Of a stretch of DNA of 64,000 bases, positions 1 through 64,000 are shown one piece after another; position 1 is the stretch's first letter; the number at the start of each line of letters is the position of its first letter. The stretch comes from a virus. Its lineage: Duplodnaviria > Caudoviricetes. The stretch spans positions 1 to 64,000 of IMG/VR virus record IMGVR_UViG_2840949845_000002. The stretch is one strand, 5' to 3'. The position numbers and the translations under genes were made by a program. The notes below the pieces were generated by a model. That model saw nothing but the letters and a program-made list of their open reading frames with translations. It was not told where the DNA came from and did not search any database.

Positions 1-924
1 ATGACAAAATTCACGTCCCCTCCTGCGACCAAGTTCGGCCCATCACCCGCCCAGCGCCAACAAGCCCCGGCGGCTCGACCAGCGCACGCTCCTCCGCCAA
101 CTCGCTTTGGGACGCCCCCCATCGTTCAGCCAAAGCCAGCGCACAATCAACCAGCGCCGGGGCCAAAACCAATTCAGGCAAAGATGTTTGAGCGCCCCGG
201 CCAAACGCCTCCTCAGCCCCGACGTCAGCCAGGCGGGCAAGTCGTGCAACCTTTCAGCGCCGTCAGCAACGCTGTGGGCCGCATGTGGAATCGATTCTTA
301 GGATTCGACGGACTCGACACAGCCATGTCGGAAGCCTTTGCCGAAGGGCTGGAATCGATCGATCATTTTCTGTACAGCCGGGATGGCTTCGCACTGAACT
401 CGCACCGGGGTGAGCAGTTCCAGAGCGAATGGCAGCGCTTTCAAAATGCGCCGGGCGCAGGAGCTGGCATTTTCTGCCATCAGGACAATCCGGCGGGCTT
501 CCGGCAGCGTGTGTTGTCTGGCGAAGGATTTATCTGGGCGCTCACGGAAGAAGAGCGATTGGTCGTCGGCACGTCGTCCGGCGTCGTCAACCATTCGATT
601 CTGGCGCGCGGAAGCGCGGTCATCGGTGCAGGCGAGGGAACTCTCCGCCACACGCCTCAAGAGCGCCTGTGGCTTGAATGGAAGCATGAAGAGCGCTTGC
701 AAAGCATAGGCGCCTACGACGGCTTTGGCGATGATATGAAGGAGCGTTACAACGAACTTCGCGACATGAATCTGACGCAACCCCCACAACGTCAGTCGGG
801 AACCGTGGTGTTGGATTTTGGCAGCGGCCATTATCGGCCCAAAAGCGGCTGGCGGCGAGTTCTCACGGCTTGGCAGAACGCTGGATTCTTCGCCGTGGTC
901 GATGAAACCTCACGCTTCAAGTAG
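1..924 (+). CDS. Hypothetical protein, Pro/Gln-rich N-terminus with C-terminal SGHYRP-motif domain (putative effector/toxin); outside the prophage
   Basis: 307-aa ORF; PPPTRFG/IVQPK/PIQAK/VVQP motifs N-terminally, C-terminal 'HSILARG...GAGE...SGHYRP'; starts at the window edge. Confidence 0.6.
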   Translation: MTKFTSPPATKFGPSPAQRQQAPAARPAHAPPPTRFGTPPIVQPKPAHNQPAPGPKPIQAKMFERPGQTPPQPRRQPGGQVVQPFSAVSNAVGRMWNRFLGFDGLDTAMSEAFAEGLESIDHFLYSRDGFALNSHRGEQFQSEWQRFQNAPGAGAGIFCHQDNPAGFRQRVLSGEGFIWALTEEERLVVGTSSGVVNHSILARGSAVIGAGEGTLRHTPQERLWLEWKHEERLQSIGAYDGFGDDMKERYNELRDMNLTQPPQRQSGTVVLDFGSGHYRPKSGWRRVLTAWQNAGFFAVVDETSRFK

Positions 925-1230
925 GCCACAGCTTCAATCAACAGCGCGAGTTTGAAACAGGCTTTCCAAAAGCACATCACTTACGCGGTTTTTCGCCGCC
1001 AATCCGGTCTCAAGGGGATATTTGATGAATTCGATCCGATGAGCAAGTCGGAGGGAATCACCCTCGATCTCGATTGGGACACCATGACAGCCTGGGTAAA
1101 TCGGGCTGGCGATCTCTACGGTGTACCGGGATTCGAGGCCGACGGTTGACAGCGCATAGGAACGAATGCGGCTCAGCGTCGGAACAAACAACTAACCAAA
1201 CTCTGACAGCGCCCAAGGCCCGGACATGGA

Positions 1231-1263
1231 AAGGCCCCGAAACGCATTACGTTTCAGGGCCTT
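1231..1263 (-). terminator. Hairpin just downstream of the tRNA-Thr 3' fragment (likely tRNA terminator)
   Basis: AAGGCCCCGAAACG-CATTA-CGTTTCAGGGCCTT inverted repeat. Confidence 0.5.
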
Positions 1264-1267
1264 AGAG

Positions 1268-1313
1268 TGGTGCCGCAACAGGGAATTGAACCCCGGACCT
1301 ACTGATTACGAAT
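1268..1313 (-). repeat. att core: 3' half of tRNA-Thr(CGT), left boundary of prophage 1
   Basis: Reverse complement ATTCGTAATCAGTAGGTCCGGGGTTCAATTCCCTGTTGCGGCACCA contains anticodon CGT, the T-loop GTTCAA and a CCA end; the 5' half is absent. Confidence 0.85.
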
Positions 1314-1491
1314 TCTTTGATTTTATTGGAGGATAAAGGTTTTTCCCAGAAACGCCCCTCAGCGCGCCTCCAGCAATTTCAGCGGGTTGGATGGCTGGTG
1401 GGAACGGCTGGCCATCAGTCCGACGTCCTCCGCCACGCCAAACGCCGCGCACCAGGAACAGCCGCCCGCATCGTTGGAGCCACCCACGCTG

Positions 1492-1752
1492 TCACTCAGC
1501 TTGGTCGTCGCGCCTGACGCCGTCGCTGGAACCGTTCACCGGAGAACGATTCGAGTTCGCGCGCCAGCCACAGAGCTTGGCGCCCGTGATGTTGTGGCTC
1601 AGCAACTGCTCAGCCGTCCCCTCGCTCAGCGTGTCGGCCCGGCTTGTGTAGACCGGGCGAAAGGCCGCGCAGGCGGCGTCAGTCCCGGCCCCACTCCCGG
1701 CGCAGCCGGTCAGCAGCACCACCAGAACGGCGCACATCGTCATCAATCGCAT
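1492..1752 (-). CDS. Lipoprotein, o-spanin (Rz1-like)
   Basis: Lipobox LLTGC, two further Cys, overlaps the upstream TM gene, last gene of the lysis cassette. Confidence 0.7.
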   Translation of the reverse strand: MRLMTMCAVLVVLLTGCAGSGAGTDAACAAFRPVYTSRADTLSEGTAEQLLSHNITGAKLCGWRANSNRSPVNGSSDGVRRDDQAE

Positions 1753-1927
1753 GGCGGGTCTCCACCGCTTTGAGGGTCTGTTCGGTCTGTTCGGCGGCGG
1801 CCTGCCGCCGCCCCGCCCGGCGCTGAAACGCGCCGAAGGTGGCGATCGCCAGCAGGAGCGCGCCGACGGCGGCGAGGGTCGGGCCGATCCGGCCCCACAG
1901 CCCCGCCAGGAACGGCAGCCCGATCAC
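1679..1927 (-). CDS. i-spanin (Rz-like) membrane protein
   Basis: N-terminal TM then a helical region ending RLRREWGRD; lies between endolysin and lipoprotein. Confidence 0.65.
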   Translation of the reverse strand: MIGLPFLAGLWGRIGPTLAAVGALLLAIATFGAFQRRAGRRQAAAEQTEQTLKAVETRHAIDDDVRRSGGAADRLRREWGRD

Positions 1928-2685
1928 GCGGCTTGGCGCTGGTCGGCCCAGCGCTGGTACAGCAAGAACCCGACCGCGCCCGCCAGCAGGATGGCCACCG
2001 GCCAGCCCAGCCCGCCCGACGGCAGGCTGTCCAGCAGGCCGCGCGCGGCGTCCGACACCTCGCGCGCCTGGTCAATGGCCACCGCCACGCCCGCCAGCCC
2101 CAGCGCGCCGCCGCCACCGACGCCAGCCGCCGACTTGGACAGCGGCTTGGGCGCGGGCTGGGGTTCGGGCGCGCCGGTCGCGGGATGATCGACGCCTGAC
2201 AGGAACAGCGCCGTTTCCGCCGCCCGCCGCTTGACCAGGCCGGGCATCACCTTGCCCGCGCCCCGCGTCCATTTGGAAAATTCGACGGCGGCGCCGGCCA
2301 GATCACCCGCGTTCAGCTTGGCCAGCAAGGTGGAGGGCTTGCCGATCTTGAGCGTGACAAAGCCGTCCTTGCCCGGATCCTGGCGGGTCGCCTTCCGGCC
2401 CGTCCCAACGTTGAAGACAAAGGAAGCAAGAACCCCACGCTGCGTGTCGGTCAGCGGCGTTTTGACCGCGCCGTCGACGATGGCGACGGCGGCATTGAGG
2501 TCGGCGAGCAGCCAAGCGTCGGCCTGCTCCTTGGTGATGACCAGGCCGGGACGCACCTCCGGCCCGGTGTGGCCATAGCCGATGGTCCAGGGCGCGCCGC
2601 CGCTGGCCGGATCGGGGTAGGCCGTCAAGCGAAGGCCTTCCGCGTCTTTGACCAGGTCGATGACGGGTTGAGGAACAGGGCGCAT
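1924..2685 (-). CDS. Endolysin, GH24 phage lysozyme with C-terminal TM segments
   Basis: EGLRLTAYPD...WTIGYGHT, FVFNVG, GLVKRRAAE motifs; RBS GGAGG before ATG at 2685. Confidence 0.92.
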   Translation of the reverse strand: MRPVPQPVIDLVKDAEGLRLTAYPDPASGGAPWTIGYGHTGPEVRPGLVITKEQADAWLLADLNAAVAIVDGAVKTPLTDTQRGVLASFVFNVGTGRKATRQDPGKDGFVTLKIGKPSTLLAKLNAGDLAGAAVEFSKWTRGAGKVMPGLVKRRAAETALFLSGVDHPATGAPEPQPAPKPLSKSAAGVGGGGALGLAGVAVAIDQAREVSDAARGLLDSLPSGGLGWPVAILLAGAVGFLLYQRWADQRQAA

Positions 2686-2707
2686 GGAAATCCTCCTTCT
2701 GCGCATG

Positions 2708-2738
2708 AAAAAAGCCGCCGGGCGGGTGCCGGGCGGCT
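2708..2738 (-). terminator. Rho-independent terminator after the tail operon
   Basis: AGCCGCC...GGCGGCT stem followed by T6 on the minus strand. Confidence 0.65.
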
Positions 2739-2768
2739 GAGAAAACTGGAATGTTGTCGCGGTTGGGT

Positions 2769-3311
2769 TCAGCCGCCGGGCCAACCCAGATCAATCCCGG
2801 CGGCGTAAGCCGTCAGCGCGTCATCGACGGTCTCGGCGGCATCGATGGCGGCGCTCAACTCCTCCTCGCGGGCGAAGCAGGACTGCACGAAAACCCCGAT
2901 GGCCAGCAAGGCGGTGGCCAGTGCGGCCTTGCCGACGCGGGCGAAGCCATCCGCCGTCTTCCAGACCGTCTCGAAGCCGCCACCGGCCAGCTCGACCTGA
3001 CTGGCCAGGGTCAGATTGCTGGCCACGTCGTCGTAACTGGCCTTGTCGCTGCGCCAGCGTTGGCCGCCAATCAGGACGCCACGGTCGCGCTCGGTCTTGC
3101 GACGCGCGACCACAGCCGCGCGCAGTTGGGCGAGCAGATAGTCGAGCGTCGGCGGCTGGACGGCGCCGTCAACGCACACATAATCGTGCGTGGCCCAGGC
3201 CGACAACGCGTCAGGAACCCGCACCCACAGAATCGATGGGTGATACAGGCCGGTCGGATCGTCGGTTACAAACTCGGCGCAAACGCCGGCATCAATGCGT
3301 GCCCACATCAT
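2769..3311 (-). CDS. Tail fibre assembly-like protein (DUF4376-like)
   Basis: WKTADGF...VQSCFAREEEL motif; directly downstream of the tail fibre. Confidence 0.7.
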   Translation of the reverse strand: MMWARIDAGVCAEFVTDDPTGLYHPSILWVRVPDALSAWATHDYVCVDGAVQPPTLDYLLAQLRAAVVARRKTERDRGVLIGGQRWRSDKASYDDVASNLTLASQVELAGGGFETVWKTADGFARVGKAALATALLAIGVFVQSCFAREEELSAAIDAAETVDDALTAYAAGIDLGWPGG

Positions 3312-4666
3312 CCACCCCACTTGATACACACCGCCCCGACGCGACCGGGCGTTCCGGCCCCGCCGGTGAAGGCCAGAGATCCGCCGCTGCCGCCCCCGCC
3401 GTAACTGACCCCACCGAAGGTCGCGAATTGAGACCGATATTCGGGGTTGTAGTCACCGCCGATTCCTGTGCCGTCCGCGCCACGCTGGTTGAGATCGTTC
3501 GGTCCTGCCGCCCCGCCGGTCGCCGACAACAGCGTTCCGAAGGACGCGGACCCGCCGGGCTGCCCAAGTGATCCGCCCGCCGGAACGACGATGGTGAAAA
3601 CCTGGCCTGGGGTCACAGGAAGATTGTACTTGATCGACACGCCGCCGTTTCCGGCGGGTCCGCCCTCGGATGAATCGTACTGGCTGGTGTCGTAACCGCC
3701 GCCACCGCCGCCGCCCACCACCGTCACCTGGGTCAGCAGCGTGACGCCCACCGGCACCGTGAAATTGGTTGCGCCAGGCGTGGAAAAGATCCATTCGCCC
3801 GCTCCAGCGCCTGCGGTGAAGGCCGTCGGCGCAGACCAATCGGACCAGCCCAGCGTGGCGCCTTGATGTTGACACTGGAAATAATAGACGGTCAGCGGCG
3901 TGAGGGCGGCGGTCGATGGCAATGTGACGGAGGTCAAGGCCCCGGCGCTGATCCCGCTGTCGTAGACGACCGTGTCGAAGCTGGGCACCGTCGAGACCCG
4001 CCAGCGTGACGCCGCGTGCGCGTCCGCTCCGGCGACAACCGAAAACGGCGAGCTGGTCAGGGTGGGCTGGAGCGCGGCCCCAGCCGACCCGTTGGCGGGC
4101 GTCAGGTTTGTCGGTCGGGAGACAAAGGAAAAGATCGCCGCGCAGGTGAAGGCCGTCGGCGTGCTGGGGGCCGACCAATGCCCCTCGACGTCGGCGTAAG
4201 CGACGCGCCACCAATAGACGCCGGTCGTCGTCAAAACCAAGTCGGGGACGGCGTAAGAGGCCACGGCCTCCACCGTGCCGCTGTGCAGGATGGGGACAAA
4301 GCTGGGACTTGTGGCGATCTCAAACCGCGCTTGCCCCTGAGCGACCCCGTAGAGCGAATAATAGGGCGATGCCGACAGCGTCGGCGTGCCGCTGACGCCG
4401 ATCGCGCCCGCCGCCGGACCCAGGTTGATGGGTTGCCGCACCAGCGCCGTCGATGAAATCGTTCGGATGGCCTGGAGCAGCTGGGTATGGTCGCCGCCCG
4501 ATGGCGCGAGGCCTGCGGTTTGGATCACCGTCAGCATCTCACCCTGGACGCCGTTGAGCCAGTCGGCGGTGATGACGGTGGCGGGAACGCCGGTGGCGGG
4601 GCTGCCCTCCGTAAAGAGCGACCGCCCCGAGGAGGTCGCGGCGGTCGGATGATCGATGGCGTCCAT
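3308..4666 (-). CDS. Tail fibre protein (Mu gp49-type N-terminus, two FN3-like repeats, Gly-rich C-terminal domain)
   Basis: FTEGSPATGVPATVITADWLNGVQGE N-terminus; duplicated P.N..P..G...PTL...W.S.P.AFT units. Confidence 0.85.
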   Translation of the reverse strand: MDAIDHPTAATSSGRSLFTEGSPATGVPATVITADWLNGVQGEMLTVIQTAGLAPSGGDHTQLLQAIRTISSTALVRQPINLGPAAGAIGVSGTPTLSASPYYSLYGVAQGQARFEIATSPSFVPILHSGTVEAVASYAVPDLVLTTTGVYWWRVAYADVEGHWSAPSTPTAFTCAAIFSFVSRPTNLTPANGSAGAALQPTLTSSPFSVVAGADAHAASRWRVSTVPSFDTVVYDSGISAGALTSVTLPSTAALTPLTVYYFQCQHQGATLGWSDWSAPTAFTAGAGAGEWIFSTPGATNFTVPVGVTLLTQVTVVGGGGGGGYDTSQYDSSEGGPAGNGGVSIKYNLPVTPGQVFTIVVPAGGSLGQPGGSASFGTLLSATGGAAGPNDLNQRGADGTGIGGDYNPEYRSQFATFGGVSYGGGGSGGSLAFTGGAGTPGRVGAVCIKWGG

Positions 4667-4668
4667 TC

Positions 4669-5136
4669 TCACACCTTGATTGTGGTTACGGTTTTGGCCA
4701 GCGGCAGATCGATCACGACGGTGACGGTCTCCATCACCGGGCTGCCGTCCACCACAAGAGGGTTCCCCTCGGAATCCGTCGCCTGCCGCGTCACCAGAAT
4801 CGGTTGCGGCGTCGTCTGGCCGCCTCCCGCAGCAAAGCGATATCGGGGCGGGATGTTGGGCAGGTTGAACGTGGTCGCCCCGTCACCGGCGCCCCAGCGC
4901 GTTCCGACCACGCCGAAGAGGTCGACGTAGGTCTGGCGGGACACCGCGCGACCGTCGCAGACCAGGCGATCCGGCGGCGTCACATCCCCCGCAAAGACCT
5001 CCAACGTCCCGGTGGGCGTCACCGCGCTCCGGCTGAACAGGGCGTTCAACTCGGTGCGGATGATCTCCAGCGTCTGACGCAGAGCGCTCAGGCGGGGTGC
5101 GGTGCGGAAGAGGCTGGGGTCTACAGAGCTGGTCAC
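4669..5136 (-). CDS. Tail collar domain protein
   Basis: CDGRAVSRQTYVDLFGVVGTRWGAGDGATTFNLP motif; GTG start inferred. Confidence 0.8.
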   Translation of the reverse strand: MTSSVDPSLFRTAPRLSALRQTLEIIRTELNALFSRSAVTPTGTLEVFAGDVTPPDRLVCDGRAVSRQTYVDLFGVVGTRWGAGDGATTFNLPNIPPRYRFAAGGGQTTPQPILVTRQATDSEGNPLVVDGSPVMETVTVVIDLPLAKTVTTIKV

Positions 5137-5137
5137 G

Positions 5138-5785
5138 TCATGTCTCCCAAATGGTGAACCCATGATCCCAGCCGACCAGGCCGTCATCCCACGGCGCGGC
5201 GTCTGGCGAGGTGTAGGAAAAGCGCACCAGCGTGTGCGCCGCAGCAACCCGGCGCAGGGCTGCCTCGAAAGCCGCCTCGCCCCACGCGGCGAGCGATTCG
5301 CCCGCCGCCGATTGACCGGCGCGCGCGTGCGTGGATGTCCATTGGACCAGGCCGATGGACCAGACAAAGGACCAAGCGTCGCCACAGCAGGGACTCCCGG
5401 CTTGAGCGCCACCGGCGCGCGCCGGGCCGTATTGGGTGATCGTGACGTCGAAGCCCAGCGCCTTGGCGTAGGCGGTCAGGTAGGGGATGCTTTGGCCGCC
5501 CACGCCGATCAACTGCGCCACCACCGCCGCGCGGCGCTGCTGCAACGTGGTCTGGCCGCTGACCGCGAGCGTGGCCTCCCAATCCGGCAGCAGCTGGTGC
5601 GCGCCCGCCGGAAAGGCGTCGCTCAGCAGCGCCGCCGCGTCCGCGCTCTGCCGTTCATAGACCGCCGCCAGCCCGTCGAGCACCTGGGCTTGCGTCGTGC
5701 CTTCCTCGCGCGGCCAAATTCGCCCGGTCGGCAGCAGGGCTTGCAAGGCCGCGCGGAAGTCGGCGCGGCTGTAACGTGGCGGCAT
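5138..5785 (-). CDS. Baseplate protein, Mu gp48/YmfQ (DUF2313) family
   Basis: ALQALLPTGRIWPRE...LLPDWE...GGQSIPY motifs. Confidence 0.85.
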   Translation of the reverse strand: MPPRYSRADFRAALQALLPTGRIWPREEGTTQAQVLDGLAAVYERQSADAAALLSDAFPAGAHQLLPDWEATLAVSGQTTLQQRRAAVVAQLIGVGGQSIPYLTAYAKALGFDVTITQYGPARAGGAQAGSPCCGDAWSFVWSIGLVQWTSTHARAGQSAAGESLAAWGEAAFEAALRRVAAAHTLVRFSYTSPDAAPWDDGLVGWDHGFTIWET

Positions 5786-5792
5786 GGCGACC

Positions 5793-6893
5793 TCAAACGA
5801 AGGTGATGACGCCCAGCGTCAGCATGTGGCCGGGCGGCGCTGAGACGTCGTCCAGCGGCGCGTTGATGTCGAAGCTGGAATCGCCCAGCGCCACCTGCAC
5901 CGCTTCCCACAGGCGGTTGATGTTCACCGTCCCGCCGGGCGTGGCGTCTTCGCGCAGGCGTTCGATCAGGGCGTCGCGCGCCGCCGCCTGCGAGGACAGG
6001 GGGATTCCAGCGATGGTCAGCGCCAGCGGCGACGGGATCGGCGCGACGACATAGACCAGCGCCGTCACCGGCTGGAGCGGCCAGAGCGCGTTGGCGACGG
6101 TCAGCTGGTCGCCGGTGGCCGGTTGCGCGCGGGTTTCGGCGCTCGCCACGCCGTCCGATCCTTGCGGAAAACCGCCATGCGCGGCCTGCGCGTCGTCGAG
6201 CATCACAAACAGCACGACGGTGCCCAGCCCCGCGCCGTTGCGGACGCACCAGGACCGCGTCACGCCGGGGACGGCGAGCGCCCAGCTGACGAAATCGTCA
6301 TGCGCGCCGCCCATCGCCGTGATCTGGTAGGCGGTCAGCATGCGGGTGCGCAGCTCCTCGTCCGCCTCGACATCCGCCCCACCAATCAGCGCGCCGCTCG
6401 TGCCCGACGACGGCACGCCGGAAACCGCTTGCGACAAGGCGAAGGCCGCGCCCGCGTCGGTGTTGCCGCCCGCCCCCGGCTCGTCGGCGAGGACCGGGAC
6501 GCTCGCCGTTCCAGCAACCCCAACGGCAACCGTCTGGGTGCTGGTGAACGCCCGGCCATCGGCGGCGCGGGCGATGACCGTCCCGCTCGGGATCACGGCG
6601 CCGACGGCCCCGGCGAAGGTCACGATTCCGGTCGCGGCGGCGGCGGGCTTGCGGGTGACGCCCTTCAGGGCCGCCCAGCCCTCCAGGGCCTCGTCGGTGC
6701 AGGTGAAGGGGACGGCCTGCTTGGCGATCCAGTCCAGATAGCCGTAATGCAGATGCGCCAGCCCGGCTTGAGCCGCCCCCAGCACCCCAAGCACCGACCG
6801 CCGCAACAGGTTGGCCCCACCATCGACCGCCGAGGCGACGTCCTGCGCCACCTGCTGGCGGATGTCGGTGAGGGTTGGACGCGAAAACGGCAT
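5793..6893 (-). CDS. Baseplate J/Mu gp47 family protein
   Basis: MPFSRPTL...GGADVEADEELRTR...WALAVPGVTR. Confidence 0.9.
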   Translation of the reverse strand: MPFSRPTLTDIRQQVAQDVASAVDGGANLLRRSVLGVLGAAQAGLAHLHYGYLDWIAKQAVPFTCTDEALEGWAALKGVTRKPAAAATGIVTFAGAVGAVIPSGTVIARAADGRAFTSTQTVAVGVAGTASVPVLADEPGAGGNTDAGAAFALSQAVSGVPSSGTSGALIGGADVEADEELRTRMLTAYQITAMGGAHDDFVSWALAVPGVTRSWCVRNGAGLGTVVLFVMLDDAQAAHGGFPQGSDGVASAETRAQPATGDQLTVANALWPLQPVTALVYVVAPIPSPLALTIAGIPLSSQAAARDALIERLREDATPGGTVNINRLWEAVQVALGDSSFDINAPLDDVSAPPGHMLTLGVITFV

Positions 6894-7327
6894 CAGGCGA
6901 CTCCTTGCCAAGCCCAATCAAAGTTAAAGCTGGTCGATTGGCCGTCGCTGCGGTGGGCGATCACCCAGACGCCCAAGGTCGAGCGGCGCGCCCATTCCAC
7001 GCGGATCGTGAAGCGCGCGACCACGCCGTCGTCGATCAGCCATTGCAGCGCCTCGGCGACGTAATCGGCGGCGCGCCGCCGGGTCTCTTCCGTCTGCTTG
7101 GCGCGGTCGAGCAACCACAGCCGCGAGCCGATCTCGCGATCTCCCCACCAACCCCGCCGGTCGCCCGTGCCGTCCGGCAGGCTGTCGGAGGCGGTCGCCG
7201 GGCGGTCGGTGAACAGGCTGACCAGGATGGCGGTGGCCAAGTCGTCGCCCGTGTCCAGGTCGCCAGAGACCAGGGACCAATCGCCCCGCGCGTCGTTGGC
7301 GATCCAGGACACCAGGATGTCGGCCAT
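6893..7327 (-). CDS. Mu gp46-like baseplate protein
   Basis: LATAILVSLFTD...RGWWGD..IGSRLWLL...EALQWLIDDG. Confidence 0.9.
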   Translation of the reverse strand: MADILVSWIANDARGDWSLVSGDLDTGDDLATAILVSLFTDRPATASDSLPDGTGDRRGWWGDREIGSRLWLLDRAKQTEETRRRAADYVAEALQWLIDDGVVARFTIRVEWARRSTLGVWVIAHRSDGQSTSFNFDWAWQGVA

Positions 7328-7329
7328 GG

Positions 7330-7911
7330 CTATTCCTGTTGGTTGGGGATGGCCGTGCTGGCCCCGCCCGGCTGCACGCCGTTGTGCGTGTGCTCGTTAT
7401 AAATGGCCCGCATGCTGGCCATGCTGCGCCCGCCGCCGCCGACCTGGTCAATGATGTCGCCCGTCACCTCCAGCAGCGGCGCCTCGATGCGGACTTTCGC
7501 GCTTGCCTTGATCGTCAGGCTGGGGGTGTCCTCAATCGTGATCGGCAGCCCCGCGCCCTTGACGACGATGCCGTTGCGGGTCAAATGGACCGATTGGCCG
7601 AGGTCGTCGTAGAGGCAGACCTCTCCACCGGCCAGCCCCTTCGGTCGAGCGCCCTGGTTGCCGCTGGCCACCACCACGCCCATTGAGCGGTCGCCGCCGA
7701 CGAACAGCAGCACGACGTCGCTGCCGATCGGCGGGACCGACGAGAGGCCGTATTCGATGAGGCGCGGGGTGTTGTCGCGCAACTCATCGACGCCCAAGCG
7801 GACCTGCATCGTCTGCACCGCGCCGCCATCGGTGACGGCGGTGATCCGGCCCCGGCCAATCGCCAGCAGCGCGCGGGTGTAAAGGCGCTCGATCAGTCCC
7901 GGATCGCTCAT
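7330..7911 (-). CDS. Baseplate spike/assembly protein V (Mu gp45)
   Basis: YGLSSVP..G, GEVCLYDDLGQ, C-terminal HTH.GV iron-binding motif; ATGA overlap with upstream gene. Confidence 0.88.
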   Translation of the reverse strand: MSDPGLIERLYTRALLAIGRGRITAVTDGGAVQTMQVRLGVDELRDNTPRLIEYGLSSVPPIGSDVVLLFVGGDRSMGVVVASGNQGARPKGLAGGEVCLYDDLGQSVHLTRNGIVVKGAGLPITIEDTPSLTIKASAKVRIEAPLLEVTGDIIDQVGGGGRSMASMRAIYNEHTHNGVQPGGASTAIPNQQE

Positions 7912-8978
7912 GGCCGCGCCCCCGGCGTGACGTCCGACAGGACAGGGACCAGCACGGTCGGGGCCAGCTCGAAGGCGGATGGCGGCATCAGCACCAGGCT
8001 GGCCGAGGTGCCGGACGGGCCGCGCTGATACGTCACCTCGGCGATGATCCATGTTGCGTCCAGGTGCAGGCTGGGCAGCGTGACCCGCGCCAGCCGGTTC
8101 GGCGTCCACAGCGCGCCCGCCGCGTCGCGCCAGCTGTCCACGGTCAACCGCACCTGGAAGGAGCGCCCCGCGCGCCGGGCCATTTCCCAGCGGCCCCGCT
8201 GCTCCGACAGCCCCAGCGCCACGATCCCGGATTCGGCGATGATGAAGCGCTTGCGGTGGCGCGTCACCCCGGCGTCGCGCACGATGGCCTGGATGTCGCC
8301 GTCGGGACCAGCCTCGCCCAAGGGCGCCATGGAGAGGGAGCGCACGACGTATTCTGAAAAGCGCTGATCCATCGAGAACAGGGCGACGGCGCTCTCGACG
8401 TTCGCGCCCTGGGCGAAACCGCTGGCGTGCTCGACCGTTCCGACGCGCGACAGGACGAGGTTGCCGTCCGGCCCGTCGTAAGCCAGCAGAGCGCGAAACC
8501 GGGCGATCCGCTCGATCACCGCGAAGGGCGTCTCGCCCCACATCAGATTGATCTGCGGGATCGGCGGACCGACGTCGGTCAAGGCGCTGACCGTGACGCC
8601 ATAGGGCTGGGCCAGCTTCGCGGCGATGCTCAACACGTCGGCGCTGCTGATCTGGTTGCTGGGCCATTCCGCCGAACAATCGACCAAATCCTGGCATTTC
8701 CCGCGCCCCGTCACCCGCAGGCTGTGCGACTGGCGGTCGATGGCTGGGATGAAGCGGTCCACATAGCCGGTCAGCACCAGATCGGAGCCGAGCAGCACCT
8801 GGCATTCATCGCCCTCCTTGACGACGACGCTGGCCACCTCGCCCGGAAAGCGCTCGGTGAAGGTGATGTCGAAGTCGGACGGCAAGCGTTCGACGCCGCG
8901 CGTCACCCGCAGCTGCTGCCAGCCGGAGAGCTTGCGCCCGGCGCCGCCGCCAATCACCAGGGTCAGGTCGTCGATCAT
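7908..8978 (-). CDS. Baseplate hub protein (Mu gp44/P)
   Basis: GWQQLRVTRGVE...GRGKCQDLVDCS...LWTPN. Confidence 0.88.
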   Translation of the reverse strand: MIDDLTLVIGGGAGRKLSGWQQLRVTRGVERLPSDFDITFTERFPGEVASVVVKEGDECQVLLGSDLVLTGYVDRFIPAIDRQSHSLRVTGRGKCQDLVDCSAEWPSNQISSADVLSIAAKLAQPYGVTVSALTDVGPPIPQINLMWGETPFAVIERIARFRALLAYDGPDGNLVLSRVGTVEHASGFAQGANVESAVALFSMDQRFSEYVVRSLSMAPLGEAGPDGDIQAIVRDAGVTRHRKRFIIAESGIVALGLSEQRGRWEMARRAGRSFQVRLTVDSWRDAAGALWTPNRLARVTLPSLHLDATWIIAEVTYQRGPSGTSASLVLMPPSAFELAPTVLVPVLSDVTPGARP

Positions 8979-9047
8979 GATTGCTTCCAATTCAAAAATG
9001 GTGATTATTTTATTAGAAATTCCACTAATGGGAGTGTCGGAGACATC

Positions 9048-9494
9048 ATGAAAACCATCGGTAGATTTTTGATCTTTCTCGCAGCACTCGCCGCGTCAGA
9101 AGTGAAGGCTGCATGCCCACAGAACCCCAACAGCTTAACCCCAGGATGTCCATGGGATGCCAATCTCGTGAGTAAGCGTTTTGAATTGATCCCTTTGCCA
9201 ACCGATGCTGAAACTGCACTGCTTGAACGCTACAACCACACCTATTACGGCTGCTTTCGTCCAGCAAATAAAATCATAGCCGCTTATAGTCGTTACGAAA
9301 ATGGCCGATTAATAATGATTGGAAATGGGGATTATCTGGCAGACAACCCCATAGATCGCGTCCTGTTGAGCGATATTTTGACTAAAAAATCTTTATTTAA
9401 TAACGAGGGAGTTAAGCTTCAACCTTGCAGCCCTCCCTCTTCCTATCTCCCGACACCACAGAATTACACAGCCCCAGAATTTAAACGCCCATGA
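9048..9494 (+). CDS. Secreted/periplasmic hypothetical protein (AT-rich moron antisense to the tail operon)
   Basis: Signal peptide MKTIGRFLIFLAALAASEVKA, 4 Cys; AT-rich; RBS GGAG before ATG 9048. Confidence 0.7.
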   Translation: MKTIGRFLIFLAALAASEVKAACPQNPNSLTPGCPWDANLVSKRFELIPLPTDAETALLERYNHTYYGCFRPANKIIAAYSRYENGRLIMIGNGDYLADNPIDRVLLSDILTKKSLFNNEGVKLQPCSPPSSYLPTPQNYTAPEFKRP

Positions 9495-9513
9495 TGGCGC
9501 TAACCAATTTTAC

Positions 9514-10983
9514 TTACTCCGCCAAGGCGTTGAAGAGGACCGGCAGAAAGGCCGGGTGGATCGCGCCGGATTGCTCGACCAGCTCGTCGCTGCGCGCAGG
9601 GTCCTGATAAAGCCGCTGCGCCAACACCAAAGCGGGTTGCGGGCGGGCTGTGGACACGACCACGCGGCGCGTGAGGCTGGCTCCGCGCTCGGTCAAATCA
9701 ACCGAGACGGCGGTGCGCAGGGCGCGCAGCGCCTGATAGGTCTGGTCCTGCCCGGCGTCGCCCGCCCGCGTCATTTCGGCGTCGATCAGCTCCACCACCC
9801 GGCTGCGCGTCTCAACCGCCTGGTCGTGCGATGGCGGCTCATACCGCGCGGCGGCCCGCGCCACCTCCGCCAAGGCGGCGCGCCGCACCAGCGTGGCCGT
9901 GGCCGTGGCCGCCGGGGTCGGCGACGGCCCCGAAGGGGCGGCCCCTGAACCGACGGTCCCTGAACTGACGGGGGAGACCGGCGAAAAACTGGCCAGCGGC
10001 GTCAGCAGGCGCAGCGCGTCCGTCGCGTTGGGGGTGGCGCGGGCGGCGGCGGACACCAGCGCGGCGACGCTCGCGGCGGCGGTTGGCAGGCTCGCCGCCG
10101 TCAACGCTTTCGCCTGCGCCATCGCGTCCGCGCCAGCCTGCGCCACCGTCGCCCGCCGCGCCGCCGTGGCTGCCTTCAGGGCGGGGAGAGTGGCGGGAGA
10201 AGCCGTCGTCGCGCCGCGCCGCCGCCCCTGGACCTTTGTGCCGCCGATGAACCGACCGAACGCGCCGGGAAGGTCGCGCACCGCGTTGTAGAGGTTCGTC
10301 GCGTCGTCGATCAGGCGGAAGACCGCCCGGACAGAGACGCCGACCGCGCTGACGATCTGCCGCAGGATGGCCGATCCCTGCTTGAGCAACCCGCCCACCG
10401 TTTGGACGAAGTCCAGAACGGCGGCGGCTCCGACGGCGTCCGCCGCCGCCTCGATCTGGCCGACGCTGGTCGCGCCGCCCTCGGGAAACTGGAGCTTTCC
10501 CGCCTCGACGCAATCCAGCGTGATTTCGAACACCCGGCCTTCGCGGCGGCGCTCGACGACGTGAAAGCGCAGCAGAGCGACCGATTTCCGACCCAAGGTC
10601 GGATGGACCAGTTCGGCCTCGCCCGCCGTCTCGCACGCCCGCACCAGCCGGTCGCGCTGGGCCAGCACGTCGCCCCCGCCGTACTGGACCGACCCCTCGA
10701 CCAGGAACCCGATCAGGCTGATGCGGCGCGGCCCGCGCCCCAAATCCTCCACCCACACCGAATCCCGGTAGGGGTATTCATGGACGGCGACACGGCGGCC
10801 AAACTCCGACGCCGATCCGATGACGCCGAAGGGCACGCCCCGAAACGACGCCGTTTGAAGCCGGGTGTGCCACGGCCCGGCGCCGCCGTCGAACCCGGCC
10901 AGATCGACGCCCAAGCGACCGGCGGCGTTGGTGACGCGGTCCAGCGCGCCGCCAAGCGCCTGATAGGCGTTGCGGTTGGGCAT
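9514..10983 (-). CDS. DNA circularization/tail protein (Mu gp43/N)
   Basis: ASFRGVPF...HEYPYRD..WVEDLG...LVHPTLG; C-terminal LYQDPARSDEL..HPAFLP. Confidence 0.9.
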   Translation of the reverse strand: MPNRNAYQALGGALDRVTNAAGRLGVDLAGFDGGAGPWHTRLQTASFRGVPFGVIGSASEFGRRVAVHEYPYRDSVWVEDLGRGPRRISLIGFLVEGSVQYGGGDVLAQRDRLVRACETAGEAELVHPTLGRKSVALLRFHVVERRREGRVFEITLDCVEAGKLQFPEGGATSVGQIEAAADAVGAAAVLDFVQTVGGLLKQGSAILRQIVSAVGVSVRAVFRLIDDATNLYNAVRDLPGAFGRFIGGTKVQGRRRGATTASPATLPALKAATAARRATVAQAGADAMAQAKALTAASLPTAAASVAALVSAAARATPNATDALRLLTPLASFSPVSPVSSGTVGSGAAPSGPSPTPAATATATLVRRAALAEVARAAARYEPPSHDQAVETRSRVVELIDAEMTRAGDAGQDQTYQALRALRTAVSVDLTERGASLTRRVVVSTARPQPALVLAQRLYQDPARSDELVEQSGAIHPAFLPVLFNALAE

Positions 10984-13009
10984 CACGGCCTCGCAAAGTC
11001 GGGGGTGGAGTAATTGACGCGGGTCGGCGCGAAGACGCTGTCCGGCTGGCCCTGCACCGACGCCGTCGTTCCCGGCGGCACGGCGCCGGAGAAGCGCACG
11101 TCAACCTGGATCGGTTGCCCCTGTTGCTGCCCCTGTTGGCCGGGTTGCCCCGGATTGGCCGCCGCCGCTCGCGCTTGCTCCGCCTGGGCCTTGGCGAGGT
11201 CCGACAGCAACACCGAATAATTCGGCACCGGCGTCGGCTTTTCGCCGAACACGCCGGGCTTGTAGAAGCTGTGGTCGCCGATTTCCGCCGATCGCAGATC
11301 ATCCCGGCCCCGACCGAAATCAGTGCCGCGCCGCTCGGAAATGTCGCGGTTGAGGAAATAGGTGGCGCCGCCGGTCGGGTCGGTCCGCCGCCCGCTGGCG
11401 ATCCCGTCCAGGATGCCTTGGACCGTCGCCCGTTGCGCGGTGGATCCCGATGGCAGGTTCCGCCAGTCGCCACCCGCCCGCATCACCGGCTCGAACTGAC
11501 CGCGCTGGTTGACCACGTCGGGGATGGACCCGCCCCACGCCGGGTGGGCCGATCGGTTCAGGACCGTCCGCACCACACCTTCCAAGCCCACAGCCCCCTG
11601 GTTGCCGGCCTCGGCGATGGCGACGCGGGTCAACGCCTCCACCGCCGTCGGATCGAGGGTGATCGCCTTGGTGTCCGCGCCGACCGTCACGGGCGGGACA
11701 GCCGTCGGCAGAGCGGCGGCTGTGGATTGCGGCGCGGCGACGGCGGGCGCCGACGGCGCGGCGGCGGGAGGCACGGCGGCGTTGGCGGGGGTGACGAACA
11801 GGCTCCGCCACCAGGATTTCTCCGGTGGGCTGGCCTGGGGCGCGGCGATGGCTGGCTTTTCCTCCGGCGTGGCTGATTTCAGGCTGAAATGCGGCAGCCA
11901 GCTCGGCCAGCCGGAATCTTCCCGCTGCTTCTTTTCTTCGGTCGTTTGCTCGCGCACGCCGAACCGCAATGGGTCGGCTTTGCTGATCTTGTCCAGCTCG
12001 CCACGGACGAAATCACCGATCCCGTTCCAGTGTTCGTAGATCAGGGCCGCTCCCTGGACGATCCCCGCGATCAGGCCCAGCACAGGGTGAAACCGCGCCA
12101 CACCGGCCACCACCCCCAAAGCGACGCCGACCTCGGCCAATCCGCCCGCCAACGGCTTGTTGGCCGCCGCCCAATCGGCGGTTTTGTTGATGATGCCGCC
12201 AAATCGGTCAGCGTAAGACGCCTCAATCGTGGCTCCAACGCCTTTGGCGGCGGCTTTCAGCCGATTGAGCGACGCCCCCAGCTCTTCGGACTTCGCCTGC
12301 GTGTCCTGCGACACCTCGGCGTATTTCTGGACATCGGCGAGGTATGTCTTCCAACCGTCGCGCCCCCGCCGCAGCATCGGCAGCAGCTGCTCGACCCCGA
12401 ACATTTGGGCGACGCGGGCCTGGGTCTGCGGGTTGCTCTGCCGCCCGATCGCGTCGGCCAGATCGCCCATCGCCCGCTCGGCGTCCACCGCGCCAGACGC
12501 CGTTCGGCTCATGCGGATGTTCAGGATGTTCAGCATCGCGGCGGCTTCCGGCGCGCGGCCATAGGCGGCGTCCTGCAACGTCGCCCCCAGAGCGTGCAGG
12601 CTGCCGGTCATCGCGCCCGCCTCCAACCCGGCCAGCCCCGCCGCGCTGCCCAACGTCCGCAAGCGACCGGCGGCGATGCCGATCCCCCGGCGGCGTTCGC
12701 GGTGGCGACGCCAACCTGCCCCCATTGGTTGACCAGCGCCGCCACGCCCGCGACGGACCCCACGCCCGCGATGGCTCCCACGGACCCGCCCAGCAGGCCA
12801 AGCCCACCGGCGGCCTCGCGCGCCATTCCGCCAACGTTGGCGACGCCATGGCCCAGCGCGCTCAACCGGGTCGCGTCGCCCAACCCGGCGACCGCCGAGC
12901 CGATACCGGCTATCGGGCGGCGGATTTGACCGAGCGCCGACCCGACCTTGGCGACGACGGCGGACGCCTGATCCTTCGCCGTGATGACGATCTGGAATTG
13001 GTTGGTCAT
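10983..13009 (-). pseudogene. Tape measure protein with SleB/Hydrolase_2 cell-wall hydrolase domain; single frameshift near 12690
   Basis: ORF 12608-13009 (MTNQFQIVITAKD) continues in ORF 10983-12725; AEAGNQ...VLNR...GQFEP...DPTGGATYF...IGDHSFY domain. Confidence 0.8.
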
Positions 13010-13164
13010 CGGGCTTCCGCCTTCATCATCCGCACGGCCTGGTCAAGCCACCAGGACAGCTCCGTCCAGGTGAGCGACCACGCGTCGCGCGGCCCCCAGC
13101 CATACCACCGTGTGACCTCGGCTAGGACGTCGCGCCAGTTGTCAGGCCACCGCCCGTAAAACCC
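13006..13164 (-). CDS. Tail assembly chaperone -1 frameshift extension (GT/GpE-like)
   Basis: After G GGT TTT (13158-13164) the -1 frame reads YGRWPDNWRDVLAEVTRWYGWGPRDAWSLTWTELSWWLDQAVRMMKAEAR*, with the stop overlapping the tape-measure ATG. Confidence 0.8.
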   Translation of the reverse strand, partial: GFYGRWPDNWRDVLAEVTRWYGWGPRDAWSLTWTELSWWLDQAVRMMKAEAR

Positions 13165-13424
13165 ATGAGGTAACGCACCGCCTTCTCGAAATCGCTGTAG
13201 GGAATCCGCTCGACGACAGGTTTCGGAAGGCCGGACACCAAGGACACCATCACGATGTCGCTCATCGTGGGGGACGCGTTCGGCCCGATCAGGGCCTTTT
13301 GCGCCTTCTCGACTTCGCCCGCCGTCGGCTCGCGCAGCCGGATCTCCATGTAGACTTCCAACCCGACCTCAATCGGCTTGCGCAGCTCGATCACGAGTTC
13401 GTCCGGCAAATGATCTGTGCTCAT
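13122..13424 (-). CDS. Tail assembly chaperone (Mu gp41-like)
   Basis: IELRKPI...IRLREPTAG motif; between tube and tape measure. Confidence 0.85.
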   Translation of the reverse strand: MSTDHLPDELVIELRKPIEVGLEVYMEIRLREPTAGEVEKAQKALIGPNASPTMSDIVMVSLVSGLPKPVVERIPYSDFEKAVRYLMGFTGGGLTTGATS

Positions 13425-13427
13425 GGT

Positions 13428-13796
13428 TTACGCCTCCTCGACCAAAGCGGATTCGAACTTCACGTCGAAGGTCGAATCCGCGCCCTTGACCTCCTGGCTG
13501 TCGACCGTCCAGGCGTTGCGCGCCGTGACGATCTTGCCGTTGGCCAGCTCGATCATGACGGTGACGTTCGTCATGGCGTTGAAGGCCGCGACGGACAGGC
13601 TGCCCGCGTCGCGCAGGGTGGCGGAAATGAAACCGGGGATCGGCGTCTCCTTGTAGCCATGGACGCCGTCCATGCCGCTGATGGTCTCGCGTTTGACCTG
13701 CACCGGGCTGTAGCTGAAATCTCCGGCCAGCATGTAGCTGACGCCATCGACGGTGAAATAGGCGACTCCCGCGAGTCGGCGGCTGGTGTCGGCCAT
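13428..13796 (-). CDS. Tail tube protein (Mu gpM)
   Basis: RETISGMDGVHGYKETP...ELANGK. Confidence 0.92.
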   Translation of the reverse strand: MADTSRRLAGVAYFTVDGVSYMLAGDFSYSPVQVKRETISGMDGVHGYKETPIPGFISATLRDAGSLSVAAFNAMTNVTVMIELANGKIVTARNAWTVDSQEVKGADSTFDVKFESALVEEA

Positions 13797-13808
13797 GGGC
13801 GAACCTCC

Positions 13809-15281
13809 TTATTGCAGGCGGAATTGGGCCAGCAGCGCGAAGATGCGCAGCTGGTTGATGAGGGCGCCGGGCCACAGCACATCGACGCGGTTCGGGTTGG
13901 TTTTGTTCTTTTCGACGATGATCTCGGCCTTGAAGACGTCGCCGTTCTGGACATAGCCCTCGGCCTCCAGCTCGCGGTACGCCGCGATCAGGTCCGCCCT
14001 GATGATGTTCGGCGTCACCACGTTGGCGCCGGGGCCAAAGCGCGTGCCGTTGGCCGCCAGCTTGACCCGCGCGTATTTGCTGGTGATGACGCTCTTCATC
14101 CGGCGCAGGATGAAGGCCAGCAGGAACAGCGTCTCCACCTCCAGATAGCTGTCGTCGGCGGCCCCGAAGCCGTTTTTCTGATAGGTCGTGATGACGTTTT
14201 CCAGCCGACAGGTCCCATCGTCGGCGGTGACGAAGGTGCTGACGCCGTCCCACAGCAGCACGTTCCGCTCGGCGATGGCGAAGCGGCTGGCGATGGGCGG
14301 GGCCAGCATGCTGGACAGCGCCAGGGTCTGGAGCGGCGTGCCAGGGTCGGCGCGCAGGCTGACGGCGGCGGTCCCGGCGAAGTCCGCCGCGACGACCCAG
14401 GCCGGGGTTGGGCTGTCGTAGAATCCCAGCACCGAAACATGCTGGTCGTTGCGCGTCGAGCCGAAGCTGGTCAAGGCCCCCAGCGTCCCGCGCTTGGCCG
14501 CGAAGGCGTGGCCATAGATTTGTTGGGACCAGCTCCAGCGGCCCGACACGTCGTTCAGCAGCGCCTTCACCGCGTCCAGGCTGGCCGCGTCGGTGTAGGG
14601 AAAGACGATGAAGTCGAAGGCCATGTCGCTGAGGCCCGCGAAGGCGGCGGACAGGTCCGGCGGGGTCGCGCCCGACGCCATGGGGGTTACGGCGACGCTG
14701 AGACCGACGGGCGAGGCCTCGCCGCCCGCCGCCCCTCGGTAATTGAGGCGGAGGTCAATCTCATTGCCCGCCGGTCCCTTGTTTTTGGCCGTCAGCGTGA
14801 CGACCCCCGTGTCAGCGGAGGCCGTCACCGGCAAATCGATCATCGCGTTGACCGTCGCCGCCAGGGCCGTCGCCGCCGTCGCGGCGGATTGGCCGCTGGT
14901 GACGGCCTGGGACACCAGCGCGCCGCCGATGTAGAGCGACAGCACCCCCGTCGCCGTCGCGCCGCCCGTCAGGGTGACGCCGCCGGTGGCCGCCACGCCC
15001 GCCTCGGCGTCGGCCAGCGGCAGGAACCAAACCTCGCCGAAATTGTCCGCTTTGCGGTAGGCGGCGGTCATCAGCGCCAGCATCGAGCCAGGGCCGCCCT
15101 TGACCACCGCGTCGGCGGCGCCCTGGCAGATCGACGCCTGATTGGGCGCGGCGGTTCCGCTGGCGGTGGATCTTGGCCGACGATAGGTCCATCGGTTCGC
15201 GGCGCTGGTGCCTTGAGTTGCCACCTCGGCCGAAAACAGCGGCACGCGCAGATTTTGAGGGCCGTTCTTGAACGGGATCAC
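13809..15281 (-). CDS. Tail sheath protein (Mu gpL); N-terminus appears locally scrambled
   Basis: PQNLRVPLF, TAKNKG..GN, ITTYQKN..G..DDSYL, NPNRVDVLWP..LINQLRIFA. Confidence 0.88.
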   Translation of the reverse strand: MIPFKNGPQNLRVPLFSAEVATQGTSAANRWTYRRPRSTASGTAAPNQASICQGAADAVVKGGPGSMLALMTAAYRKADNFGEVWFLPLADAEAGVAATGGVTLTGGATATGVLSLYIGGALVSQAVTSGQSAATAATALAATVNAMIDLPVTASADTGVVTLTAKNKGPAGNEIDLRLNYRGAAGGEASPVGLSVAVTPMASGATPPDLSAAFAGLSDMAFDFIVFPYTDAASLDAVKALLNDVSGRWSWSQQIYGHAFAAKRGTLGALTSFGSTRNDQHVSVLGFYDSPTPAWVVAADFAGTAAVSLRADPGTPLQTLALSSMLAPPIASRFAIAERNVLLWDGVSTFVTADDGTCRLENVITTYQKNGFGAADDSYLEVETLFLLAFILRRMKSVITSKYARVKLAANGTRFGPGANVVTPNIIRADLIAAYRELEAEGYVQNGDVFKAEIIVEKNKTNPNRVDVLWPGALINQLRIFALLAQFRLQ

Positions 15282-15289
15282 GTGGCGGC

Positions 15290-16410
15290 TTGTCCTCCTC
15301 ACGTCCACAGAAACGACAGCGTCACGTCCGCAAAGACTGCAAACAAGCCGGTTCCCACGGGGTTGTCCCGGCACCTCCGCCGTCTTGGCAAAAAGCCCTT
15401 CAAATCCGGTCGCGCACGCGAGCCCGGGAGCGGTTTCACGTCGCATGGCGGGGGCTCCTTAAAAAGTGATGAGAGCGCGGCTCATAACCGCCCCAATCCC
15501 GGCCCGGAACGTCGGGGGCGCACGCCGCCCGCCTCGGGAAGGGCGCGTCGCGGATAGACGCCGTGCAGTCGAAGGGGGCCGACAGGTCGGCCATGAACGT
15601 CGAGGCCAACGAGCCTGATCGGGATTGGACGGCTCGAAATCCTACGGTAACGGCATGGCGAATGCATCGCACTCGCGACATGCATTTGCCTCCGCCGAAA
15701 TGCGGTATCGGGTGGGACGCCCACCACCTGCATTCAACGCTGGCGAGATGCTCCTCGGTCACGACACGCCACCTGAATGAACGGGCGCAGGGTGACAGGT
15801 CCGCCTTCGAACCGCCTCCGAACGGTCCTCCGCTCCAAACCCTTGGCCGCGCAAAAACAGATGGCCGGCGCAGGTAAGCGGAAAGCCGCGGTGCCCCTCG
15901 GCTTTCGTGTCCTCTGACCGATGAGTCATACGACCGCATTGATCGCGGGCACTCGCTGCTGGCGAGCGGCGTGTCGCGGGGGCGCAAACGGCCCCGGCGA
16001 GCCGTTGCCGCCTTGAGCGCAGGCGATCAACCAGTCGCGGACGTCCAGATAAAGAGCACGTTCATCCCGACACCCAAATTCAAAAAAGAGCTCGCCCAGC
16101 ATGGCCATCCGGCCTCCAACCACCGAGACGACATAAACGCTCCCGCTGGCCAGAAATGGTACATGGTCCTTGATGTCCGCGAGTCGGGAATTGAGACGCT
16201 GGACCCAAAACCGGGCTGGCGAGGCCGACGGGCTGGTCGCCATTTCCTGCACCTCGGCGTAAGCTTCAACTAAGACGCCGGGATGGTGAAGGCGCGCCCG
16301 CCAGCGAAGGCCGAAGCGCCGCCTGGCCAAGGCTCGGCCACCGTCCTCGTGAACCAAACCGTACAACCACCGCCAAATGGATGCAAGCCTCCGCCGGATC
16401 GATGATCGCG
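15290..16410 (-). pseudogene. Degenerate head-tail joining/tail completion/DUF2635-like genes
   Basis: Only fragments recognisable across frames (TAPGL...RD, EAYAEV...SVYVV...DGHA); no intact ORF where these genes are expected. Confidence 0.5.
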
Positions 16411-16618
16411 ACCGGGGCACCGGCCCGGCAGGGCAAAGCCCAGCCAAGCTCGCGCAAGCGCTTGGCCTCGGCAGGCTCGACGTCCAGAGTCTCGCCGGGG
16501 CCATGGGCGATCGAGGTCGGTTCCCCGTCTTCGCCCTTGCCCGCCCGATGGACGGCGCGGCGCGGCGCCACGGTGATCGCGACCAGCCCCGTGGGGCCGG
16601 GTTCTGTTTCTCAGCCAT
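16400..16618 (-). pseudogene. Small post-capsid gene, frameshifted
   Basis: MAEKQNPAP joins 'VAPRRAV...GPGETLDVEPAEAKRLRELG' in another frame. Confidence 0.5.
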
Positions 16619-16619
16619 G

Positions 16620-17657
16620 TCAATTCACCTGCACGAACATCGCGCCGTTGGCGCGGGAGGGGATGATGACGGGGGCCGACTGCATCAGGATCAGCCGTTG
16701 GGCCGGGTCCTTTTCGACCCACGACTTCGGGGCGTAGGCCAGCGGGCCATAGCCGTGATCCGGATCCAGGATCATGCCGAACGCGCGGGTGCCCTGAAGG
16801 TCGGGGCCGGTCAGCACCACCCCGCCGTCGGGGATCATCGGCTTCTCGACATTGTCGTCCGGGTCGATGAACCAGTCGTTGTAGAGCCACAGCCGGTATT
16901 GGCCCCAGACGCCCTTGGACACCGCGCCGCGCTGCACCTGCGTGCCAAGCTGGATGCTGTTGGCCCCGCCCTGGCCGGGGTACCAGTTGGCCGTCTTCAG
17001 AACCGGGTCCTTGATGAAGGCTTGCCAGCTCTTGGTCGTGAACACGACGTCCGTCACCACCGCGCCCGACTTCTTCAGGACCAGCGTGGCCCAATTGTCG
17101 AGGTCGGTGGTCGGCGACGCCGTTTCGTTCTTGATGGCGTCGGCGGTCCAGCGGGCGACGCCCGACAGGGCCACGGTCAGGGCCGGATCGCGCTGGAAGT
17201 CGATCACCGTGGTCGGGAAGCCGTCGCCCTTGATGGTGACGGCGCCGGTGCACAGCGCCGACGACGCCATCCATTCCAGGCGGCGGTTCAGCATGTCGAT
17301 CTGGTCGGCCATCTCCAGTTGGAGGTTGGCCATCTCGCGCTCGGCGCCGCTCAACTCGCCGCCGATCCGCTCGCCGATCTGGCGCCGCACCGGCCTGCGC
17401 AGATCGGGCGCGCGCTTGTCCTTGATGTAGGCGGGCTTGAACTCGTTGGTCTGCATCCGGCGGCTCTCAACGAGCTTGCCAGCGACCAGCGGCGAGACGA
17501 AGGGCGCCATGCGGCGCAGGCCGACGTCGACGTCGATGGCCACCGTCTCCTTGTCGCTGGTGACGATGTTCGGGAAGAAGCTGTCCAGCAGCCAGTTCTG
17601 CGCCGTTTTCAGGTTGGGAACCACGCCGACCAGGACGGCGGTGCTGTAAATGTCCAT
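16620..17657 (-). CDS. Major capsid protein, lambda gpE family
   Basis: MAPFVSPLVAGK, FKPAYIKDK, RRLEWMA, LMQSAP. Confidence 0.93.
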   Translation of the reverse strand: MDIYSTAVLVGVVPNLKTAQNWLLDSFFPNIVTSDKETVAIDVDVGLRRMAPFVSPLVAGKLVESRRMQTNEFKPAYIKDKRAPDLRRPVRRQIGERIGGELSGAEREMANLQLEMADQIDMLNRRLEWMASSALCTGAVTIKGDGFPTTVIDFQRDPALTVALSGVARWTADAIKNETASPTTDLDNWATLVLKKSGAVVTDVVFTTKSWQAFIKDPVLKTANWYPGQGGANSIQLGTQVQRGAVSKGVWGQYRLWLYNDWFIDPDDNVEKPMIPDGGVVLTGPDLQGTRAFGMILDPDHGYGPLAYAPKSWVEKDPAQRLILMQSAPVIIPSRANGAMFVQVN

Positions 17658-17671
17658 GGGAATGCCTCCAA

Positions 17672-18072
17672 TCAGGCCGGGTCGGCGGCCGAGACGGCCG
17701 TCTTGAGGTAAATGCCCGCGTCGCGCAGCGTGTCCTTGACGCTGTTGGCGGTGTGGCCGGCGCCCAAAACCAGACGACCGGCGTTGAATTCACCGGCGAG
17801 GTAGACGCCGAGCTTGTCGCCGCCGCTGGCGTCGACCGCGTCGGCCAGGATGACGGACGGCGCCTGGCTGCCGTCGTTGGCGGCGGCGGCGCTGAGGGTG
17901 TATTTGCCCGACGCGGTGATCTTGCCGACACCGCGCCACGGGCCAGAACCTGGCCGCTGACCACGGTGACGGTGTCGGTCACGAGTTGCAGGCGACCAGC
18001 GATCGATTGGTCCGGCACGAACTCATTCGAGGCCGTGCCCGGCGCGAAGGGCGAGCTGGAGAGGGTGGTCAT
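17672..18072 (-). pseudogene. Head decoration protein (gpD-like), frameshift near 17928
   Basis: FVPDQ..AG...LARGAV then GKITASGKYTLSAAAANDGSQAP...GVYLAGEF...LRDAGIYL in a shifted frame. Confidence 0.8.
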
Positions 18073-18082
18073 GGTCGGCTCC

Positions 18083-18688
18083 TCACTTCTTGGCCGCGCC
18101 GCTGGTGGCGCGGTTGTAGGCGTTGGTCATGCGCGCGACCGTTTCGGCGACGCTGCCCTTCTCCGGGCCGCCGCCGCCGTCGGGGCCGACGGCGGGGCTT
18201 TCGACATGGGCCATGCGCTCGCCCAGCCCGCGCTTGCCCTCTGGCTGGCCGGTGATGGCGACGCCCGCCATCACGGCGACGGCCTGCGCGGAACTGAGGT
18301 TGGTCGAGAAGGCGAGTTGAGCGGCGACGTGCGGCAGCCCGGCGGCCTGCGGGCTTGAGAAGATGGCGGCGCAACGCTTGCGCTCGTCGGACCGACCGGC
18401 GGCGTAGGTTTTTCCCTTCGCTCCCTTGGCCTTCTTCGCATCCTTCTTCTTCGTATCGTCCTCCGAATCGTCGTCCGATTCCTCAGCCTTGGCGTCAGGG
18501 TCTTCCTCCTCATCCCCGTCGCCCTCGCCGTCCCCGTCCTCCTCCGCCTCCTGCTCCTCGTCGTCCTCTTCGGCCCGCTTGGACTGTTCGTCCTCCTTGC
18601 GGTCCTCTTCGGCTCGCTTGCCCGAGGGGCGGCGGCCCAAGAGGTGGGCGAACGCGCCCGCCGCGCTCGCGAAAGGCGAGTGCTTCAT
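18083..18688 (-). CDS. Acidic low-complexity protein, probable capsid scaffold
   Basis: E/D-rich, ERKRCAAIF motif; lies between protease and decoration genes. Confidence 0.65.
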   Translation of the reverse strand: MKHSPFASAAGAFAHLLGRRPSGKRAEEDRKEDEQSKRAEEDDEEQEAEEDGDGEGDGDEEEDPDAKAEESDDDSEDDTKKKDAKKAKGAKGKTYAAGRSDERKRCAAIFSSPQAAGLPHVAAQLAFSTNLSSAQAVAVMAGVAITGQPEGKRGLGERMAHVESPAVGPDGGGGPEKGSVAETVARMTNAYNRATSGAAKK

Positions 18689-18715
18689 GATCGGTCTCCA
18701 GTGTGGTTTGGTGGG

Positions 18716-19530
18716 TTAGCCCAGCTCGTCGGAGCAGGCTCAGGAAGGCGGCGTCCGGCGCCAGAACTGCGTCCGCCAGCCCCAGATCGACGCCCTTTTG
18801 ACCAGGAACGTCGCGCCTCGGTGTCCCGGACCTGGGCAGCCGAGAGGTTGCGGTTGCGCGCGACCGTTGTGACGAACAGGTCGCCATCATGTCCACATCG
18901 GCCTGGAAGCGCTCCCGTGCCTCCTTGGACAACGGAATCTCGGCATGGCCATCGGCCTTGGCGCGCCGTAGGTGATGAAACTCACCGCCAGGCCGAAGTC
19001 GGACAGGGCTTTGGACCAATCGACGTGCATCCAGATCACGCCGATGGATCCGGTGCCGCCGGTTCGGGGTACAGACAGCCGACCGGGATCGGCAGAGGAC
19101 GCCAGCGCGTAGGCCGCTGAATAGGCGCTTTCCGACAGGATGGAGGCGATCGGCTTGATGCCGCGCGACGCGTGGATCGTATCAGCCAGATCGAAGCATC
19201 CAGCCACCTCGCCGCCGGGACTGTCGATGTCCAACACAATGGCGCGAACCTCGGAATCAGACAGGGCGGCCAAGAAGCCCCGACGGATCCAGTCATAGCC
19301 GGTCGCCCAGGAACAGCCCCCGCGCCTTGAAACAGAACCCCACGAACAGGGATGATCGCCACTCCGTCAATCAGGCCATACTGCCGCTCCCGTTCGGCGG
19401 GCTGACCGAAGACCGCCTGCGGCGCCAGAGCCTCGCCGCGCAGCGCGGCGGCCAGCAGGTCCACCTCGGTTCGCACAAGCGCCAGCGGGCGGTTCGACAA
19501 CCGCCGGGCAATGTCAAACATCTGGGTCAT
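18716..19530 (-). pseudogene. S49 family prohead protease (gpC-like), multiple frameshifts
   Basis: VAIIPVRGVL / LDIDSPGGEVAG...AYSAAYALAS...TGSIGV / GLADAV in three frames. Confidence 0.85.
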
Positions 19531-21176
19531 TGGGCGTCCGGTTTCTTCGGCGGCGCCGCCGCCTGGTTGGCGGGAATGTTCATCTTCGCCCAGCTGGGCG
19601 GTTCGAGACCCCGCTCCTTGAACCCCTGCATTTCGCGGGCGCGCTGGTCGAGCACCTCCTCCCAATCCTGGCCGGTGTTTTCCGCGCACTCCTCTTCCAA
19701 GGTGCTGAGCGCGGCGTCCATCCCGAGAACCGCGCCCTGCTTTTCGGCCACCGGATCGATCCAACCTCGGCCCGGCCCCATCCAGCGGCATCGGCTGTAC
19801 GCGCCACGGGCGTCGAGGTAGTCGGGGACGACGCCGGACGGCATCGGCAGGTTATCGACCTCCATGGCTTCCTCCAGCCAGGCGGCGTAGACCTTCGAGG
19901 CGAATCCCACGGCAAAGTCGGTGCGACGCCGCGTCAGCGTCTTCCACGCTTCAAGGAGGGCGGCGCGGGCGCTGGAATAATTGACGTCCGACCAATCGTT
20001 GCTGAGCTGCTGCGCGCTGATGCCGATCCCAGCGGCGGCGTTGCGCAACACCGCCCCCTCGAACGCCGCGAAGTTGCTGGTGGGGCGGGCCGCCGCCACC
20101 GTGTTGATGGATTCGCCGGGGAACAGGATCGGCATCCGGACCCCGCCCAGCGCCGTGCGGCGTTCCTTGTGGTAGTCGGCGCGGGCGTCCTGGTAGGCCC
20201 CGACGCCATCCCCAGCGCCGAGGGCGTCCTGCACCACCGACGGGTCGTGCGGGCTGGTGATGTAGGCGCCGAAAATCGCGTTGACGATCGCGGCGTCCAG
20301 CTCGGTGCCATCATATTTGATGAGCATTTTGAGCCGCTGGATCACCGGGGTCAGCACCCCGGCGCCGCCGCGATGCTGCTCGCCCCGCTCCGCGTCAAAG
20401 TCATGGACGATGAGCGGGCGCCCCCAATCGGTTTCGCGTGGGATGCGCGACCAGGCGACGCTGTCGCTTCCCGAATACCAATCATTCTGATGGGCCTTGC
20501 GGACGTGGTAGGCGACCGCCGCCCCATGTTCGTCAATCTCGACGCCGCCGCGCAGATGGCGCTGGTCAAACTGCATCTGCGGGTTGGACAGCCGGTCCGG
20601 GTCGATCAGCTGCACCACGGTGCAATATTTCGCTCGACCGCGCCCAATCCGCTCCGGCATCCACGGCAGGCCGGCCAGGGCGTCGCCATCGACCAGCTTG
20701 TGTCGGAACGCCAGACGGAGCAGCTGCGCCATGCTGCGTTGCCGCTGCGCGTCGCAGTAATGACCAGGATCGTCCGCCCACGTGCGCCAGCCCGCTTCCA
20801 CCGCGCGCCCAAACGCGTCGGCCCAGGCCGCGTCGAATCCCTTGTTGCCGGTCATCAGGGCGAGCGCCCGGTAATCGGGCTTGGCGATCGGTCGGAAGGT
20901 CGCGCCGACCGCGTTGTCCAGAATGCGGGTGACGGCTCCAGAGGCCCAGCCGTCGTTGCGCACCAGGTCCCGCACCCGCGACACGATGCGGTCGCGGTAC
21001 GGGGTCAGGTCGCTGTCCGCAGAGCCAAGATAGGGCTGCCACGCGGCCAGATGCTCGCCCTGGGTGTCGGCGGCGTCGTAGGGGGTCGAACCGCCACCGG
21101 CCAGCATCGAGGCGCGCCGGGGCGGCGCGGACAGCGGCGTGACGCCGTCCGGCCCGTAGAGAATGACGTTGGTCAT
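19527..21176 (-). CDS. Portal protein, lambda gpB family
   Basis: RVRDLVRNDGWA, DWSDVNYSSARAALLE, GRGWIDPVAE. Confidence 0.93.
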   Translation of the reverse strand: MTNVILYGPDGVTPLSAPPRRASMLAGGGSTPYDAADTQGEHLAAWQPYLGSADSDLTPYRDRIVSRVRDLVRNDGWASGAVTRILDNAVGATFRPIAKPDYRALALMTGNKGFDAAWADAFGRAVEAGWRTWADDPGHYCDAQRQRSMAQLLRLAFRHKLVDGDALAGLPWMPERIGRGRAKYCTVVQLIDPDRLSNPQMQFDQRHLRGGVEIDEHGAAVAYHVRKAHQNDWYSGSDSVAWSRIPRETDWGRPLIVHDFDAERGEQHRGGAGVLTPVIQRLKMLIKYDGTELDAAIVNAIFGAYITSPHDPSVVQDALGAGDGVGAYQDARADYHKERRTALGGVRMPILFPGESINTVAAARPTSNFAAFEGAVLRNAAAGIGISAQQLSNDWSDVNYSSARAALLEAWKTLTRRRTDFAVGFASKVYAAWLEEAMEVDNLPMPSGVVPDYLDARGAYSRCRWMGPGRGWIDPVAEKQGAVLGMDAALSTLEEECAENTGQDWEEVLDQRAREMQGFKERGLEPPSWAKMNIPANQAAAPPKKPDAQ

Positions 21177-21183
21177 GGCGGCC

Positions 21184-21444
21184 TTACCGATAGAGGAAGC
21201 TGACGGCTCGACGACTGGAGCCGATGCCAAGCTGACGCTGGATCGCCTGGATCAGCGCCGTGATCTGCGGCAGATCGGTCGGCTGATAGGTGATCGAGCG
21301 GGAGCCGTTGCCCTGCGCGTAGGAGACGGAGACCACTTTCTGACCGATCTGGAGGTCGATGTAGGCCTTCTGCGCGGTGGCGAGCGCGGCGCGCAATTGC
21401 GCCTCGGTCATCCCGGCCAGGATGCCGCTGGACGTGTCGATCAT
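21184..21444 (-). CDS. Head-tail adaptor, gpW family
   Basis: AQKAYIDLQIGQKVVSV...SITY between terminase and portal. Confidence 0.85.
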   Translation of the reverse strand: MIDTSSGILAGMTEAQLRAALATAQKAYIDLQIGQKVVSVSYAQGNGSRSITYQPTDLPQITALIQAIQRQLGIGSSRRAVSFLYR

Positions 21445-21454
21445 GTCAGGTCCT

Positions 21455-23560
21455 TCAGGCCAGGCGGCTGGACAGGCTGCGCCGGGGCGACGGCGGTTGC
21501 GGAACGCCCGCAACGGCGGAAACGACGGTCGCCAGGGTCGAAAAGACCGAAGCGACCTCTGCGGCCTTCACCTGCTCGGGGGTGAAGACCAGGGAATTTT
21601 CATCCCATGGCGCGGCCCAGCTCGGCGGTCGCTCCCAATTGATGCGGTTCAGGCCGTGCAGGTGCGCGACGACATGGTTGCCGACCATGGTGTCCAAGGC
21701 CTCGTTGCGCGCTGACCGGCTGTGCTTCTCCCATCGGCCCGACGGCAGCCGGATCTCGGCGACCAGCTGCTCGAACCAGGGGTGCGGCGGCGCTTTCGCC
21801 CGCAACGCCGCCGGGAAATGGACCGACCAGGGGCCGTCATCCGCCTTTTGGAGCTGACCGTTCAGGTCATCCTTGAAGGTGTTTGGGTTGAACACCGCCA
21901 CGGGCACCGTGCCGTTCGAGCCGAATTTCTTGTTCGCTTGGGCCGAGGTGTCCGGGTAGGTCACGCTCAACCGTGGCGCCATCAACGCGGAGCTGCCTTT
22001 GGTCGGGATGACCGAATAGACGTCACGCCCGGCGATCGTGCCGAACCGCTTCACCAGTTGGCGCTTCCGCCACCGCGTCCAGGCGTCATAGGCTTGCTGG
22101 CTCACGCCGGGCTGGCCGCCGGAGTCGTAGCCGACGGCGCGAAGCGCCATGTGGCGACCGGAGCCGTCAGCCAGCGGGTAGGTCTTCAGCACCACCGCCT
22201 CCACCAGCTGGTCCCAATCCTCCGGGCTGGTGGCCGGGTCGCCAGCGACCCGAAATCGGTCGATCACCCAGCTTTCCCCTTTCACGCCCCAACCCCGCAC
22301 CAGGATGTCGAAATGCGCGATTTGGACGTCCCAGAAAGCGGTGATGAAGCGGACCCCTTCCGGCACGGCGCCAAGGCGCAGATCGGTCGAGCAACGGTCG
22401 GCGATGTCCGTCCCCAGCAGAAGCCCGACGCTGCGCGGCGGGGCGTAGGGGATGCCGAACTGCTTCACGATGACCTGGCGCAGCGTCTCGTCTTCGCCGG
22501 TCATCTCGAATTCGCGCTCCGCCTTGGCCTTGGCGCGGGCGAGCGCGCCGATGCCGCCCAAAACGAAAGGCGACATCGTGCCGGTGATCCAGAACCCGGC
22601 GGTGGCGCGCCGCGCCCGTTCGCCGGTGACGACGCCGTCCTCCGCGATGGTTTGGCCGTCCCCCACCCAGCGACCGCTGGCGAGCATGCCACGGCGTTCC
22701 GCGTCGCTGATCCGGCATTGGCTGACCGGGCACAGCAAGCGGGCTTCGGCCTCGATGTCGTCGAGCGTGCCCTCCTCCGGGTAGTCCAGCGCCATGACGC
22801 GGGCCGCGATCGGCGCCGGTGACGACCAGGCCCCGCAATGCGGACAGCGCCAGTACCAGACCCGCCGGTCGCTGTCGGCGTACATGGCCATGATTCCCTC
22901 CGACCAGTCGCGGGCGGGATTCATGCCCTTGGCCTTGTCGGGGTGGCTCACGGCCAGGATCATCGACTGCCGACCGAAGGTCTGGCGGCGGATGTCCAGC
23001 AGGGCCTTGACGTCGCCCATCTCGCCATAGGCGTCGATCTCGTCGGCGACGATGCGCGGCGCGGACTTGTTGATCAGGTTGCGCTTGGTCGCAGGCAGGA
23101 ACTCCGCGCGCATGGTGCGGAAATTCTTGAAGTGCAGGCTGTCGTCGACCGACCGCGTCCCAAGGCGGGACGCCATGTCCTCATGCGCCTCGATCATCGG
23201 GTTGATGCGCGACTTGACGTAGGCCTCCACCGCCTGGTCGGTCTGCATGTACCAAAGCAGGTTGGCCGGGTCCGACGCGACGGCGTGCAGCAGCCAATTC
23301 TCCGCGATGGTGGTCTTCGCGCTCTGGCCCGGCCCGATCACGGCGACGGTCAGGTGATCCAGCGAGGTCAGGCACTCCATCGGCTCGACGACGTAGGGCA
23401 CCTGGTCGTTGCGCCATTTGCCGACAAAGCCGCCGCCCTCGTTGGCCAGCACCCGCCGCATCTCGGCGAACTCCGCCACAGTCCGACGCTCTGGGGGCTT
23501 CAGGGCGGCCAGGGCCTCCTCGGCCAAGACCCAAGCCGACGCGAACTCAGGTTCGGTCAT
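21455..23560 (-). CDS. Terminase large subunit, lambda GpA family
   Basis: GPGQSAKT Walker A, ADEID, CPHCG, RNEALDTMV. Confidence 0.93.
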   Translation of the reverse strand: MTEPEFASAWVLAEEALAALKPPERRTVAEFAEMRRVLANEGGGFVGKWRNDQVPYVVEPMECLTSLDHLTVAVIGPGQSAKTTIAENWLLHAVASDPANLLWYMQTDQAVEAYVKSRINPMIEAHEDMASRLGTRSVDDSLHFKNFRTMRAEFLPATKRNLINKSAPRIVADEIDAYGEMGDVKALLDIRRQTFGRQSMILAVSHPDKAKGMNPARDWSEGIMAMYADSDRRVWYWRCPHCGAWSSPAPIAARVMALDYPEEGTLDDIEAEARLLCPVSQCRISDAERRGMLASGRWVGDGQTIAEDGVVTGERARRATAGFWITGTMSPFVLGGIGALARAKAKAEREFEMTGEDETLRQVIVKQFGIPYAPPRSVGLLLGTDIADRCSTDLRLGAVPEGVRFITAFWDVQIAHFDILVRGWGVKGESWVIDRFRVAGDPATSPEDWDQLVEAVVLKTYPLADGSGRHMALRAVGYDSGGQPGVSQQAYDAWTRWRKRQLVKRFGTIAGRDVYSVIPTKGSSALMAPRLSVTYPDTSAQANKKFGSNGTVPVAVFNPNTFKDDLNGQLQKADDGPWSVHFPAALRAKAPPHPWFEQLVAEIRLPSGRWEKHSRSARNEALDTMVGNHVVAHLHGLNRINWERPPSWAAPWDENSLVFTPEQVKAAEVASVFSTLATVVSAVAGVPQPPSPRRSLSSRLA

Positions 23561-24218
23561 CCCGCAACGCCTTTTGAAGGTCGATCACCATTTGGCCGCG
23601 CAGATCGTCGACCAGTTCCCGCAACACCGGCAGGGCGTCCTCGTCCAGGCCGAGCCGCTTGACCATCAAGACGGGGATGCCGTCGATCCCCTTGGACAGG
23701 CGAGACAGCAGGGTGGCCAGCACCGTGCGCATCTCCTCCGCCTCCACCAACTCATCCCGAGAAAGGCGGAGCTTGTCCTCCAGCATCGCCGCCTGGGCGG
23801 CGTCCTTGCGCTGCTTGGCCGTGCTCTCACCGGCGTGCTGGGCGGGCGCTCGCCGACGCGCCGGGGGCGGGTCATCGTCGATCTCCTCCAGGTCGACATC
23901 GACATCGTCGCTCGGCGGAGGCGGCGCCGGGCGACGTGGCGGCGGTCGGGGCCGGGCGGATCGGGGAGGAGGAGCGGGTGGCTCCTCTGGATCCAGATAG
24001 GCCCGGACCGCCGCCAGATCGAACTCCCAACCACCGGCTTTCGTGCCGCGCGTCACCACCGGGAAGCGGGCGTCGGACTCCAGCCGCCGGTCCAGCTTGG
24101 GCCGGGTCCAGCCCAGCGCTTCCGCCAGGGCCGCTTTCCCGATCATCGCGGCGGGCGTGTAACGCGGCGGTGTAACGCCGGTCGATCCGGGCGTTACACG
24201 CTTCGCAGATGAGTGCAT
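23547..24218 (-). CDS. Terminase small subunit (HTH); start uncertain
   Basis: GKAALAEALGWTRP...GWEFDLAAV wHTH plus coiled coil; immediately upstream of terL. Confidence 0.75.
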   Translation of the reverse strand: MHSSAKRVTPGSTGVTPPRYTPAAMIGKAALAEALGWTRPKLDRRLESDARFPVVTRGTKAGGWEFDLAAVRAYLDPEEPPAPPPRSARPRPPPRRPAPPPPSDDVDVDLEEIDDDPPPARRRAPAQHAGESTAKQRKDAAQAAMLEDKLRLSRDELVEAEEMRTVLATLLSRLSKGIDGIPVLMVKRLGLDEDALPVLRELVDDLRGQMVIDLQKALRDDRT

Positions 24219-24348
24219 TGATTTCGCTCCGCTTTTTCCCTCCTGCGGGAGCGTGTAACGGACCGTGTAACACGTTTTTTTTGCTCAACGAGAGCCAGAG
24301 CCTGCGGTGTGCAATGCCCGCGTGTGCCAACCCCCTTGGGAAGGACCC
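24157..24348 (-). other. Putative cos packaging site (cosQ-like GGGTCCT, cosN candidate ~24309-24320, GTGTAAC repeats as cosB-like sites)
   Basis: GGGTCCT at 24342-24348 (minus) upstream of terS; five GTGTAAC/GTTACAC copies at 24157-24272. Confidence 0.5.
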
Positions 24349-24376
24349 ATTGAGGGGGGCGCCCCCTCCGGCCCCA

Positions 24377-25084
24377 TCACTTCCTTGCTGTCGCCAGAGC
24401 CGCGCCCATGGCCTTGTCGAACTCGGCCTTCAGCGAGGCCCGCACCACGTCCTTGGCCCGCTCGCTGTAGCCCAGGCGCTGCTTGACGGGCAGCGCGTCG
24501 CCGAACCGGACCAGCAGCTTCAGCCCGGTCAGCACGCCGTCCACCTTCCGCAGCTTGCCCTTGGTCCCGTAATCGCGCCAATAGCCGCGCTTGGGGTCCG
24601 CCCGCCGGTAGTCCCGCTTCGGTCGCCGCCAGACCCCGCTGACCGTCTGGCCAGAGCGGAAGTTGATGGTCCCGACGAAGGTGTCGGGCCGGGCGGCCAA
24701 CCGGCGGAGCTTGCCCTTGGGCAGGTTGCCGTACTGGTTCAGATCGACCGCCTTCGGGTTGAACAGCGTGCCGCCTCGCTTGGAAGGCGGCAGGTGATGC
24801 TGACCGCCCGTCTCGAAGGGTTCCAGATACTGCGCCGCGATGTCCTTGACGAAGACCGTGGCCGTCAAGTCCGCCTTCTTCGCCGCCGTCACGCCGATCG
24901 AGCGCTGCGTGAACAGCGTCGGTCGGTCAAAGACTTCGCTGAGAGCATCCTTTTCGGCCCTTTGGACCCGCTTCGCCACGGCGGTCAAGGCGCGGGCGGT
25001 TGCAAAGGGAATTTGCTTCTTGGCCAGATCGCTCAGCGTTGTCTGAAGCGGCTTCAGGTCCGCTTTGACATCGATGTCAAACAC
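24377..25084 (-). CDS. Phage morphogenesis/minor tail-like hypothetical protein
   Basis: KQIPFATARALTAVA...FDRPTLFT motif common upstream of cos. Confidence 0.7.
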   Translation of the reverse strand: MFDIDVKADLKPLQTTLSDLAKKQIPFATARALTAVAKRVQRAEKDALSEVFDRPTLFTQRSIGVTAAKKADLTATVFVKDIAAQYLEPFETGGQHHLPPSKRGGTLFNPKAVDLNQYGNLPKGKLRRLAARPDTFVGTINFRSGQTVSGVWRRPKRDYRRADPKRGYWRDYGTKGKLRKVDGVLTGLKLLVRFGDALPVKQRLGYSERAKDVVRASLKAEFDKAMGAALATARK

Positions 25085-25090
25085 AGCCCT

Positions 25091-25333
25091 TCACCGTTCA
25101 CCCGTGAACGATTCCGCCAGCCGGTTCCGTCGGCGGCGGTCGCGAAAATCCAAGGCCAACAGAACCAACCGGCCAAGGACGAGAACCACCGTGCCCCAGA
25201 ACGCCAGCTCCTGGGCTGGACCGCGCAGCGCGTCCAACCACAGCCCCATCGTCGAGAACAAAGCGACGATCACCCCGTCGACCGTAGCCCGACCGTTGAG
25301 ACCGTGCACCAGGTCATCCAGTTGCATGGTCAT
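25091..25333 (-). CDS. Small 2-TM membrane protein, possible holin
   Basis: Two hydrophobic segments and a basic C-terminus (RDRRRRNR). Confidence 0.5.
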   Translation of the reverse strand: MTMQLDDLVHGLNGRATVDGVIVALFSTMGLWLDALRGPAQELAFWGTVVLVLGRLVLLALDFRDRRRRNRLAESFTGER

Positions 25334-26121
25334 GCCGCATTCTCCTTGACCAGCCCGGCCAGTCGCTTCCAACCCGCCTCGAAATAGCGCTCGTCCCGCT
25401 CGACGCCGATGAAGCGGCGGCCACTCGACAGCGCCGCCTCCCCAGTCGAGGCGCTACCCGCGAAGCAGTCCAGAACGGTCTCGCCAACCGGGCACAGCGT
25501 GCCGATCAGGTCGGTCAGCAGCCCCACCGGCTTCTCCGTCGGATGCAGCCCCTTCCGCACCGGCGGATGACGCAGGATGTTGGCCATGTCGCGGCGCAGC
25601 GGCGGGTCGCCCTTGCCCTTGCTGAAATGGTGGATCAGCTCGTGCTGAAGCCGGAAATGCGTCCCCATCCCGAAATAGGTTTTGTCCCACACCAGCAGCC
25701 CGACCCGACGCAGATCGGCGCTCTCCATCGCGTCCCCGGCGGCCCCGCGCAGCCACAGATCGTCCGGCGCGCCGGGATCCACCGCGTCGGCCAAATGGTC
25801 GCCCATCCGCCAATCGATGAAGCACAGGGCGTGGCCGCCGGGCTTCAGCACGCGCCGCCATTCCAGCGCGCAGCCCCGCAGCAGATGCAGGAAGCCCCGC
25901 GTGCTGAGACTGTCCGACCCGAACCACCGGGCCGGATCGCCTTTGGTCGAGCGAGTCATGGTCTTACCTAAAGCGGTGCGTCCGGCCTCGCTCGTCGCCC
26001 CGCTTGAATAAGGCACGTCGGTCAGAACCAGCGAGACGGAAGCGTCGTCCAGTTCCCGCATCCGTTCGATGCAGTCGCCCAACATCAGCGTCGCCGCGCC
26101 AACGGTCACAGTGTGAAGCAT
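25330..26121 (-). CDS. Orphan DNA methyltransferase (N6A/N4C, beta class)
   Basis: GDCIE, DVPY (motif IV), HPTEKP, DCFAGSAST (motif I). Confidence 0.9.
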   Translation of the reverse strand: MLHTVTVGAATLMLGDCIERMRELDDASVSLVLTDVPYSSGATSEAGRTALGKTMTRSTKGDPARWFGSDSLSTRGFLHLLRGCALEWRRVLKPGGHALCFIDWRMGDHLADAVDPGAPDDLWLRGAAGDAMESADLRRVGLLVWDKTYFGMGTHFRLQHELIHHFSKGKGDPPLRRDMANILRHPPVRKGLHPTEKPVGLLTDLIGTLCPVGETVLDCFAGSASTGEAALSSGRRFIGVERDERYFEAGWKRLAGLVKENAA

Positions 26122-26165
26122 GGAGATAATCCCGGTTTGCGTGCCCGGCGATCCGCCGACGCGGA

Positions 26166-26825
26166 TCAGGCGTTGGCCAGATCGAGCGTGATCGCTCGCC
26201 ATGGCGATTCTTGGGAATCACGGCGGTAAAAGCGGACGTAGGTCTTGGTCCCCTCGACGCGGATGCTGTCGGAAATCGCGTCCATCGCCTGGCGCCACCG
26301 ATCATCCGTGATGTCGACCCGACGCAACGCGAAGATTTTCTCCCGCGACACCTGCCCCTCTTTGTCGACGGAAAAGGCGTGATCCACCAGAACGCGGATG
26401 TTCGCGTTCACCCCCTGGCTCCAATCGCCGATGCATTCGTCAATCAAACCCTTGGCGATTTGCAGTTGCGGGCCGAACGTCATGTGATCCGCGACGGCAA
26501 CCTGCACCTTGAGCTTTCCGTCCAGGCTCGTGAAGGTCATGTTTCCTTTTTTGCCGCCGCGCTTCGCTTTGTACTGATCCGTCAAAATCGCCAGGAAAGC
26601 GCCCACCTCGCTGAACACCGTCGATTTGAACGCGGCGATCAATCCCGACAGGGAATCCGCCTGATTCAGCAGATCGCGGACCAACTGGTCTTCCAGAAGA
26701 TCCTGCGCTTTCACCAGCCGCGCCGGAATCATCCGGCCCCGCGCATCCTCGTAATAATCGGGGCGCGCCACCTCCGGCGTTACACCGACCTTGACGGTTT
26801 CCAATTGTGGAGCCGACTGAGACAT
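26166..26825 (-). CDS. DUF3164 family protein
   Basis: GGKKGNMTFTSLDG...WRQAMDAISDS...KTYVRFY. Confidence 0.85.
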   Translation of the reverse strand: MSQSAPQLETVKVGVTPEVARPDYYEDARGRMIPARLVKAQDLLEDQLVRDLLNQADSLSGLIAAFKSTVFSEVGAFLAILTDQYKAKRGGKKGNMTFTSLDGKLKVQVAVADHMTFGPQLQIAKGLIDECIGDWSQGVNANIRVLVDHAFSVDKEGQVSREKIFALRRVDITDDRWRQAMDAISDSIRVEGTKTYVRFYRRDSQESPWRAITLDLANA

Positions 26826-26900
26826 CGTTGTAATCCTTGATGTTTTTCGTGATGCGCGGGCGGAGCGTGTAACGACGATTGGTCGACCGTGTAACGTTTC

Positions 26901-26930
26901 AGCTTGCGATAATCATCCTTTTCGCAAGCT
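26901..26930. other. dif/lox-like tyrosine recombinase site (12-6-12)
   Basis: AGCTTGCGATAA-TCATCC-TTTTCGCAAGCT, arms inverted with one mismatch, 33 bp past the recombinase stop. Confidence 0.65.
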
Positions 26931-26963
26931 CAGCTTTACGCTCTGAGGTGCTGAGCGGCTCCG

Positions 26964-27965
26964 TCAGTCTTCAGCGACCAAACAAGCGGTTTGACCGGCC
27001 AAATCGGCCCTGTTGTCGTCATAGCGCAGGGTCACGCGCGGGTCTCGATGACGTGCGAAACTCTGTACGGCCCGAATGTTGCCGTTTGTTGCATCCAATG
27101 CGCTGGTGATAGCGGCATGGCGCAAGCCGTGCGGTCTCGTCTGGATCCCGATATCCTCACCAAGCAGCCGCACAATCTGGTGGACAGCCGTGCCCGTCAG
27201 ACGGCCATCGCCTGCACCGGCATTGTCCAACCGGAAGAAGATTGGGCCGGGCTGACGACCGCGCACATCGATCCAACTATCCAGCGCCGCTTTGGTGGCG
27301 GCCGGCAGCGTGATCGTTTCGCGCTGGTGACGCCCTTTACCCAGAATCGACAGCGTGGCAGTTGCCGGGTCATAGTGCTCCATATTGAGGGACACCACTT
27401 CACCACGCCGCAGCGCCGTATCGTGCAACAACCGAACAATGGCAGTATCTCGCACTCCCTTGGCGTCTGCCCGATCCTGCGCATGGTTGAGGATCGCGCG
27501 CACCCCATCCCGGCCTGGGCCGCGTGTGTCGCGGTATGAGGCACCATCGACGTTCTCCACTTCAAGATCCCAGCTGACCAGGCCAATCGTGGCGCCCAGC
27601 TTGACGAGTGAACGCAGAGCAGCGAGCCGACGATTGATGGTCGCAGGTGACAGCCCACGCGCCAGCAGCGCCGACCGATAGCCGAGTGCAAGAGCGTTGG
27701 CTTGACCAGCAGAGAGGCCCAGCAGCTCGCGGGCGACACGATCAACGGTATCGGCATACACCGCCATACCAGGTTGGCCTGCGACGAATGCTCGGAAATC
27801 CTCCAGATCGCGGCGGTAAGCCGCGATGGTATTGGCCTTTCGACCGGCCAAAAAGCTGTCGATCAACCGCTCTTGCAGAGCGCCGATGGGCAAGGCATCG
27901 CCAAGCCCGACCGGCACCCTGGCAGGCACTGTACCGTCGGAGCGCGCATCAATATCATTGTGCAT
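26964..27965 (-). CDS. Xer-like tyrosine recombinase
   Basis: NTIAAYRRDL, RDTAI..LRRGE, GKG, PHGLRH, RH, RY catalytic residues. Confidence 0.92.
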   Translation of the reverse strand: MHNDIDARSDGTVPARVPVGLGDALPIGALQERLIDSFLAGRKANTIAAYRRDLEDFRAFVAGQPGMAVYADTVDRVARELLGLSAGQANALALGYRSALLARGLSPATINRRLAALRSLVKLGATIGLVSWDLEVENVDGASYRDTRGPGRDGVRAILNHAQDRADAKGVRDTAIVRLLHDTALRRGEVVSLNMEHYDPATATLSILGKGRHQRETITLPAATKAALDSWIDVRGRQPGPIFFRLDNAGAGDGRLTGTAVHQIVRLLGEDIGIQTRPHGLRHAAITSALDATNGNIRAVQSFARHRDPRVTLRYDDNRADLAGQTACLVAED

Positions 27966-28074
27966 GAGCGAATCCAGCCAGCCCAGACAGCAGAAGACCC
28001 GCGTGGCCGTAGCCAGCGGGTCTTCATTTGGGCGGAATTTGTCCGCCTCAGTATGTCAATGGATTAACTTCCTA

Positions 28075-28860
28075 TCAAGGCATTTGTTCCCACGGTCGAG
28101 CGAGCGCGAGCAACCCTGAAATCCGGTGATCCTGCAATCGACCCGCGAGCAGTCCCATCAACCGCGTCAGCCCATCGTGCCACTCGGCATAGTCGCAGTT
28201 CGTTTCGATGATCTCCGCGTCGCTGTGCTCCGGTTCCACCGGGCACCAGCGCACCAACAGCTCTCGCCCGTCGTCCACCGCGCGAAAGCGGAATCCGTTT
28301 TCCTCTTCCACCAACCGCCGACGGCCTTGCGCGTCGAACAGAGACCGACCGCAGGCCAGATAACGCGCAGCGACCTCCGACCGCAGCGGCGTCGGCTGCC
28401 ATTCCTCGGCCACTTCATGGCGGTAGCGGCCTGGCCGATCCGATGGCCGCATCGCCGCGACCAACGGCTGCTGAAGCGGCAACCAGTCCGGGCGCGTGCC
28501 GATGGAACCATGAGACCGGACCAACCGTCGTTCGCCGCTGGGCAACGCTTCAATGGCGGTTGCGACGGCCTCGGCGTCGGGGGCCAAACGTGGAGCAATC
28601 CCCCGCGTTGGCCCTTTCCCGTCCAGACGGGCGCCAATCGCCCCGATCGCTGCGACACGCACGCAGCTGTCCACGCCCCAACTGCCGGGATAGTCGGCGC
28701 CCGACAAGCGGCGGCGCTGGTTGCCGATGGCGAACTGTGCGGCGGCCTCAACCACATGCAGCGTCGCTCCATCACGCAGGGCCTTCTGGTCGCGGCACGC
28801 CCAGACCACAAGGTCTTCCAGGTCAATAGACCGCTTGGGGGAATGGCAGGCGACGGCCAT
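28075..28860 (-). CDS. Phage hypothetical protein (possible late-gene regulator)
   Basis: 261-aa ORF upstream of the late region; IDLEDLVVWA N-terminus. Confidence 0.6.
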   Translation of the reverse strand: MAVACHSPKRSIDLEDLVVWACRDQKALRDGATLHVVEAAAQFAIGNQRRRLSGADYPGSWGVDSCVRVAAIGAIGARLDGKGPTRGIAPRLAPDAEAVATAIEALPSGERRLVRSHGSIGTRPDWLPLQQPLVAAMRPSDRPGRYRHEVAEEWQPTPLRSEVAARYLACGRSLFDAQGRRRLVEEENGFRFRAVDDGRELLVRWCPVEPEHSDAEIIETNCDYAEWHDGLTRLMGLLAGRLQDHRISGLLALARPWEQMP

Positions 28861-28863
28861 GGT

Positions 28864-29160
28864 TTAAGCCGCCGTGCCCAAGGGAGCCGACTGGCTCAAC
28901 GTCGGCCCCATCAACCGCAGGATGCCCGCCACCAGGGTGTCGATGGCCTCCATCGGGATCAGGCTGGGGTCGATCCGCCCGGTGTCCTGGATGTAGCGGG
29001 CCTTGGCGAACAGATCGTCGGGCGAAACGATCTCGCCTTGGGACAAAAGACGCTCCTCGTATCCCATGATCGCGTCGACCTCTTCGGCCTCGGCGAAGGG
29101 CGCGCGCCCTTGATAGGCCATAAAGACGGGAAGCAGCGGCACGGCGGTGGACATGGACAA
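28864..29160 (-). CDS. Hypothetical protein
   Basis: 98-aa ORF with GGAGG RBS and host-like codon usage. Confidence 0.65.
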   Translation of the reverse strand: MSMSTAVPLLPVFMAYQGRAPFAEAEEVDAIMGYEERLLSQGEIVSPDDLFAKARYIQDTGRIDPSLIPMEAIDTLVAGILRLMGPTLSQSAPLGTAA

Positions 29161-29313
29161 CCTCCCGAATTTCCCGCAGCGGGTTGGAAACAGCCAGAAT
29201 CTAGGATTGTTTGCCCATAGATATTACCAATTCCTTTCGGATCATTACCATGATGGGAATTTATCTTTCTTCTGGTCTTTCAAGCCGCCGGAACCTCCTG
29301 TCAACCCACCAAT

Positions 29314-29328
29314 GTTCTTGAGAAGTTC
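29314..29328. promoter_or_regulatory. Alphaproteobacterial LexA (SOS) box
   Basis: GTTC-TTGAGAA-GTTC (GTTC-N7-GTTC) upstream of the DUF4113 ORF. Confidence 0.7.
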
Positions 29329-29375
29329 TTATTTTGAGTCATCCTGACGAACCCTGTCAGTCCACGGAGGACGCC

Positions 29376-29702
29376 GTGTGCGAACCGCAATCGCCACCGG
29401 CGCGGCCCGGCGCATCGGGCGCGGCCCGGCGCATCGGGCGCGACGGCTTCCCGTTCGCCAAGGCGGGGGTGATCCTGTCCGGCCTGCTGCCGGTGGCGAA
29501 TCGGCAACCCGATCTGCTGAACGCCGCCGACCGGCAACGCGGCGCCCGGCTGATGGCGGCGCTCGACACCATCAACCAGCGGATGGGGCGGGACACGCTG
29601 GCGCCCGCCGCCACCATGGGCCGGGCGTGGCGCATGCGGCAGGAACAGCGGTCGCCCAGCTACACCACCAAACTGGACGATGTGCCGGTGGCGCGCGCCT
29701 GA
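29376..29702 (+). CDS. Stand-alone UmuC C-terminal (DUF4113) domain protein
   Basis: AKAGVIL..L...QPDLL...LMAALDTINQRMGR...WRMRQEQRSPSYTT; RBS GGAGG 29366-29370. Confidence 0.75.
   Translation: MCEPQSPPARPGASGAARRIGRDGFPFAKAGVILSGLLPVANRQPDLLNAADRQRGARLMAALDTINQRMGRDTLAPAATMGRAWRMRQEQRSPSYTTKLDDVPVARA
29400..29437 (+). repeat. 19-bp tandem duplication
   Basis: GCGCGGCCCGGCGCATCGG x2. Confidence 0.9.
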
Positions 29703-29892
29703 GTCGCTCGGCGGCCAGCTTGCGGGTGATTTTTCATCGGCGGTCAAACCAAAGCTGCGATATTGTGCGTGAGCCTATCCTTTGGCGATAGCTCCTGTGT
29801 ATTTAAGCAATCCATGCTTTTGAGTAAGCGGAAGACATTCTGGGTGATGCCGGCGGATCGGAAACGATCCATCTATTTTTCGAGGTGATGTC

Positions 29893-32238
29893 ATGATGGG
29901 AAGTATTGTTGGTTCTGTCTGGCGTGAACTTCGGGACCACCGGCGCAAAAACAAAGATATTATGGCGCTTTCTAGTGGATTTGGCTATAATGTATGCCGC
30001 CTATTCACCAACAAAAATTGGGTAGTACTGCCAATTAATTTCATGCTTTATACTATTATTTCTTGCATTGCTTCAGTCTATATACCGCTTTCTCTGGAGG
30101 AGTCACAGGCTGGAACCGTCAAGGACATTGCCAGCTACATAATTTCCGCGCAGGTAACTTTGGTTGCACTTGCGATCCCAGTCATTATAGCCGGTGCTCA
30201 ATTGCTGCTGAGCGCGCGGTCGGTCAAAGGGCGTGAATTCGATCTTGCTATTTTGCTTGATATTGGCAGGCCGCGTGAGATCACATCAAGCTCTCTTTTG
30301 CTCACTGCCGTGATGTTTTCTCTATTTTCATGGCCGCATGAAATCATCGCTGGTCCGATGCTAAGTGGTGCTCGTCCATATATTCTCGCTATTGCGGGGA
30401 TCTGGTTTCTGGCTAACTTGGCTGGTTATGTGCATTTCATCCATACCGCCCTTGATCTGGTCTCAAACGAGGGCCGCATCCGGCTGCGCAAGAGGGCAAT
30501 TGCTTGGTTCGGATTCGATGAGGAAATAGGCGACAATCGTCTTAGGGACCTCTGGTATGAGTTCCGCCAGGAACTTGAAGCGAGTGGTCTCGCCGGGACC
30601 TGGACCGTCGGGTGGGTGCCTCCCCTTAACGAGTCGTGGTTCGGATTTGCGCGCGCAGGTCGGATAAACGACGTCCGAACGACGGTTTTACGGATCGCGC
30701 TGCGCTGGCTTCGCTTCCGTAACGGTGACAAATCGACGGTGGTGGGGATTGCCTTTTATTTAGGGAGTGACTGCAAGTCTGGCCAACATTTCCTCGTAGA
30801 CAAGCGCCCGGATTTAATTGGTAGAATCTTACTGCGTTCATCCTTGAAAATCGGCGGGAGGGCGTCGTTTGGAAAGTCACGCTTTCGCCCAAGCGCGTTG
30901 CTGGAGGCTCTTGGGTCAGACGTGGAACATCAAATTCTTACTGGGACCCCTGCGGACGCTGATGCGGCGTTCAGCGAATTATTGGATATGCTGCATGTAC
31001 TGTTGCGGGCGTCGATGACCACGAATGGAAACTATGCAACGAAAAATCCGATGATGTCATTGCTGAGGAATTGGGTTGATCCGGTCCATTCCTTAAGTTG
31101 GGTCGCGGCAGGCGCTCTGCAAAAATCACCGGAATTTGCCTCTAACATCGCGGTGAAGCTGGCTCAAGCTTGTCGGCACGCGGTTACGGATAGATTCCCC
31201 CCTGAGATTGTTCGCGTCTTCGCGGAGGCGATAGGATTGCTGCTGTATCGCGTCTCTCGCCGCTCACATGAAGAAGGAAAAATTGAATCAATCGCACACC
31301 GCGAGTTCGTGAAACGGGGGGAGTGGGCGCTTGGATACCCACTGAACGCACTTTACCACGGGGCTGAATTTGACGATCCGTGGCGGGCTTTTCAACAGAG
31401 CGCCGAGACTCGGCTAATATTTGTTGGATTTCTGGCTTCCAACGTGAGCTATGTCGCATGGGTTAATGATTTGTACGCAGCAAGAAGCTATTTAACAGTA
31501 TTTGCAAATTATTCTAAAGATATTGATGCATCACGAGCGCCAATCGAATGGCGACGCATGCCCGATGATTTGTGGAAAAAGGACAGGGCGGAGGCCCGCA
31601 CTATTTTGAGTGAATATGGCTCTGAGGACACGGCCATGGCTAATTGGCGGCGACAGGTATTGATAGATCGCTTGTTGCTGGCGCAGTTGGTTTGGGCGCA
31701 ATGGATCGCTGAAGGCGCGCGCACGGATGATGAGTGGATAAAGCTCGTAACACGTCTTTCCAAAATTATTCGAGGTGATAAATATAGTATTTTTCGATAT
31801 TTTCTCTCATTCGGTCATATCTTTCGCCGCTTCGTCGCTATGTGTGAAACAACCGACCAAGACGATCACGAGACTATCAATGAATTTGTGAGCAGTATCG
31901 ACCGTGTGCGTGATTCCGATAAAGAGGGATTTTTTTATAGTGATGCTGTTCATCGAATAAAGGACCTTGTGCCTGGGTTAATCATACATGCCCTTGTCAC
32001 CTTCGACGCGCAAGGGATGCAAGGAGCTGTGAACGAAATCACGGAGGCCAAAAACTCTGGTATGATTGACGGCCAGAAAGCAAAAGAAATTTTCGATAGT
32101 CTTCATAGCATTTCTTGCGATCTGCCGAAGGGGATCGTGGAAACGCTCAGCCCACATTTCTCCGATTGGACGGAGCGACTCGCGGCGCTTCAAGTATCTC
32201 TTCTTGCATGTAGAAGGATTTTTGACAGTGATCGTTGA
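29893..32238 (+). CDS. Large hypothetical membrane protein (N-terminal ~4 TM), AT-rich moron
   Basis: 781-aa ORF on the strand opposite the flanking phage genes; visibly lower GC. Confidence 0.8.
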   Translation: MMGSIVGSVWRELRDHRRKNKDIMALSSGFGYNVCRLFTNKNWVVLPINFMLYTIISCIASVYIPLSLEESQAGTVKDIASYIISAQVTLVALAIPVIIAGAQLLLSARSVKGREFDLAILLDIGRPREITSSSLLLTAVMFSLFSWPHEIIAGPMLSGARPYILAIAGIWFLANLAGYVHFIHTALDLVSNEGRIRLRKRAIAWFGFDEEIGDNRLRDLWYEFRQELEASGLAGTWTVGWVPPLNESWFGFARAGRINDVRTTVLRIALRWLRFRNGDKSTVVGIAFYLGSDCKSGQHFLVDKRPDLIGRILLRSSLKIGGRASFGKSRFRPSALLEALGSDVEHQILTGTPADADAAFSELLDMLHVLLRASMTTNGNYATKNPMMSLLRNWVDPVHSLSWVAAGALQKSPEFASNIAVKLAQACRHAVTDRFPPEIVRVFAEAIGLLLYRVSRRSHEEGKIESIAHREFVKRGEWALGYPLNALYHGAEFDDPWRAFQQSAETRLIFVGFLASNVSYVAWVNDLYAARSYLTVFANYSKDIDASRAPIEWRRMPDDLWKKDRAEARTILSEYGSEDTAMANWRRQVLIDRLLLAQLVWAQWIAEGARTDDEWIKLVTRLSKIIRGDKYSIFRYFLSFGHIFRRFVAMCETTDQDDHETINEFVSSIDRVRDSDKEGFFYSDAVHRIKDLVPGLIIHALVTFDAQGMQGAVNEITEAKNSGMIDGQKAKEIFDSLHSISCDLPKGIVETLSPHFSDWTERLAALQVSLLACRRIFDSDR

Positions 32239-32439
32239 TGGAGTCACAGGGAACGGCAACGTTGGGGCATAGACCGTCAATTTTGGGGTGATTCGGTCTG
32301 TCAGCCCCCTACAGGCAACAACTGTCCACCAAAACCGGATGGGTTCGTCCAATCGTCGGGACAAGAGTGCTTCAGCGGCCTCTACCGTGGGCTGGCGGTG
32401 GGATGGTCGCCGCGCCCACGGTTGGGGGTGGTGGGGTGG

Positions 32440-33252
32440 TTATTCGGTTTCTCGGTCGGGGCGGAAGGCCTTTTGCATCGCGATGGTGGCGTCGAGGATG
32501 CGCAGGCCGATGGTTCGGTCGATTTCTCTGGCGACCAGGGTGCGCATGGTCTTGATGACGCGCAGGTCGGAATTGGTCAGGGGGCTGGACAGCAGGGGGT
32601 TGGGGTCCAGGTCGGTGTCGATGCCGCGACGCCAGAAATCCGCCGCCTTGCACGCGGCGCAGAAAGGCGGGTTGCGGGTTTCGGGGATTGAGTTCGCGCC
32701 GATCGGCGGCGTCAGCAGCGCGCGCAGCCGGATCTGGTCGTCGCGTCCCAAGCTGCGGTAGGCCATGACCATCGATTCTTCCTCGGGCGCCAGCGTGCCG
32801 GGCAATCCGGTGGTTCTGGCGCCGGTCGCGGCGTCGAACACTTCGACCATCTGGATCGTCACCAACGCGGAGCGTTCGGTGTCCGACTTCGCCGTGATGT
32901 AGAGCGCTTGCTTTTTGGTGAGGTGGAAGGCGCCTTTGCTCGGGCGTCCACGTCGGCGGGGAAACTCCGCCGTGCGGCGGAGTTTCCGATCAGCGTCGGA
33001 AATAGGTTCATCTGGAGTGTGCGGCGCCTGCCGCGAACTGCGATTTTCCGGGACATCCCGGAAAACCTCTCCGAAGGTCATGAGCGCGGCCATGTGGCGT
33101 TCGATCAACCGACGAATATCATGAGGGTCCACCATCCCCAACGCTTCGGCAAGCCGGAGGTCGCGGATGCGCGGCTCGTGATTGATCGTGGTGTCGATGT
33201 CGGTCGGTGATAACGCGGGCAAGGCTTGCCCGTTGTCGCCCATGATGTTCAT
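32440..33252 (-). CDS. Antirepressor-like protein (copy 1)
   Basis: EPRIRDLRLAEALG...RGRPSK..HLTKKQALYI; preceded by a C4-like leader. Confidence 0.7.
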   Translation of the reverse strand: MNIMGDNGQALPALSPTDIDTTINHEPRIRDLRLAEALGMVDPHDIRRLIERHMAALMTFGEVFRDVPENRSSRQAPHTPDEPISDADRKLRRTAEFPRRRGRPSKGAFHLTKKQALYITAKSDTERSALVTIQMVEVFDAATGARTTGLPGTLAPEEESMVMAYRSLGRDDQIRLRALLTPPIGANSIPETRNPPFCAACKAADFWRRGIDTDLDPNPLLSSPLTNSDLRVIKTMRTLVAREIDRTIGLRILDATIAMQKAFRPDRETE

Positions 33253-33311
33253 GGCGATGGCCTCCTGTGCGGCATTGCCGACGGAGGGCTGCTTTCTAGG
33301 ACAACCCTGGC

Positions 33312-33386
33312 GCCGGGGGCTAGAAACCTGTCACAGGTCAGGCCGGACTATTCCCCTTGCGGGTCTTGTATTATCCGACCCCCGGC
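33312..33386 (-). ncRNA. C4 antisense RNA (copy 1)
   Basis: CCGGGGG...CCCCCGG closing stem, CCCGCAAGGG hairpin, loops CCTGTGA/GGTTTCTAG complementary to flanking targets. Confidence 0.75.
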
Positions 33387-33490
33387 AAAGGGGTATGCAC
33401 CGGACGGACTCCGGGCACGAAAATGGCCGCATCGCGAAAAACGCGCGGACGGCCTGCCGCCTGTAAGGAGGTTTCTAAGCTCCGGGGCGA

Positions 33491-33519
33491 AGAATGGCTC
33501 CGCTGGGCGGCAGGGTCAA
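33491..33519 (-). promoter_or_regulatory. sigma70-type promoter of the C4/antirepressor operon 1
   Basis: TTGACC-17bp-CATTCT. Confidence 0.5.
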
Positions 33520-33762
33520 GGGCGTCCCGTCAACGCGGCGTGGACTCGCGTGTATTTCTGTGAAAGAACGCAACCAATCTTTCCGGTCCTTGCACCTGGG
33601 CCAGTCGGACCGACGCGGCGAGTCAGCGCTGCGCCGGCTGGGCAACTGTCGCCCTCTGATACGGTCGCGCAACGCGGAGAAGGGGCCACCGGCGGCCGGA
33701 AAGACCATCGTTCGCGTGGCGATGGGGTGATCGCGACACCCCGCCGCGATTGCGCGCCCGGC

Positions 33763-34533
33763 TCATGCCCCCAGCGAGGCGTTGTGCAGGGCGATGACGT
33801 GACGAACGATGTCGGCGGCGGCGGGATCATGGGGCACCACCACCAGCAGCGTCAGCGCCGTGCCGGTTCCCCAATCGACCAGGATGGCCCCCGGATCGCT
33901 GGCGGCGTTGGACCAGGGGCGGTTGATCGCCGCCTGGACGCCAACCGGCTTGGGCGGCTCCACGCTGGGCGGCGGCGGCGACTCGGCGTCGATGAGCGGC
34001 GGCGGCAGGGCGGGACCGTCCGCGTTCGGCCAGATCGCGGCGCCGGTTGGCCGCTGGGGCGGCGGTTCGGCCCCGGAAAACAGATCGGCCGGACGCGGCC
34101 CGGCAGCCGGTTCAGGCTTGGGCGCCTTGAACGCCTCCACCTCCGCGCGGGTCACGTCGGGGCGGATCACGCCCTGCGCGACCGCCTCCTCGCGCACCTC
34201 CTCAGGCAGGGTGGCTATGACGTAGAGCGTGCTGTAGGCCTCCGGCAACTGGTCCAGCGGCACCTTCCCCGCATCGACGAATTCCGCCACCTCGCGCAGC
34301 TTGCGCGCGGTGGACGGGCCGAACGGCAGGTCGGCCTGCACCATCGCCTCATACTCGCCGTGGGGCAGAGCGGCTTTCGCCTCGTTCAGCCGTCGGCCCA
34401 CCTGCACGGTGGATTCCAGGGCGTTGGTCCATTCGCGGCGGATGTCGGCCACGAACTCCGCGCGGCTGGTCAGCGCGCGCGGCGCGTTCAGCATCGAAAG
34501 CCGGGTGTTCCCCAAACGGCGGGCGTTGGTCAT
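33763..34533 (-). CDS. DUF3102-like domain protein
   Basis: VGRRLNEAKAALPHGEY...STLYVIATLP. Confidence 0.7.
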   Translation of the reverse strand: MTNARRLGNTRLSMLNAPRALTSRAEFVADIRREWTNALESTVQVGRRLNEAKAALPHGEYEAMVQADLPFGPSTARKLREVAEFVDAGKVPLDQLPEAYSTLYVIATLPEEVREEAVAQGVIRPDVTRAEVEAFKAPKPEPAAGPRPADLFSGAEPPPQRPTGAAIWPNADGPALPPPLIDAESPPPPSVEPPKPVGVQAAINRPWSNAASDPGAILVDWGTGTALTLLVVVPHDPAAADIVRHVIALHNASLGA

Positions 34534-34534
34534 G

Positions 34535-35155
34535 TCAGATCCCCATCTCTTCGGCCAAATAGGCCCACAGGTCGCGGAACAAGGGGCCGGTGCGGGTTCC
34601 GGCGATCTCCGCCGTTCCCAGCCCGGCGGTGAAGCTGCGCGGCACCTCCTGAAGCTGGGGGATCATGACCGGGGCCAGAGTCCCCATCCTCCCCACGATC
34701 TCCCGCGCGTCCACGGTCTCGCGCAGGCGCGGCTGGATCTGGCTCAACAGCAACCGAATCGGGCGACGCCGGGCGCGCAGATAGGGGAGCATCGCGTCCA
34801 TGCTGACCAGATCCTCCGGGCCGGGGCGCACGGGGGCCAGCACCAGATCGGCGGAGTCGAACAGGATCGCCGTCGGGCCGGGGAAGACCTCAATCGCCGT
34901 CGGCGTGTCGATCACCAGCAGATCCAGCCCGTCGGGCGTCGGGGCGCGGTCGATCGCCGACAACAATCGGTGTTCATGCGCGATCACCACCGCGTCGCCG
35001 GGCCGCTGGCCATGCCAGAAGGTCAGCGACCCTTGCGGATCCGTGTCCAGAGTTCCCACCCGCAGCCCTGCCACCGCCGCCGCCACCGCCAGATTCCGCG
35101 CCGTCGCCGTTTTCGGCCCGCCGCCCTTGCCCTGAACCACCAGGATGGTTTTCAT
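34535..35155 (-). CDS. parA: ParA family ATPase
   Basis: KGGGPKT deviant Walker A, LDTDPQGSL, LVIDTP. Confidence 0.85.
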   Translation of the reverse strand: MKTILVVQGKGGGPKTATARNLAVAAAVAGLRVGTLDTDPQGSLTFWHGQRPGDAVVIAHEHRLLSAIDRAPTPDGLDLLVIDTPTAIEVFPGPTAILFDSADLVLAPVRPGPEDLVSMDAMLPYLRARRRPIRLLLSQIQPRLRETVDAREIVGRMGTLAPVMIPQLQEVPRSFTAGLGTAEIAGTRTGPLFRDLWAYLAEEMGI

Positions 35156-35279
35156 CGCCGCGCCCCCCGCCGGAAACCGTTCACCGGGGAACGATTCCCC
35201 GCCCCCACCGGGCGCGCGCCGTCGCGCGTCCGGCCCATTGATCCATCGAATGGCATCTCTCGCGCTCCAAAGGCTGGAA

Positions 35280-36065
35280 TCAGTGGGACGTGAAGTGCGG
35301 AGCGCCCGCGCGCCATTGCGTGGTCTTGACCGACAGGATTTCGCCGATCTGGTCGCGCACATCCGCCTTGCCGGTGACGTCCCACAATTCCGCCATCACC
35401 CGGTTGATCTCGACCATCAACTCCGTCGCCCGTTCCAACGCGATCTGGACGTCCACCGGCAGAGCCAGAAAGCCGGGCGCCCAGGTCGGCGGGGAGAGTC
35501 TCGACCGGATTTGCGGCCGCGCCGTCAGTTGGGGACGGCGCCGCCCCCCTTGGATGACGGGTTGGATCGGCTGGCCCCGCCGCAGCGCGTCGAGGGCGGC
35601 GCCGGTCAGCGTGTTGCGGACCCGCGTTTCCTCCAGCGCGGCGGCCATGCGGGCGCGCTCGTCGATCCGATCCAGGTCGGCCTTGGTCAGCGCCGGGACG
35701 GGCGGCGGCGACGCCCGACCGCTGGTCACGGTGTCGAACACCTCGACGATCTGGATCGTGATCTCGGTCGCCCGTTCCGTCTCGGCCTTGGTCGCGATGT
35801 AGATCGCCTGTTTCTTCGTCAGCCAGAATTCGGCGGCGGGGCGCCCGCGTCCGGGATTTTTCCGCACGGTGCGGAAAATTCCGCCAAGCCGCTCCAGCGC
35901 CTCTCGGTGGCGCTCAATCAGCGGGCGGATATCAGCGGAACGCTTGAAACCCAGCGCTTCGGCCAAGCGCAGATCCAGAATGCGCGGCTCGCCGTTGATG
36001 GTGGTGTCGATGTCGGACTGTGATAATCCGGGCAAAGCTTGCCCGTTGTCGCCCATGCTGTTCAT
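35280..36065 (-). CDS. Antirepressor-like protein (copy 2, paralog of 32440-33252)
   Basis: Near-identical N-terminus MN.MGDNGQALP.LS..DIDTTIN.EPRI.DLRLAEALG. Confidence 0.7.
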   Translation of the reverse strand: MNSMGDNGQALPGLSQSDIDTTINGEPRILDLRLAEALGFKRSADIRPLIERHREALERLGGIFRTVRKNPGRGRPAAEFWLTKKQAIYIATKAETERATEITIQIVEVFDTVTSGRASPPPVPALTKADLDRIDERARMAAALEETRVRNTLTGAALDALRRGQPIQPVIQGGRRRPQLTARPQIRSRLSPPTWAPGFLALPVDVQIALERATELMVEINRVMAELWDVTGKADVRDQIGEILSVKTTQWRAGAPHFTSH

Positions 36066-36124
36066 GGCGATAGCCCCCTTGTCGGCATTGCCGGCGGAGG
36101 GCCGCTTGTCACGACGACCCTGGC

Positions 36125-36199
36125 GCCGGGGGCTGACAACCTGACAAGGACAGGCCGGACTATTTCCCTTGCGGGTGTTGCATTCATCCGTCCCCCGGC
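36125..36199 (-). ncRNA. C4 antisense RNA (copy 2)
   Basis: Same fold as copy 1; loops CCTTGTCA/GGTTGTCAG match their own flanking targets. Confidence 0.75.
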
Positions 36200-36430
36200 A
36201 TAGGGGCATGCGCCGGACAGAATCCGGGCATGAAAATAGCCGCATCGCGAAAAAACGCGCGGGCGGCTTGCCGCCTTGTCATGGAGTTGTCAGGCTCCGG
36301 GGGGAAGAGTCGCTCCGTTGGGTGGGCCGCGTCAAGGGGCGCAGTGTTGCATTTTCCGCGAACGGTGCGCGGAAATTCCGGCAAACCGTTCCAAATCTCC
36401 TGCTGCAGTATTTACACGAGAAAAGCGCTT

Positions 36431-38656
36431 TCAAAGACGAACAGGAATATCAATAACCGGCGCAAGTTGCTCAAGTGTAGTTCTGTAACGGCGCACCACC
36501 TGATCGTAGATGTCTGGCACTCGTGGAGCTTTTACAGTTACGATAAGTGCATACCTCAGCTTTTCGGCGGGCCTAAAATCTTGTCCGCCTGCTCGAGCGT
36601 TATAGTGGATATCAAAAACAGGATCTTTCAAGCTCTTTCCTCGGAATGACTGGGTATGATGCAAACAGTTATCCCACTTGTGTGCGTCGCGACGTAGTTC
36701 ATCCTCAGTGGCATAGAGCTTGCCCTGCTTAAAGAAGCTTGTTGTTTTAGGGTGTATGGATTCCCCATCAATCTTATCTTTATTTGGTCGGAATAATACC
36801 TCAAGTCCTGCTCTTGTATAGTTGCTTGGGTGATGTGGATCTACAGTGGATGCGTAGCAAATCGTTGCTGATATCTCAACCATTCCACTTAATTGATCGG
36901 CTGGGACAGGAATTTGAGCTCTGATGTATTTGGATGCGCTTATTTCACCCTGGTAAACAACCCGAACCACGCCGGGAGCGCACACAACAATTTCCTCAAG
37001 ATCCCGAGCTACGCGTCCCCAGCCAACTTCCGTACGTGGATAGCCGCTCGGGGTGCTCGTATGAACAAGCAGTGCATTGATCGCCAACCCTCGGAGAGAA
37101 TCGCCAAAGTGAGCCCTGATGCCCATCCCCATGCGCATTGTGTCTGGAGCGGCAAAGCTTGTCCCACCGGTCGGCATGAGTGTTGGGACTGAGCCAGGCC
37201 CCAGCACCAGATAGGGCTCGGCTATAGAACCACCGAAGCTGACGAGCGAGGGCTTGACTCGACCAGGGCTTCTTCCTGGACCTATTGAACTGTAGGGTGC
37301 CCTTTTCCATGCAGAACTGCGAGAATCAGCAGCGCCAATTGATAATGCATTGACACAATCAGCTGGAACTTGAATGCGGTTGTAACCGTTATCCGCGTCG
37401 CGCTCTCCTCCATTTCCTACCGCGATAGTCGCCAGGGTTTCACCATCTGATAGGTATTCATCAAGAACTGCTGTCCACGCGTGGATCTCATCATCCTCGA
37501 CTGGCAACTCTGGGCCGATACTAAAGTTGATAAAATCATAACGCTTACTTGCGAGTGCATCTTGAATACGCTGCAATGTTTCATAAAGCTCCAACGGATT
37601 TTGGTTCAGATCTCCGTCAAGAACTCTGTAGTGATCAACTCGTGCATACGGAAGGGGTAAAGGAAGTCCAGGCGTAATATGGCCGAAAAGAGCTGCCGAT
37701 GTCACATTAAGCCCGTGCTCAAGATAGTCGTCTTCAGCTGGACCAATGCCACTCGGTTCGATAGCTGTTGCCCAAGCAGAAACTGGATGATCATGAGGCA
37801 GTCCACCATCAAAGATGGCCGCCTTGATAGAAGGATCAATAGGCGGTCCTTTGGGCAATGCAATTGACGGCGTAGATGGGATTGACGACGAACGGAAAGG
37901 TGGTCGTAACAGCCGAAGCTTTGGCATTTCTCTAACCGCCCGAACAAAGCTATAGGCTGCTAGATATTCTGCTTGCTTGCGAGAAGCGCTGACAGGGACA
38001 AAGCTCACGCCCGACGATGTGATTCTATGATCAAGGTCTGGCTTAAATCCTAACCCGTGAACGTAATCAACAAAACCCTCTAGGACGAAAGAATCGACCA
38101 TTGATCCGCCACCATGCAGGGCCACTTCAAAGACAATTTCTTCCGATTCCGATGTAATACTCTTCAGTTTTTCGGCAGGTTCTGGTGCCGACAACTGTTC
38201 GATGGCGGTTAGTTCGTCAGCTCCCGACGATCCAGCCCACCAATCCGGGATTGACGTCGACCAGTCACGAAACGCTCGTCGAGATCCCGCGACGAAGAGC
38301 TCCGTCGTAAGAGCTTCCTCCGGTTCCCGGCCCTTGCTGCGCGCTGCTGGGAGTATTCTACGAGGACGACTTCCAACGGCTCGAAGGCCGACCGCTGTCA
38401 AGAGCTTGCCGGGAAAATAAGATTTCGCAATGTATTCTGGATGCAAGGTCATCCGCATAACAGCATGATCATGCGGACAAGCTTTCTCTGGTAGCGCATC
38501 AAGGCTCCTAACCGCTGCCGATAACATTGGCGTAAGGCGCGACTGCGCTTGAAAGAACGTGTATGGGGCCTGTTTATCAGGATTTCCTGTGCGAACGATT
38601 ACTGGCTCCGTTAATCGCTCACCCTTGCCCAGCAGAAAGTTTCTCTTGTTCGACAT
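36431..38656 (-). CDS. S8 family serine peptidase, IetS-like
   Basis: DGG, HG, GNGG, GTSFAAP catalytic motifs; AT-rich; directly downstream of an AAA ATPase. Confidence 0.88.
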   Translation of the reverse strand: MSNKRNFLLGKGERLTEPVIVRTGNPDKQAPYTFFQAQSRLTPMLSAAVRSLDALPEKACPHDHAVMRMTLHPEYIAKSYFPGKLLTAVGLRAVGSRPRRILPAARSKGREPEEALTTELFVAGSRRAFRDWSTSIPDWWAGSSGADELTAIEQLSAPEPAEKLKSITSESEEIVFEVALHGGGSMVDSFVLEGFVDYVHGLGFKPDLDHRITSSGVSFVPVSASRKQAEYLAAYSFVRAVREMPKLRLLRPPFRSSSIPSTPSIALPKGPPIDPSIKAAIFDGGLPHDHPVSAWATAIEPSGIGPAEDDYLEHGLNVTSAALFGHITPGLPLPLPYARVDHYRVLDGDLNQNPLELYETLQRIQDALASKRYDFINFSIGPELPVEDDEIHAWTAVLDEYLSDGETLATIAVGNGGERDADNGYNRIQVPADCVNALSIGAADSRSSAWKRAPYSSIGPGRSPGRVKPSLVSFGGSIAEPYLVLGPGSVPTLMPTGGTSFAAPDTMRMGMGIRAHFGDSLRGLAINALLVHTSTPSGYPRTEVGWGRVARDLEEIVVCAPGVVRVVYQGEISASKYIRAQIPVPADQLSGMVEISATICYASTVDPHHPSNYTRAGLEVLFRPNKDKIDGESIHPKTTSFFKQGKLYATEDELRRDAHKWDNCLHHTQSFRGKSLKDPVFDIHYNARAGGQDFRPAEKLRYALIVTVKAPRVPDIYDQVVRRYRTTLEQLAPVIDIPVRL

Positions 38657-38659
38657 GTT

Positions 38660-39778
38660 TTAATCCTCAAATTTATCATGCGTTCTGCATGCGTTCCTGA
38701 TGGTATCTCTGCTGATCCCCGTAAGCTCAGACACTTGCCGTTGTGATAAGATATCTCCAAGAACCATTTCTGAAGCAATTGCCAGTCTATTAGGTTTGTC
38801 GATTTCCATTATTCGTTCTCGGAGAATTTGTTGCAGATGAATTGATAGAGGTTGCTCACTTAGCGCTGCTGCCCTTCTGGCCGCATTTACCCGTCTCTCT
38901 ACGTCACTGAAAGACAGCCCATGGAAAACTATAGACATCGCTCGCACCCAATGATTTGACTTTTCAACGTGCTCAGTTAATAGGGCGTCGAGAAGAGCCT
39001 GAAGACCAGATATATCTGGCATCGGAAAATCAACCACAATTTCAAATCGACGCCAAACGGCAGGATCTAGCAATCCAGCATGATTTGTTGCTGCAATTAG
39101 CAAACCTGTTGGCGGCCAGTCATCAATTTCTTGAAGAAGAACAGTTACAAGACGCTTTAGCTCTCCAATTTCACTTCCATCATCCCGTCTTTTTGCAATT
39201 GCATCCAGTTCATCCAAAAGAAGAACGCAATCTATTTTCTTTGCATAATCAAGAACGTTGCGGATGTTGTTCCCTGTGCGCCCCAGGTAACTACTCATTA
39301 CAGCGGCCAGATCAAGAACAAGCAGCGGCCGCCCCATTTCATGAGCAAGCCAGCGGGCTGATAGCGTTTTTCCCACACCCGGAGGGCCTGTGAAAAGCAC
39401 GGTACGTGTTGGGTTGAGCCCCACAGCGGCAAGGCGGTCGGAATTGAGACGCTCAAGCATTAATTGGCTCAATCGCTCCTTGATCTGAGGGGCAAGAACC
39501 GGCGGATGATCAATGCCTGTGACCGTCTCTACTCGGAGAAGCTCCAGTCGAGAGTCCACATCGACTGGGAGAGGTTGCTCTGCCTGCCGACGGAGAGGGG
39601 AGGACCTCGTCGGCGCCTCGCGCAACAGCGATGTTAAGCCATCCCCGAGTTCAGGAACCTGTTGCCCGTACTTCTTTGCAGCACGATGGATGAAGAGTTG
39701 CACATCCTGCTGGCGCCCTGAGAGCGCCAAGCGGGAAAGGCGGACGAAATCAGACGAAATTTCCTTTTGGAAGTCCAC
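38660..39778 (-). CDS. AAA+ ATPase, IetA-like
   Basis: GPPGVGKT, LLLDELDAI, AATNH..LDPAVWRRF; start uncertain. Confidence 0.88.
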   Translation of the reverse strand: MDFQKEISSDFVRLSRLALSGRQQDVQLFIHRAAKKYGQQVPELGDGLTSLLREAPTRSSPLRRQAEQPLPVDVDSRLELLRVETVTGIDHPPVLAPQIKERLSQLMLERLNSDRLAAVGLNPTRTVLFTGPPGVGKTLSARWLAHEMGRPLLVLDLAAVMSSYLGRTGNNIRNVLDYAKKIDCVLLLDELDAIAKRRDDGSEIGELKRLVTVLLQEIDDWPPTGLLIAATNHAGLLDPAVWRRFEIVVDFPMPDISGLQALLDALLTEHVEKSNHWVRAMSIVFHGLSFSDVERRVNAARRAAALSEQPLSIHLQQILRERIMEIDKPNRLAIASEMVLGDILSQRQVSELTGISRDTIRNACRTHDKFED

Positions 39779-39932
39779 TTCACACCGGCATATGAGGAAA
39801 ACAGGAACGAAATGAGTATGGCGGGATGGACTAAAATTCGCAACATGTTTTGGTATGTCGTCCATTTCACCGGGCGATGCCGCGCGGTGCGCGGCGGCAC
39901 GTCCAGATCCAGCCCAAGCTGCGCCGCGCCCC

Positions 39933-40184
39933 TCACGGCCCGCCCTCATCGCGCCGGTCCACCGGCGTCGTCAACCGCATCTCGCCCAGCGCCTGGGCCG
40001 CGAATCGCTTCACCTCGCTGCTGAAGGTGTAGCCGGGGGTCTGGCCGACATGGCCCGGCGGCGCGCAGGACGGGCGCAGGAAATCCCACAGCACGAACAC
40101 CCGGTCGCATCGCAAAACCCGGCGGATGCTGTCGGGGAAGCGATAGACGCCGTTTTCCCAAATATCATCAGGGCTTAGGGGCAT
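39933..40184 (-). CDS. Hypothetical phage protein
   Basis: 83-aa ORF directly downstream of the replication gene. Confidence 0.5.
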   Translation of the reverse strand: MPLSPDDIWENGVYRFPDSIRRVLRCDRVFVLWDFLRPSCAPPGHVGQTPGYTFSSEVKRFAAQALGEMRLTTPVDRRDEGGP

Positions 40185-40187
40185 CGG

Positions 40188-40994
40188 TCAGGCCCTCGTT
40201 TCGGGGTGGGACCACAGGGAGGCTTGGCCGGACAACCGGGTTTCGACTCGAACCTCGACGTTGCGGATCCGTGGCAGCTTGGCCAAATCGTCGGAAAACC
40301 GCTGGCGAATCTGATCGGCGACGAAGCGGCTGGGGGCGGCGATGAGCAGAAGCTGGTTGCCTGTGACCGACACCCGGCAATCACGGAACCACTGGCCGTG
40401 TCGGTGGCCGCCGATCCGCTGCGCGATCAGGCCGTGCAGATCGCGCTCGGTCTCGTCGGGCTGTCCGGCGCTCACGCGCTCACGCGCAAGGGCGCGCGTG
40501 GGTTCACGGGTTATATCACAGGGTTTGGGCGACTCCGGCGTCGGGCAAAAATCCCGCGTTTTGTCGCCCAAAGCCGAAGGGTCTGTCGCCAAATCCGGGC
40601 TTTCCCCGACTCCCCGGTCGGCGACGCCGGTGTCGGCGAAAGCATCGCCCGGACCAGCGTCCAGCGCCTCCTCCCGCTCCAGCCAATCCAGGCGAAAGCG
40701 CATCCGCGTCGCCTGCCCTCGTCCGCCCGGACGATCCCGCTCGATCACGCCGCTGGCCAGCAGGGCGGCGCGCGCCCGCTCCACGTCGCGGGTGGACAAG
40801 GCCGAGTCCTGAGCCACGGTTTCGACGCTGGCCCAGGTCAGCAGATCGCCCAGGCCGCGCCACATCTCGCGGTTCACACGGCCCAGCATGACCAGGGCGA
40901 CCACCTTGTCGCGTGGCTTCAGCGCGGAACTGGAAAGCACGGCGTCACGGAAGCGGCCCACGATTTCCCGAAAGTCACAGAGTTTTGCGGTCAT
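40188..40994 (-). CDS. Replication initiator-like protein (N-terminal wHTH, C-terminal DnaA_N-like domain)
   Basis: WASVETVAQDSALSTRDVERA HTH; WF...LLIAAPSRFVADQIRQRF. Confidence 0.7.
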   Translation of the reverse strand: MTAKLCDFREIVGRFRDAVLSSSALKPRDKVVALVMLGRVNREMWRGLGDLLTWASVETVAQDSALSTRDVERARAALLASGVIERDRPGGRGQATRMRFRLDWLEREEALDAGPGDAFADTGVADRGVGESPDLATDPSALGDKTRDFCPTPESPKPCDITREPTRALARERVSAGQPDETERDLHGLIAQRIGGHRHGQWFRDCRVSVTGNQLLLIAAPSRFVADQIRQRFSDDLAKLPRIRNVEVRVETRLSGQASLWSHPETRA

Positions 40995-41469
40995 GGCGCA
41001 CCTGTCCTGTCCCCGGCAGCCTTTGGCCAGCCGGTGGCAAGGCCGTTTCCTGCGGGCGCACGATTCCGTGGCTGCAAGAAAACAGCGGAATTAATTCCTT
41101 TTTGCGGTATCCTTCAGAGCGCGCGCAGGGCTGTCCCGTTGTCGATCAACGGGTCATGGACATCCTGGGGGCGTCTGGAAGGGGGGCGGCCTGTGCAGGG
41201 CCGTCCCAATCAGGGTGGGGCGCGCGGCATCACGGCAAAGCTCCAGGGTTCACCGCCGCGACGGGCGGCGTTGTTTCACAGACGCGCATCGCTCCCGACC
41301 GCTGTGGCGGTCGAAAGCGGCGTGGGCCTCGATGTCGATTGGGGCGGCTGAAGGCCCGGAAATAGGCGCGACGGCGGGCCGCGCGCCCACGGCGTTTGAA
41401 AATGTCGCGGCATCAGCAAGATAGATCTGGGATCTGGTTGGAAATGGTGGGGGATGGGGCGACGCCCCG

Positions 41470-41703
41470 TCATGCCCGGCCCTGGGTTGGCGTCGGCACA
41501 GCCCGCGCGATCACGCGCTGGTAGCCCGCCGCGCGCCGCAGGAACGCGGCGAACGCGTCCGCCTCATCGTCGGCCAACTCGGCCAGATCGGCGACGCCAT
41601 AGAGCGTCTGGGTCAGCCGCTCGACCTTCGGAACGGTGGATGGCGCGGACGCGGCAAAGGTTTCCCAGGCGGCGAGCGCGGCCTGTTGCGCGCGGGTCAG
41701 CAT
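41470..41703 (-). CDS. Hypothetical protein
   Basis: ATG with GAAGGAAGG RBS in the early rightward operon. Confidence 0.55.
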   Translation of the reverse strand: MLTRAQQAALAAWETFAASAPSTVPKVERLTQTLYGVADLAELADDEADAFAAFLRRAAGYQRVIARAVPTPTQGRA

Positions 41704-41949
41704 CGCGTTGCCTTCCTTCGCGGAAACGTGAACAGGGGGGCCGTTTGTGCATGAGAAATCGGATGGTAAGACCACCACACCCGGATGCCGCAGCCTTCCG
41801 ATGAATAACCTCTGGCATGCTTGACCAGATTGCGCCGAATCAGTTCAGCGGCGCCGCTCTTGACTGCCGGGGAACGCTCCTGATGGCGTCGGTCAGACAT
41901 GAGGCCATCCCCAATTGACCGGCGAGCGGCGGTCATCTCTGATTCGCCG

Positions 41950-42237
41950 TCAGCAATCACCAGCTTTCTCCCTTTGCTTGGCTGTTGCTGCGTCACGCAA
42001 AGCGAGCGATTGTTCCCCGGTCAACAACCCTGGATGAGGGGCTGGCGTTGGAGCCACAAAATCATTTGGGACCAGGCGATCCATGGCCTCCAGCGTCTGG
42101 AGCTTTGGATTTCCAGACGGCGATAGGACTTCGTTGACGGCGTACCAGCTGATCCCAGCCGCCTTCGCTGCCTGATGGCGGTTTAGGCCAGAAGACAGGA
42201 AATAGGAGCGAATGCGGTGAACGGCTTGGTCGATCAT
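41950..42237 (-). CDS. Cro-like HTH regulator
   Basis: AAKAAGISW...NPKLQTLEAM; divergent from cI across the operators. Confidence 0.75.
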   Translation of the reverse strand: MIDQAVHRIRSYFLSSGLNRHQAAKAAGISWYAVNEVLSPSGNPKLQTLEAMDRLVPNDFVAPTPAPHPGLLTGEQSLALRDAATAKQREKAGDC

Positions 42238-42245
42238 GGTTCTAA

Positions 42246-42313
42246 TTTGCGCTATAGCGCAAACTTGTCAAGCGCCATAATCACGCTACAGCGCAATCGC
42301 GTTCTAGCGCAAA
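42246..42313. promoter_or_regulatory. OR-like operator cluster
   Basis: Perfect palindrome TTTGCGCTATAGCGCAAA (42246-42263) plus degenerate copies at 42281-42297 and 42298-42313. Confidence 0.8.
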
Positions 42314-42330
42314 ATCCGCACAATGGAGAT

Positions 42331-42717
42331 ATGGCTACAATAGATGTCGAAAGAGAGCGTCGCCGTTCAGCCCTGATCCAATTTTGGGAAACGAACCGGC
42401 ACGCCTTGAAGAGTATCCGCCAATGGGCTGAAGCCTCGAAGGTGGGATACAATACTCTCAATGAATTTATCCGACGCAAGAAGGATAAAAACATGCTTGC
42501 TGACACCTACGAGAAACTTGCTCGTGGGGCCAGCATTCTTTTAAGCCGCGATGTAACAATTCATGAGTTGTTGAATGAGGAAGCTTTTGACGAAAAAAGC
42601 GAGGCAACTCAACGCATAGAGCGTATCGCGCTCCTTATTTCTCATCTTCCCGATCATGAGCAAGAAGCTTTCGAGGTTGTCCTCCAGGGGCGAGTTCAAG
42701 CCCTCGGGAAGTCTTAG
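42331..42717 (+). CDS. CI-like repressor, short, without S24 autopeptidase domain
   Basis: SIRQWAEASKVGYNTLNEF...TYEKLARG HTH; 128 aa; between OR and OL. Confidence 0.75.
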   Translation: MATIDVERERRRSALIQFWETNRHALKSIRQWAEASKVGYNTLNEFIRRKKDKNMLADTYEKLARGASILLSRDVTIHELLNEEAFDEKSEATQRIERIALLISHLPDHEQEAFEVVLQGRVQALGKS

Positions 42718-42832
42718 AAAAACGCCAAAAAGCAATTCTTTCAACTTTTTCAAGATCGGCATCAGTGAGACGTGACAGCAGCTCAATAATTTTCTTTCTT
42801 CGATTGGCCGCCCGGCTGGTCCCAGATGTCAC
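42635..42832 (-). CDS. Small ORF resembling the cI C-terminal helix (candidate antirepressor)
   Basis: GAGG RBS 8 nt before GTG; KKIIELLSRLTDADLEKVERIA; overlaps the cI 3' end convergently. Confidence 0.45.
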   Translation of the reverse strand: MTSGTSRAANRRKKIIELLSRLTDADLEKVERIAFWRFSKTSRGLELAPGGQPRKLLAHDREDEK

Positions 42833-42896
42833 TGCACTTACCTCTGCTTGCGAAATCAAATTCACCCGACCGATACGCGTCGGTCGGGTGAACAGC

Positions 42897-43337
42897 TTAT
42901 GCGGCCAATGGCTCAACCCAGAGCCAGCAGCCTTCGGGCGTAAACGGCCCTGCGTCCTTGGCGCTCACAGCCTCATCATAGGTTGGCATCTCGATTCCAG
43001 CCGCAGCAAGCGCGGCCCGCGTGTTGTCCCAGGCCGTCACGCGCTGAGGCCCTTCCGGCGGAAAGGGGTCGTGCGCAATCAAATGATCGTCACCAAAAAG
43101 CTGCTCGCTGATGCGATGCACGAAAAGATTGTCGAGAAGAAGGACATGCATGGCCTGATCCGCCGCATAGGGCAGAGCATAATAGCGGCAAGGCTGGTGC
43201 TTCTGCGCATCGCTCAAGATTGCTTTAAGGTGACGGAAGCCGGTATCCCGTAATTCCTCTGGATGATTGAAGCGCTTCACCATGGCATTTTCATGCTTTG
43301 TGAAGTCAACATCGATGACATTCTTAGCCTTTTCCAA
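42897..43337 (-). CDS. Hypothetical protein, DUF1399/GRDP-like motif
   Basis: ADQAMHVLLLD...LFG...IAHDP resembles the 'D..WH..IL....Y..FC...G..LHH.P' motif. Confidence 0.65.
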   Translation of the reverse strand: MEKAKNVIDVDFTKHENAMVKRFNHPEELRDTGFRHLKAILSDAQKHQPCRYYALPYAADQAMHVLLLDNLFVHRISEQLFGDDHLIAHDPFPPEGPQRVTAWDNTRAALAAAGIEMPTYDEAVSAKDAGPFTPEGCWLWVEPLAA

Positions 43338-43346
43338 TATGCTCTC

Positions 43347-44399
43347 CTATGATTTGCGCATCTTCGCGCGTGTTATCGCCGAAATTTTGAAGACCAACGC
43401 AGCCAAGCTGGTTAAATCTCCGGCAGCAAACTTGGTTCCTCGCAGCTTGTCTTTGATGTTCCTGATCTGCGTATAGACCGTCGCCTCGCTGGTTGACCGA
43501 CGCCGGGCGATCTCACCTGGCCCAAGCCCGGAGCCAATGAGAGCTGCGACGCGGGCTTCAGCCGGGTGCAAGCCGAGCGCTCGCTCCAGCGCAGACGCGA
43601 TCGCAGCATCGTCTTCTCCAAATCGAGAGATCACAATAATTGCTGTTCCAAGTGATTGTCCGCTGGAGATTGAAGCAAAATGAACGCCACCACTGTATGA
43701 CAGTGGCAATACTTTATAGAAGTCCTGGAGAGTGGCTGCGCTCGATACGGCGCAGTCCAATTTGGCGCAGTCATCCGGGTCTGTGGCTCTAATTCTTCCA
43801 AAATCATCGAACATCATGGATGTTTCAGATGATATCAAATCGATGAAGCTATCATTTAAATGAAATCTATTCATATTGACATCAAAAATGCCCACAGCTA
43901 AATCCAATAAATTTAATGAACAATGCATATTATTCAAAAAATCATTGACGGTTAACATTTCCTCAAAAGAATTTCCACGAATCTTTGTATTGATGTAATT
44001 CTCAACACCAGATGTCTGAATACAGACTCGCGATTGGACGCACGTCCCATCTCCGTATAGACGATGAGAAACAGACATCCTTCCAGATGGATATTCACTG
44101 ATCCAATCCAGTCCTGTGTTAAGTCTTCGCGCAATTCGGACGTTGGATATCCAATCGGCGGGATTGGCGACGGCAACCCTGTTTCCAATCAGGCCAGCTT
44201 CAAGGAGCTTCCAGAACAGCGATTCATGTGTCTCTGAGGTGTAGTCAGAGACAGGGGCAATTCGTCTTTGAGAACCGTTTGCCCAGATAATTTGGTCTGT
44301 CGGGCTATACACCAAAACCGCTCCTCCCAACGGCTGTGAGGCGCGGATAAAGAGAATTGCATCCAAATTCAAATCAGAAGGTAAGGGCAGATTGTCCAT
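43347..44399 (-). CDS. PAS-domain LuxR-type HTH transcriptional regulator
   Basis: Two PAS-like starts (VLVYSPTDQIIWAN; VGIFDVNMNRFHLN); C-terminal LHPAEARVAALIGSG...EIARRRSTSEATVYTQIRNI. Confidence 0.82.
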   Translation of the reverse strand: MDNLPLPSDLNLDAILFIRASQPLGGAVLVYSPTDQIIWANGSQRRIAPVSDYTSETHESLFWKLLEAGLIGNRVAVANPADWISNVRIARRLNTGLDWISEYPSGRMSVSHRLYGDGTCVQSRVCIQTSGVENYINTKIRGNSFEEMLTVNDFLNNMHCSLNLLDLAVGIFDVNMNRFHLNDSFIDLISSETSMMFDDFGRIRATDPDDCAKLDCAVSSAATLQDFYKVLPLSYSGGVHFASISSGQSLGTAIIVISRFGEDDAAIASALERALGLHPAEARVAALIGSGLGPGEIARRRSTSEATVYTQIRNIKDKLRGTKFAAGDLTSLAALVFKISAITRAKMRKS

Positions 44400-44541
44400 T
44401 TATCACAACCGGAACTAAGACAAATTTAATGTTACGCTACCACGTATGGAATGTGACCAGTACCAAAATTTTGGTATACGGTGTGAGAATGTCGTTTTCT
44501 GGGGCCTGGCTTTGGTTTTCCAGGCGTTATCAGGATAAAAA

Positions 44542-44591
44542 TTGCGCTATAGCGCAAACATGAGCCTTGATAAATTTGCGCTGTAGCGCGA
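44542..44591. promoter_or_regulatory. OL-like operator pair
   Basis: TTGCGCTATAGCGCAA (44542-44557) and TTTGCGCTGTAGCGCGA (44575-44591), the same motif as OR. Confidence 0.8.
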
Positions 44592-44624
44592 GCATGCCTC
44601 TTCTCCTGATGAAGGGCGAGCAAA

Positions 44625-44960
44625 ATGGATAGGCGCGACGAGACGGATTGGCATCATTCCCCCAACGGCAGCACGCCGTCCCACCGACTCAGCCTCTTCA
44701 ACCAGCGGCGTGCGTCCATTGAGGCGCAATTCGCCATGGGCGCGATCGGCATCGCCAAGCGGCGCGATCTTCTGATCGCCGCGCGCGACGACGCTGGGAT
44801 CACGGGCATGCGGACCAACGCCAAACCGACGGTTCCGCTGGGGTTGGGAGCGAGCGAGGAGAGTGAGCGGCGGCGGCGGCGGCGGGCGGACCAACGTCGG
44901 TACGCCCGCAAGCAGGCCAGTGATGCCGTTGCGCCGATGGAGGTGGGCAACCATGGCTGA
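44625..44960 (+). CDS. Hypothetical protein, first gene of the PL-like operon
   Basis: 111-aa ORF after OL. Confidence 0.55.
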   Translation: MDRRDETDWHHSPNGSTPSHRLSLFNQRRASIEAQFAMGAIGIAKRRDLLIAARDDAGITGMRTNAKPTVPLGLGASEESERRRRRRADQRRYARKQASDAVAPMEVGNHG

Positions 44961-45657
44961 GACCGCTTCCGACCGTCAGCGCGCCGCAGCGCTGCTGCGC
45001 AAGCTGCGCGCCATCACCATAGAGGCCGGCGCCAGCGAGGCCGAGGCGATGACCGCCGCCGCCATGGCCCGTCGGCTGGTTGACCAGCATGGTCTGCCCG
45101 AGAGTGGCGAGCCAGTCATTGAGGCGCGGGTCTTCGTCGGTCGGGTGCGCACCCGTCCAATCGACAAGCTGTGGTCGGCGATTGGCCGCTTCTGTCATGT
45201 GTCGGCCATTTTTTGCCCTGAGGCGCGCGGCATAGAAATCGCCTACATCGGTCGCGCCGCCGATGTGATGCTGGCCGAGTGGCTGCACGCGGTCCTGAAG
45301 CGGCACATCGACAAAGCTCTGGCAGAATTCAAGACGCTGGCGGAATACCGCCGTCGGAAGCCAGCCCGCCGACGCGTCGCCGCGTCGGCCTTTGTCGAGG
45401 CCATGGCCCAATCCCTGCGCACCCGGCTCGACGCCATGGCCGATCAACGGATCGCCGAGCCGAAATTGGCGGAAGCCCGTCGGTGGATCGCCAACCGTTA
45501 TGGCCAGTTGGCCGACATCAAGATCGCCTCGATCTCCGACGCGCAGGTTGACGGCGCCCGGCGTCGAGGGCGGCAGGCGGCTGCCGACGTGGCGATCAGC
45601 ACGCCGGTCGCGGCACAGCCGGCGATTGCCGGCTTGATTGGAGGATCCAGAGGATGA
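44953..45657 (+). CDS. DUF2786 domain protein
   Basis: LRKLRA..IEAGASEAEAMTAAAMARRL. Confidence 0.75.
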   Translation: MAETASDRQRAAALLRKLRAITIEAGASEAEAMTAAAMARRLVDQHGLPESGEPVIEARVFVGRVRTRPIDKLWSAIGRFCHVSAIFCPEARGIEIAYIGRAADVMLAEWLHAVLKRHIDKALAEFKTLAEYRRRKPARRRVAASAFVEAMAQSLRTRLDAMADQRIAEPKLAEARRWIANRYGQLADIKIASISDAQVDGARRRGRQAAADVAISTPVAAQPAIAGLIGGSRG

Positions 45658-45899
45658 TCGCGATCAAATCCACACCTGCGACCGATTCGACGGCCATCTT
45701 CCTGGACCGGCCCCCAGAGCCTCCGGCGACGGCCTCGCCAGCGGGCGAGGAGTCCGGCCTCGCGCAATGGCACAAAGAGGACGCCGAGAAGGCCGAGCGC
45801 GCGGCCGCACAGACTCTGTTGCCCATGCTGCGTGTCCGTTTGCTCGAAACAGCCCGCATGCATCGCGACTGCGCCGAGCTGGCGCGCGAGGGGGCCTGA
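45654..45899 (+). CDS. Hypothetical protein
   Basis: ATGA-coupled ORF. Confidence 0.55.
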   Translation: MIAIKSTPATDSTAIFLDRPPEPPATASPAGEESGLAQWHKEDAEKAERAAAQTLLPMLRVRLLETARMHRDCAELAREGA

Positions 45900-45901
45900 C
45901 T

Positions 45902-46165
45902 GTGGCAGCTAAGGTTTCGGATCTCGTTGGGCTTCCAAACTGGCCACGCATGCTCAGCCGCGATCAGGCCGCACGCTATGTCGGCGTCTCGCCAGTGCAG
46001 TTCGACCGCGAGGTTTCGACGGGCCGCTGGCCAACGCCAGAGCGGCGCGGCAGCCGAGTCACATGGGATCGCCGACTGATCGACAGGGCGCAAGACAAGA
46101 ACAGCGGCATCGTGGCAAGCTCGGAGTCGTCGGCGCACGAGCCGACGGTTGATCCGTGGGCGTGA
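45902..46165 (+). CDS. Excisionase-like (AlpA/HTH_17) protein
   Basis: PRMLSRDQAARYVGVS...WDRRLID; directly upstream of the integrase. Confidence 0.8.
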   Translation: MAAKVSDLVGLPNWPRMLSRDQAARYVGVSPVQFDREVSTGRWPTPERRGSRVTWDRRLIDRAQDKNSGIVASSESSAHEPTVDPWA

Positions 46166-47352
46166 CCGTGGGCAAGATTGAGGTTGATCTACCGCGCTAC
46201 GTCATAGCCAAGCGTCGCGGCGACCGCTTGGCCTTCTATTTCCAGGTCCCGAAGCGCCTTCAGCCCGAGGGCTGGCCATCGGGCGCCATGCGGCTGAAGG
46301 ACAGCCAAGGCGTCGCCATCGAGGAGCCAGCCGAGGCCATCAGACGTGGACGCGAGCTGAACGAGATGCTGAACCGGGCGCGCGCGCAGGTGGCCGCAGG
46401 CCCGATCCAGGGCACTTTGCCGTGGCTGATTTCCGAATACCAGCACTCGGACAAGTACCGGAACCGCGCCGAACAGACGCGCTACCAGTACGACCTGATC
46501 GCGCGGATGATGATTGCGTGGTCAAAGGAGAAGAACCACCCGCAAGTCGGGCAGATGACGGTCCCGTCGGCTTTGAAGTTCCTCGACCAGTTCGAGGACC
46601 GACCGACCTACCGGATTCGTGCCGCCGCCTTCGGATCGGTCCTCTGGAATTTCGGTCGCCGACTGGGTGTGGTGTCCGTCAACGTGTGGAAGGACCTCGA
46701 CCTGGAGGCGCCGGATCCGGATGTCCATATCTGGTCCGACGAGGAGATCGCCGCCGTCGTCGCCAAGGCCGACGAGATGGCCCGCGCCAGCGTCGGCACC
46801 GCCGTGATGCTGGCCTCCGAATCCGGCCAACGGCAAGCCGACGTCCTCGACATGCGCCGTGGCCGGGAATGGGACGGCGTCACCCTCCGCCGCGTCCAGA
46901 ACAAGACCAAGGCGTATGTGACGGTGCCGGCAACCAAGCTCCTCCTTGATCGGCTCGCCAGCCTCTCGAAGGACAACCTCCTCCTCGTGGCCTCCGAAAC
47001 GACCCGGCGGCAGTGGCGCCAGCAGACATTCAGCCGGACCTTCCGCGAGATCGCTGACGCCGCTGGCTTCCCCCAGATCGAATTCCGGTCCCTGCGGGCC
47101 ACCTGCGTGTGCCGCCTCGCGTCGGCCGGGTGCTCGATTCCGGAAATAGCCAGCATCACCGGCCACACGCTGGTGTCCGTGCATCACATCCTGAAGCACT
47201 ATTGGCGACCCGACAGCGACCAAGCCAGGAATGCGATTTCCAAGGTCGAAGCGTTCCGGCTGTACCCAGTCACTTGGACTTGGAGAGAGGTGGGATTGGG
47301 TGGGATCTGCGGGGATGTCGTGGGACGCGTTGAAAATCGGGCGTTTTCCTGA
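46162..47352 (+). CDS. int: Phage integrase (tyrosine recombinase); C-terminal ~30 aa probably derived from the inserted Mu-like end
   Basis: GQRQAD, QNKT, SLRAT, TGH, KHY motifs; sequence changes character after 47260. Confidence 0.9.
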   Translation: MTVGKIEVDLPRYVIAKRRGDRLAFYFQVPKRLQPEGWPSGAMRLKDSQGVAIEEPAEAIRRGRELNEMLNRARAQVAAGPIQGTLPWLISEYQHSDKYRNRAEQTRYQYDLIARMMIAWSKEKNHPQVGQMTVPSALKFLDQFEDRPTYRIRAAAFGSVLWNFGRRLGVVSVNVWKDLDLEAPDPDVHIWSDEEIAAVVAKADEMARASVGTAVMLASESGQRQADVLDMRRGREWDGVTLRRVQNKTKAYVTVPATKLLLDRLASLSKDNLLLVASETTRRQWRQQTFSRTFREIADAAGFPQIEFRSLRATCVCRLASAGCSIPEIASITGHTLVSVHHILKHYWRPDSDQARNAISKVEAFRLYPVTWTWREVGLGGICGDVVGRVENRAFS

Positions 47353-47531
47353 GGGGTGCCCACGAAGCGGCTGGAAATTTTGATTTTGGAGTAGGGCGCG
47401 AAATCGGGAGGGCGGACAGTTGAAATTGGAGCATGCGAAGGTGGCGGGCCGGGAGAGGCGCCGCCTTTTTTGTTGGGTCGAGACTGCGGCCTAGGGGGCG
47501 AGTTATGATGCGGTCGTTCAACCCATGAAAG

Positions 47532-47831
47532 GTGAGTGCGATGCGACCGTGGATGCTGATCCTTCCGTTGCTTCTGGCGGTTTCCGCCGAAGCCTCCGCA
47601 GAGCTGACCAAAATGCGCCAGTACCAGCACCAAGAGGGCCGATCCCTGAAGGACTACATCAACGATGGGTATGAGATAAAAGCCATCACAAACAGGGATA
47701 ACGTATCAGATTTCAACTACTTCCTGCAAAAAGGGACAGATTTTGTTCGATGCAGTGAGATGACAACAGGTCTGGCCGTGTTCAGAGAGGTTTCTTGCGC
47801 GGTTCTCATCCAGCCATTGCCATATCAATAG
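47532..47831 (+). CDS. Small secreted protein at the Mu left end
   Basis: Signal peptide MRPWMLILPLLLAVSAEASA, two Cys. Confidence 0.65.
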   Translation: MSAMRPWMLILPLLLAVSAEASAELTKMRQYQHQEGRSLKDYINDGYEIKAITNRDNVSDFNYFLQKGTDFVRCSEMTTGLAVFREVSCAVLIQPLPYQ

Positions 47832-47996
47832 ATTTTCAAGCAAGACGGCAGCGACAACGGCTGTCATTCGGCTCGTTGTCGTTGTCAGGCTGCGGACTGC
47901 ATACCCGATTATGCATCCAAAACGCGTATAGGGCTGATTCATTTCTCGTAAATACATTTGTACGATCATTGCGTAGGCTGGGGTTGTTTATGAGCC

Positions 47997-48545
47997 TCAA
48001 GCCCGGCGTTTGCTCGATGCGGGATCGGCGGCGGCGGCGCGGAGTTCCTGGCGAAGGGCGGCGGTGACTTCGCCGACCTCGGTCAAGCGGTCGTCGGGAT
48101 CGGTCACTGTGGCGACGATCCGATCATGCTCCTTCGCCGCCCGCTCCGTTGCTTGATGGATGGCTATCGAGACGCCCATCTCCTTGTAGATCAACAAAAT
48201 CTTCTCGGTTAGCCGCCCCATCAACCGGGCGTCAGTTGCGGGCGCAAACGTCTCGGCTGTGGCGGTCGGCGCAGTTGACGCAGCAGCGGCGTCGCCGGGC
48301 CGCATCGAGCCGTTTCCGGTCGCCAACCAGTCGAGTGAGATGCCGCAGACCTGAGCGGCAGCGACTATTCCGGACCAGCCAGGGTCGGACGCACCAGACA
48401 GCCACTTTTTTACACCAGACAGGGAGGCACCCGTCGCCTTCGCCAACTCCTCCTGCGTCAAACGCCCCTTCATAGCCAGTCGGAGGCGGTCGCCGAAAGC
48501 TTTCCGGTTCGAGCCAAGATCCGTAAAGCGATGATCGTTATCCAT
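47997..48545 (-). CDS. XRE-family repressor (Mu c-like)
   Basis: FGDRLR...TQEELAKATGAS...SLDWLATG; divergent from ner. Confidence 0.85.
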   Translation of the reverse strand: MDNDHRFTDLGSNRKAFGDRLRLAMKGRLTQEELAKATGASLSGVKKWLSGASDPGWSGIVAAAQVCGISLDWLATGNGSMRPGDAAAASTAPTATAETFAPATDARLMGRLTEKILLIYKEMGVSIAIHQATERAAKEHDRIVATVTDPDDRLTEVGEVTAALRQELRAAAADPASSKRRA

Positions 48546-48740
48546 TGGTCACTTTACGGTTCTATAGAGACTTGATTTCACAGGGAAATTTACAAGGCGT
48601 GCCGTCTTCACGCCAAAAAGAACCGTAAAGTGATCTTTTGGCTTGCCATGGTTCCTTATAGTGCCCATAATTTCCCCGTTAGTCCAAAACGCACCACGAA
48701 ATGACCGGCCTGGCGGGGCCGGTTTGACAGGGGGAGAGGC

Positions 48741-49037
48741 ATGGCGCGCACCGCCGACATGGTTCCGGCTGAAATCCGGTTCCGACTGAACAGCAAGGGC
48801 CTGACCTTCGCCGACGTCGATCGGGCCTATGGCCTGAAGGACGGCACGGCGCGCAAGGCGGCACGGCAACCGCACATCGATGGCGAACTCGCCATCGCGG
48901 AGATGCTGTCGTGCTCGCCGCGCGAGCTTTGGCCCTCGCGGTTCGGCGTCGGCGGCAAACGCCTGAAGCCTCAACCCGTGAAAAACTATACGGACCCGCC
49001 GCGCCTTTCGCACCGTCAAAAGCAGAGAGCCGCGTGA
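48741..49037 (+). CDS. ner: Ner-like DNA-binding protein
   Basis: GELAIAEML...ELWPSRF. Confidence 0.88.
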   Translation: MARTADMVPAEIRFRLNSKGLTFADVDRAYGLKDGTARKAARQPHIDGELAIAEMLSCSPRELWPSRFGVGGKRLKPQPVKNYTDPPRLSHRQKQRAA

Positions 49038-49039
49038 AC

Positions 49040-49882
49040 ATGAAAACCTCTGGCATGAAATCCCTCGGGTTGCAGGACATCCCGATTTCCGACATCGACA
49101 TCAGCTTCCGGCTGCGCCCCGTCGATGACGGCTACGCCACGCTGTTGGCGGAGAACATCCAGGAGGCCGGGCGCCTGCGGCAGCCGGTCGAGGTGCGGAC
49201 GGTGAAGGGCGGCGGGTTCCGCCTGATCGCTGGCGCCCATCGGTTGGCCGCCTGCACCAAGCTGGATTGGCCCACCATCCCCGCCTTCGTGTTCGAGGCG
49301 ACCGAGGACGAAGCCCGGTTGGCCGAAATCGACGAGAACCTTGTCCGGCATGAGTTGAACCCGCTGGACCGCGCGACCTTCCTGTTCGAGCGCAAGAGCA
49401 TCTACGAGCGGCTGAACCCGGAGACGAAGAACGGCGCGCAAGGCGGCGTCGGCGGCAAGCGGAATGAGAACGAAACGATTTCGTTCTCAAAGGACACCGC
49501 CGCGCGCATCGGCCTGACCGACCGCACCATCCAGTTGGCGGTGAAGATCGCCACCGGCCTTGCCCCAGACGTCAAGGTGTCGGTCGCCGGAACCGCCATC
49601 GCCAAGACGCAGGCCGAACTGCTGGCGCTCGCCAAGCTGGGGCCAGCCGAACAGCGGGCGGTGTTGGGGATGTTGCTGGGGGACGAACCCAAGGCGAAGT
49701 CGGTGCGCGAGGCCATGGCGGCGCTGACGAACCGTCCGGCCAAGGTGGCGGACGGCTACGCCAAGTTGTTGACCGCGTGGCGCCACGCCGGGACGGGCGA
49801 GCGGCGGGCGTTCGTGGAGTTCCTGCGGAAGGACGGCGCGCTGGATCAGTTCGACGCCGATGATTCGGAGGTCGCAGCATGA
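49040..49882 (+). CDS. ParB N-terminal domain protein
   Basis: LRQPVEVR...LIAGAHRLAA...EIDENLVRHEL. Confidence 0.85.
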   Translation: MKTSGMKSLGLQDIPISDIDISFRLRPVDDGYATLLAENIQEAGRLRQPVEVRTVKGGGFRLIAGAHRLAACTKLDWPTIPAFVFEATEDEARLAEIDENLVRHELNPLDRATFLFERKSIYERLNPETKNGAQGGVGGKRNENETISFSKDTAARIGLTDRTIQLAVKIATGLAPDVKVSVAGTAIAKTQAELLALAKLGPAEQRAVLGMLLGDEPKAKSVREAMAALTNRPAKVADGYAKLLTAWRHAGTGERRAFVEFLRKDGALDQFDADDSEVAA

Positions 49883-49921
49883 GGTTCGCCTCCCTCATCA
49901 ACGACAGGCATACCGAAGCCT

Positions 49922-50425
49922 TCACTGAGGCCAGATCGGCCCCGGATGGGTGGCTTCAGGAAGCTCGATCTGTCCTGGATCGCGCGGCTTCCACGGGAGC
50001 TTCATTTCAAGCCACCACTCCAGCACTGCGGCGGCTGTGCGGTCGCCTTCAGGCAGTTCTTGAGGAATGATCCAGATGGATTTCTCGCTGGCCGTCGCAT
50101 TCGCGGTGCATACCGTCACCATCTGTAAGTGCCGCTCAAGCAACACTCGCCACGCTCCACTGCTGATGCTGTCCCACGTCGATGGCACCGGAGATCTGGA
50201 AAAGGCAATGACCGCCTCATCCGCCTCTGCTTCAAAGCGCGCGTGGTACCGAAGAGCCCTTATTCTTATCAGCTTAGGCCGGAAAACGTCGTTCATTGGC
50301 CACAAGGCTCCCAACAGATCCCATGCTGTCAATGCCATGGGGATCCATGAGTTTTCAGGCAAACCAGTCCTCTCTTCCAGAAACACCATTAAAGCCGAAA
50401 AGCCCTTTTTCACCCGATCCCCCAT
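49922..50425 (-). CDS. Hypothetical protein, antisense insert in the Mu early operon
   Basis: C-terminal 167 aa of the 49922-53197 ORF (MGDRVKKG...), AT-richer than its flanks. Confidence 0.55.
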   Translation of the reverse strand: MGDRVKKGFSALMVFLEERTGLPENSWIPMALTAWDLLGALWPMNDVFRPKLIRIRALRYHARFEAEADEAVIAFSRSPVPSTWDSISSGAWRVLLERHLQMVTVCTANATASEKSIWIIPQELPEGDRTAAAVLEWWLEMKLPWKPRDPGQIELPEATHPGPIWPQ

Positions 50426-50521
50426 CGGTTGTGTTGCAGCTCCGATGGTAGGGGAGGATCGACCGACCGTCACTCGCCCCACGGGTGCGGTCGGTCGATT
50501 TTCAGCGACCTGGGGCGCGTG

Positions 50522-50977
50522 ATGGCGCCCCGGCAGCGCGACAACGGCACGCTCGACCTTCTCTCCTGGCAGCCGCCGGAGCCGGTGCGGGCGTTTCCCG
50601 CCGAGAAGGTGCGGGCGGCGTCCTTGCGCGCCGCCTTCGCCAAGGCGATCTCGCTCGCCTTGAAGGAGTGCGAGCAGGACCGCGAGGAGATCGCCGTCGC
50701 CATCGGCGAGTATTTGGGCGAGCCGTGCTCGAAAGCCATGCTGGACGCCTACGCCAGCGAGGCGCGGGAGGAGCACGTCATCAACGTCGTGCGCTTTATC
50801 GCCCTGATGCACGCCACCGGCGACCGGCGGCTTTTGCAGATGCTGGCCGAACCGTTCGGGTTGGCGGTGATCGACGCCCGTTATCTGCCCGCCATCGAAG
50901 ACGCCTTGCTCGACGACAAAATCGCCGAATTGACCCAGCGCCGCCAGTTTGCGCGGCGCAAGTGGAAGGGAGCTTGA
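50522..50977 (+). CDS. Conserved Mu-like phage protein upstream of the transposase
   Basis: TLDLLSWQP...MLDAYASEARE motif. Confidence 0.75.
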   Translation: MAPRQRDNGTLDLLSWQPPEPVRAFPAEKVRAASLRAAFAKAISLALKECEQDREEIAVAIGEYLGEPCSKAMLDAYASEAREEHVINVVRFIALMHATGDRRLLQMLAEPFGLAVIDARYLPAIEDALLDDKIAELTQRRQFARRKWKGA

Positions 50978-50980
50978 GCT

Positions 50981-53056
50981 ATGAAGGAATGGCGCTCCGC
51001 TGCTGAATGGGCCGACTTGAAGTTGCCCGCTATGCCGACGAGCAAAGCGGGAGTCATTCTTCGGGCCACGACTGGAAAATGGAGGTCTCGCCCCCGCGAA
51101 GAGCAAGGCGGCGGCCTGGAATACCACATGTCGTCCCTGCCCACGGCGGCGCAGGTCAAGCTGACGCTCCTGGAGAAGAAGTCCCGGCAATCCGCTGAGA
51201 CCGCCGCGCCCCCCGCGAACCGGACCGAGCTGTGGCGCTGGTACGATGGCCTGCCCGACGCCAAGAAGGCCAAGGCCCGCATGCGTGCGGAAATCCTGGA
51301 CGCCATCGTCGCCCTGCACCGCAACGGCGTCACCAAGGACGTCGCCGTCATGACGGTGGCGCAGCATCACAATGTCGGTCCCAGCACGATCTACAACTGG
51401 CTGAAGCTGGTCGCCGGGCATGACCGCGCCGATTGGCTGCCCTGCCTCGCCCCGCACCATGCCGGTCGGACGGCGACGGTCGAGTGCGATCCCGCCGCGT
51501 GGGACATGCTGAAATCCGACTATCTGCGCGCCGCCGCCCCGCCGTTCAGCGACTGCTACGAACGGATGGTCCGCGCGGCGAAGGAGCAGGGGTGGAGCGT
51601 CCCGTCCGAGCGGACCCTGTTGCGCCGCCTTACGGCCACGGTGCATCCGGCGGTGATCGTGATGGCGCGCGAGGGGGCGGAAAAGGTCAAGCAGATGTTC
51701 CCGGCCCAGGAGCGCGACCGTTCGCACTTCACGGCGCTGGAGGCGATCAACGGCGACGGCCACCGCTGGGATCTTTGGGTCGAATGGCCGGACGGCACGG
51801 TGGCCCGCCCCAACATGGTGGCGTTTCAGGATCTCTATTCCGGCATGATCCTGGCGTGGCGGGTCGATCAGACGGCGAACAGTTGGTCGGTGCGGCTGGC
51901 GATTGGCGACTTGATCGAAGACTACGGCATTCCGAAAAAGTGCTGGCTCGACAATGGTCGCGACTTTGCCAGCAAGTGGCTGACCGGCGGCATTCCGAAC
52001 CGCTACCGCTTCAAGGTGAGGGAGGAGGAGCCGGTCGGCATCCTGACGCAGCTCGGCGTCGAAATCCATTGGACCACCCCCTATTCGGGACAGTCCAAAC
52101 CAATTGAACGCGCCTTCCGGGACTTCGCCAGCGACATCTCCCGCCATCCGGCGTTCGAGGGCGCCTACACCGGCAACAGCCCGGTCAACAAGCCGGAGAA
52201 TTACCGAAGCCGCGCCATCAAGTTGGAAGATTTCCTGAAGGTTCTGGCCTCGGAAATCAACCAGCACAACGACCGGATCGGGCGCATCGCTCGAAATTGT
52301 CGTGGCCGTTCCTTCCGCGACACCTTCCTCGACAGCCACAAGGACGCCGTCGTCACCCGCGCGACCGAGGAACAGCGTCGGCTGTGGTTGCTGGCCGCCG
52401 AGGGCGTCACCGTCAGCAACCGCGACGGGGCGCTCAAGCTGTTCGGCAACCGCTATTGGGCGGATTTCCTGCATCTGCACATGGGCGAAACGGTCGCCGC
52501 GCGCTTCGATCCGGAGTTCCTGCACGACGGCGTGCATGTCTACCGGCTGGACGGCGTCTATCTTGGCCATGCGCCGGTGCTTGAGGCCGCCGGTTTCGAC
52601 AGCGCCGACGCCGCCCGCGAACACGCCCGTCAGCGCCGCCGCTGGCTGAACGCCAACAAGGCGATGCTCGACGCCGAACGCCGCATGTCGGCGGCGCAGG
52701 TGGCGTCTCTGGTGCCGCTCAATCTTGGCCCCGCCGCCCCGCCGGAGGCCAAGGTGGTGCAGTTGCCGCGCCCGGTGCTGGATCTGAAGCAGACCCCAAA
52801 GCCCGATCTGACCGTCGTGCAAGAGGAACGCCGCGAAGCGCTCGTCACTGAGTTCCGTCGGCCCGACGCAACGCCCGCGAAGGATGAAAAGACCCTGCGC
52901 TTGGAAAAGGCCGCCCGGATCGAGGCGGCGATCACCGCCGGGACGGCGGTCGAAGCCGAGGCGGCGTGGTTCACCCGCTACAGCCGCCAGCCGGAATGGA
53001 AGGCGTTCAAGCGGCTGGCCGAGGACTTCTCGACCGACGCACAAGCGACCGCCTGA
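50981..53056 (+). CDS. MuA-like DDE transposase
   Basis: Mu HTH (GGGLEYH), INGDGH, LDNGRDF, SKPIERAF, Mu C-terminal domain. Confidence 0.95.
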   Translation: MKEWRSAAEWADLKLPAMPTSKAGVILRATTGKWRSRPREEQGGGLEYHMSSLPTAAQVKLTLLEKKSRQSAETAAPPANRTELWRWYDGLPDAKKAKARMRAEILDAIVALHRNGVTKDVAVMTVAQHHNVGPSTIYNWLKLVAGHDRADWLPCLAPHHAGRTATVECDPAAWDMLKSDYLRAAAPPFSDCYERMVRAAKEQGWSVPSERTLLRRLTATVHPAVIVMAREGAEKVKQMFPAQERDRSHFTALEAINGDGHRWDLWVEWPDGTVARPNMVAFQDLYSGMILAWRVDQTANSWSVRLAIGDLIEDYGIPKKCWLDNGRDFASKWLTGGIPNRYRFKVREEEPVGILTQLGVEIHWTTPYSGQSKPIERAFRDFASDISRHPAFEGAYTGNSPVNKPENYRSRAIKLEDFLKVLASEINQHNDRIGRIARNCRGRSFRDTFLDSHKDAVVTRATEEQRRLWLLAAEGVTVSNRDGALKLFGNRYWADFLHLHMGETVAARFDPEFLHDGVHVYRLDGVYLGHAPVLEAAGFDSADAAREHARQRRRWLNANKAMLDAERRMSAAQVASLVPLNLGPAAPPEAKVVQLPRPVLDLKQTPKPDLTVVQEERREALVTEFRRPDATPAKDEKTLRLEKAARIEAAITAGTAVEAEAAWFTRYSRQPEWKAFKRLAEDFSTDAQATA

Positions 53057-53128
53057 TCGGCCAGCAACGACGCGGCCCCGATCCTTTGCCGAGGACCGGG
53101 GCCGCAACCTGAAACACACACCAACAGG

Positions 53129-53911
53129 ATGGACGATATGACCGTCGCCCCCTTCCCCGTCAAGTCCGACGCCACTGCCGCCGACGCGACGGAACAACCG
53201 CTCGTCACCGCGCCGCTCGCCAACGTGTCGCTATTCGCCGAGTTGGCGGAGCGCGTCACAGGCCGCCATCGCGGCCTGCCCGGCATGGCCGTGTGGTACG
53301 GCCCCAGCGGCTACGGCAAGACCCGCGCCGCCATCTACGGCGCCAACCGATTCCGCGCCACCTATGTCGAGGTTGGCGCGACCTGGACGCAGGCGAAGTT
53401 CTGCCGGGCGCTGCTGACCCAGCTCGGCCTGCCGCCGACCGGCACCGTCGCCGACATGGCGGAACGGATCATCGACGCCCTGCGCGGTTCCCGCCGTCCC
53501 GTAATCATCGACGAATTCGACCATGTCGTGACGCGCAAGTACGTTGATCTGGTGCGCGAGATCCACGACCAATCCGGCGCCGCCATCATCCTGATCGGCG
53601 AGGAGATGCTGCCGCACAAGCTGAAGCTGTTCGAGCGTTTCCACAATCGTGTGCTCGACTGGTGCCCGGCGCAGCCCTGCGATGGGCGCGATGCCGGCAT
53701 CCTGGTCGGGGTGTTCGCGCCGGGCATCGCGGTGGCCGCCGATCTGCTGACCCGCATCGTCAAGGAAAGCGGGGGCCGACCACGCCGCATCGCGGTCAAT
53801 CTGGACCGCGTGCGGGAGTATTGCGAACTGGAGGGGCTGGACGCCATCGACGTCGCCCGTTGGGGCAGCCGCCCGCTGTTCAGCGGCGAGCCTCCGGCGC
53901 GGAGGGCGTGA
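53129..53911 (+). CDS. MuB-like AAA ATPase
   Basis: GPSGYGKT, IIDEFD, LIGEE. Confidence 0.93.
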   Translation: MDDMTVAPFPVKSDATAADATEQPLVTAPLANVSLFAELAERVTGRHRGLPGMAVWYGPSGYGKTRAAIYGANRFRATYVEVGATWTQAKFCRALLTQLGLPPTGTVADMAERIIDALRGSRRPVIIDEFDHVVTRKYVDLVREIHDQSGAAIILIGEEMLPHKLKLFERFHNRVLDWCPAQPCDGRDAGILVGVFAPGIAVAADLLTRIVKESGGRPRRIAVNLDRVREYCELEGLDAIDVARWGSRPLFSGEPPARRA

Positions 53912-53912
53912 G

Positions 53913-54533
53913 ATGCCGCGCAAGCCCGTCCACATCACAGCGAAGATCGCGGTGCGCACACCTTGCGGAGAGCAGGGATGCTGGTCGGTCATCCGCGAAT
54001 TGCGCCGCTTCGACCGCCCCTTGCTGGTCTCGCGCGTCCAGGCCCACCCGACCACGGTCGCCGACTATCTGCGGCGCCTGACGCTGGCTGGCTATGTGAC
54101 CCGCTCCGACAACGCCGTCTACGAGTTGGTGAATGACCAACCCGACGCGCCGCGTCTCCGGCGCGATGGGACACCGGCAGCCGAACCGGGCATTGGGCAG
54201 GAGCAGATGTGGCGCAGCATGAAGATGCTGGGGGAGTTCTCGCCCCGCGAACTCGCCGCAGCCGCCAGCACTGACGCGGCCCGCGTCACACCGACAACCG
54301 CCGCCAGCTACGTCAAGCATCTCTGGCGCGCCGGTTATCTGCTGTGTGTGGCCGAAGCCCGGTTCGGTGTCGGCAAGGCGGGAGCGCAGGCCCGCTATCG
54401 GCTGAAACCGTCGATGAACACCGGCCCGCTGGCGCCGCAGGTTCAGCGCACCGATTGGGTCTGGGACCCCAACACCCGCAAGGCTTTGGCGCCGGAGACG
54501 CGGGATCAGGGAGGGCTTCATGCTGAGCAGTGA
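53913..54533 (+). CDS. Conserved Mu-like early protein (tandem wHTH)
   Basis: APRLRRDG...QMWRSMKML...NTGPLAP. Confidence 0.8.
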   Translation: MPRKPVHITAKIAVRTPCGEQGCWSVIRELRRFDRPLLVSRVQAHPTTVADYLRRLTLAGYVTRSDNAVYELVNDQPDAPRLRRDGTPAAEPGIGQEQMWRSMKMLGEFSPRELAAAASTDAARVTPTTAASYVKHLWRAGYLLCVAEARFGVGKAGAQARYRLKPSMNTGPLAPQVQRTDWVWDPNTRKALAPETRDQGGLHAEQ

Positions 54534-54837
54534 TCTGAAATCCCTTCGTGGCGCATTGGAATGCTACGCCGAACGGCTCGGAGGGCGCCTCTCCTTCAAC
54601 GCGGCCAGCACGGCGGACCTGTTCCGGACGCTCGACGGCCTGATCGTCCAGGCCGAGGGGATGGAGGGCACGCCCTCCCCGCCCGCCGTTCGCATCGCCG
54701 GAGGCGCCTTGCCGAGCGGCGTCGCCGATTTGGCCGCCCGCCGCGCAGCCATGCGTCAGGACCGGCCAATCAAGATGGCGGATCGTATCCCGTGCTGGCC
54801 GCAACCGACCGATCCGACCGGAGGGTCAGCCGCATGA
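54520..54837 (+). CDS. Hypothetical protein
   Basis: Translationally coupled early ORF. Confidence 0.6.
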   Translation: MLSSDLKSLRGALECYAERLGGRLSFNAASTADLFRTLDGLIVQAEGMEGTPSPPAVRIAGGALPSGVADLAARRAAMRQDRPIKMADRIPCWPQPTDPTGGSAA

Positions 54838-55226
54838 GCGCCCGCGTCCTGCCACAGCCCGACGCGTTGGTGGAGATCGACATCCCCACCAACGGACAGG
54901 CCGCTGGACACGTCGTCACGCGTCGCGTGGTGACGATCCGCAACCACTCCGACGGACGCTACACCTGCCTGTTGGCCGATCAGTCCACGGGCGATCTGTC
55001 CGCCGCCACCATCGCACCGGCGACGGATGGTCATTGGCTGTGCGTTGAACCGCCGGTGTCGGTTGACGCGGCGATCCACGTCGCCCGGATGGTGGCGGGT
55101 GGCGTCACCAGCCACGCCAGCGTCACCAGCCAAATGCGGCTGTTGGCCGACGCGGTGCTGTTCCTGACGGGGCATCACCGCCCCGCCGGGCCGCTGTCGC
55201 CAACCCGCATCGTCGGTGGCCCATGA
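54834..55226 (+). CDS. Hypothetical protein
   Basis: ATGA-coupled ORF. Confidence 0.6.
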   Translation: MSARVLPQPDALVEIDIPTNGQAAGHVVTRRVVTIRNHSDGRYTCLLADQSTGDLSAATIAPATDGHWLCVEPPVSVDAAIHVARMVAGGVTSHASVTSQMRLLADAVLFLTGHHRPAGPLSPTRIVGGP

Positions 55227-55408
55227 GCGCCGACACCATCCAGGCCGCCCTGTTCGGCGCGTTCGGGCTGTCGCCGCCCAGCCGCCCGCCGGACCCGGCG
55301 CCCGCCGACCGCTTCCCGACCTTCACCCGTCCGGCGGCCCCGCCGGTCGCGCTCAACCCTTTGCGTCTCGCCGTCGGCGGGACCGTCACCCACTCCCCCA
55401 AGAGGTAA
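55223..55408 (+). CDS. Hypothetical protein
   Basis: ATGA-coupled ORF. Confidence 0.5.
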   Translation: MSADTIQAALFGAFGLSPPSRPPDPAPADRFPTFTRPAAPPVALNPLRLAVGGTVTHSPKR

Positions 55409-55411
55409 GCC

Positions 55412-56224
55412 ATGCCCGATCAATCACCCGTTTTTCCGTTCCAGGCACCGCTCATCCCGCTGCCGTCGGGCGCGCCGACGCTGGCCAAGCACCTGCACGC
55501 GATGTTGAGCATCGTCCGCCGCCACGCCCCCCTTGCGGGCATGCTGTCCGAGCAGGAGATCGCCGCCACCGACGCCGCCTTTGCGGCGCTGGTCGGGTTG
55601 CCCGCCGCCAAGGCCAGCGTGGAGGTGTTGAATAGCAAGGTGTACTGGCGCGACGAAGACGAGAATTTGACGCTGGAGAGCATGGTCAAGCCCCATCGCT
55701 TTTTGGAGGATGACTTCGTCCGCACCGTCGCCACCGCCGCCCTGTCGACGTCCATGACCCTGGCGCGGCTCAAAGCGCTCTCGTTCGCCGAAGCGCAGGC
55801 GCTGATCGACACCCTGGCGTCGGCTCATGGCGTCAAAGCGGGCGGCAGGGCCGGAAACGTCTCCTTCGTCAGTTACGACCGAGCCTTCAAGGTCCAGATC
55901 GCCGTTCAGGAGCGTCTGGCCGTGAACGCCAACATCGTGACGGCCAAGACGGCGCTGAACGAATGGTTGGCCGCCGCCGACGCGGGGGACGAAGTCCGCG
56001 CCCTCATCAACGCGGCGTTCGGGTTGGGCGATCAGGACGGGGTCCGTGTCGCCGAGTTGGTGCGGCTCAAGCGTCTGGTCATCAACCATCCGCTGTGGAA
56101 CGCGGCCATGGCCGCGATTGATGACGCGTTGGAGGTGGCGGGCAAGGCCCAATACCTGAGGGTCTACCAGCGCGCGCCGGACGGCAAATACGTCCAAATC
56201 CCGCTCGATCTGGCCAGCGTGTGA
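55412..56224 (+). CDS. DUF3164 family protein
   Basis: GGRAGNVSFVSYD...WNAAMAAIDDAL...YLRVY. Confidence 0.85.
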   Translation: MPDQSPVFPFQAPLIPLPSGAPTLAKHLHAMLSIVRRHAPLAGMLSEQEIAATDAAFAALVGLPAAKASVEVLNSKVYWRDEDENLTLESMVKPHRFLEDDFVRTVATAALSTSMTLARLKALSFAEAQALIDTLASAHGVKAGGRAGNVSFVSYDRAFKVQIAVQERLAVNANIVTAKTALNEWLAAADAGDEVRALINAAFGLGDQDGVRVAELVRLKRLVINHPLWNAAMAAIDDALEVAGKAQYLRVYQRAPDGKYVQIPLDLASV

Positions 56225-56232
56225 GGTGCGCC

Positions 56233-56814
56233 ATGGATCACACCGAAGCCGTAACTGACGGCCTGACGATCCAGGTCGAGCTGGTTCAGTACCCCGAGGC
56301 GCTGAACGGCCCTGCGGGTCACGCGCTCGCCGCTCGCCTGTCGGAAGTGGCAAGCGCCGCGCTTTCCATCCGAGCGCCGGTCGCCGCTGCGGCCTTCACT
56401 TTGCTGGCCGACGCCGAACAGGAGGTCGATGACCTGCGGTCGCTGCTTTTCACTCAGCCGCCCAGTCCGGCGGCTCGCCGGTACGCGATCCGGCTGGCGG
56501 CTGCGGCCATCGCCCTGGTCGCCGCGCTCGACGCCAGCGAGGCCGAACGGAGCGCCTCGCCGTCGCTGGAAAGCGAGGTGACGCGTTGGTTGCGCCAGAC
56601 CATTGGTGAACTGGTGGGCCGAACCGCAGCGGCAGCCATCCTTGCAGTCACGCCCCGGATGCTCGTCAGCGCCGTCCTGGTCGCCCCACAAATGGACGCC
56701 TTGGAAACCGGCATCCGGCTGCGCTGGGGCGTGTCTCTGGTCATCGCCAGCAACAACAGCGTCGCCGACGTGGCCAAGGCCATTGTCGCCGCCCAAAAGA
56801 GGAGCGCCGTCTGA
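56233..56814 (+). CDS. Hypothetical protein
   Basis: ORF with GAGG RBS. Confidence 0.6.
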   Translation: MDHTEAVTDGLTIQVELVQYPEALNGPAGHALAARLSEVASAALSIRAPVAAAAFTLLADAEQEVDDLRSLLFTQPPSPAARRYAIRLAAAAIALVAALDASEAERSASPSLESEVTRWLRQTIGELVGRTAAAAILAVTPRMLVSAVLVAPQMDALETGIRLRWGVSLVIASNNSVADVAKAIVAAQKRSAV

Positions 56815-57203
56815 TGGCGAAGCCCAAACCTTCCATCGTCGTCGAGATCCAGCAATCCACAGGACTTCGGCTGAGTGACGCCGCTTGGGCGGCGCTGGAA
56901 AAGCTGCTGGCCGACGTCGGCGTCATTCTGGCATCCGAATACCACAACATCGACCGCGCGGGGCTGGCCCGGCGCACCGAAACCGCACAGGAAGGGCTGT
57001 TCCGCGCGTTCAATCGGTCGCTGGACACCGCTCATCAAATCCAGTCGGCCCGTTCGGAGTTCATCGCCGGTGCGGCCTGCATGTTGGCGCAGGCCGCTTC
57101 GATTGATGCCACCGCTCGTGAGGCTGTGGCGGCGGGGAAGCCCGCACCGAACTCAACCTCTGCTGACGCAAGGTTCGGTCAGCCCCCGGAGGGGTCCGCA
57201 TGA
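56814..57203 (+). CDS. Hypothetical protein
   Basis: TGATG-coupled ORF. Confidence 0.6.
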   Translation: MAKPKPSIVVEIQQSTGLRLSDAAWAALEKLLADVGVILASEYHNIDRAGLARRTETAQEGLFRAFNRSLDTAHQIQSARSEFIAGAACMLAQAASIDATAREAVAAGKPAPNSTSADARFGQPPEGSA

Positions 57204-57358
57204 GCAACCCTCATCCCGACATCCCGGCTTTGCTTGCCGAGGCCGACGAACTGCCCGACCCGCAAAAGTCGCTGCTGTCCCACAACGAACGAGTGCTGAT
57301 CGAATTCTGTCAGCGGTTGGCGGCGGCCCTGCGGGCTTGCGCGGAAAAGGAGGTCTGA
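57200..57358 (+). CDS. Small hypothetical protein
   Basis: ATGA-coupled, MSNPHPDIPALL... Confidence 0.5.
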   Translation: MSNPHPDIPALLAEADELPDPQKSLLSHNERVLIEFCQRLAAALRACAEKEV

Positions 57359-57362
57359 CGCC

Positions 57363-57596
57363 ATGACCCTGTACCCCATTCATGCCCAGATCGCCGCCGT
57401 GGAGGCGGCGGCCAAGGCCGATCCGACCAACCGCGCGTTGGCGCAGGCTGCTTTGACCTTGGGCGCGGTGTCCGTCGCTTGCGGCGGCCCTATCAAGGAC
57501 GTCGATCAATGCCCGTGCTGCGGCTCTGTTTGGGAGGTCGATGCGTGGCCGGTCGATGACCGTCTCACCCGTGCCATGGAAGGGCTGATGCCATGA
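57363..57596 (+). CDS. Hypothetical protein with CPCCG motif
   Basis: GGAGG RBS. Confidence 0.55.
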   Translation: MTLYPIHAQIAAVEAAAKADPTNRALAQAALTLGAVSVACGGPIKDVDQCPCCGSVWEVDAWPVDDRLTRAMEGLMP

Positions 57597-58237
57597 CAGC
57601 CCCGCTGCCCCGCGATCTGATCTACGAGGCCATGAATGCGATCCAGGTCGGCGACCGCTGTGTCCAGGCCAGCTTGTTCCTCTTGGAGGCGGCATCGTCT
57701 CGCCGTCAGCAAGGTCACGCGCTGCTGCACGCACTCGCCCGTGAGATCGCCAAGGGCGCGACGGTCGAAGCTTTGGCGCTGGCCCTGGTCTACGAGCGTC
57801 AAATCTACGCCGCCCACAGCGACGACCTTGCCAAGATACAGGCGGACCTGGATAGCATTCGCGACCACCTCAAACCCGAAGTCGCGGCTTGGAGCGCCTT
57901 TGTCAAGGTCCGCAACTATCGCGCCCGGCTGGCTGATTGGAAGGGAAGGAAACCAAGGAAACCGAAAGTGGCGGGGAAAAGGACAGGCCGCGCAGTCTCT
58001 GGTCTGACGGTTTCCGAGGAAGCTCTTCTGGTGGAGATGCTGAAGGATGCGGATCGCGGCGATGTGACGTGGTTTTTCGACAAGTCAAGACCGGCGTTGA
58101 AGGGGCTTCTGCGCCGTGGCCTTGCCGCCATGTTCACCCCGGCCATCGGCATGTGCGAAGGCGTCCCCTATGCGCTGACCGCCAAGGGGCGCGGTGATGC
58201 TCTCGCCGTTCTTCATGAGATTGGAGAAGCGCCGTGA
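57593..58237 (+). CDS. Hypothetical protein
   Basis: ATGA-coupled 214-aa ORF. Confidence 0.6.
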   Translation: MTAPLPRDLIYEAMNAIQVGDRCVQASLFLLEAASSRRQQGHALLHALAREIAKGATVEALALALVYERQIYAAHSDDLAKIQADLDSIRDHLKPEVAAWSAFVKVRNYRARLADWKGRKPRKPKVAGKRTGRAVSGLTVSEEALLVEMLKDADRGDVTWFFDKSRPALKGLLRRGLAAMFTPAIGMCEGVPYALTAKGRGDALAVLHEIGEAP

Positions 58238-58470
58238 CCATCACCCTGTCCATCGACCTGTACGACGATGGGGCGGTTCCTGTGTTGCTGGTGGCCGGGT
58301 TGCCCGGCTACGACGGACAGGTCGCCTTCCTGATCGACGGCCTTTCCGTTCGGACGCTCCGCCCGACGCGCGGGCTGCCCGCGCGCCTGCCCGAGCGCCC
58401 GATGGGCCGGGGCTTGCCGTCGCTGGCCGACATTCTGCGGCAAGCCGCCCAACCGGAGGGTCAGCGATGA
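58234..58470 (+). CDS. Hypothetical protein
   Basis: GTGA-coupled ORF. Confidence 0.55.
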   Translation: MTITLSIDLYDDGAVPVLLVAGLPGYDGQVAFLIDGLSVRTLRPTRGLPARLPERPMGRGLPSLADILRQAAQPEGQR

Positions 58471-58736
58471 GCGCCGCCAAGCTGGCGATTGCCGCAGGAG
58501 CCGCCCTGCGCCGCTTGCGCCGGGGCGACGCGGCGGTGGGAGCCTTCCGGGCCGAGCTGGTCGGCGTGCTGACGGGCGTCGTCACCAGCGCGAGCAACCG
58601 CCCGCAACCCCTGCGGCTCGACACGGATCCGTGCGAGATGATCGACTTGGCGGTGGAGCTGTGCCGCGACGCTGGCGTGTCTGGTCTCGACATGGCCGCG
58701 CGCTTCAACGACGCGGTCGAGCGGAGGCGGCGCTGA
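58467..58736 (+). CDS. Hypothetical protein
   Basis: ATGA-coupled ORF. Confidence 0.55.
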   Translation: MSAAKLAIAAGAALRRLRRGDAAVGAFRAELVGVLTGVVTSASNRPQPLRLDTDPCEMIDLAVELCRDAGVSGLDMAARFNDAVERRRR

Positions 58737-59005
58737 TGGCCAAGCAACTCCACCTGTTCCGCAAGCCGCGCCGTCCAGCCAAGTCAAATCCGCGCACGCT
58801 GCATGTGAGCGACGCGGGAAGCGCCGGTGTCGCTGGCCGCTATGGCGTCGTGACGCTGTGTTGCGACCTGTGCGGCCACGAAACGGAGTGGCTGCCCGCC
58901 CGCAGCGTCACCGTCGAACTGAAAGGCCGCGTCTGCCCCAAATGCAAGGGCGACCCGGCCACCGTCAAACCATCCGGCGGAACCGCCGACAAGGAGCCGT
59001 CATGA
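58736..59005 (+). CDS. Zinc-ribbon protein
   Basis: CDLCGH...CPKC. Confidence 0.65.
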   Translation: MAKQLHLFRKPRRPAKSNPRTLHVSDAGSAGVAGRYGVVTLCCDLCGHETEWLPARSVTVELKGRVCPKCKGDPATVKPSGGTADKEPS

Positions 59006-59487
59006 CCGCCGCAAGAACCGTCAAAAAGCCCCAAGCCCCTGACGCCCTCAAGCCGCTTGTCGCCAAGGTCCAGACCCTGCGCCGGATGGTTCCGGCCCTG
59101 TCGGACGAAGACACGTGGCGCGCCTTCTTGGCGGTCAACGCCAACGGCGTCACGTCCACCCGCGCCATGTCCGAAGGTCAGTTGTGCACCGTGGTCGAGG
59201 CCCTGCACCAAGCAGGCGCGCCGCGCAAAGCGCCCGGCGCGAAGGCTCCCGCTCGTTACGCCGACACGGCGCAAATGGCGATGATCCGGGCGCTGTGGTT
59301 GGAACTGGCCGAGCTTGGCGCCGTCAAGGATCGGTCGGAGGCGGCGCTGTCCGCCTTCATCAAGCGGCAGACCCGCCAGGATGTCGGTCGGCTGTTTCCG
59401 TCCAGCGCCGCCGCTGTGATCGAAGCGCTGAAGAGCTGGCGCGCCCGCGTCACCACCGCCAGCCCGCCGGAGGTTCCCGCGTTATGA
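59002..59487 (+). CDS. gemA: GemA (DUF1018) family protein
   Basis: MIRALWLEL...DRSEAALSAFIKR...VIEALKSW. Confidence 0.85.
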   Translation: MTAARTVKKPQAPDALKPLVAKVQTLRRMVPALSDEDTWRAFLAVNANGVTSTRAMSEGQLCTVVEALHQAGAPRKAPGAKAPARYADTAQMAMIRALWLELAELGAVKDRSEAALSAFIKRQTRQDVGRLFPSSAAAVIEALKSWRARVTTASPPEVPAL

Positions 59488-60020
59488 CCAACGACGTCCC
59501 GCCTGGCCTGACGCCCCACATCCTGCCCGGCATCCTGCGCGACATAGCCGAGATCGCGGGCTTGCAGGCCGCTGTCGATCTGTGTCTCGCCGCGCGCGGG
59601 CGTCGCTTCTACATCCCCGCACGCGCAACCTTGACCAAGGCGCACCCGCTGGTGCGCGCGGTCGGTTGGCAGTCGGCAAGGCTGATCGCCCAAGCCTACG
59701 GCCATGAAAGTCTGTCGATCCCCAACGCCCGCCCGGTCCTGCGCGCCTATCGCGCGCGGGTTCTGCGGACGGCGGGCTACTCGACGGCGCAGATCGCCAT
59801 GTTGCTCGACATGGATCGCGGCCACGTCCAGCGCCTTGCGCCCGCCGCCGAGTACCCGCCCGGCCCGGTCGAAAAGAGGGCGGTGCGGGCGATCCTGGAC
59901 GAAGCGCCCCGCCGCTTCAGCCGCATGAAGCCGGGCGAAGCGCCGTCGGCCCCGCCGCCGGTTCCGCCCCCTGGCCCATCGCCTCTGTTCCTTTGGGCGG
60001 GCGTGAAGCTGCCCGGCTGA
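59484..60020 (+). CDS. Mor/C-like transcription activator
   Basis: LPGILRDIAEIAG..AA...GRRFYIP...HTH; follows gemA. Confidence 0.8.
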   Translation: MTNDVPPGLTPHILPGILRDIAEIAGLQAAVDLCLAARGRRFYIPARATLTKAHPLVRAVGWQSARLIAQAYGHESLSIPNARPVLRAYRARVLRTAGYSTAQIAMLLDMDRGHVQRLAPAAEYPPGPVEKRAVRAILDEAPRRFSRMKPGEAPSAPPPVPPPGPSPLFLWAGVKLPG

Positions 60021-60072
60021 CGCCGCATCCACCACCATTACGAGCGAGGCGGCGGCGGGCGACACTCGCCCC

Positions 60073-60663
60073 ATGACAACCACGCCCCCGACGCTCTCCG
60101 ACGCCTTCCCCGCCGCCATCGCCTTTGTGCTGGGGCATGAGGGTGGATTTTCCGACGATCCCGCCGACAGCGGCGGCCCGACGCGCTGGGGCGTGTCGTT
60201 GGCTTGGCTGCGCAAGGCCGGTCTGCTCGACCTTGACCATGACGGACGCCCCGACGGCGACGTGAACGGCGACGGCGCGGTTGACGCCGAAGACGTCCGC
60301 GTCCTGCCGCGCGACCACGCCATCCGGCTGTACCGCCTGCATTGGTGGGACGCGCTGGGCTACGCCCGGATCACGGATCCGGCCATCGCCGCCAAAACCT
60401 TCGACCTTGCCGTGAACATGGGCGCCGCCGCCGCCCACCGCTGCCTTCAGCGCGCCTTGCGCGCGGCGTGGTTCCCGGTCGCGGACGATGGCCAGCTTGG
60501 ACCGAAATCCCTTGCGGCCATCAACGCCGCCGATCCCCGCAGCCTGATGCCCGCCTTCAAATCCGAAGCGGCGGGCCATTACCGCGCCCTCATCGCCGCC
60601 CGCCCGGTTCTCGCCAAGTTCGAGAACGGCTGGCTCAACCGCGCCTACGCGCAACCCCTGTGA
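60073..60663 (+). CDS. GH108 endolysin with peptidoglycan-binding domain
   Basis: HEGGFSDDPADSGGPTRWGV...FDLAVNMG...FENGWLNR. Confidence 0.92.
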   Translation: MTTTPPTLSDAFPAAIAFVLGHEGGFSDDPADSGGPTRWGVSLAWLRKAGLLDLDHDGRPDGDVNGDGAVDAEDVRVLPRDHAIRLYRLHWWDALGYARITDPAIAAKTFDLAVNMGAAAAHRCLQRALRAAWFPVADDGQLGPKSLAAINAADPRSLMPAFKSEAAGHYRALIAARPVLAKFENGWLNRAYAQPL

Positions 60664-61298
60664 CCGGAGACGCACCATTGCCCCCCTTGTCCATCACCAT
60701 CCTCGCGTCGGTCGCCCTGGCTGTCGGTCTGCTGACCGCCGGGATCCTGTCGCCGCGCCACGCTGGCCGCCGTTTGTTCGCCGCCCTGCTCGTCGCGCTG
60801 GCGCCGCTTCCGGCTCTGGCCGACGCGGCGGGCGTCAACACGGCGGTCGATTTGTCCGCCCTTGCCAGCGGCGTCATCGCCGCTCTCGGCGCCGCCGCGC
60901 TGTGGGTCGGTCGCGCCGTCACCAGCGCGTTGATCGGCTATCTGGCGCAAAAGACCAAGCTGGAGCTGGACGACCACACCCGCGCCTATCTGGACCAAGC
61001 GCTGGAGCGCGCTGTCCAGTACGCGCAAAGCAGCGCGGAGCGTCTGGTCGGTCGCGCCGCGTCGGAGATCGACGTTCACAACGCCGTCGTGGCCCACGCG
61101 GTCAATTACGCGGTGGACCGCGTGCCGGGCGCCCTGGCCCATTTCGGCCTCACACCTGAAGCGCTGACCGGCATGGTTGAGGCGCGCATCCAGGCGAGCG
61201 CACCGACGCTGTTCGGGTCCGTCAGCCTTCGGAATGGATCGGTGGCGTTCCAGGACGGCCCGGCCCCCTTATCCGCCGGGGCGCAGGCGGGTGGCTGA
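60660..61298 (+). CDS. Membrane protein, possible holin
   Basis: Three hydrophobic segments; follows the endolysin. Confidence 0.6.
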   Translation: MTGDAPLPPLSITILASVALAVGLLTAGILSPRHAGRRLFAALLVALAPLPALADAAGVNTAVDLSALASGVIAALGAAALWVGRAVTSALIGYLAQKTKLELDDHTRAYLDQALERAVQYAQSSAERLVGRAASEIDVHNAVVAHAVNYAVDRVPGALAHFGLTPEALTGMVEARIQASAPTLFGSVSLRNGSVAFQDGPAPLSAGAQAGG

Positions 61299-61500
61299 CG
61301 ACGCCGACCGCGCCGGAGAGGCCGACCAATCCGAGGTCAGCCTCTCCGGCGCAGTCGCCCACATCCGCGACGTGCTGTCCGGGGCGGGCGCTGACTGTTG
61401 CGTCGATTGCGACGCGCCCATCCCACCCGCCCGCCGGGCCGCCTACCGGGCCGCCACCCGTTGCGTGGATTGTCAGGCCGAACATGAAGGACGCCGGTGA
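61291..61500 (+). CDS. TraR/DksA C4-type zinc finger protein
   Basis: ADDADRA...CVDCDAPIPPARR...RCVDCQ. Confidence 0.88.
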   Translation: MADDADRAGEADQSEVSLSGAVAHIRDVLSGAGADCCVDCDAPIPPARRAAYRAATRCVDCQAEHEGRR

Positions 61501-61922
61501 TGCCCGATTGGTTGAAGGAATGGTGGCCATTTGTGGCGCTGGCGGTCGCGGTGGGATCCCCGTTGGTTCACGCCTGGGTGGGCTGGTCGGTGCGGGCGCG
61601 CTTCGCCAGCAAGGATGATCTGGCCGGTGAAGGCAAGGCGCGCGGGGAAGCGCTCGACATGGAGCGGAAGGCGCGGCACGAGCGCGAGGACGCGATGCGC
61701 GAAGCGGTCAACGCTTTGCTTGGTCGGGTTGATCGGCTTGAAAGCGCCATCGAGCATCTGCCGACGGCGGAAGCCGTCGCGACGCTCACCCTGCAATTGA
61801 CCCGCGTCGAGGGGAAGCTCGCCGTGTTCGAGGAACGGGCCAACGGCGTCGTGGCTTTGTTTGAGCGCACGGATCGGCAGGTCCAGGTGATGGATGAATT
61901 CCTGCGGAAGGTGAAAGCATGA
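61500..61922 (+). CDS. DUF2730 family protein
   Basis: N-terminal TM, RLESAIEHLPT. Confidence 0.75.
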   Translation: MPDWLKEWWPFVALAVAVGSPLVHAWVGWSVRARFASKDDLAGEGKARGEALDMERKARHEREDAMREAVNALLGRVDRLESAIEHLPTAEAVATLTLQLTRVEGKLAVFEERANGVVALFERTDRQVQVMDEFLRKVKA

Positions 61923-62227
61923 GCAACACCAATTTTCTGGCCCATTTGGCCGAAGACCGGCGTCTTGTCATCCTGCGGCTGTTGACCGAAGCGGGCGGGA
62001 CGGCGAACGACAGCGTTCTTGAAGCCGGGCTGCAACAGCTCGGTCATCGGCGCGGCTTGACCCGCGACGTGGTGCGCGCCGACATCGACTGGTTGAAGGC
62101 GCGCCGTCTGGTGGCGGTGGAGATGGTCAAGGACACCGTCATGGTGGCCAGCATCACGGAACGCGGTCTGAACGTCGCCGAGGGTCATGAGACCGTTGAC
62201 GGCGTCAAACGCCCGTCGCTCGTCTGA
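61919..62227 (+). CDS. Mu gp26-like wHTH protein
   Basis: EDRRLVILRLL...TERGLNVAEG...GVKRP. Confidence 0.8.
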   Translation: MSNTNFLAHLAEDRRLVILRLLTEAGGTANDSVLEAGLQQLGHRRGLTRDVVRADIDWLKARRLVAVEMVKDTVMVASITERGLNVAEGHETVDGVKRPSLV

Positions 62228-62232
62228 TCGCC

Positions 62233-62790
62233 ATGGCACGCCTTTCCGCCGCCGACAAATGGCCGACCGACATCCGCGCGCTGGTGGGCAAGCTGCGCGG
62301 GCAAGGGGCGACCATCGACCAAATCCGCGCCAAGCTGCAAGAGCTTGACGTCTCCGTTCCGCGCTCGACGCTGGGGCGCGAGATTAAGGAGTTGGATGAG
62401 GTCATCGCCGACATCCGACGGGCGCGCGAGATCGCCGAGGCCATCGGCACCCGGATCGACGAAGGGTCGGCGTCAAGCACCGCGCGCGCCAACGTCGAAA
62501 TCCTGCAAGCCTTGACCCAACGGCTGCTGTTTGCGGCGCGCGGTGAAGGCGGCGAGATCGCCATTGAGGCGAAGGACGCCAAAGCCTATTCGGAAGTGCT
62601 GCGCAATCTGGCCTCCGCGTCCAAGGTCGATTTGGACCGGGAAATCAAATGGCGCGATGAGCTGCGCGCCAAGGTCGACGCCGCGCTGAAGGCCGCAGAG
62701 GCGGACGCGTCCAAAGGCGGCGGAAAGCCCGTCGATCTGAAGGAGGCGCTGGTGCGCGTTCGGCAGGAAGTCTACGGGATTTTCTCATGA
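62233..62790 (+). CDS. Mu gp27/DUF3486 family (terminase small subunit)
   Basis: VPRSTLGR motif; directly upstream of terL. Confidence 0.8.
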   Translation: MARLSAADKWPTDIRALVGKLRGQGATIDQIRAKLQELDVSVPRSTLGREIKELDEVIADIRRAREIAEAIGTRIDEGSASSTARANVEILQALTQRLLFAARGEGGEIAIEAKDAKAYSEVLRNLASASKVDLDREIKWRDELRAKVDAALKAAEADASKGGGKPVDLKEALVRVRQEVYGIFS

Positions 62791-64000
62791 GCGCCGCCGT
62801 CCCTCTCTACACCTATCAGAAGCGCTGGCTTCAGGATAAGGCGCGCTTCAAGGTCGGCATGTTCGCGCGCCAATGCGGCAAGACCTTCACAACGACGCTG
62901 GAGGTGGTGGACGACTGCTTTGCCGCTGCGGCGGAGGGGCGGCGCGAGCGTTGGGTCATCCTGTCGCGCGGCGAGCGGCAGGCCAAAGAGGCGATGGACG
63001 AAGGAATCAAGCGCCACGCCCAAGCCTACCAGATGAGCTTGGACGCGATGGAGTATGATTGGGTGGGGGGCAGCGCCAGTTACAAGGCGTTGGAGGTGAC
63101 TTTGGAGGGCGGCAGCCGCATCACCGCCTTGCCCGCCAACCCCGACACCGCGCGCGGCTTTTCGGCCAATGTGTTTCTGGATGAGTTCGCCTTCCACGCC
63201 GACAGCCGCGCGATCTGGAAGGCGCTGTTTCCGGTCATTTCCAACGGCTGGAAACTGCGCGTCGTCTCGACGCCGAACGGCAAGGGCAACAAATTCTATG
63301 ATCTTGTCACAGGGGCCGACGACGGCTGGTCGCGCCACCATGTCGATATTTATCAGGCGGTCGCTGACGGTCTGCCGCGCGACATTGACGAGCTGCGCGA
63401 GGCCATTGGGGATCCCGACGCCTGGGCGCAGGAGTTCGAGTTGCAATGGCTGGACGAAGCGTCCAGTTGGCTGAGCTATGAGGAGATCGCCGCCGTCGAG
63501 GATCCCGACGCGGGGCGTCCGGAGCTGTATCGCGGCGGTCCCGTCTATGTTGGCAACGACATCGCGCGCCGCAACGATCTGTTCGTTGTGTGGGCGTGGG
63601 AGCTGGTTGGCGACGTCTTGTGGACTCGGGAAATCATCGAGCGCCGCCGCATCACCTTTTCCGAACAGGACGCCATCATTGACGACGTGATGCGCCGCTA
63701 TCGCCCCGTCCGCTTGGCGATGGACCAGACCGGCATGGGCGAAAAGCCGGTCGAAGACACCCAGCGCCGGTGGGGAACGCATGCGGTGGAGGGCGTGCTG
63801 CTCACCGGGTCGCGCCGCCTCGACATCGCCACCTCGGCCAAACAGGCGTTCGAGGATCGCAAGGTCCGCATCCCCGCCGGTCGCCCGGAGCTGCGCGCCG
63901 ATCTGCACAAGCTCAAGAAGACGGTCGGGGCCACCGGCGCGCCGCGCTTGGTGGCGGATCGCGACGGCGACGGTCACGCTGACCGGACGTGGGCCGCCTT
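62787..64000 (+). CDS. Terminase large subunit (Mu gp28-like), runs off the window
   Basis: LYTYQKRW..ARQCGKT, LDEFAFH, STPNGKGNKF, DQTGMG, GHADRTWA; no stop in window. Confidence 0.93.
   Translation, partial: MSAAVPLYTYQKRWLQDKARFKVGMFARQCGKTFTTTLEVVDDCFAAAAEGRRERWVILSRGERQAKEAMDEGIKRHAQAYQMSLDAMEYDWVGGSASYKALEVTLEGGSRITALPANPDTARGFSANVFLDEFAFHADSRAIWKALFPVISNGWKLRVVSTPNGKGNKFYDLVTGADDGWSRHHVDIYQAVADGLPRDIDELREAIGDPDAWAQEFELQWLDEASSWLSYEEIAAVEDPDAGRPELYRGGPVYVGNDIARRNDLFVVWAWELVGDVLWTREIIERRRITFSEQDAIIDDVMRRYRPVRLAMDQTGMGEKPVEDTQRRWGTHAVEGVLLTGSRRLDIATSAKQAFEDRKVRIPAGRPELRADLHKLKKTVGATGAPRLVADRDGDGHADRTWAA

Follow-up and report, generated by a model that had tools for sequence, protein, structure and literature searches.

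The locus analysed here raises the question whether a prophage that carries the same control region twice holds one regulatory circuit or two. In virus DNA IMGVR_UViG_2840949845_000002:1-64000 (the window, a stretch of 64,000 nt), two look-alike leaders of ~400 nt are found on the minus strand (33519-33240 and 36335-36053). The original prediction took them for two cassettes in which an antisense RNA of the P1/P7 c4 type controls a putative antirepressor gene, each with its own specificity. Judged from sequence comparison, the two cassettes are most likely orthogonal translational repressors of the P1 c4 type.

Each duplicated leader contains an sRNA-Xcc1 RNA

The predicted duplication of leader and N-terminus is evident from alignment. 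Regions 33560-33100 and 36375-35915 (both minus strand) show 87% mean column identity over 478 columns, and blastn of copy 1 against copy 2 gives 82.9% identity over 391 nt. The two ORFs that follow the leaders (37% identity) are nearly the same over their first ~59 residues, and both are intact. The leader of each copy contains one 83-nt RNA (Table 1) which matches the full Rfam model sRNA-Xcc1 (RF02221, positions 1-87) above its gathering score of 53 bits. The Rfam models proposed as a check, C4 (RF01695) and c4-a1b1 (RF03163), gave no match at E ≤ 10 in 32000-37000; C4 gave none at E ≤ 1 genome-wide, and isrK (RF01394) none in the window at E ≤ 10. On the P1 record AF234172 the C4 and c4-a1b1 models score 68.8 bits and 51 bits, respectively. 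sRNA-Xcc1 is placed outside the C4 clan by Rfam.

Single-sequence folds reproduce the Rfam structure, with a loop word (L) in the loop of hairpin 2 and a junction word (J) in a single-stranded junction. The folding energy is unremarkable (z -1.30 and -0.76; 20 and 44 of 200 shuffles fold at least as well). A closed outer stem followed by RCCA is present in 15 of 15 cassettes. RNase P processes P1 C4 from a precursor, and a tRNA-like shape with a closed stem and RCCA is what makes P1 C4 its substrate. The founding member of sRNA-Xcc1, from Xanthomonas campestris, was detected as a discrete RNA some 88-100 nt long by northern blot and end mapping, according to the sections of PMC2996969 drawn on here; both RNAs of the window pass its model and are of similar size (about 83-88 nt).

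The words on which the original prediction was built are all present where it placed them, on the minus strand of both copies, complementary to one pair of targets upstream (J*1, L*1) and one pair downstream (J*2, L*2) of the RNA. Its a'/b' labels are reversed relative to P1, where b' denotes the word in the hairpin loop and a' that in the junction. In copy 2, the loop word and the junction word have a UUGUCAG core in common, so that either word could pair with each target.

Each leader starts with a promoter-like site, of which TTGAC is kept in 14 of 16 aligned cassettes; a consensus promoter scan flagged the site of neither cassette. The stem of the terminator-like hairpin shows compensatory changes (RNAalifold; for example columns 37-59, GC in 8 and AU in 5 sequences). 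Gating of parA and DUF3102 by the second cassette, also part of the original prediction, is no more than a possibility; a terminator scan revealed no terminator-like site between ORF 2, parA and the DUF3102 gene, and four of five paired loci keep the order Rha2-ParA-DUF3102.

Table 1. Positions of the parts of the two cassettes and of the genes between them.
Feature	Position	Strand	Sequence	Remarks
Promoter-like site, cassette 2	36306..36335	-	TTGACG (36335-36330), candidate -10 GACUCU (36311-36306)	Suggested by conservation
J*1 upstream target, cassette 2	36293-36286	-	CUGACAAC	Complementary to junction word of RNA 2; covariation in 15 cassettes
L*1 upstream target, cassette 2	36281-36274	-	UGACAAGG	Complementary to loop word of RNA 2; pair spans 36274..36293
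Terminator-like hairpin, cassette 2	36232..36268	-	followed by AUUUUC	Flagged terminator-like at 36259-36241
RNA 2	36117..36199	-		sRNA-Xcc1, 55.0 bits; outer stem, then GCCA
Loop word L, RNA 2	36149-36142	-	CCUUGUCA	Rfam structure and fold
Junction word J, RNA 2	36141-36133	-	GGUUGUCAG	Rfam structure and fold
J*2 downstream target, cassette 2	36112-36105	-	GUGACAAG	Downstream targets span 36066..36112
Anti-SD, cassette 2	36101-36096	-	CCCUCC	
L*2 with SD, cassette 2	36083-36074	-	GACAAGGGGG	8 nt before AUG at 36065
Rha/Ant-like ORF 2 (261 aa)	35280..36065	-		Pfam Phage_pRha 27.4 bits, below cut-off 29.9
ParA-like ATPase (206 aa)	34535..35155	-		124 nt after ORF 2; Pfam CbiA E 1.1e-10; PHROG 164 E 2.9e-26
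DUF3102 protein (256 aa)	33763..34533	-		Start overlaps parA stop; Pfam DUF3102 36.6 bits, cut-off 24.4
Promoter-like site, cassette 1	33491..33519	-	TTGACC (33519-33514), 17-nt spacer, CAUUCU (33496-33491)	Suggested by conservation
J*1 upstream target, cassette 1	33478-33470	-	UUAGAAACC	In loop of GGAG/CUCC hairpin (centroid fold)
L*1 upstream target, cassette 1	33466-33460	-	UUACAGG	Complementarity and covariation; target pair spans 33460..33478
Terminator-like hairpin, cassette 1	33419..33454	-	followed by AUUUUC	Alignment consensus and fold
RNA 1	33304..33386	-		sRNA-Xcc1, 70.3 bits; outer stem, then GCCA
Loop word L, RNA 1	33337-33331	-	CCUGUGA	Rfam structure and fold
Junction word J, RNA 1	33328-33320	-	GGUUUCUAG	Rfam structure and fold
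J*2 downstream target, cassette 1	33299-33292	-	CUAGAAAG	Downstream targets span 33253..33299
Anti-SD, cassette 1	33288-33283	-	CCCUCC	
L*2 with SD, cassette 1	33269-33261	-	CACAGGAGG	22-nt gap after J*2; 8 nt before AUG at 33252
Rha-like ORF 1 (270 aa)	32440..33252	-		Pfam Phage_pRha 20.8 bits, below cut-off

The genes predicted to be controlled encode Rha/Ant-like proteins. ORF 2 matches PHROG 63 ('anti-repressor Ant', E 2.8e-9) and PHROG 518 ('Rha-like', E 1.4e-5); ORF 1 has no PHROG match at 1e-3, and PF09669 is found in many of its homologues. NCBIfam gave no matches for the cassette proteins and fold searches nothing at E ≤ 0.001. The AF2 model has a mean pLDDT of 80.6, and its best BFVD rows are weak (E 0.011-0.2) and correspond to KilA-N, Bro-N, 'antirepressor' and 'regulatory protein' entries. 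This weak homology suggests that the Rha/Ant-like proteins may function as antirepressors.

The cassettes share the layout of P1 immI

The immI regions of P1 (AF234172) and P7 (AF503408) consist of the c4 antisense RNA and its targets a1 b1 and a2 b2, followed by icd and ant. As in P1, the RNA of each cassette lies within the leader of its predicted target gene, on the same strand. Of its two recognition words, the first sits in a hairpin loop and the second in the junction that precedes the closing stem. In both systems a complementary pair flanks the RNA on either side, in identical order, the loop word pairs with the SD-proximal target, and the upstream pair is followed by a hairpin with a U run. 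The distance from the RNA end to the first downstream word is 3 nt in P1 and 4 nt in the cassettes, the two downstream words are 22 nt apart in P1 and 22 and 21 nt apart in the cassettes, and the second, SD-overlapping word lies 10 nt before the icd AUG (P1 b2) or 8 nt before the Rha-like AUG. Order and spacing thus match the annotated P1 immI almost base for base. On these computations, the core of the c4-type reading, leader-encoded antisense RNAs in the layout of P1 immI, is supported.

The cassettes also differ from P1 immI. In addition to the lack of fit to the C4 and c4-a1b1 models, the RNAs have a long first hairpin with the conserved sRNA-Xcc1 core AAUACAA...ACCCGCAAGGGG, whereas P1 has a short UUCG hairpin. 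P1 icd is a small upstream ORF whose translation is needed for ant expression; in the cassettes, the stretch from the RNA to the Rha-like gene proved to hold no icd-like ORF, and the RNA would therefore target the SD of the Rha-like gene directly. Unlike in P1 immI, no repressor operator was identified at the cassette promoters, and the prophage carries two cassettes where P1 immI has one.

P1 and P7 are heteroimmune through c4, as stated in the part of a review used here (PMC12197685), and like the cassettes they are variants with compensatory changes at all three places. Between P1 and P7, two letters differ in each of the six words, which accounts for 12 of 19 differing columns. The window copies have at least three different letters per word and likewise differ mainly in the six words: from the -35 box into the ORF, differences occur in 20 of 50 word columns vs 48 of 333 other columns (one-sided Fisher p 5e-5), and in the non-coding part alone in 20 of 50 vs 30 of 225 (p 4e-5).

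In the passages drawn on here (PMC2996969 among them), sRNA-Xcc1 is described as an sRNA that acts in trans, is linked to virulence and has many targets predicted for it; none of these passages treats it as a c4-type regulator of an adjacent gene. An APSE preprint, in its available part, places one sRNA-Xcc1 copy upstream of an ORF6N gene and draws no mechanism.

RNA words and target words change together

The compensatory changes predicted at all three places are borne out by covariation across 15 cassettes of the genus and by a predicted pairing that is specific for the cognate partner. In the RNAalifold consensus of the complete leader, J*1/L*1 are paired with J/L (columns 9-169: CG in 7, GC in 4 and AU in 3 sequences; columns 24-157: CG 6, UA 5, AU 2, GC 1). 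For the downstream pairs, 86.7% of 210 cells are paired vs 67.5 ± 2.0 in shuffles, and 46 cells show a change on both sides vs 16.0 ± 3.1; for the upstream pairs the values are 86.9% of 236 cells vs 70.2 ± 1.7, and 44 cells vs 15.0. None of these values was reached in 500 shuffles, a comparison to be read with the caveat that related sequences can beat shuffles without structure and that the tested structure was derived from the same sequences. Slid partners were paired in 37.6-53.8% (downstream) and 26.3-54.4% (upstream) of cells. Two further measures did not exceed the shuffles downstream: 187 of 500 shuffles reached the observed 8 pairs changed on both sides, and 61 of 500 the observed 20 further pair types. 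Upstream, the same measures were reached by 37 and 138 of 500 shuffles, respectively.

Mean duplex energies are lower for cognate than for non-cognate partners, both upstream (L-L*1 -8.9 vs -3.7; J-J*1 -11.9 vs -6.5) and downstream (L-L*2 -12.5 vs -5.7; J-J*2 -7.2 vs -3.2), and for all four pairings the cognate mean was reached in 0 of 10000 permutations. The two cassettes of the window follow this pattern, with cognate sums of -17.8 and -19.5 and crossed sums of -5.7 and -6.9 kcal/mol downstream, and cognate sums of -21.1 and -23.6 against -7.0 and -9.5 upstream. Opening all four words costs 19.4 kcal/mol in copy 1 and 17.6 in copy 2, which roughly cancels the downstream duplex energies; binding may therefore depend on co-transcriptional timing or on a chaperone. 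A nested full-length co-fold, a method unable to represent loop-to-target kissing, gave no cognate preference (copy 1 with own leader 0.0, copy 2 with own leader -4.6, copy 1 RNA with copy 2 leader -10.4).

Among 60 parsed unique RNAs from viral contigs, the L word has a 6-mer exact complement downstream in 51 and upstream in 47 (non-cognate rates 0.16 and 0.17), and the J word in 42 and 37 (0.17 and 0.11). Genome-wide, exact bipartite targets occur in the own cassette only, besides chance-level matches (2-3 per RNA, shuffled-word mean 2.65).

The doubled layout is conserved in related genomes

Of 69 genomes of the genus that were searched, 18 are RNA-positive, and four of these contain same-strand cassette pairs within 7 kb, five pairs in total. 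The order Rha2-type cassette, ParA, DUF3102, Rha1-type cassette is found in four of the five pairs, and the block with both cassettes is syntenic in three genomes other than the present one. The L and J words both differ within all five pairs. Single words do recur, and the combination of L and J is unique to each of the 15 aligned cassettes. Decayed copies were observed as well: a cassette in L029 lacks the upstream half, and an orphan upstream half is located at L005:15250-15373.

Proposed mechanism and alternative explanations

We propose that a transcript starting at the promoter-like site would carry J*1 and L*1, the terminator-like hairpin, an ~80-nt tRNA-shaped RNA (sRNA-Xcc1) that displays L and J, and then J*2 and, about 22 nt later, L*2, which overlaps the Shine-Dalgarno sequence of the Rha/Ant-like gene. 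The RNA would be cut out of the transcript and accumulate in the lysogen, where L and J would pair with L*2 and J*2 on any transcript with the same words. Such pairing would block the ribosome and silence the Rha/Ant-like gene and possibly, by polarity, the genes downstream. Since the two cassettes differ in L and J, and their targets have changed correspondingly, each RNA should lock its own gene only.

The sign of this control could be the opposite. In most of the 15 leaders the SD is already paired in cis with an anti-SD (CCUCC-/CCUUCC-type stretches just 3' of J*2), at an opening cost of 7.5 (copy 1) and 3.1 kcal/mol (copy 2), and the RNA, or a short J*1/L*1 transcript, might open this hairpin and switch the silent Rha-like gene on. 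IsrK of Gifsy-1 is a comparable leader-encoded small RNA, with a terminator after the RNA, its own read-through mRNA and an antirepressor gene (anrP); it differs in that it activates translation of that mRNA, in trans and via a small upstream ORF (PMC4825925, as far as drawn on here). Moreover, the isrK model fits the a1b1-plus-terminator part of the P1 leader (35.1 bits, below cut-off), and a terminator-like hairpin occupies the corresponding position in the cassettes. We nevertheless consider activation unlikely: the 5' half of the SD lies within L*2, with the geometry of P1 b2, for which the annotation reads 'repression of icd ant translation'; ribosomes should be hindered by a duplex placed 8 nt ahead of the AUG; and the isrK model finds nothing in the window at E ≤ 10. 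A leader switch confined to cis, in which L and J alternate between upstream and downstream targets and set translation or termination of a single molecule with no immunity in trans, would agree with the RNAalifold consensus of J*1/L*1 with J/L, with the three word sets always travelling together and with the restriction of exact targets to the own cassette. It appears rather improbable in view of the tRNA-like shape given by the closed outer stem and RCCA, the discrete RNA of about 88 nt found for the founding sRNA-Xcc1 (PMC2996969) and the action of P1 c4 in trans (PMC12197685). Selection to avoid cross-talk in trans would also more readily explain why the words have diversified, including within the five pairs.

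P4 has the three-site layout too, as seqA-CI-seqC. There, to go by the description in the discussion of PMC4825925, the processed leader RNA CI pairs with complements both upstream (seqA) and downstream (seqC); P4 CI differs from the cassettes in causing premature transcription termination of replication genes. Pairing with nascent words could in the same way terminate transcription (by hairpin or Rho) ahead of the Rha-like gene and parA-DUF3102, in agreement with the conserved hairpin and UUUUC directly after L*1 and with the uninterrupted stretch from ORF 2 to DUF3102. As the sole mode of control this is very improbable, as the U tract has just four U and pure termination would not need L*2 on the SD; as an added layer it is compatible with translational repression. 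That copy 2 is a decaying paralogue whose words have drifted can hardly be maintained. Its score is close to the cut-off and decayed copies exist elsewhere, but six words changing in step are not expected from drift, both ORFs are intact, and three other genomes retain the doubled layout.

Translational repression by an RNA acting in trans is the reading we prefer. Each cassette is probably an RNA lock of the P1 immI (c4) type, complete in itself, and the two would provide two separately addressed channels; that the channels confer immunity and work independently are predictions. The RNA immunity system of phage P1 would in that case be present in doubled form in the prophage.

Two sRNA-Xcc1 RNAs in the Leaders of Rha-Like Genes

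At the Rfam gathering threshold, we identified exactly two RNA genes across the 64 kb of the window, both belonging to the sRNA-Xcc1 family (RF02221) and both located in the leaders of Rha-like genes on the minus strand of a prophage. The original prediction had proposed two cassettes of the C4 antisense type. The Rfam models C4 and c4-a1b1 gave no match on 32000-37000 at E ≤ 10, where sRNA-Xcc1 matched instead, and the C4 model gave zero matches genome-wide at E ≤ 1. A blastn search with 32300-36400 against the phage collection returned zero matches, and no tRNA genes were found in the window. Lysozyme, a Mu-type baseplate, a lambda-type portal and terminase gpA are encoded at 1.9-23.6 kb of the window, which also encodes two integrases, a CI-like repressor and, further right, homologues of ParB_N and Mu gp27.

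Features of the two cassettes and their surroundings in the window
Feature	Coordinates	Strand	Remark
RNA 1 (sRNA-Xcc1)	33386-33304	-	Rfam 70.3 bits, cut-off 53
RNA 2 (sRNA-Xcc1)	36199-36117	-	Rfam 55.0 bits, cut-off 53
Rha-like ORF 1, 270 aa	33252-32440	-	RNA 1 in its leader
Rha-like ORF 2, 261 aa	36065-35280	-	RNA 2 in its leader
ParA-like gene	35155-34535	-	between the cassettes
DUF3102 gene	34533-33763	-	between the cassettes
Small hairpin in ORF 1	33217-33231	-	codons 8-12
Small hairpin in ORF 2	36030-36044	-	codons 8-12
Iet gene pair	36431-39949	-	directly upstream of cassette 2
781-aa ORF	29893-32238	+	directly downstream of cassette 1
CI-like repressor	47997-48545		

Each cassette consists of a leader with two upstream words (J*1 and L*1), the RNA, two downstream words (J*2 and L*2) and the Rha-like gene. 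The downstream and upstream words are complements of the hairpin-loop word (L) and the junction word (J) of the RNA, and L*2 overlaps the Shine-Dalgarno (SD) sequence. The predicted duplication of the leader was borne out, with a mean column identity of 87% over the leaders and the first ~60 codons (82.9% over 391 nt by blastn), and all twelve words originally quoted were found in place. Differences between copy 1 and copy 2 are concentrated in the six words: 20 of the 50 word columns differ, compared to 48/333 elsewhere (p 5e-5), or to 30/225 when only non-coding columns are counted (p 4e-5).

The Cassettes Share the Element Order of P1 immI

To our knowledge, the P1/P7 pair is essentially the only studied case of c4-type RNA immunity in phages. 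The annotated P1 record and an Rfam run on that record were used for comparison. P1 has promoters first, then a1 (located in a hairpin loop) and b1, a hairpin carrying a U run, the C4 RNA of 77 nt, a2, b2 (which overlaps the SD) and the icd AUG, and the element order in the window cassettes is identical. J*1 lies in the loop of a GGAG/CUCC hairpin, and a conserved hairpin followed by UUUUC is located 3' of the upstream word pair. The a'/b' labels originally assigned are swapped relative to P1, because the hairpin-loop word of P1 is b' and its junction word is a'. Unlike P1, the cassettes lack an icd ORF, and their first hairpin is the long conserved sRNA-Xcc1 hairpin.

Spacing of cassette elements in P1 and in the window (nt)
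Interval	P1	Copy 1	Copy 2
Gap between upstream words	7	3	4
Second upstream word to RNA 5' end	66	73	
RNA 3' end to first downstream word	3	4	4
Gap between downstream words	22	22	21
SD-overlapping word to AUG	10	8	8

Codons 8-12 of the Rha-like ORFs can form a small hairpin (GGGCA, 5 nt, UGCCC). It is retained across the aligned cassettes of the genus despite changes of loop letters and may belong to the regulated structure.

Covariation of the Loop and Junction Words

The genome contains four such RNAs, the other two being 6.9 kb apart at C1:375834 and 382729. Sixteen cassettes from this genome and its genus relatives were aligned, of which the 15 with complete leaders were used for RNAalifold, the duplex-energy test and both counts of named pairs. 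The remaining one (G014:C1:804753-804835) lacks the upstream half and was omitted for this reason; its loop word still fits the downstream target, the junction word has lost its fit, and the cassette is probably decaying.

RNAalifold, unprompted, returned a long-range helix of J*1/L*1 with J/L containing many compensatory pairs. Among the upstream named pairs, 86.9% of 236 cells were paired compared to 70.2 ± 1.7% in shuffles (reached by 0/500), and 44 cells were changed on both sides compared to 15.0 (0/500); downstream, the corresponding values were 86.7% of 210 cells compared to 67.5 ± 2.0% (0/500) and 46 cells compared to 16.0 (0/500), an excess to be read in the light that relatedness alone can exceed shuffles and that the tested structure was derived from the very same sequences. 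Pairing with slid partners was 26-54% upstream and 38-54% downstream. Neither the number of pairs with any double change (reached by 37/500 shuffles upstream and 187/500 downstream) nor the number of further pair types (138/500 and 61/500) was above shuffles. Duplex energies, which are alignment-free, agree with the named-pair counts: cognate combinations were better than non-cognate ones in all four interactions (0/10000 permutations each).

The sRNA-Xcc1 RNA was found in at least 102 stretches of viral contigs, and when 20 viral loci were sampled, Rfam assigned 16 to this family. For 60 unique viral RNAs, L or J had an exact 6-mer complement in 62-85% of cognate flanks versus 11-17% of non-cognate flanks; these are the 60 parsed out of 104 among the matches listed, those omitted having short flanks, no outer stem recognized by the parser, or duplicates. 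This word test replaced a cruder one, in which duplexes of long segments were computed for 83 unique viral RNAs. The cruder test was confounded by base composition; in it, cognates were favoured on average (0/5000 permutations), yet ranked at the top in only 14/83 cases upstream and 1/83 downstream.

Predicted Orthogonality and Word Repertoire

In the window, summed downstream duplex energies were -17.8 and -19.5 kcal/mol for the cognate combinations versus -5.7 and -6.9 for the crossed ones, and upstream sums were -21.1 and -23.6 versus -7.0 and -9.5 kcal/mol. According to a review (PMC12197685), P1 and P7 are heteroimmune through c4. Two letters differ between P1 and P7 in each of the six words, accounting for 12 of the 19 differing columns, and the window copies differ more in their words than this. 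The combination of L and J is unique in all 15 aligned cassettes, and single words recur in different combinations; for example, copy 1 and the fourth cassette, located in different prophages of the same genome, have J in common and differ in L. In the two co-resident prophages of this genome, each of the four cassettes has a word pair of its own, by which cross-talk would be avoided if the words act as a combinatorial code. When the whole genome was searched for bipartite targets, the four RNAs matched only their own cassettes, apart from one extra match each for copy 2 and the third cassette, compared to a mean of 2.65 matches with shuffled words.

Paired Cassettes in the Genus and Related Loci Elsewhere

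Of 69 genus genomes searched, 18 contain the sRNA-Xcc1 RNA. In four of these (the genome carrying the window, with two pairs, and G014, G065 and G070 with one each), two copies lie on the same strand at a distance of 2.8-7.0 kb, and both words differ between the partners in all five pairs. Four of the five are ordered as a Rha2-type cassette, ParA, DUF3102, cargo of variable length and a Rha1-type cassette. The block that runs from the methylase via the integrase to cassette 2 is syntenic in G014, which supports the view that both cassettes are part of one element.

The second paired locus of the genome (L005:5700-13700, G000:C1:375700-383700) has no ParA or DUF3102 between its cassettes; its cargo consists of a 1115-aa protein with a weak HNH-like match and a 327-aa protein. 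An orphan upstream half-cassette lies ahead of a DNA methyltransferase ORF (L005:15250-15373, G000:C1:385249-385372). It contains a degenerate -35 box, J*1, L*1 and a terminator-like hairpin, is chimeric, with J*1 of the window copy-2 type and L*1 of the type of the fourth cassette, and looks like a recombination scar.

A 2.0-Mb genome of another family (L135, G050:C1:747000-756000) has three sRNA-Xcc1 matches at ~1-kb spacing and four pieces resembling the Rha-like protein, likewise at ~1-kb spacing; this region is a tandem array of cassettes. Two IMG/VR contigs each carry two sRNA-Xcc1 RNAs that differ in both words, at distances of 534 nt (L070) and 243 nt (L116). For Xylella Temecula1, a table in PMC12189769 lists sRNA-Xcc1 five times in tandem, spaced by ~380 nt. 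Two places in the P1-like Escherichia phage vB_EcoM-Ro157c2YLVW (MH160767.1) match the P1 c4 leader, so that c4 doubling may have another natural example in this phage.

Rha-Like Proteins and Neighbouring Genes

ORF 1 and ORF 2 are nearly identical in their first ~59 residues and 37% identical overall. Pfam Rha matches of the ORFs were below cut-off. PHROG 63 ('anti-repressor Ant') matched ORF 2 (E 2.8e-9) and both ORFs of the other locus, with no match for ORF 1, and the four Rha-like proteins gave zero NCBIfam matches. The best hit in a PDB sequence search had an E-value of only 0.88. An AF2 model (mean pLDDT 80.6) gave nothing at E ≤ 0.001 in Foldseek searches against PDB and BFVD, its best viral rows (E 0.011-0.2) being entries named KilA-N, Bro-N or antirepressor. 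Most of the homologues are proteins without a name from Azospirillum species and metagenomes, and PF09669 occurs in many. Because these matches are weak or absent, an antirepressor role of the ORFs is plausible but unproven.

The linkage of ORF 2, parA and DUF3102 is conserved, and no terminator-like sites were found between them; control of parA and DUF3102 by RNA 2, as originally suggested, is at most a possibility. The two low-GC (~52%) genes upstream of cassette 2 match Iet, an anti-phage defence system (E 5.4e-39 for IetS, an S8 peptidase of 741 aa; E 2.5e-82 for IetA, an AAA ATPase of 429 aa), and the pair is missing from the three syntenic loci examined. The 781-aa ORF downstream of cassette 1, in a 50% GC island, has zero Pfam, PHROG and PADLOC matches and may be further cargo.

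Proposed Mode of Action

Judged by its geometry and by analogy to P1, the RNA is expected to keep ribosomes off the Rha-like gene. Folding indicated that the SD is paired with an anti-SD stretch just 3' of J*2 in most leaders, with an SD opening cost of 7.5 kcal/mol in copy 1 and 3.1 in copy 2, and opening all four words would cost 19.4 kcal/mol in copy 1 and 17.6 in copy 2, which approximately cancels the duplex energies. The folding z-scores of both RNAs were ordinary, and no cognate preference was seen when every RNA was co-folded at full length with every leader under nested pairing, a result set aside because the method cannot represent loop-to-target kissing. These results argue against a simple scheme and make an IsrK-like role, in which the RNA activates, a live rival to ribosome blocking, and the same holds for a switch that acts in cis only.

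A short decoy RNA carrying the upstream words may also be produced, as suggested by the conserved terminator-like hairpin that follows them and by a sub-threshold match of the Rfam isrK model to the equivalent part of the P1 leader (a1b1 plus terminator, L136:3230-3311, P1 48230-48311; 35.1 bits, cut-off 50). This match suggests that IsrK is the counterpart of the upstream target RNA in c4-type cassettes. On the most far-reaching interpretation, prophages of this lineage would use a combinatorial RNA address code of two words, the loop word varying at ~4 letters and the junction word at ~3, with two separately addressed locks per phage. The locks would act on two different Rha/Ant-like genes, one of them heading the conserved parA-DUF3102 module, and an IsrK-like decoy, made from the upstream word pair and its terminator-like hairpin, would be the third RNA and titrate the lock, making each cassette a three-RNA threshold device instead of a simple repressor. 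We regard this complete three-RNA scheme as rather unlikely to hold in all its parts.

Significance

The sRNA-Xcc1 family and the c4 mechanism are each already known. In the accessible parts of the literature searched, which covered sources outside subscription journals, sRNA-Xcc1 is treated as a virulence-linked trans sRNA and no statement linking it to the c4 mechanism was found. What is new is that a prophage carries two cassettes with different words as a conserved pair, together with the combinatorial word repertoire. The doubling provides a natural 2x2 specificity test, or 4x4 when the second prophage is included. If the proposal is true, the address words are a natural library of short orthogonal words whose rules can be read from covariation, and would be useful for RNA regulators without cross-talk. 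The widespread sRNA-Xcc1 family would be explained as a self-targeting lock of the same kind, and one temperate phage could hold two independently keyed locks, which would bear on the ways in which prophages sharing a host escape or make use of one another's antirepressors, as well as on the diversification of superinfection immunity types.

Follow-up and report, generated by a model that had tools for sequence, protein, structure and literature searches.

Organisation of the immunity region

Judged from their sequence, positions 42246–44591 of the window (the whole stretch of DNA that was analysed, 64,000 nucleotides) form a prophage immunity region laid out in the order OR, repressor gene, accessory slot and OL; the phage is a tailed one and its host Azospirillum-like. 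The features are listed in Table 1. It can be seen that this 2.3-kb region is bounded on both sides by the palindrome TTGCGCTATAGCGCAA along with weaker copies of it. A search of the window with up to three mismatches gave five matches against 0.23 expected, a number that none of 100 shuffles reached, and at up to two mismatches the whole 6.46-Mb genome held only the sites of the immunity region and one on contig C4. The original prediction that the same palindrome defines OR and OL therefore holds, except that it had placed the start of OR one base off, at 42246. The AT-richness that it had noted between the repressor gene and OL was also confirmed, since the G+C content is 0.36–0.57 across 43.1–44.6 kb and 0.63–0.72 in the flanks.

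Table 1. Features of the immunity region and its flanks (coordinates refer to the window).
Feature	Position	Strand	Details
cro-like HTH gene, 95 aa	41950–42237	−	ORF; opens the leftward early operon (PR)
OR	42247–42312		three copies of TTGCGCTATAGCGCAA: 42247–42262 exact; 42281–42296 and 42297–42312 with 3 mismatches each
Immunity repressor gene, 128 aa	42331–42717	+	between the operators; XRE-like HTH and helical tail
Small ORF, 65 aa from GTG 42832	42635–42832	−	open frame reaches 42916; runs convergently towards the repressor gene
Terminator-like hairpin	42860–42893	−	14 pairs followed by TTGATTTCGC; −25.9 kcal/mol; between the 146-aa gene and the small ORF
146-aa GRDP-like (DUF1399-related) gene	42897–43337	−	TTG start behind AGGAGA; product ends in -LAA
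PAS-PAS-LuxR type regulator gene, 350 aa	43347–44399	−	assigned from the family profile and Pfam matches of relatives
Palindrome	44460–44477		perfect core TACCAAAATTTTGGTA at 44461–44476; candidate site for autoregulation, about 70 nt ahead of the LuxR start
OL	44542–44591		two copies of TTGCGCTATAGCGCAA, 34 bp apart: 44542–44557 exact; 44576–44591 with 2 mismatches
Rightward early operon	44625–47352	+	orf111, DUF2786/DUF7168 protein, excisionase-like ORF, integrase (Pfam and PHROG matches)

The operators follow the pattern TTGCGC-N4-GCGCAA. We read the first OR copy as filling the 17-nt spacer between a minus-strand TTGACA and the −10 region of PR, and the second OL copy as filling the spacer after a TTGATA ahead of the rightward genes. 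In the related prophage L025, whose repressor is 63% identical to that of the window, the operator half-sites are conserved and their centres vary. The same OR/OL design with half-sites of their own was found in the related loci L044, L046 and L048, and in these as in L025 a pair of sites 34–35 bp apart, with the half-sites of the locus, lies beyond the repressor gene. The flanking early genes are also shared: orf111 shares 46% identity and the DUF2786 protein 49% with the corresponding L025 proteins, and the cro-like protein, which had no Pfam or PHROG match, is 67% identical to that of L025 and 34–53% identical to those of L044–L048, its gene being divergent from the repressor gene in all of these loci. 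PHROGs gave no match for six proteins of the immunity region, among which the 65-aa small ORF was searched inside its longer, 93-aa open frame.

The repressor is only 128 aa long and matched Peptidase_S24 in Pfam at no E ≤ 0.1, nor any other Pfam model worth naming, which bears out the prediction of a short cI that lacks the RecA-cleavable domain. Its look-alikes in the Atlas are HTH_3 proteins of 120–150 aa (scores of 0.92–0.95, taken as a lead only), and the only match among PDB sequences was a weak one to the HTH of Aca11 (E = 0.69). The alpha-type LexA box is GTTC-N7-GTTC; this consensus, with up to one mismatch, gave 40 matches against 49.8 expected, none of them near the small ORF. The repressor family comprises 20 clusters, every named one of which is from Azospirillum, and is present in nine of 130 genomes of the order. 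A single-sequence search of genome and viral contigs for further repressor loci found none, and a search with a four-row repressor alignment found two places that match the repressors of known loci together with three metagenome loci, one of which has the same repressor as L043; the other two, L052 and L053, are identical to each other. A Rha-family gene lies elsewhere in the window, at 35280–36245. In two biofilm metatranscriptome runs, contigs that are 95–99% identical cover the repressor and 146-aa genes, the region of the small ORF and stretches of the LuxR gene, at a depth of 2–6, with no strand information and possibly derived from DNA.

A convergent small ORF resembles the tail of its own repressor

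The small ORF overlaps the 3′ end of the repressor gene by 83 nt, and a GAGG stands 8 nt ahead of its GTG. A convergent small ORF with the same frame relation to the repressor gene was found in seven of the nine distinct loci of the repressor family, with or without the LuxR pair described below, and an SD-like motif precedes the start codon at a usable distance in six or seven of eight loci. The small ORF had been predicted to belong to the LuxR cassette; on this distribution it travels with the repressor instead.

When the small ORF of the window was compared with the last 50 residues of its own repressor, the resemblance had a shuffle p value of 0.001. Across all eight loci, the diagonal score of the small ORF was 39.5 with its own repressor tail compared with 25.5 with foreign tails (pairing p = 1e-4). 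A conservative test used seven loci and only that part of the small ORF which lies outside the repressor gene. Here own pairs had a mean of 33.9 and foreign pairs of 24.3, and 13 of 5040 pairings reached the observed mean; the shuffle p values of the individual loci were 0.001, 0.012, 0.007, 0.007, 0.25, 0.077 and 0, five of the seven falling below 0.02. In the 230 nt beyond the repressor stop codon, the frame most similar to the tail was that of the small ORF itself in seven of the eight loci. The third codon positions of the aligned parts are 29% identical, and therefore the likeness is not that of a DNA hairpin. Direct comparisons gave less: BLASTP found no match between the small ORF of the window and its repressor, the L048 pair matched with E = 2e-4, a comparison by hhalign of the small ORFs with the repressors was weak (E = 0.022, probability 2%), and the small ORFs had no match among PDB sequences. 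The L043 locus breaks the frame rule and L052/L053 show no mimic. Thus the earlier description of the small ORF as a cI mimic is upheld statistically across the repressor family, and we conclude that its product resembles, and is probably a mimic of, the C-terminal tail of its own repressor.

The small ORF might instead be non-functional, either as a decaying inverted duplication of the 3′ end of the repressor gene or as an antisense or terminator region, with the repressor inactivated in another way, for example by a Rha-like protein or a host factor. It has diverged fast (32% identity between the window and L025, beside 63% for the repressors), profile comparison detects it weakly, L043 and L052/L053 are exceptions, there is a Rha-family gene to hand, and among ten forms of the small ORF only that of L048 is called as a gene in the protein collection, where that of the window is absent. 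A non-functional sequence would nevertheless have to account for a frame that is open and in the same phase in seven of the eight loci despite random third positions, for the SD-like motifs, and for the fact that each small ORF resembles the tail of its own repressor and not that of another, a likeness that a decaying copy would lose. We regard a non-functional small ORF as unlikely.

The LuxR-type regulator and the GRDP-like protein

Pfam recognised in the 350-aa regulator of the window only GerE, with E = 0.01 and 15.9 bits, which is under the cut-off of 23.5, and no PAS domain. Among 43 relatives, PAS_8 was found in 19, PAS_4 in 13 and GerE in 13. In ten relatives that were scanned singly the PAS matches fell at two positions, about 20–55 and about 159–232, and those above the cut-off came from two relatives, P0011 and P0025. 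The family profile matched GerE-type HTH chains of the PDB at residues 278–342 (E = 1.2e-8) and PAS chains at 116–258 (E = 0.002–0.03). The predicted LuxR identity is thus supported, through the family profile and 13 of the 43 relatives; the two PAS domains are putative. VqmA was considered as a relative and rejected beyond the HTH: its chains 6ide, 6kju and 6ugl match the regulator profile only at 274–338 (E = 0.001), and a protein of 350 aa with two PAS-like parts differs from the single-PAS VqmA of about 240–255 aa.

The 146-aa protein had been predicted to be DUF1399-like. This stands as far as homology by profile comparison is concerned, although the protein itself has no Pfam match at E ≤ 0.1, PF07173 (GRDP-like) included. 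One of its 22 relatives, that of L021, matched PF07173 (E = 2.3e-6); when a profile of 17 relatives was aligned with the L021 protein by hhalign, the probability was 87.7% (E = 3.5e-6, 102 columns), and the family profile aligned with the protein of L031 at 98.6% (E = 1.1e-15). We therefore take it to be a divergent GRDP-like (DUF1399-related) protein. The motif of GRDP-like/DUF1399 proteins is W-H-x-H, which is kept in L021 and L031 and of which the 146-aa protein keeps only the first histidine. Residues D60, H64, H89, P97, T106 and C137 are invariant in the family, and 19 of the 22 relatives end in Ala-Ala, which is ClpXP-degron-like. PDB sequences gave no match to the family, and the Atlas look-alikes are UCP032817-like (score of 0.91, again only a lead).

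The two genes form a mobile pair with its own candidate DNA site

The LuxR, 146-aa and small genes had been described as a three-gene operon. They are really two units, and the 14-pair terminator-like hairpin parts the 146-aa gene from the small ORF. A different hairpin stands at the equivalent place in L025, and hairpins were also found 3′ of the homologous pairs in phage Cd, L014 and L021/L022. The LuxR and 146-aa genes occur together in about 19 loci of the genus, including gp02–gp03 of Azospirillum phage Cd, and in all seven loci retrieved through the 146-aa protein alone the LuxR gene lies directly upstream. A divergent EamA transporter gene accompanies the pair in ten loci, as does gp01 in phage Cd, and several loci have an additional LuxR-type gene downstream. 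To all appearances, then, the two genes are a self-contained, terminated mobile pair.

The palindrome TACCAAAATTTTGGTA upstream of the LuxR gene has no second copy at up to three mismatches in either the window or the genome, and there is no copy near the small ORF or OR. Palindromes of this type, centred at −85 to −50, were found in 15 of the 19 homologous loci, compared with 0–8 in other bins and with a mean of 3.25 and a maximum of 10 in shuffles. As it lacks a second genomic site, the LuxR operon itself looks like the only target.

The predicted link of the pair with immunity regions stands in part. The pair is linked to one in phage Cd, L025, L014 and L021/L022, and in phage Cd (gp02–gp03 facing gp04), L014 and L021/L022 it is convergent on HTH repressor genes that are unrelated to the 128-aa repressor. 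Homologous cassettes away from immunity regions were found as well, and the linkage is only half sustained because many copies of the pair are of this kind.

These results raise the possibility of a 'moron': the pair would be an accessory cassette, insulated from its surroundings and lodged in a cargo slot, with an autoregulated circuit of its own and no input into the lysis–lysogeny decision; it would perhaps be a small-molecule signalling or sensing loop working with host EamA-type exporters, and the small ORF would be controlled separately. The terminal hairpins of the window, L025, phage Cd, L014 and L021/L022 speak for it, as do the positioned palindrome, the constant company of the LuxR gene, the EamA genes, the low G+C content that marks the pair as foreign, its absence from the six other repressor-family loci (L043–L048), and the unrelated cargo found in the slot elsewhere. 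A strong terminator-like hairpin keeps its place in both the window and L025, and this in itself points to insulation of the cassette from the small ORF. Such a cassette would not explain why the pair is repeatedly convergent on repressor genes of three unrelated types, why it is directly upstream of and co-directional with the small ORF in both of the prophages that have it, and why the window palindrome has no other genomic copy, so that no host regulon is visible. We consider an insulated cassette, the chief rival of the switch proposed below, a real but rather doubtful possibility.

Transcription factors in the accessory slot

Among the eight loci that make up the genus and order set, four have a transcription factor gene adjoining the small ORF. 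It is that of the LuxR pair in the window and L025, upstream of and co-directional with the small ORF and separated from it by a hairpin; in L044 it is a divergent Crp-family gene (cNMP_binding, E = 5e-15, plus HTH_Crp_2), and in L047 an HTH_3 (XRE) gene, again divergent. The slots of other loci hold non-regulatory cargo, namely a lipoprotein-like gene (L048) and genes for membrane or secreted proteins (L046). The prophage of L044 shares a genome with that of the window. The logic of VqmA and Qtip, which the original prediction had invoked, is therefore retained in so far as a transcription factor stands beside a small ORF in half of these loci, but not in the regulator, which is no relative of VqmA beyond the HTH.

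A Rex-like exclusion system, which had been suggested as an alternative, was considered too, along with prophage-expressed defence more broadly. The cassette does occupy the position of rexAB in lambda, the membrane and lipoprotein genes in other slots of the family are typical of exclusion functions, and the same prophage carries IetAS. PADLOC, however, matched neither protein of the cassette to a defence system: its lone match, to CARF3--CARF (E = 3.8e-4), covers just the HTH of the LuxR-type regulator, and the 146-aa protein, the repressor and the 93-aa open frame gave none. The cassette consists of a transcription factor and a small soluble protein and includes no nuclease, membrane or NTPase effector. 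This suggestion was not borne out, and we regard it as very unlikely.

A possible switch that bypasses SOS cleavage

What has been observed comprises the operators, the order of the genes, how the families are distributed, the statistics of the mimicry and the placement of the palindromes; what follows on binding, on the way regulation runs and on coupling across the hairpin is inferred. The 128-aa XRE-type repressor would bind the 6-N4-6 palindromes in the spacers of two divergent early promoters, at OR and OL. The product of the small gene would pair with the C-terminal helical tail of the repressor in the manner of SinI and SinR, which would keep the repressor from dimerising on its operators and lead to induction of the prophage without SOS cleavage. 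The slot between the small gene and OL is a cargo site whose content varies from phage to phage, and the LuxR pair would be one of several interchangeable inputs. The PAS-PAS-LuxR regulator most likely activates its own operon from the cognate palindrome; if its PAS domains sense a signal, transcription of the module would rise and leak through the hairpin into the small gene; by running on into the repressor gene in the antisense direction, it would tip the switch. We put this SinI-like, non-SOS switch forward tentatively, as a reading whose chances are somewhat short of even.

A bolder form of the idea is that the regulator, the GRDP-like protein and, where present, the EamA transporter make up a new small-molecule signalling system of Azospirillum mobile elements, wired to the tail-mimic antirepressor, by which a prophage counts its own kind. 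The regulator would be the receptor, the 146-aa protein a metal-dependent maker of the signal and EamA its exporter, the whole being a small-molecule counterpart of arbitrium in alphaproteobacteria that decides on induction. The tail-mimic antirepressor, co-evolving with each repressor, would in itself be a general, so far overlooked route to heteroimmune prophages that can be induced separately. This is speculative and, in our estimation, quite unlikely.

To our knowledge, the induction of prophages with uncleavable repressors is understood in few phages, nearly all of them from gamma-proteobacteria or Firmicutes. In the present case, repressors of a whole family from a plant-associated genus of alphaproteobacteria are accompanied by a small convergent gene that overlaps the repressor gene and appears to copy the tail of its repressor. 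Such mimicry offers a testable mechanism, dominant-negative pairing, for small antirepressors that are otherwise featureless, and pairing of each mimic with its own repressor's tail would explain how related prophages in one cell can be induced separately. If coupling through the hairpin fails, a cargo slot and a new regulator pair will still have been described. We know of the GRDP-like domain only from plant proteins, and the conserved LuxR and GRDP-like pair, with its clear candidate DNA site, would include a bacterial branch of it; the literature search results that we consulted gave no function for this pair.

Comparison with known systems

In phage lambda the order is OR, repressor gene, rexAB slot and OL, and the accessory genes are expressed from the prophage. 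The order found here is identical, but the cargo is convergent on the repressor gene instead of being co-transcribed with it, the repressor has no S24 domain and PADLOC detected no Rex homology. The arbitrium genes aimR, aimP and aimX are three co-directional genes for a receptor and transcription factor, a second product and a small output. Three co-directional genes also lie near the immunity region here; unlike in arbitrium, there is no peptide signal gene and no sequence relation, and any signal would be a hypothetical small molecule.

Phage Cd (NC_010355) offers a close parallel to the pair: its gp02 shares 36% identity with the 350-aa regulator, and its gp03 shares 33% with the 146-aa protein. 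These genes, annotated there as response regulator and hypothetical protein, are adjacent and convergent on the HTH regulator gene gp04 at the junction of two early arms. The 128-aa repressor and gp04 are unrelated, with no match by tblastn, and phage Cd, unlike the window, has the EamA gene gp01. A small ORF between gp03 and gp04 had a raw score of 30–31 against gp04 and showed no clear likeness to the tail. Literature search results contained no study of these genes, gp02–gp03 of phage Cd included.

SinR of Bacillus subtilis is an XRE-type repressor with a C-terminal helical oligomerisation tail, and SinI is a small protein made up of a tail of the same kind that antagonises SinR by forming a heterodimer. 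The small protein described here likewise appears to resemble its repressor's own tail, as the own-pair tests indicate. Unlike sinR and sinI, which are in tandem, the two genes are convergent and overlap; the Pfam SinI model matched neither the repressor nor the small ORF at E ≤ 0.1, and PDB searches returned no SinR or SinI chain.

The TF-smORF modules, among them VqmA(Phage)–Qtip of VP882, come from linear plasmid-like vibriophages and Aeromonas phages that differ in their sensory factors, some LuxR-type, and their small proteins are reported to inactivate the cognate cI by means other than proteolysis (Silpe et al., 2023, PMC10432266). The present system departs from these modules in several ways. 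The TF-smORF genes are given there as divergent, which holds for L044 and L047, whereas in the window and L025 they are co-directional behind a terminator. The smORFs are described there as having no recognisable similarity to anything, whereas the small ORF here resembles the repressor tail and is fixed beside the repressor gene, which it overlaps. Two PAS-like modules are present in the regulator, whose match to VqmA is confined to the HTH (E = 0.001), and the prophage is tailed and integrated in an alphaproteobacterial host. The likeness to the modules as described there lies in a factor gene next to a small ORF that lacks annotation, within a variable region of temperate phages (the window, L025, L044 and L047), and in the presence of more than one prophage of the family per host, as with L044 in the genome of the window. 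By analogy, we would rate the system as one that resembles the TF-smORF induction modules, in a new form.

Organisation of the immunity region

The immunity region is located within a tailed prophage, the features of which are collected in the table below; the window as a whole corresponds to G000:C1:2158654-2222653. As had been noted, OR and OL share one palindrome: counting weaker copies, the 16-mer gives five matches where 0.23 would be expected, and elsewhere in the 6.46-Mb genome the 16-mer is found, at ≤2 mismatches, at one site only, on another contig. The half-sites TTGCGC/GCGCAA are kept at the same five places in the syntenic prophage L025, and the central four bases vary. Identity between the two prophages is 70% for the replication gene, 67% for cro, 63% for the repressor, 55% for the 146-aa gene, 39% for the 350-aa gene, 46% for orf111 and 49% for the DUF2786 gene. 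By our own reading of the sequence, rather than from a tool, one operator copy fills the 17-nt spacer behind TTGACA (leftward) and another that behind TTGATA (rightward), a placement in which the repressor would block both early promoters.

Features of the prophage and its immunity region
Feature	Position	Strand
Tail-fibre gene	3308-4672	-
Baseplate-hub gene	9514-10986	-
Tape-measure gene	10983-12725	-
Large-terminase gene	21455-23560	-
Rha-family gene	35280-36245	-
IetS/IetA anti-phage defence pair (S8 peptidase and AAA ATPase; PADLOC)	36431-39949	-
Replication-initiator gene	40188-40994	-
cro-like HTH gene, 95 aa	41950-42237	-
Operator copies (three)	42247-42312	
Repressor gene, 128 aa	42331-42717	+
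Small ORF	42635-42832	-
Hairpin	42860-42893	-
146-aa gene	42897-43337	-
350-aa gene	43347-44399	-
Palindrome	44460-44477	
Operator copies (two)	44542-44591	
DUF2786/DUF7168 gene	right of immunity region	+
Integrase gene	46156-47352	+

Several other features of the region were recorded. The defence pair (IetA, E=2.5e-82; IetS, E=5.4e-39) lies in low-G+C DNA within the early-left operon. A second integrase-family gene is found within the prophage at 26964-27965 (minus strand; PHROG 1, E=2e-25), and beside it, at 29893-34632 (plus strand), is a block of 49-52% G+C whose two large ORFs (781 and 468 aa) matched no Pfam or PADLOC family; the block may be an island that has entered the prophage by insertion. 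Directly past the integrase gene, at 47997-49882, are a 182-aa cI-type repressor gene (Phage_CI_repr, HTH_3) and a ParB-like gene, which probably represent a neighbouring element or remnant. The alphaproteobacterial LexA motif, GTTC-N7-GTTC, has an exact intergenic copy at 29314-29328 and shows no overall enrichment across the window.

The repressor family and its slot

The 128-aa repressor has no S24 match, confirming that the RecA-cleavable domain is lacking, and no match was found in Pfam, PHROG or NCBIfam. Its language-model look-alikes are small HTH_3 proteins, which we take as a lead only. Of 130 genomes of the order, nine contained relatives; in a large protein collection the relatives formed 20 clusters, the named ones all being from Azospirillum and annotated as hypothetical or XRE. 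Divergent repressor and cro homologues recur at six comparison loci (L043-L048), where the palindromes have the 6-N4-6 build seen in the window, with half-sites particular to each locus. Three of these loci (L044, L046 and L048) have a second site pair, 34-35 bp apart, 1.2-6.1 kb past the repressor gene, so the OR/repressor/slot/OL design belongs to the family as a whole.

The slot, between the small ORF and OL, is occupied by the LuxR pair (the 350-aa and 146-aa genes) in the window and L025, by a Crp-family regulator and two 425-aa genes in L044, by membrane or secreted proteins in L046 and by a lipoprotein-like gene in L048. Co-occurrence of the three genes beside a protease-less cI recurs in L025; none of the six loci L043-L048 has the pair. 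L044 (G000:C2:86500-103000) is a second switch of this family in the window's own genome; it has half-sites TCGCGC...GCGCGA, an OL-type pair at 1881/1916 and a slot of 6.1 kb in which the Crp-family regulator is divergent from the small ORF.

The small ORF resembles the tail of its own repressor

The original prediction placed the small ORF as third gene of the LuxR cassette. This did not hold, as the ORF belongs to the repressor and is present at all eight repressor-family loci, in each case on the opposite strand at the repressor 3' end. Its overlap with the repressor gene is in one constant phase at every locus except L043. When the six frames of the 230 nt past the repressor stop were compared with the repressor's last 50 residues, the likest frame was that of the small ORF at seven loci; at L043 the best-scoring frame carries three stops and differs from the ORF called there. 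An SD-like motif precedes a plausible start at six to seven of the eight loci, the start codons being of our choosing.

It was also proposed that the small ORF mimics cI, and here the comparison was favourable: across the eight loci, which are non-independent relatives within one family of bacteria, each small ORF is most like the tail of its own repressor (mean 39.5, against 25.5 for foreign repressors; pairing p=1e-4). In a conservative test of seven loci, with L043 left out and all codons overlapping the repressor gene removed, the means were 33.9 (own) and 24.3 (foreign), and 13 of 5040 pairings reached the observed mean; shuffle p values per locus were 0.001 (window), 0.012, 0.007, 0.007, 0.25, 0.077 and 0. 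Because third codon positions are 29% identical in the aligned parts, the likeness is not that of a DNA or RNA hairpin; the higher identity at first and second positions is a consequence of the alignment choice and adds no further proof.

A potential alternative is that the small ORF is non-functional. The profile-profile match of small ORFs with repressors was weak, BLASTP of the window's own small ORF against the repressor gave no match, L052/L053, a metagenome variant in which the repressor is longer, lacks a mimic, and of ten forms looked up in the protein collection just one is called as a gene. Weighing these points against the pairing of each ORF with its own repressor, we consider this alternative improbable. 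Very probably the small ORF is a genuine gene, evolving fast and co-varying with its repressor. By analogy with SinI and SinR, its product may act on the repressor. The small ORF would also fit the non-proteolytic small antirepressors that have been described (PMC10432266).

The LuxR and 146-aa genes form a mobile module

The LuxR pair is a separate mobile module. All seven loci fetched via the 146-aa protein have a LuxR homologue directly upstream, and six of the ten fetched via the LuxR protein have a 146-aa homologue (tblastn). Among the remainder, L021 carries a GRDP-like gene at the corresponding place and L014 a related but shorter ORF; no 146-aa homologue follows the LuxR gene in L022 or L015, the latter having two tandem LuxR homologues (7539-10094), the first apparently without its HTH end. 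The flanks are often phage-like or mobile: L014 carries terminase, portal and head genes, L020 an integrase and L021 a phage-type polymerase. Of ten flanking proteins compared with PHROG, nine matched a family. Ten loci, as well as Azospirillum phage Cd, have an EamA transporter gene in divergent orientation. At four EamA-type loci (L016, L027, L028 and L029) the pair is followed by a shorter LuxR-type HTH gene (188-214 aa) and a further conserved small gene, and therefore the module can exceed two genes.

At 15 of 19 loci a palindrome, built of an AAATTT-type core and arms that differ by locus, is centred 50-85 nt before the start, compared with 0-8 in other bins and a mean of 3.25 (maximum 10) in shuffles. 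Because the window's palindrome has no further copy in the genome at ≤3 mismatches, the operon looks to be autoregulated from this upstream site, as its own only visible target. A hairpin lies 3' of the pair in the window, L025, phage Cd, L014 and L021/L022.

A search of 1.84 billion representatives at E≤0.001 gave only 118 relatives for the 350-aa protein, and evidence at family level points to two PAS-like parts and a GerE HTH, in line with the proposed PAS-PAS-LuxR architecture. Within the genus the 146-aa protein was found at 15 places, spread over 12 of 69 genomes; its description as DUF1399-like stands as a profile link to a GRDP-like (PF07173) protein, although only one of 22 relatives matched the Pfam model itself. 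Alignment of these 22 gave invariant residues D60, H64, H89, P97, T106 and C137, and 19 end in Ala-Ala (-LAA, -QAA, -AAA or -KAA), resembling the ClpXP-type degron of alphaproteobacteria. These features hint at a metal site and proteolytic control. Just 3' of the GRDP-like gene, L019 (~1700-1800, minus strand), L021 (~9890-9998, plus) and L022 (~9890-10000, plus) have short basic ORFs sharing the start MERVMR-NVP...R-RK-MRA; these ORFs have no counterpart in the window.

Does the pair feed into the switch?

A tentative explanation for the position of the LuxR pair is that it provides a signal input to the repressor/small-ORF switch. In both prophages that hold it, the pair lies immediately upstream of the small ORF, pointing towards and into that ORF and the repressor gene. 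It also converges, in phage Cd, L014 and L021/L022, on unrelated HTH repressor genes, which bears out part of the expected linkage to immunity regions. Moreover, transcription factors of other families adjoin the small ORF in L044 and L047, and the host's second switch, L044, has different half-sites; the presence of both switches fits the idea of separately inducible prophages (PMC10432266).

However, a conserved terminator-like hairpin separates the pair from the small ORF, no regulator box was found near the small ORF, and many copies of the pair are not beside any repressor gene, where the predicted linkage fails. These points would favour an insulated accessory cassette, which we nevertheless think somewhat unlikely. 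Other slots contain non-regulatory cargo, which also speaks against a connection. That the pair is instead an exclusion system, the Rex-like alternative raised originally, seems to us very improbable. Taking the points on both sides together, we therefore regard a signal input from the pair as possible, but short of probable.

Comparison with known systems

Among systems already described, TF-smORF modules and VqmA(Phage)-Qtip come closest. The LuxR pair is already public as gp02-gp03 of phage Cd, with no function annotated, and a limited literature search found no paper on the pair or on a bacterial DUF1399 protein. What is new here is the fixed place of the small ORF, next to the repressor gene and overlapping it, its apparent likeness to the tail of its own repressor, and a putative regulator pair that combines a PAS-PAS-LuxR protein and a GRDP-like protein with a candidate cognate palindrome.
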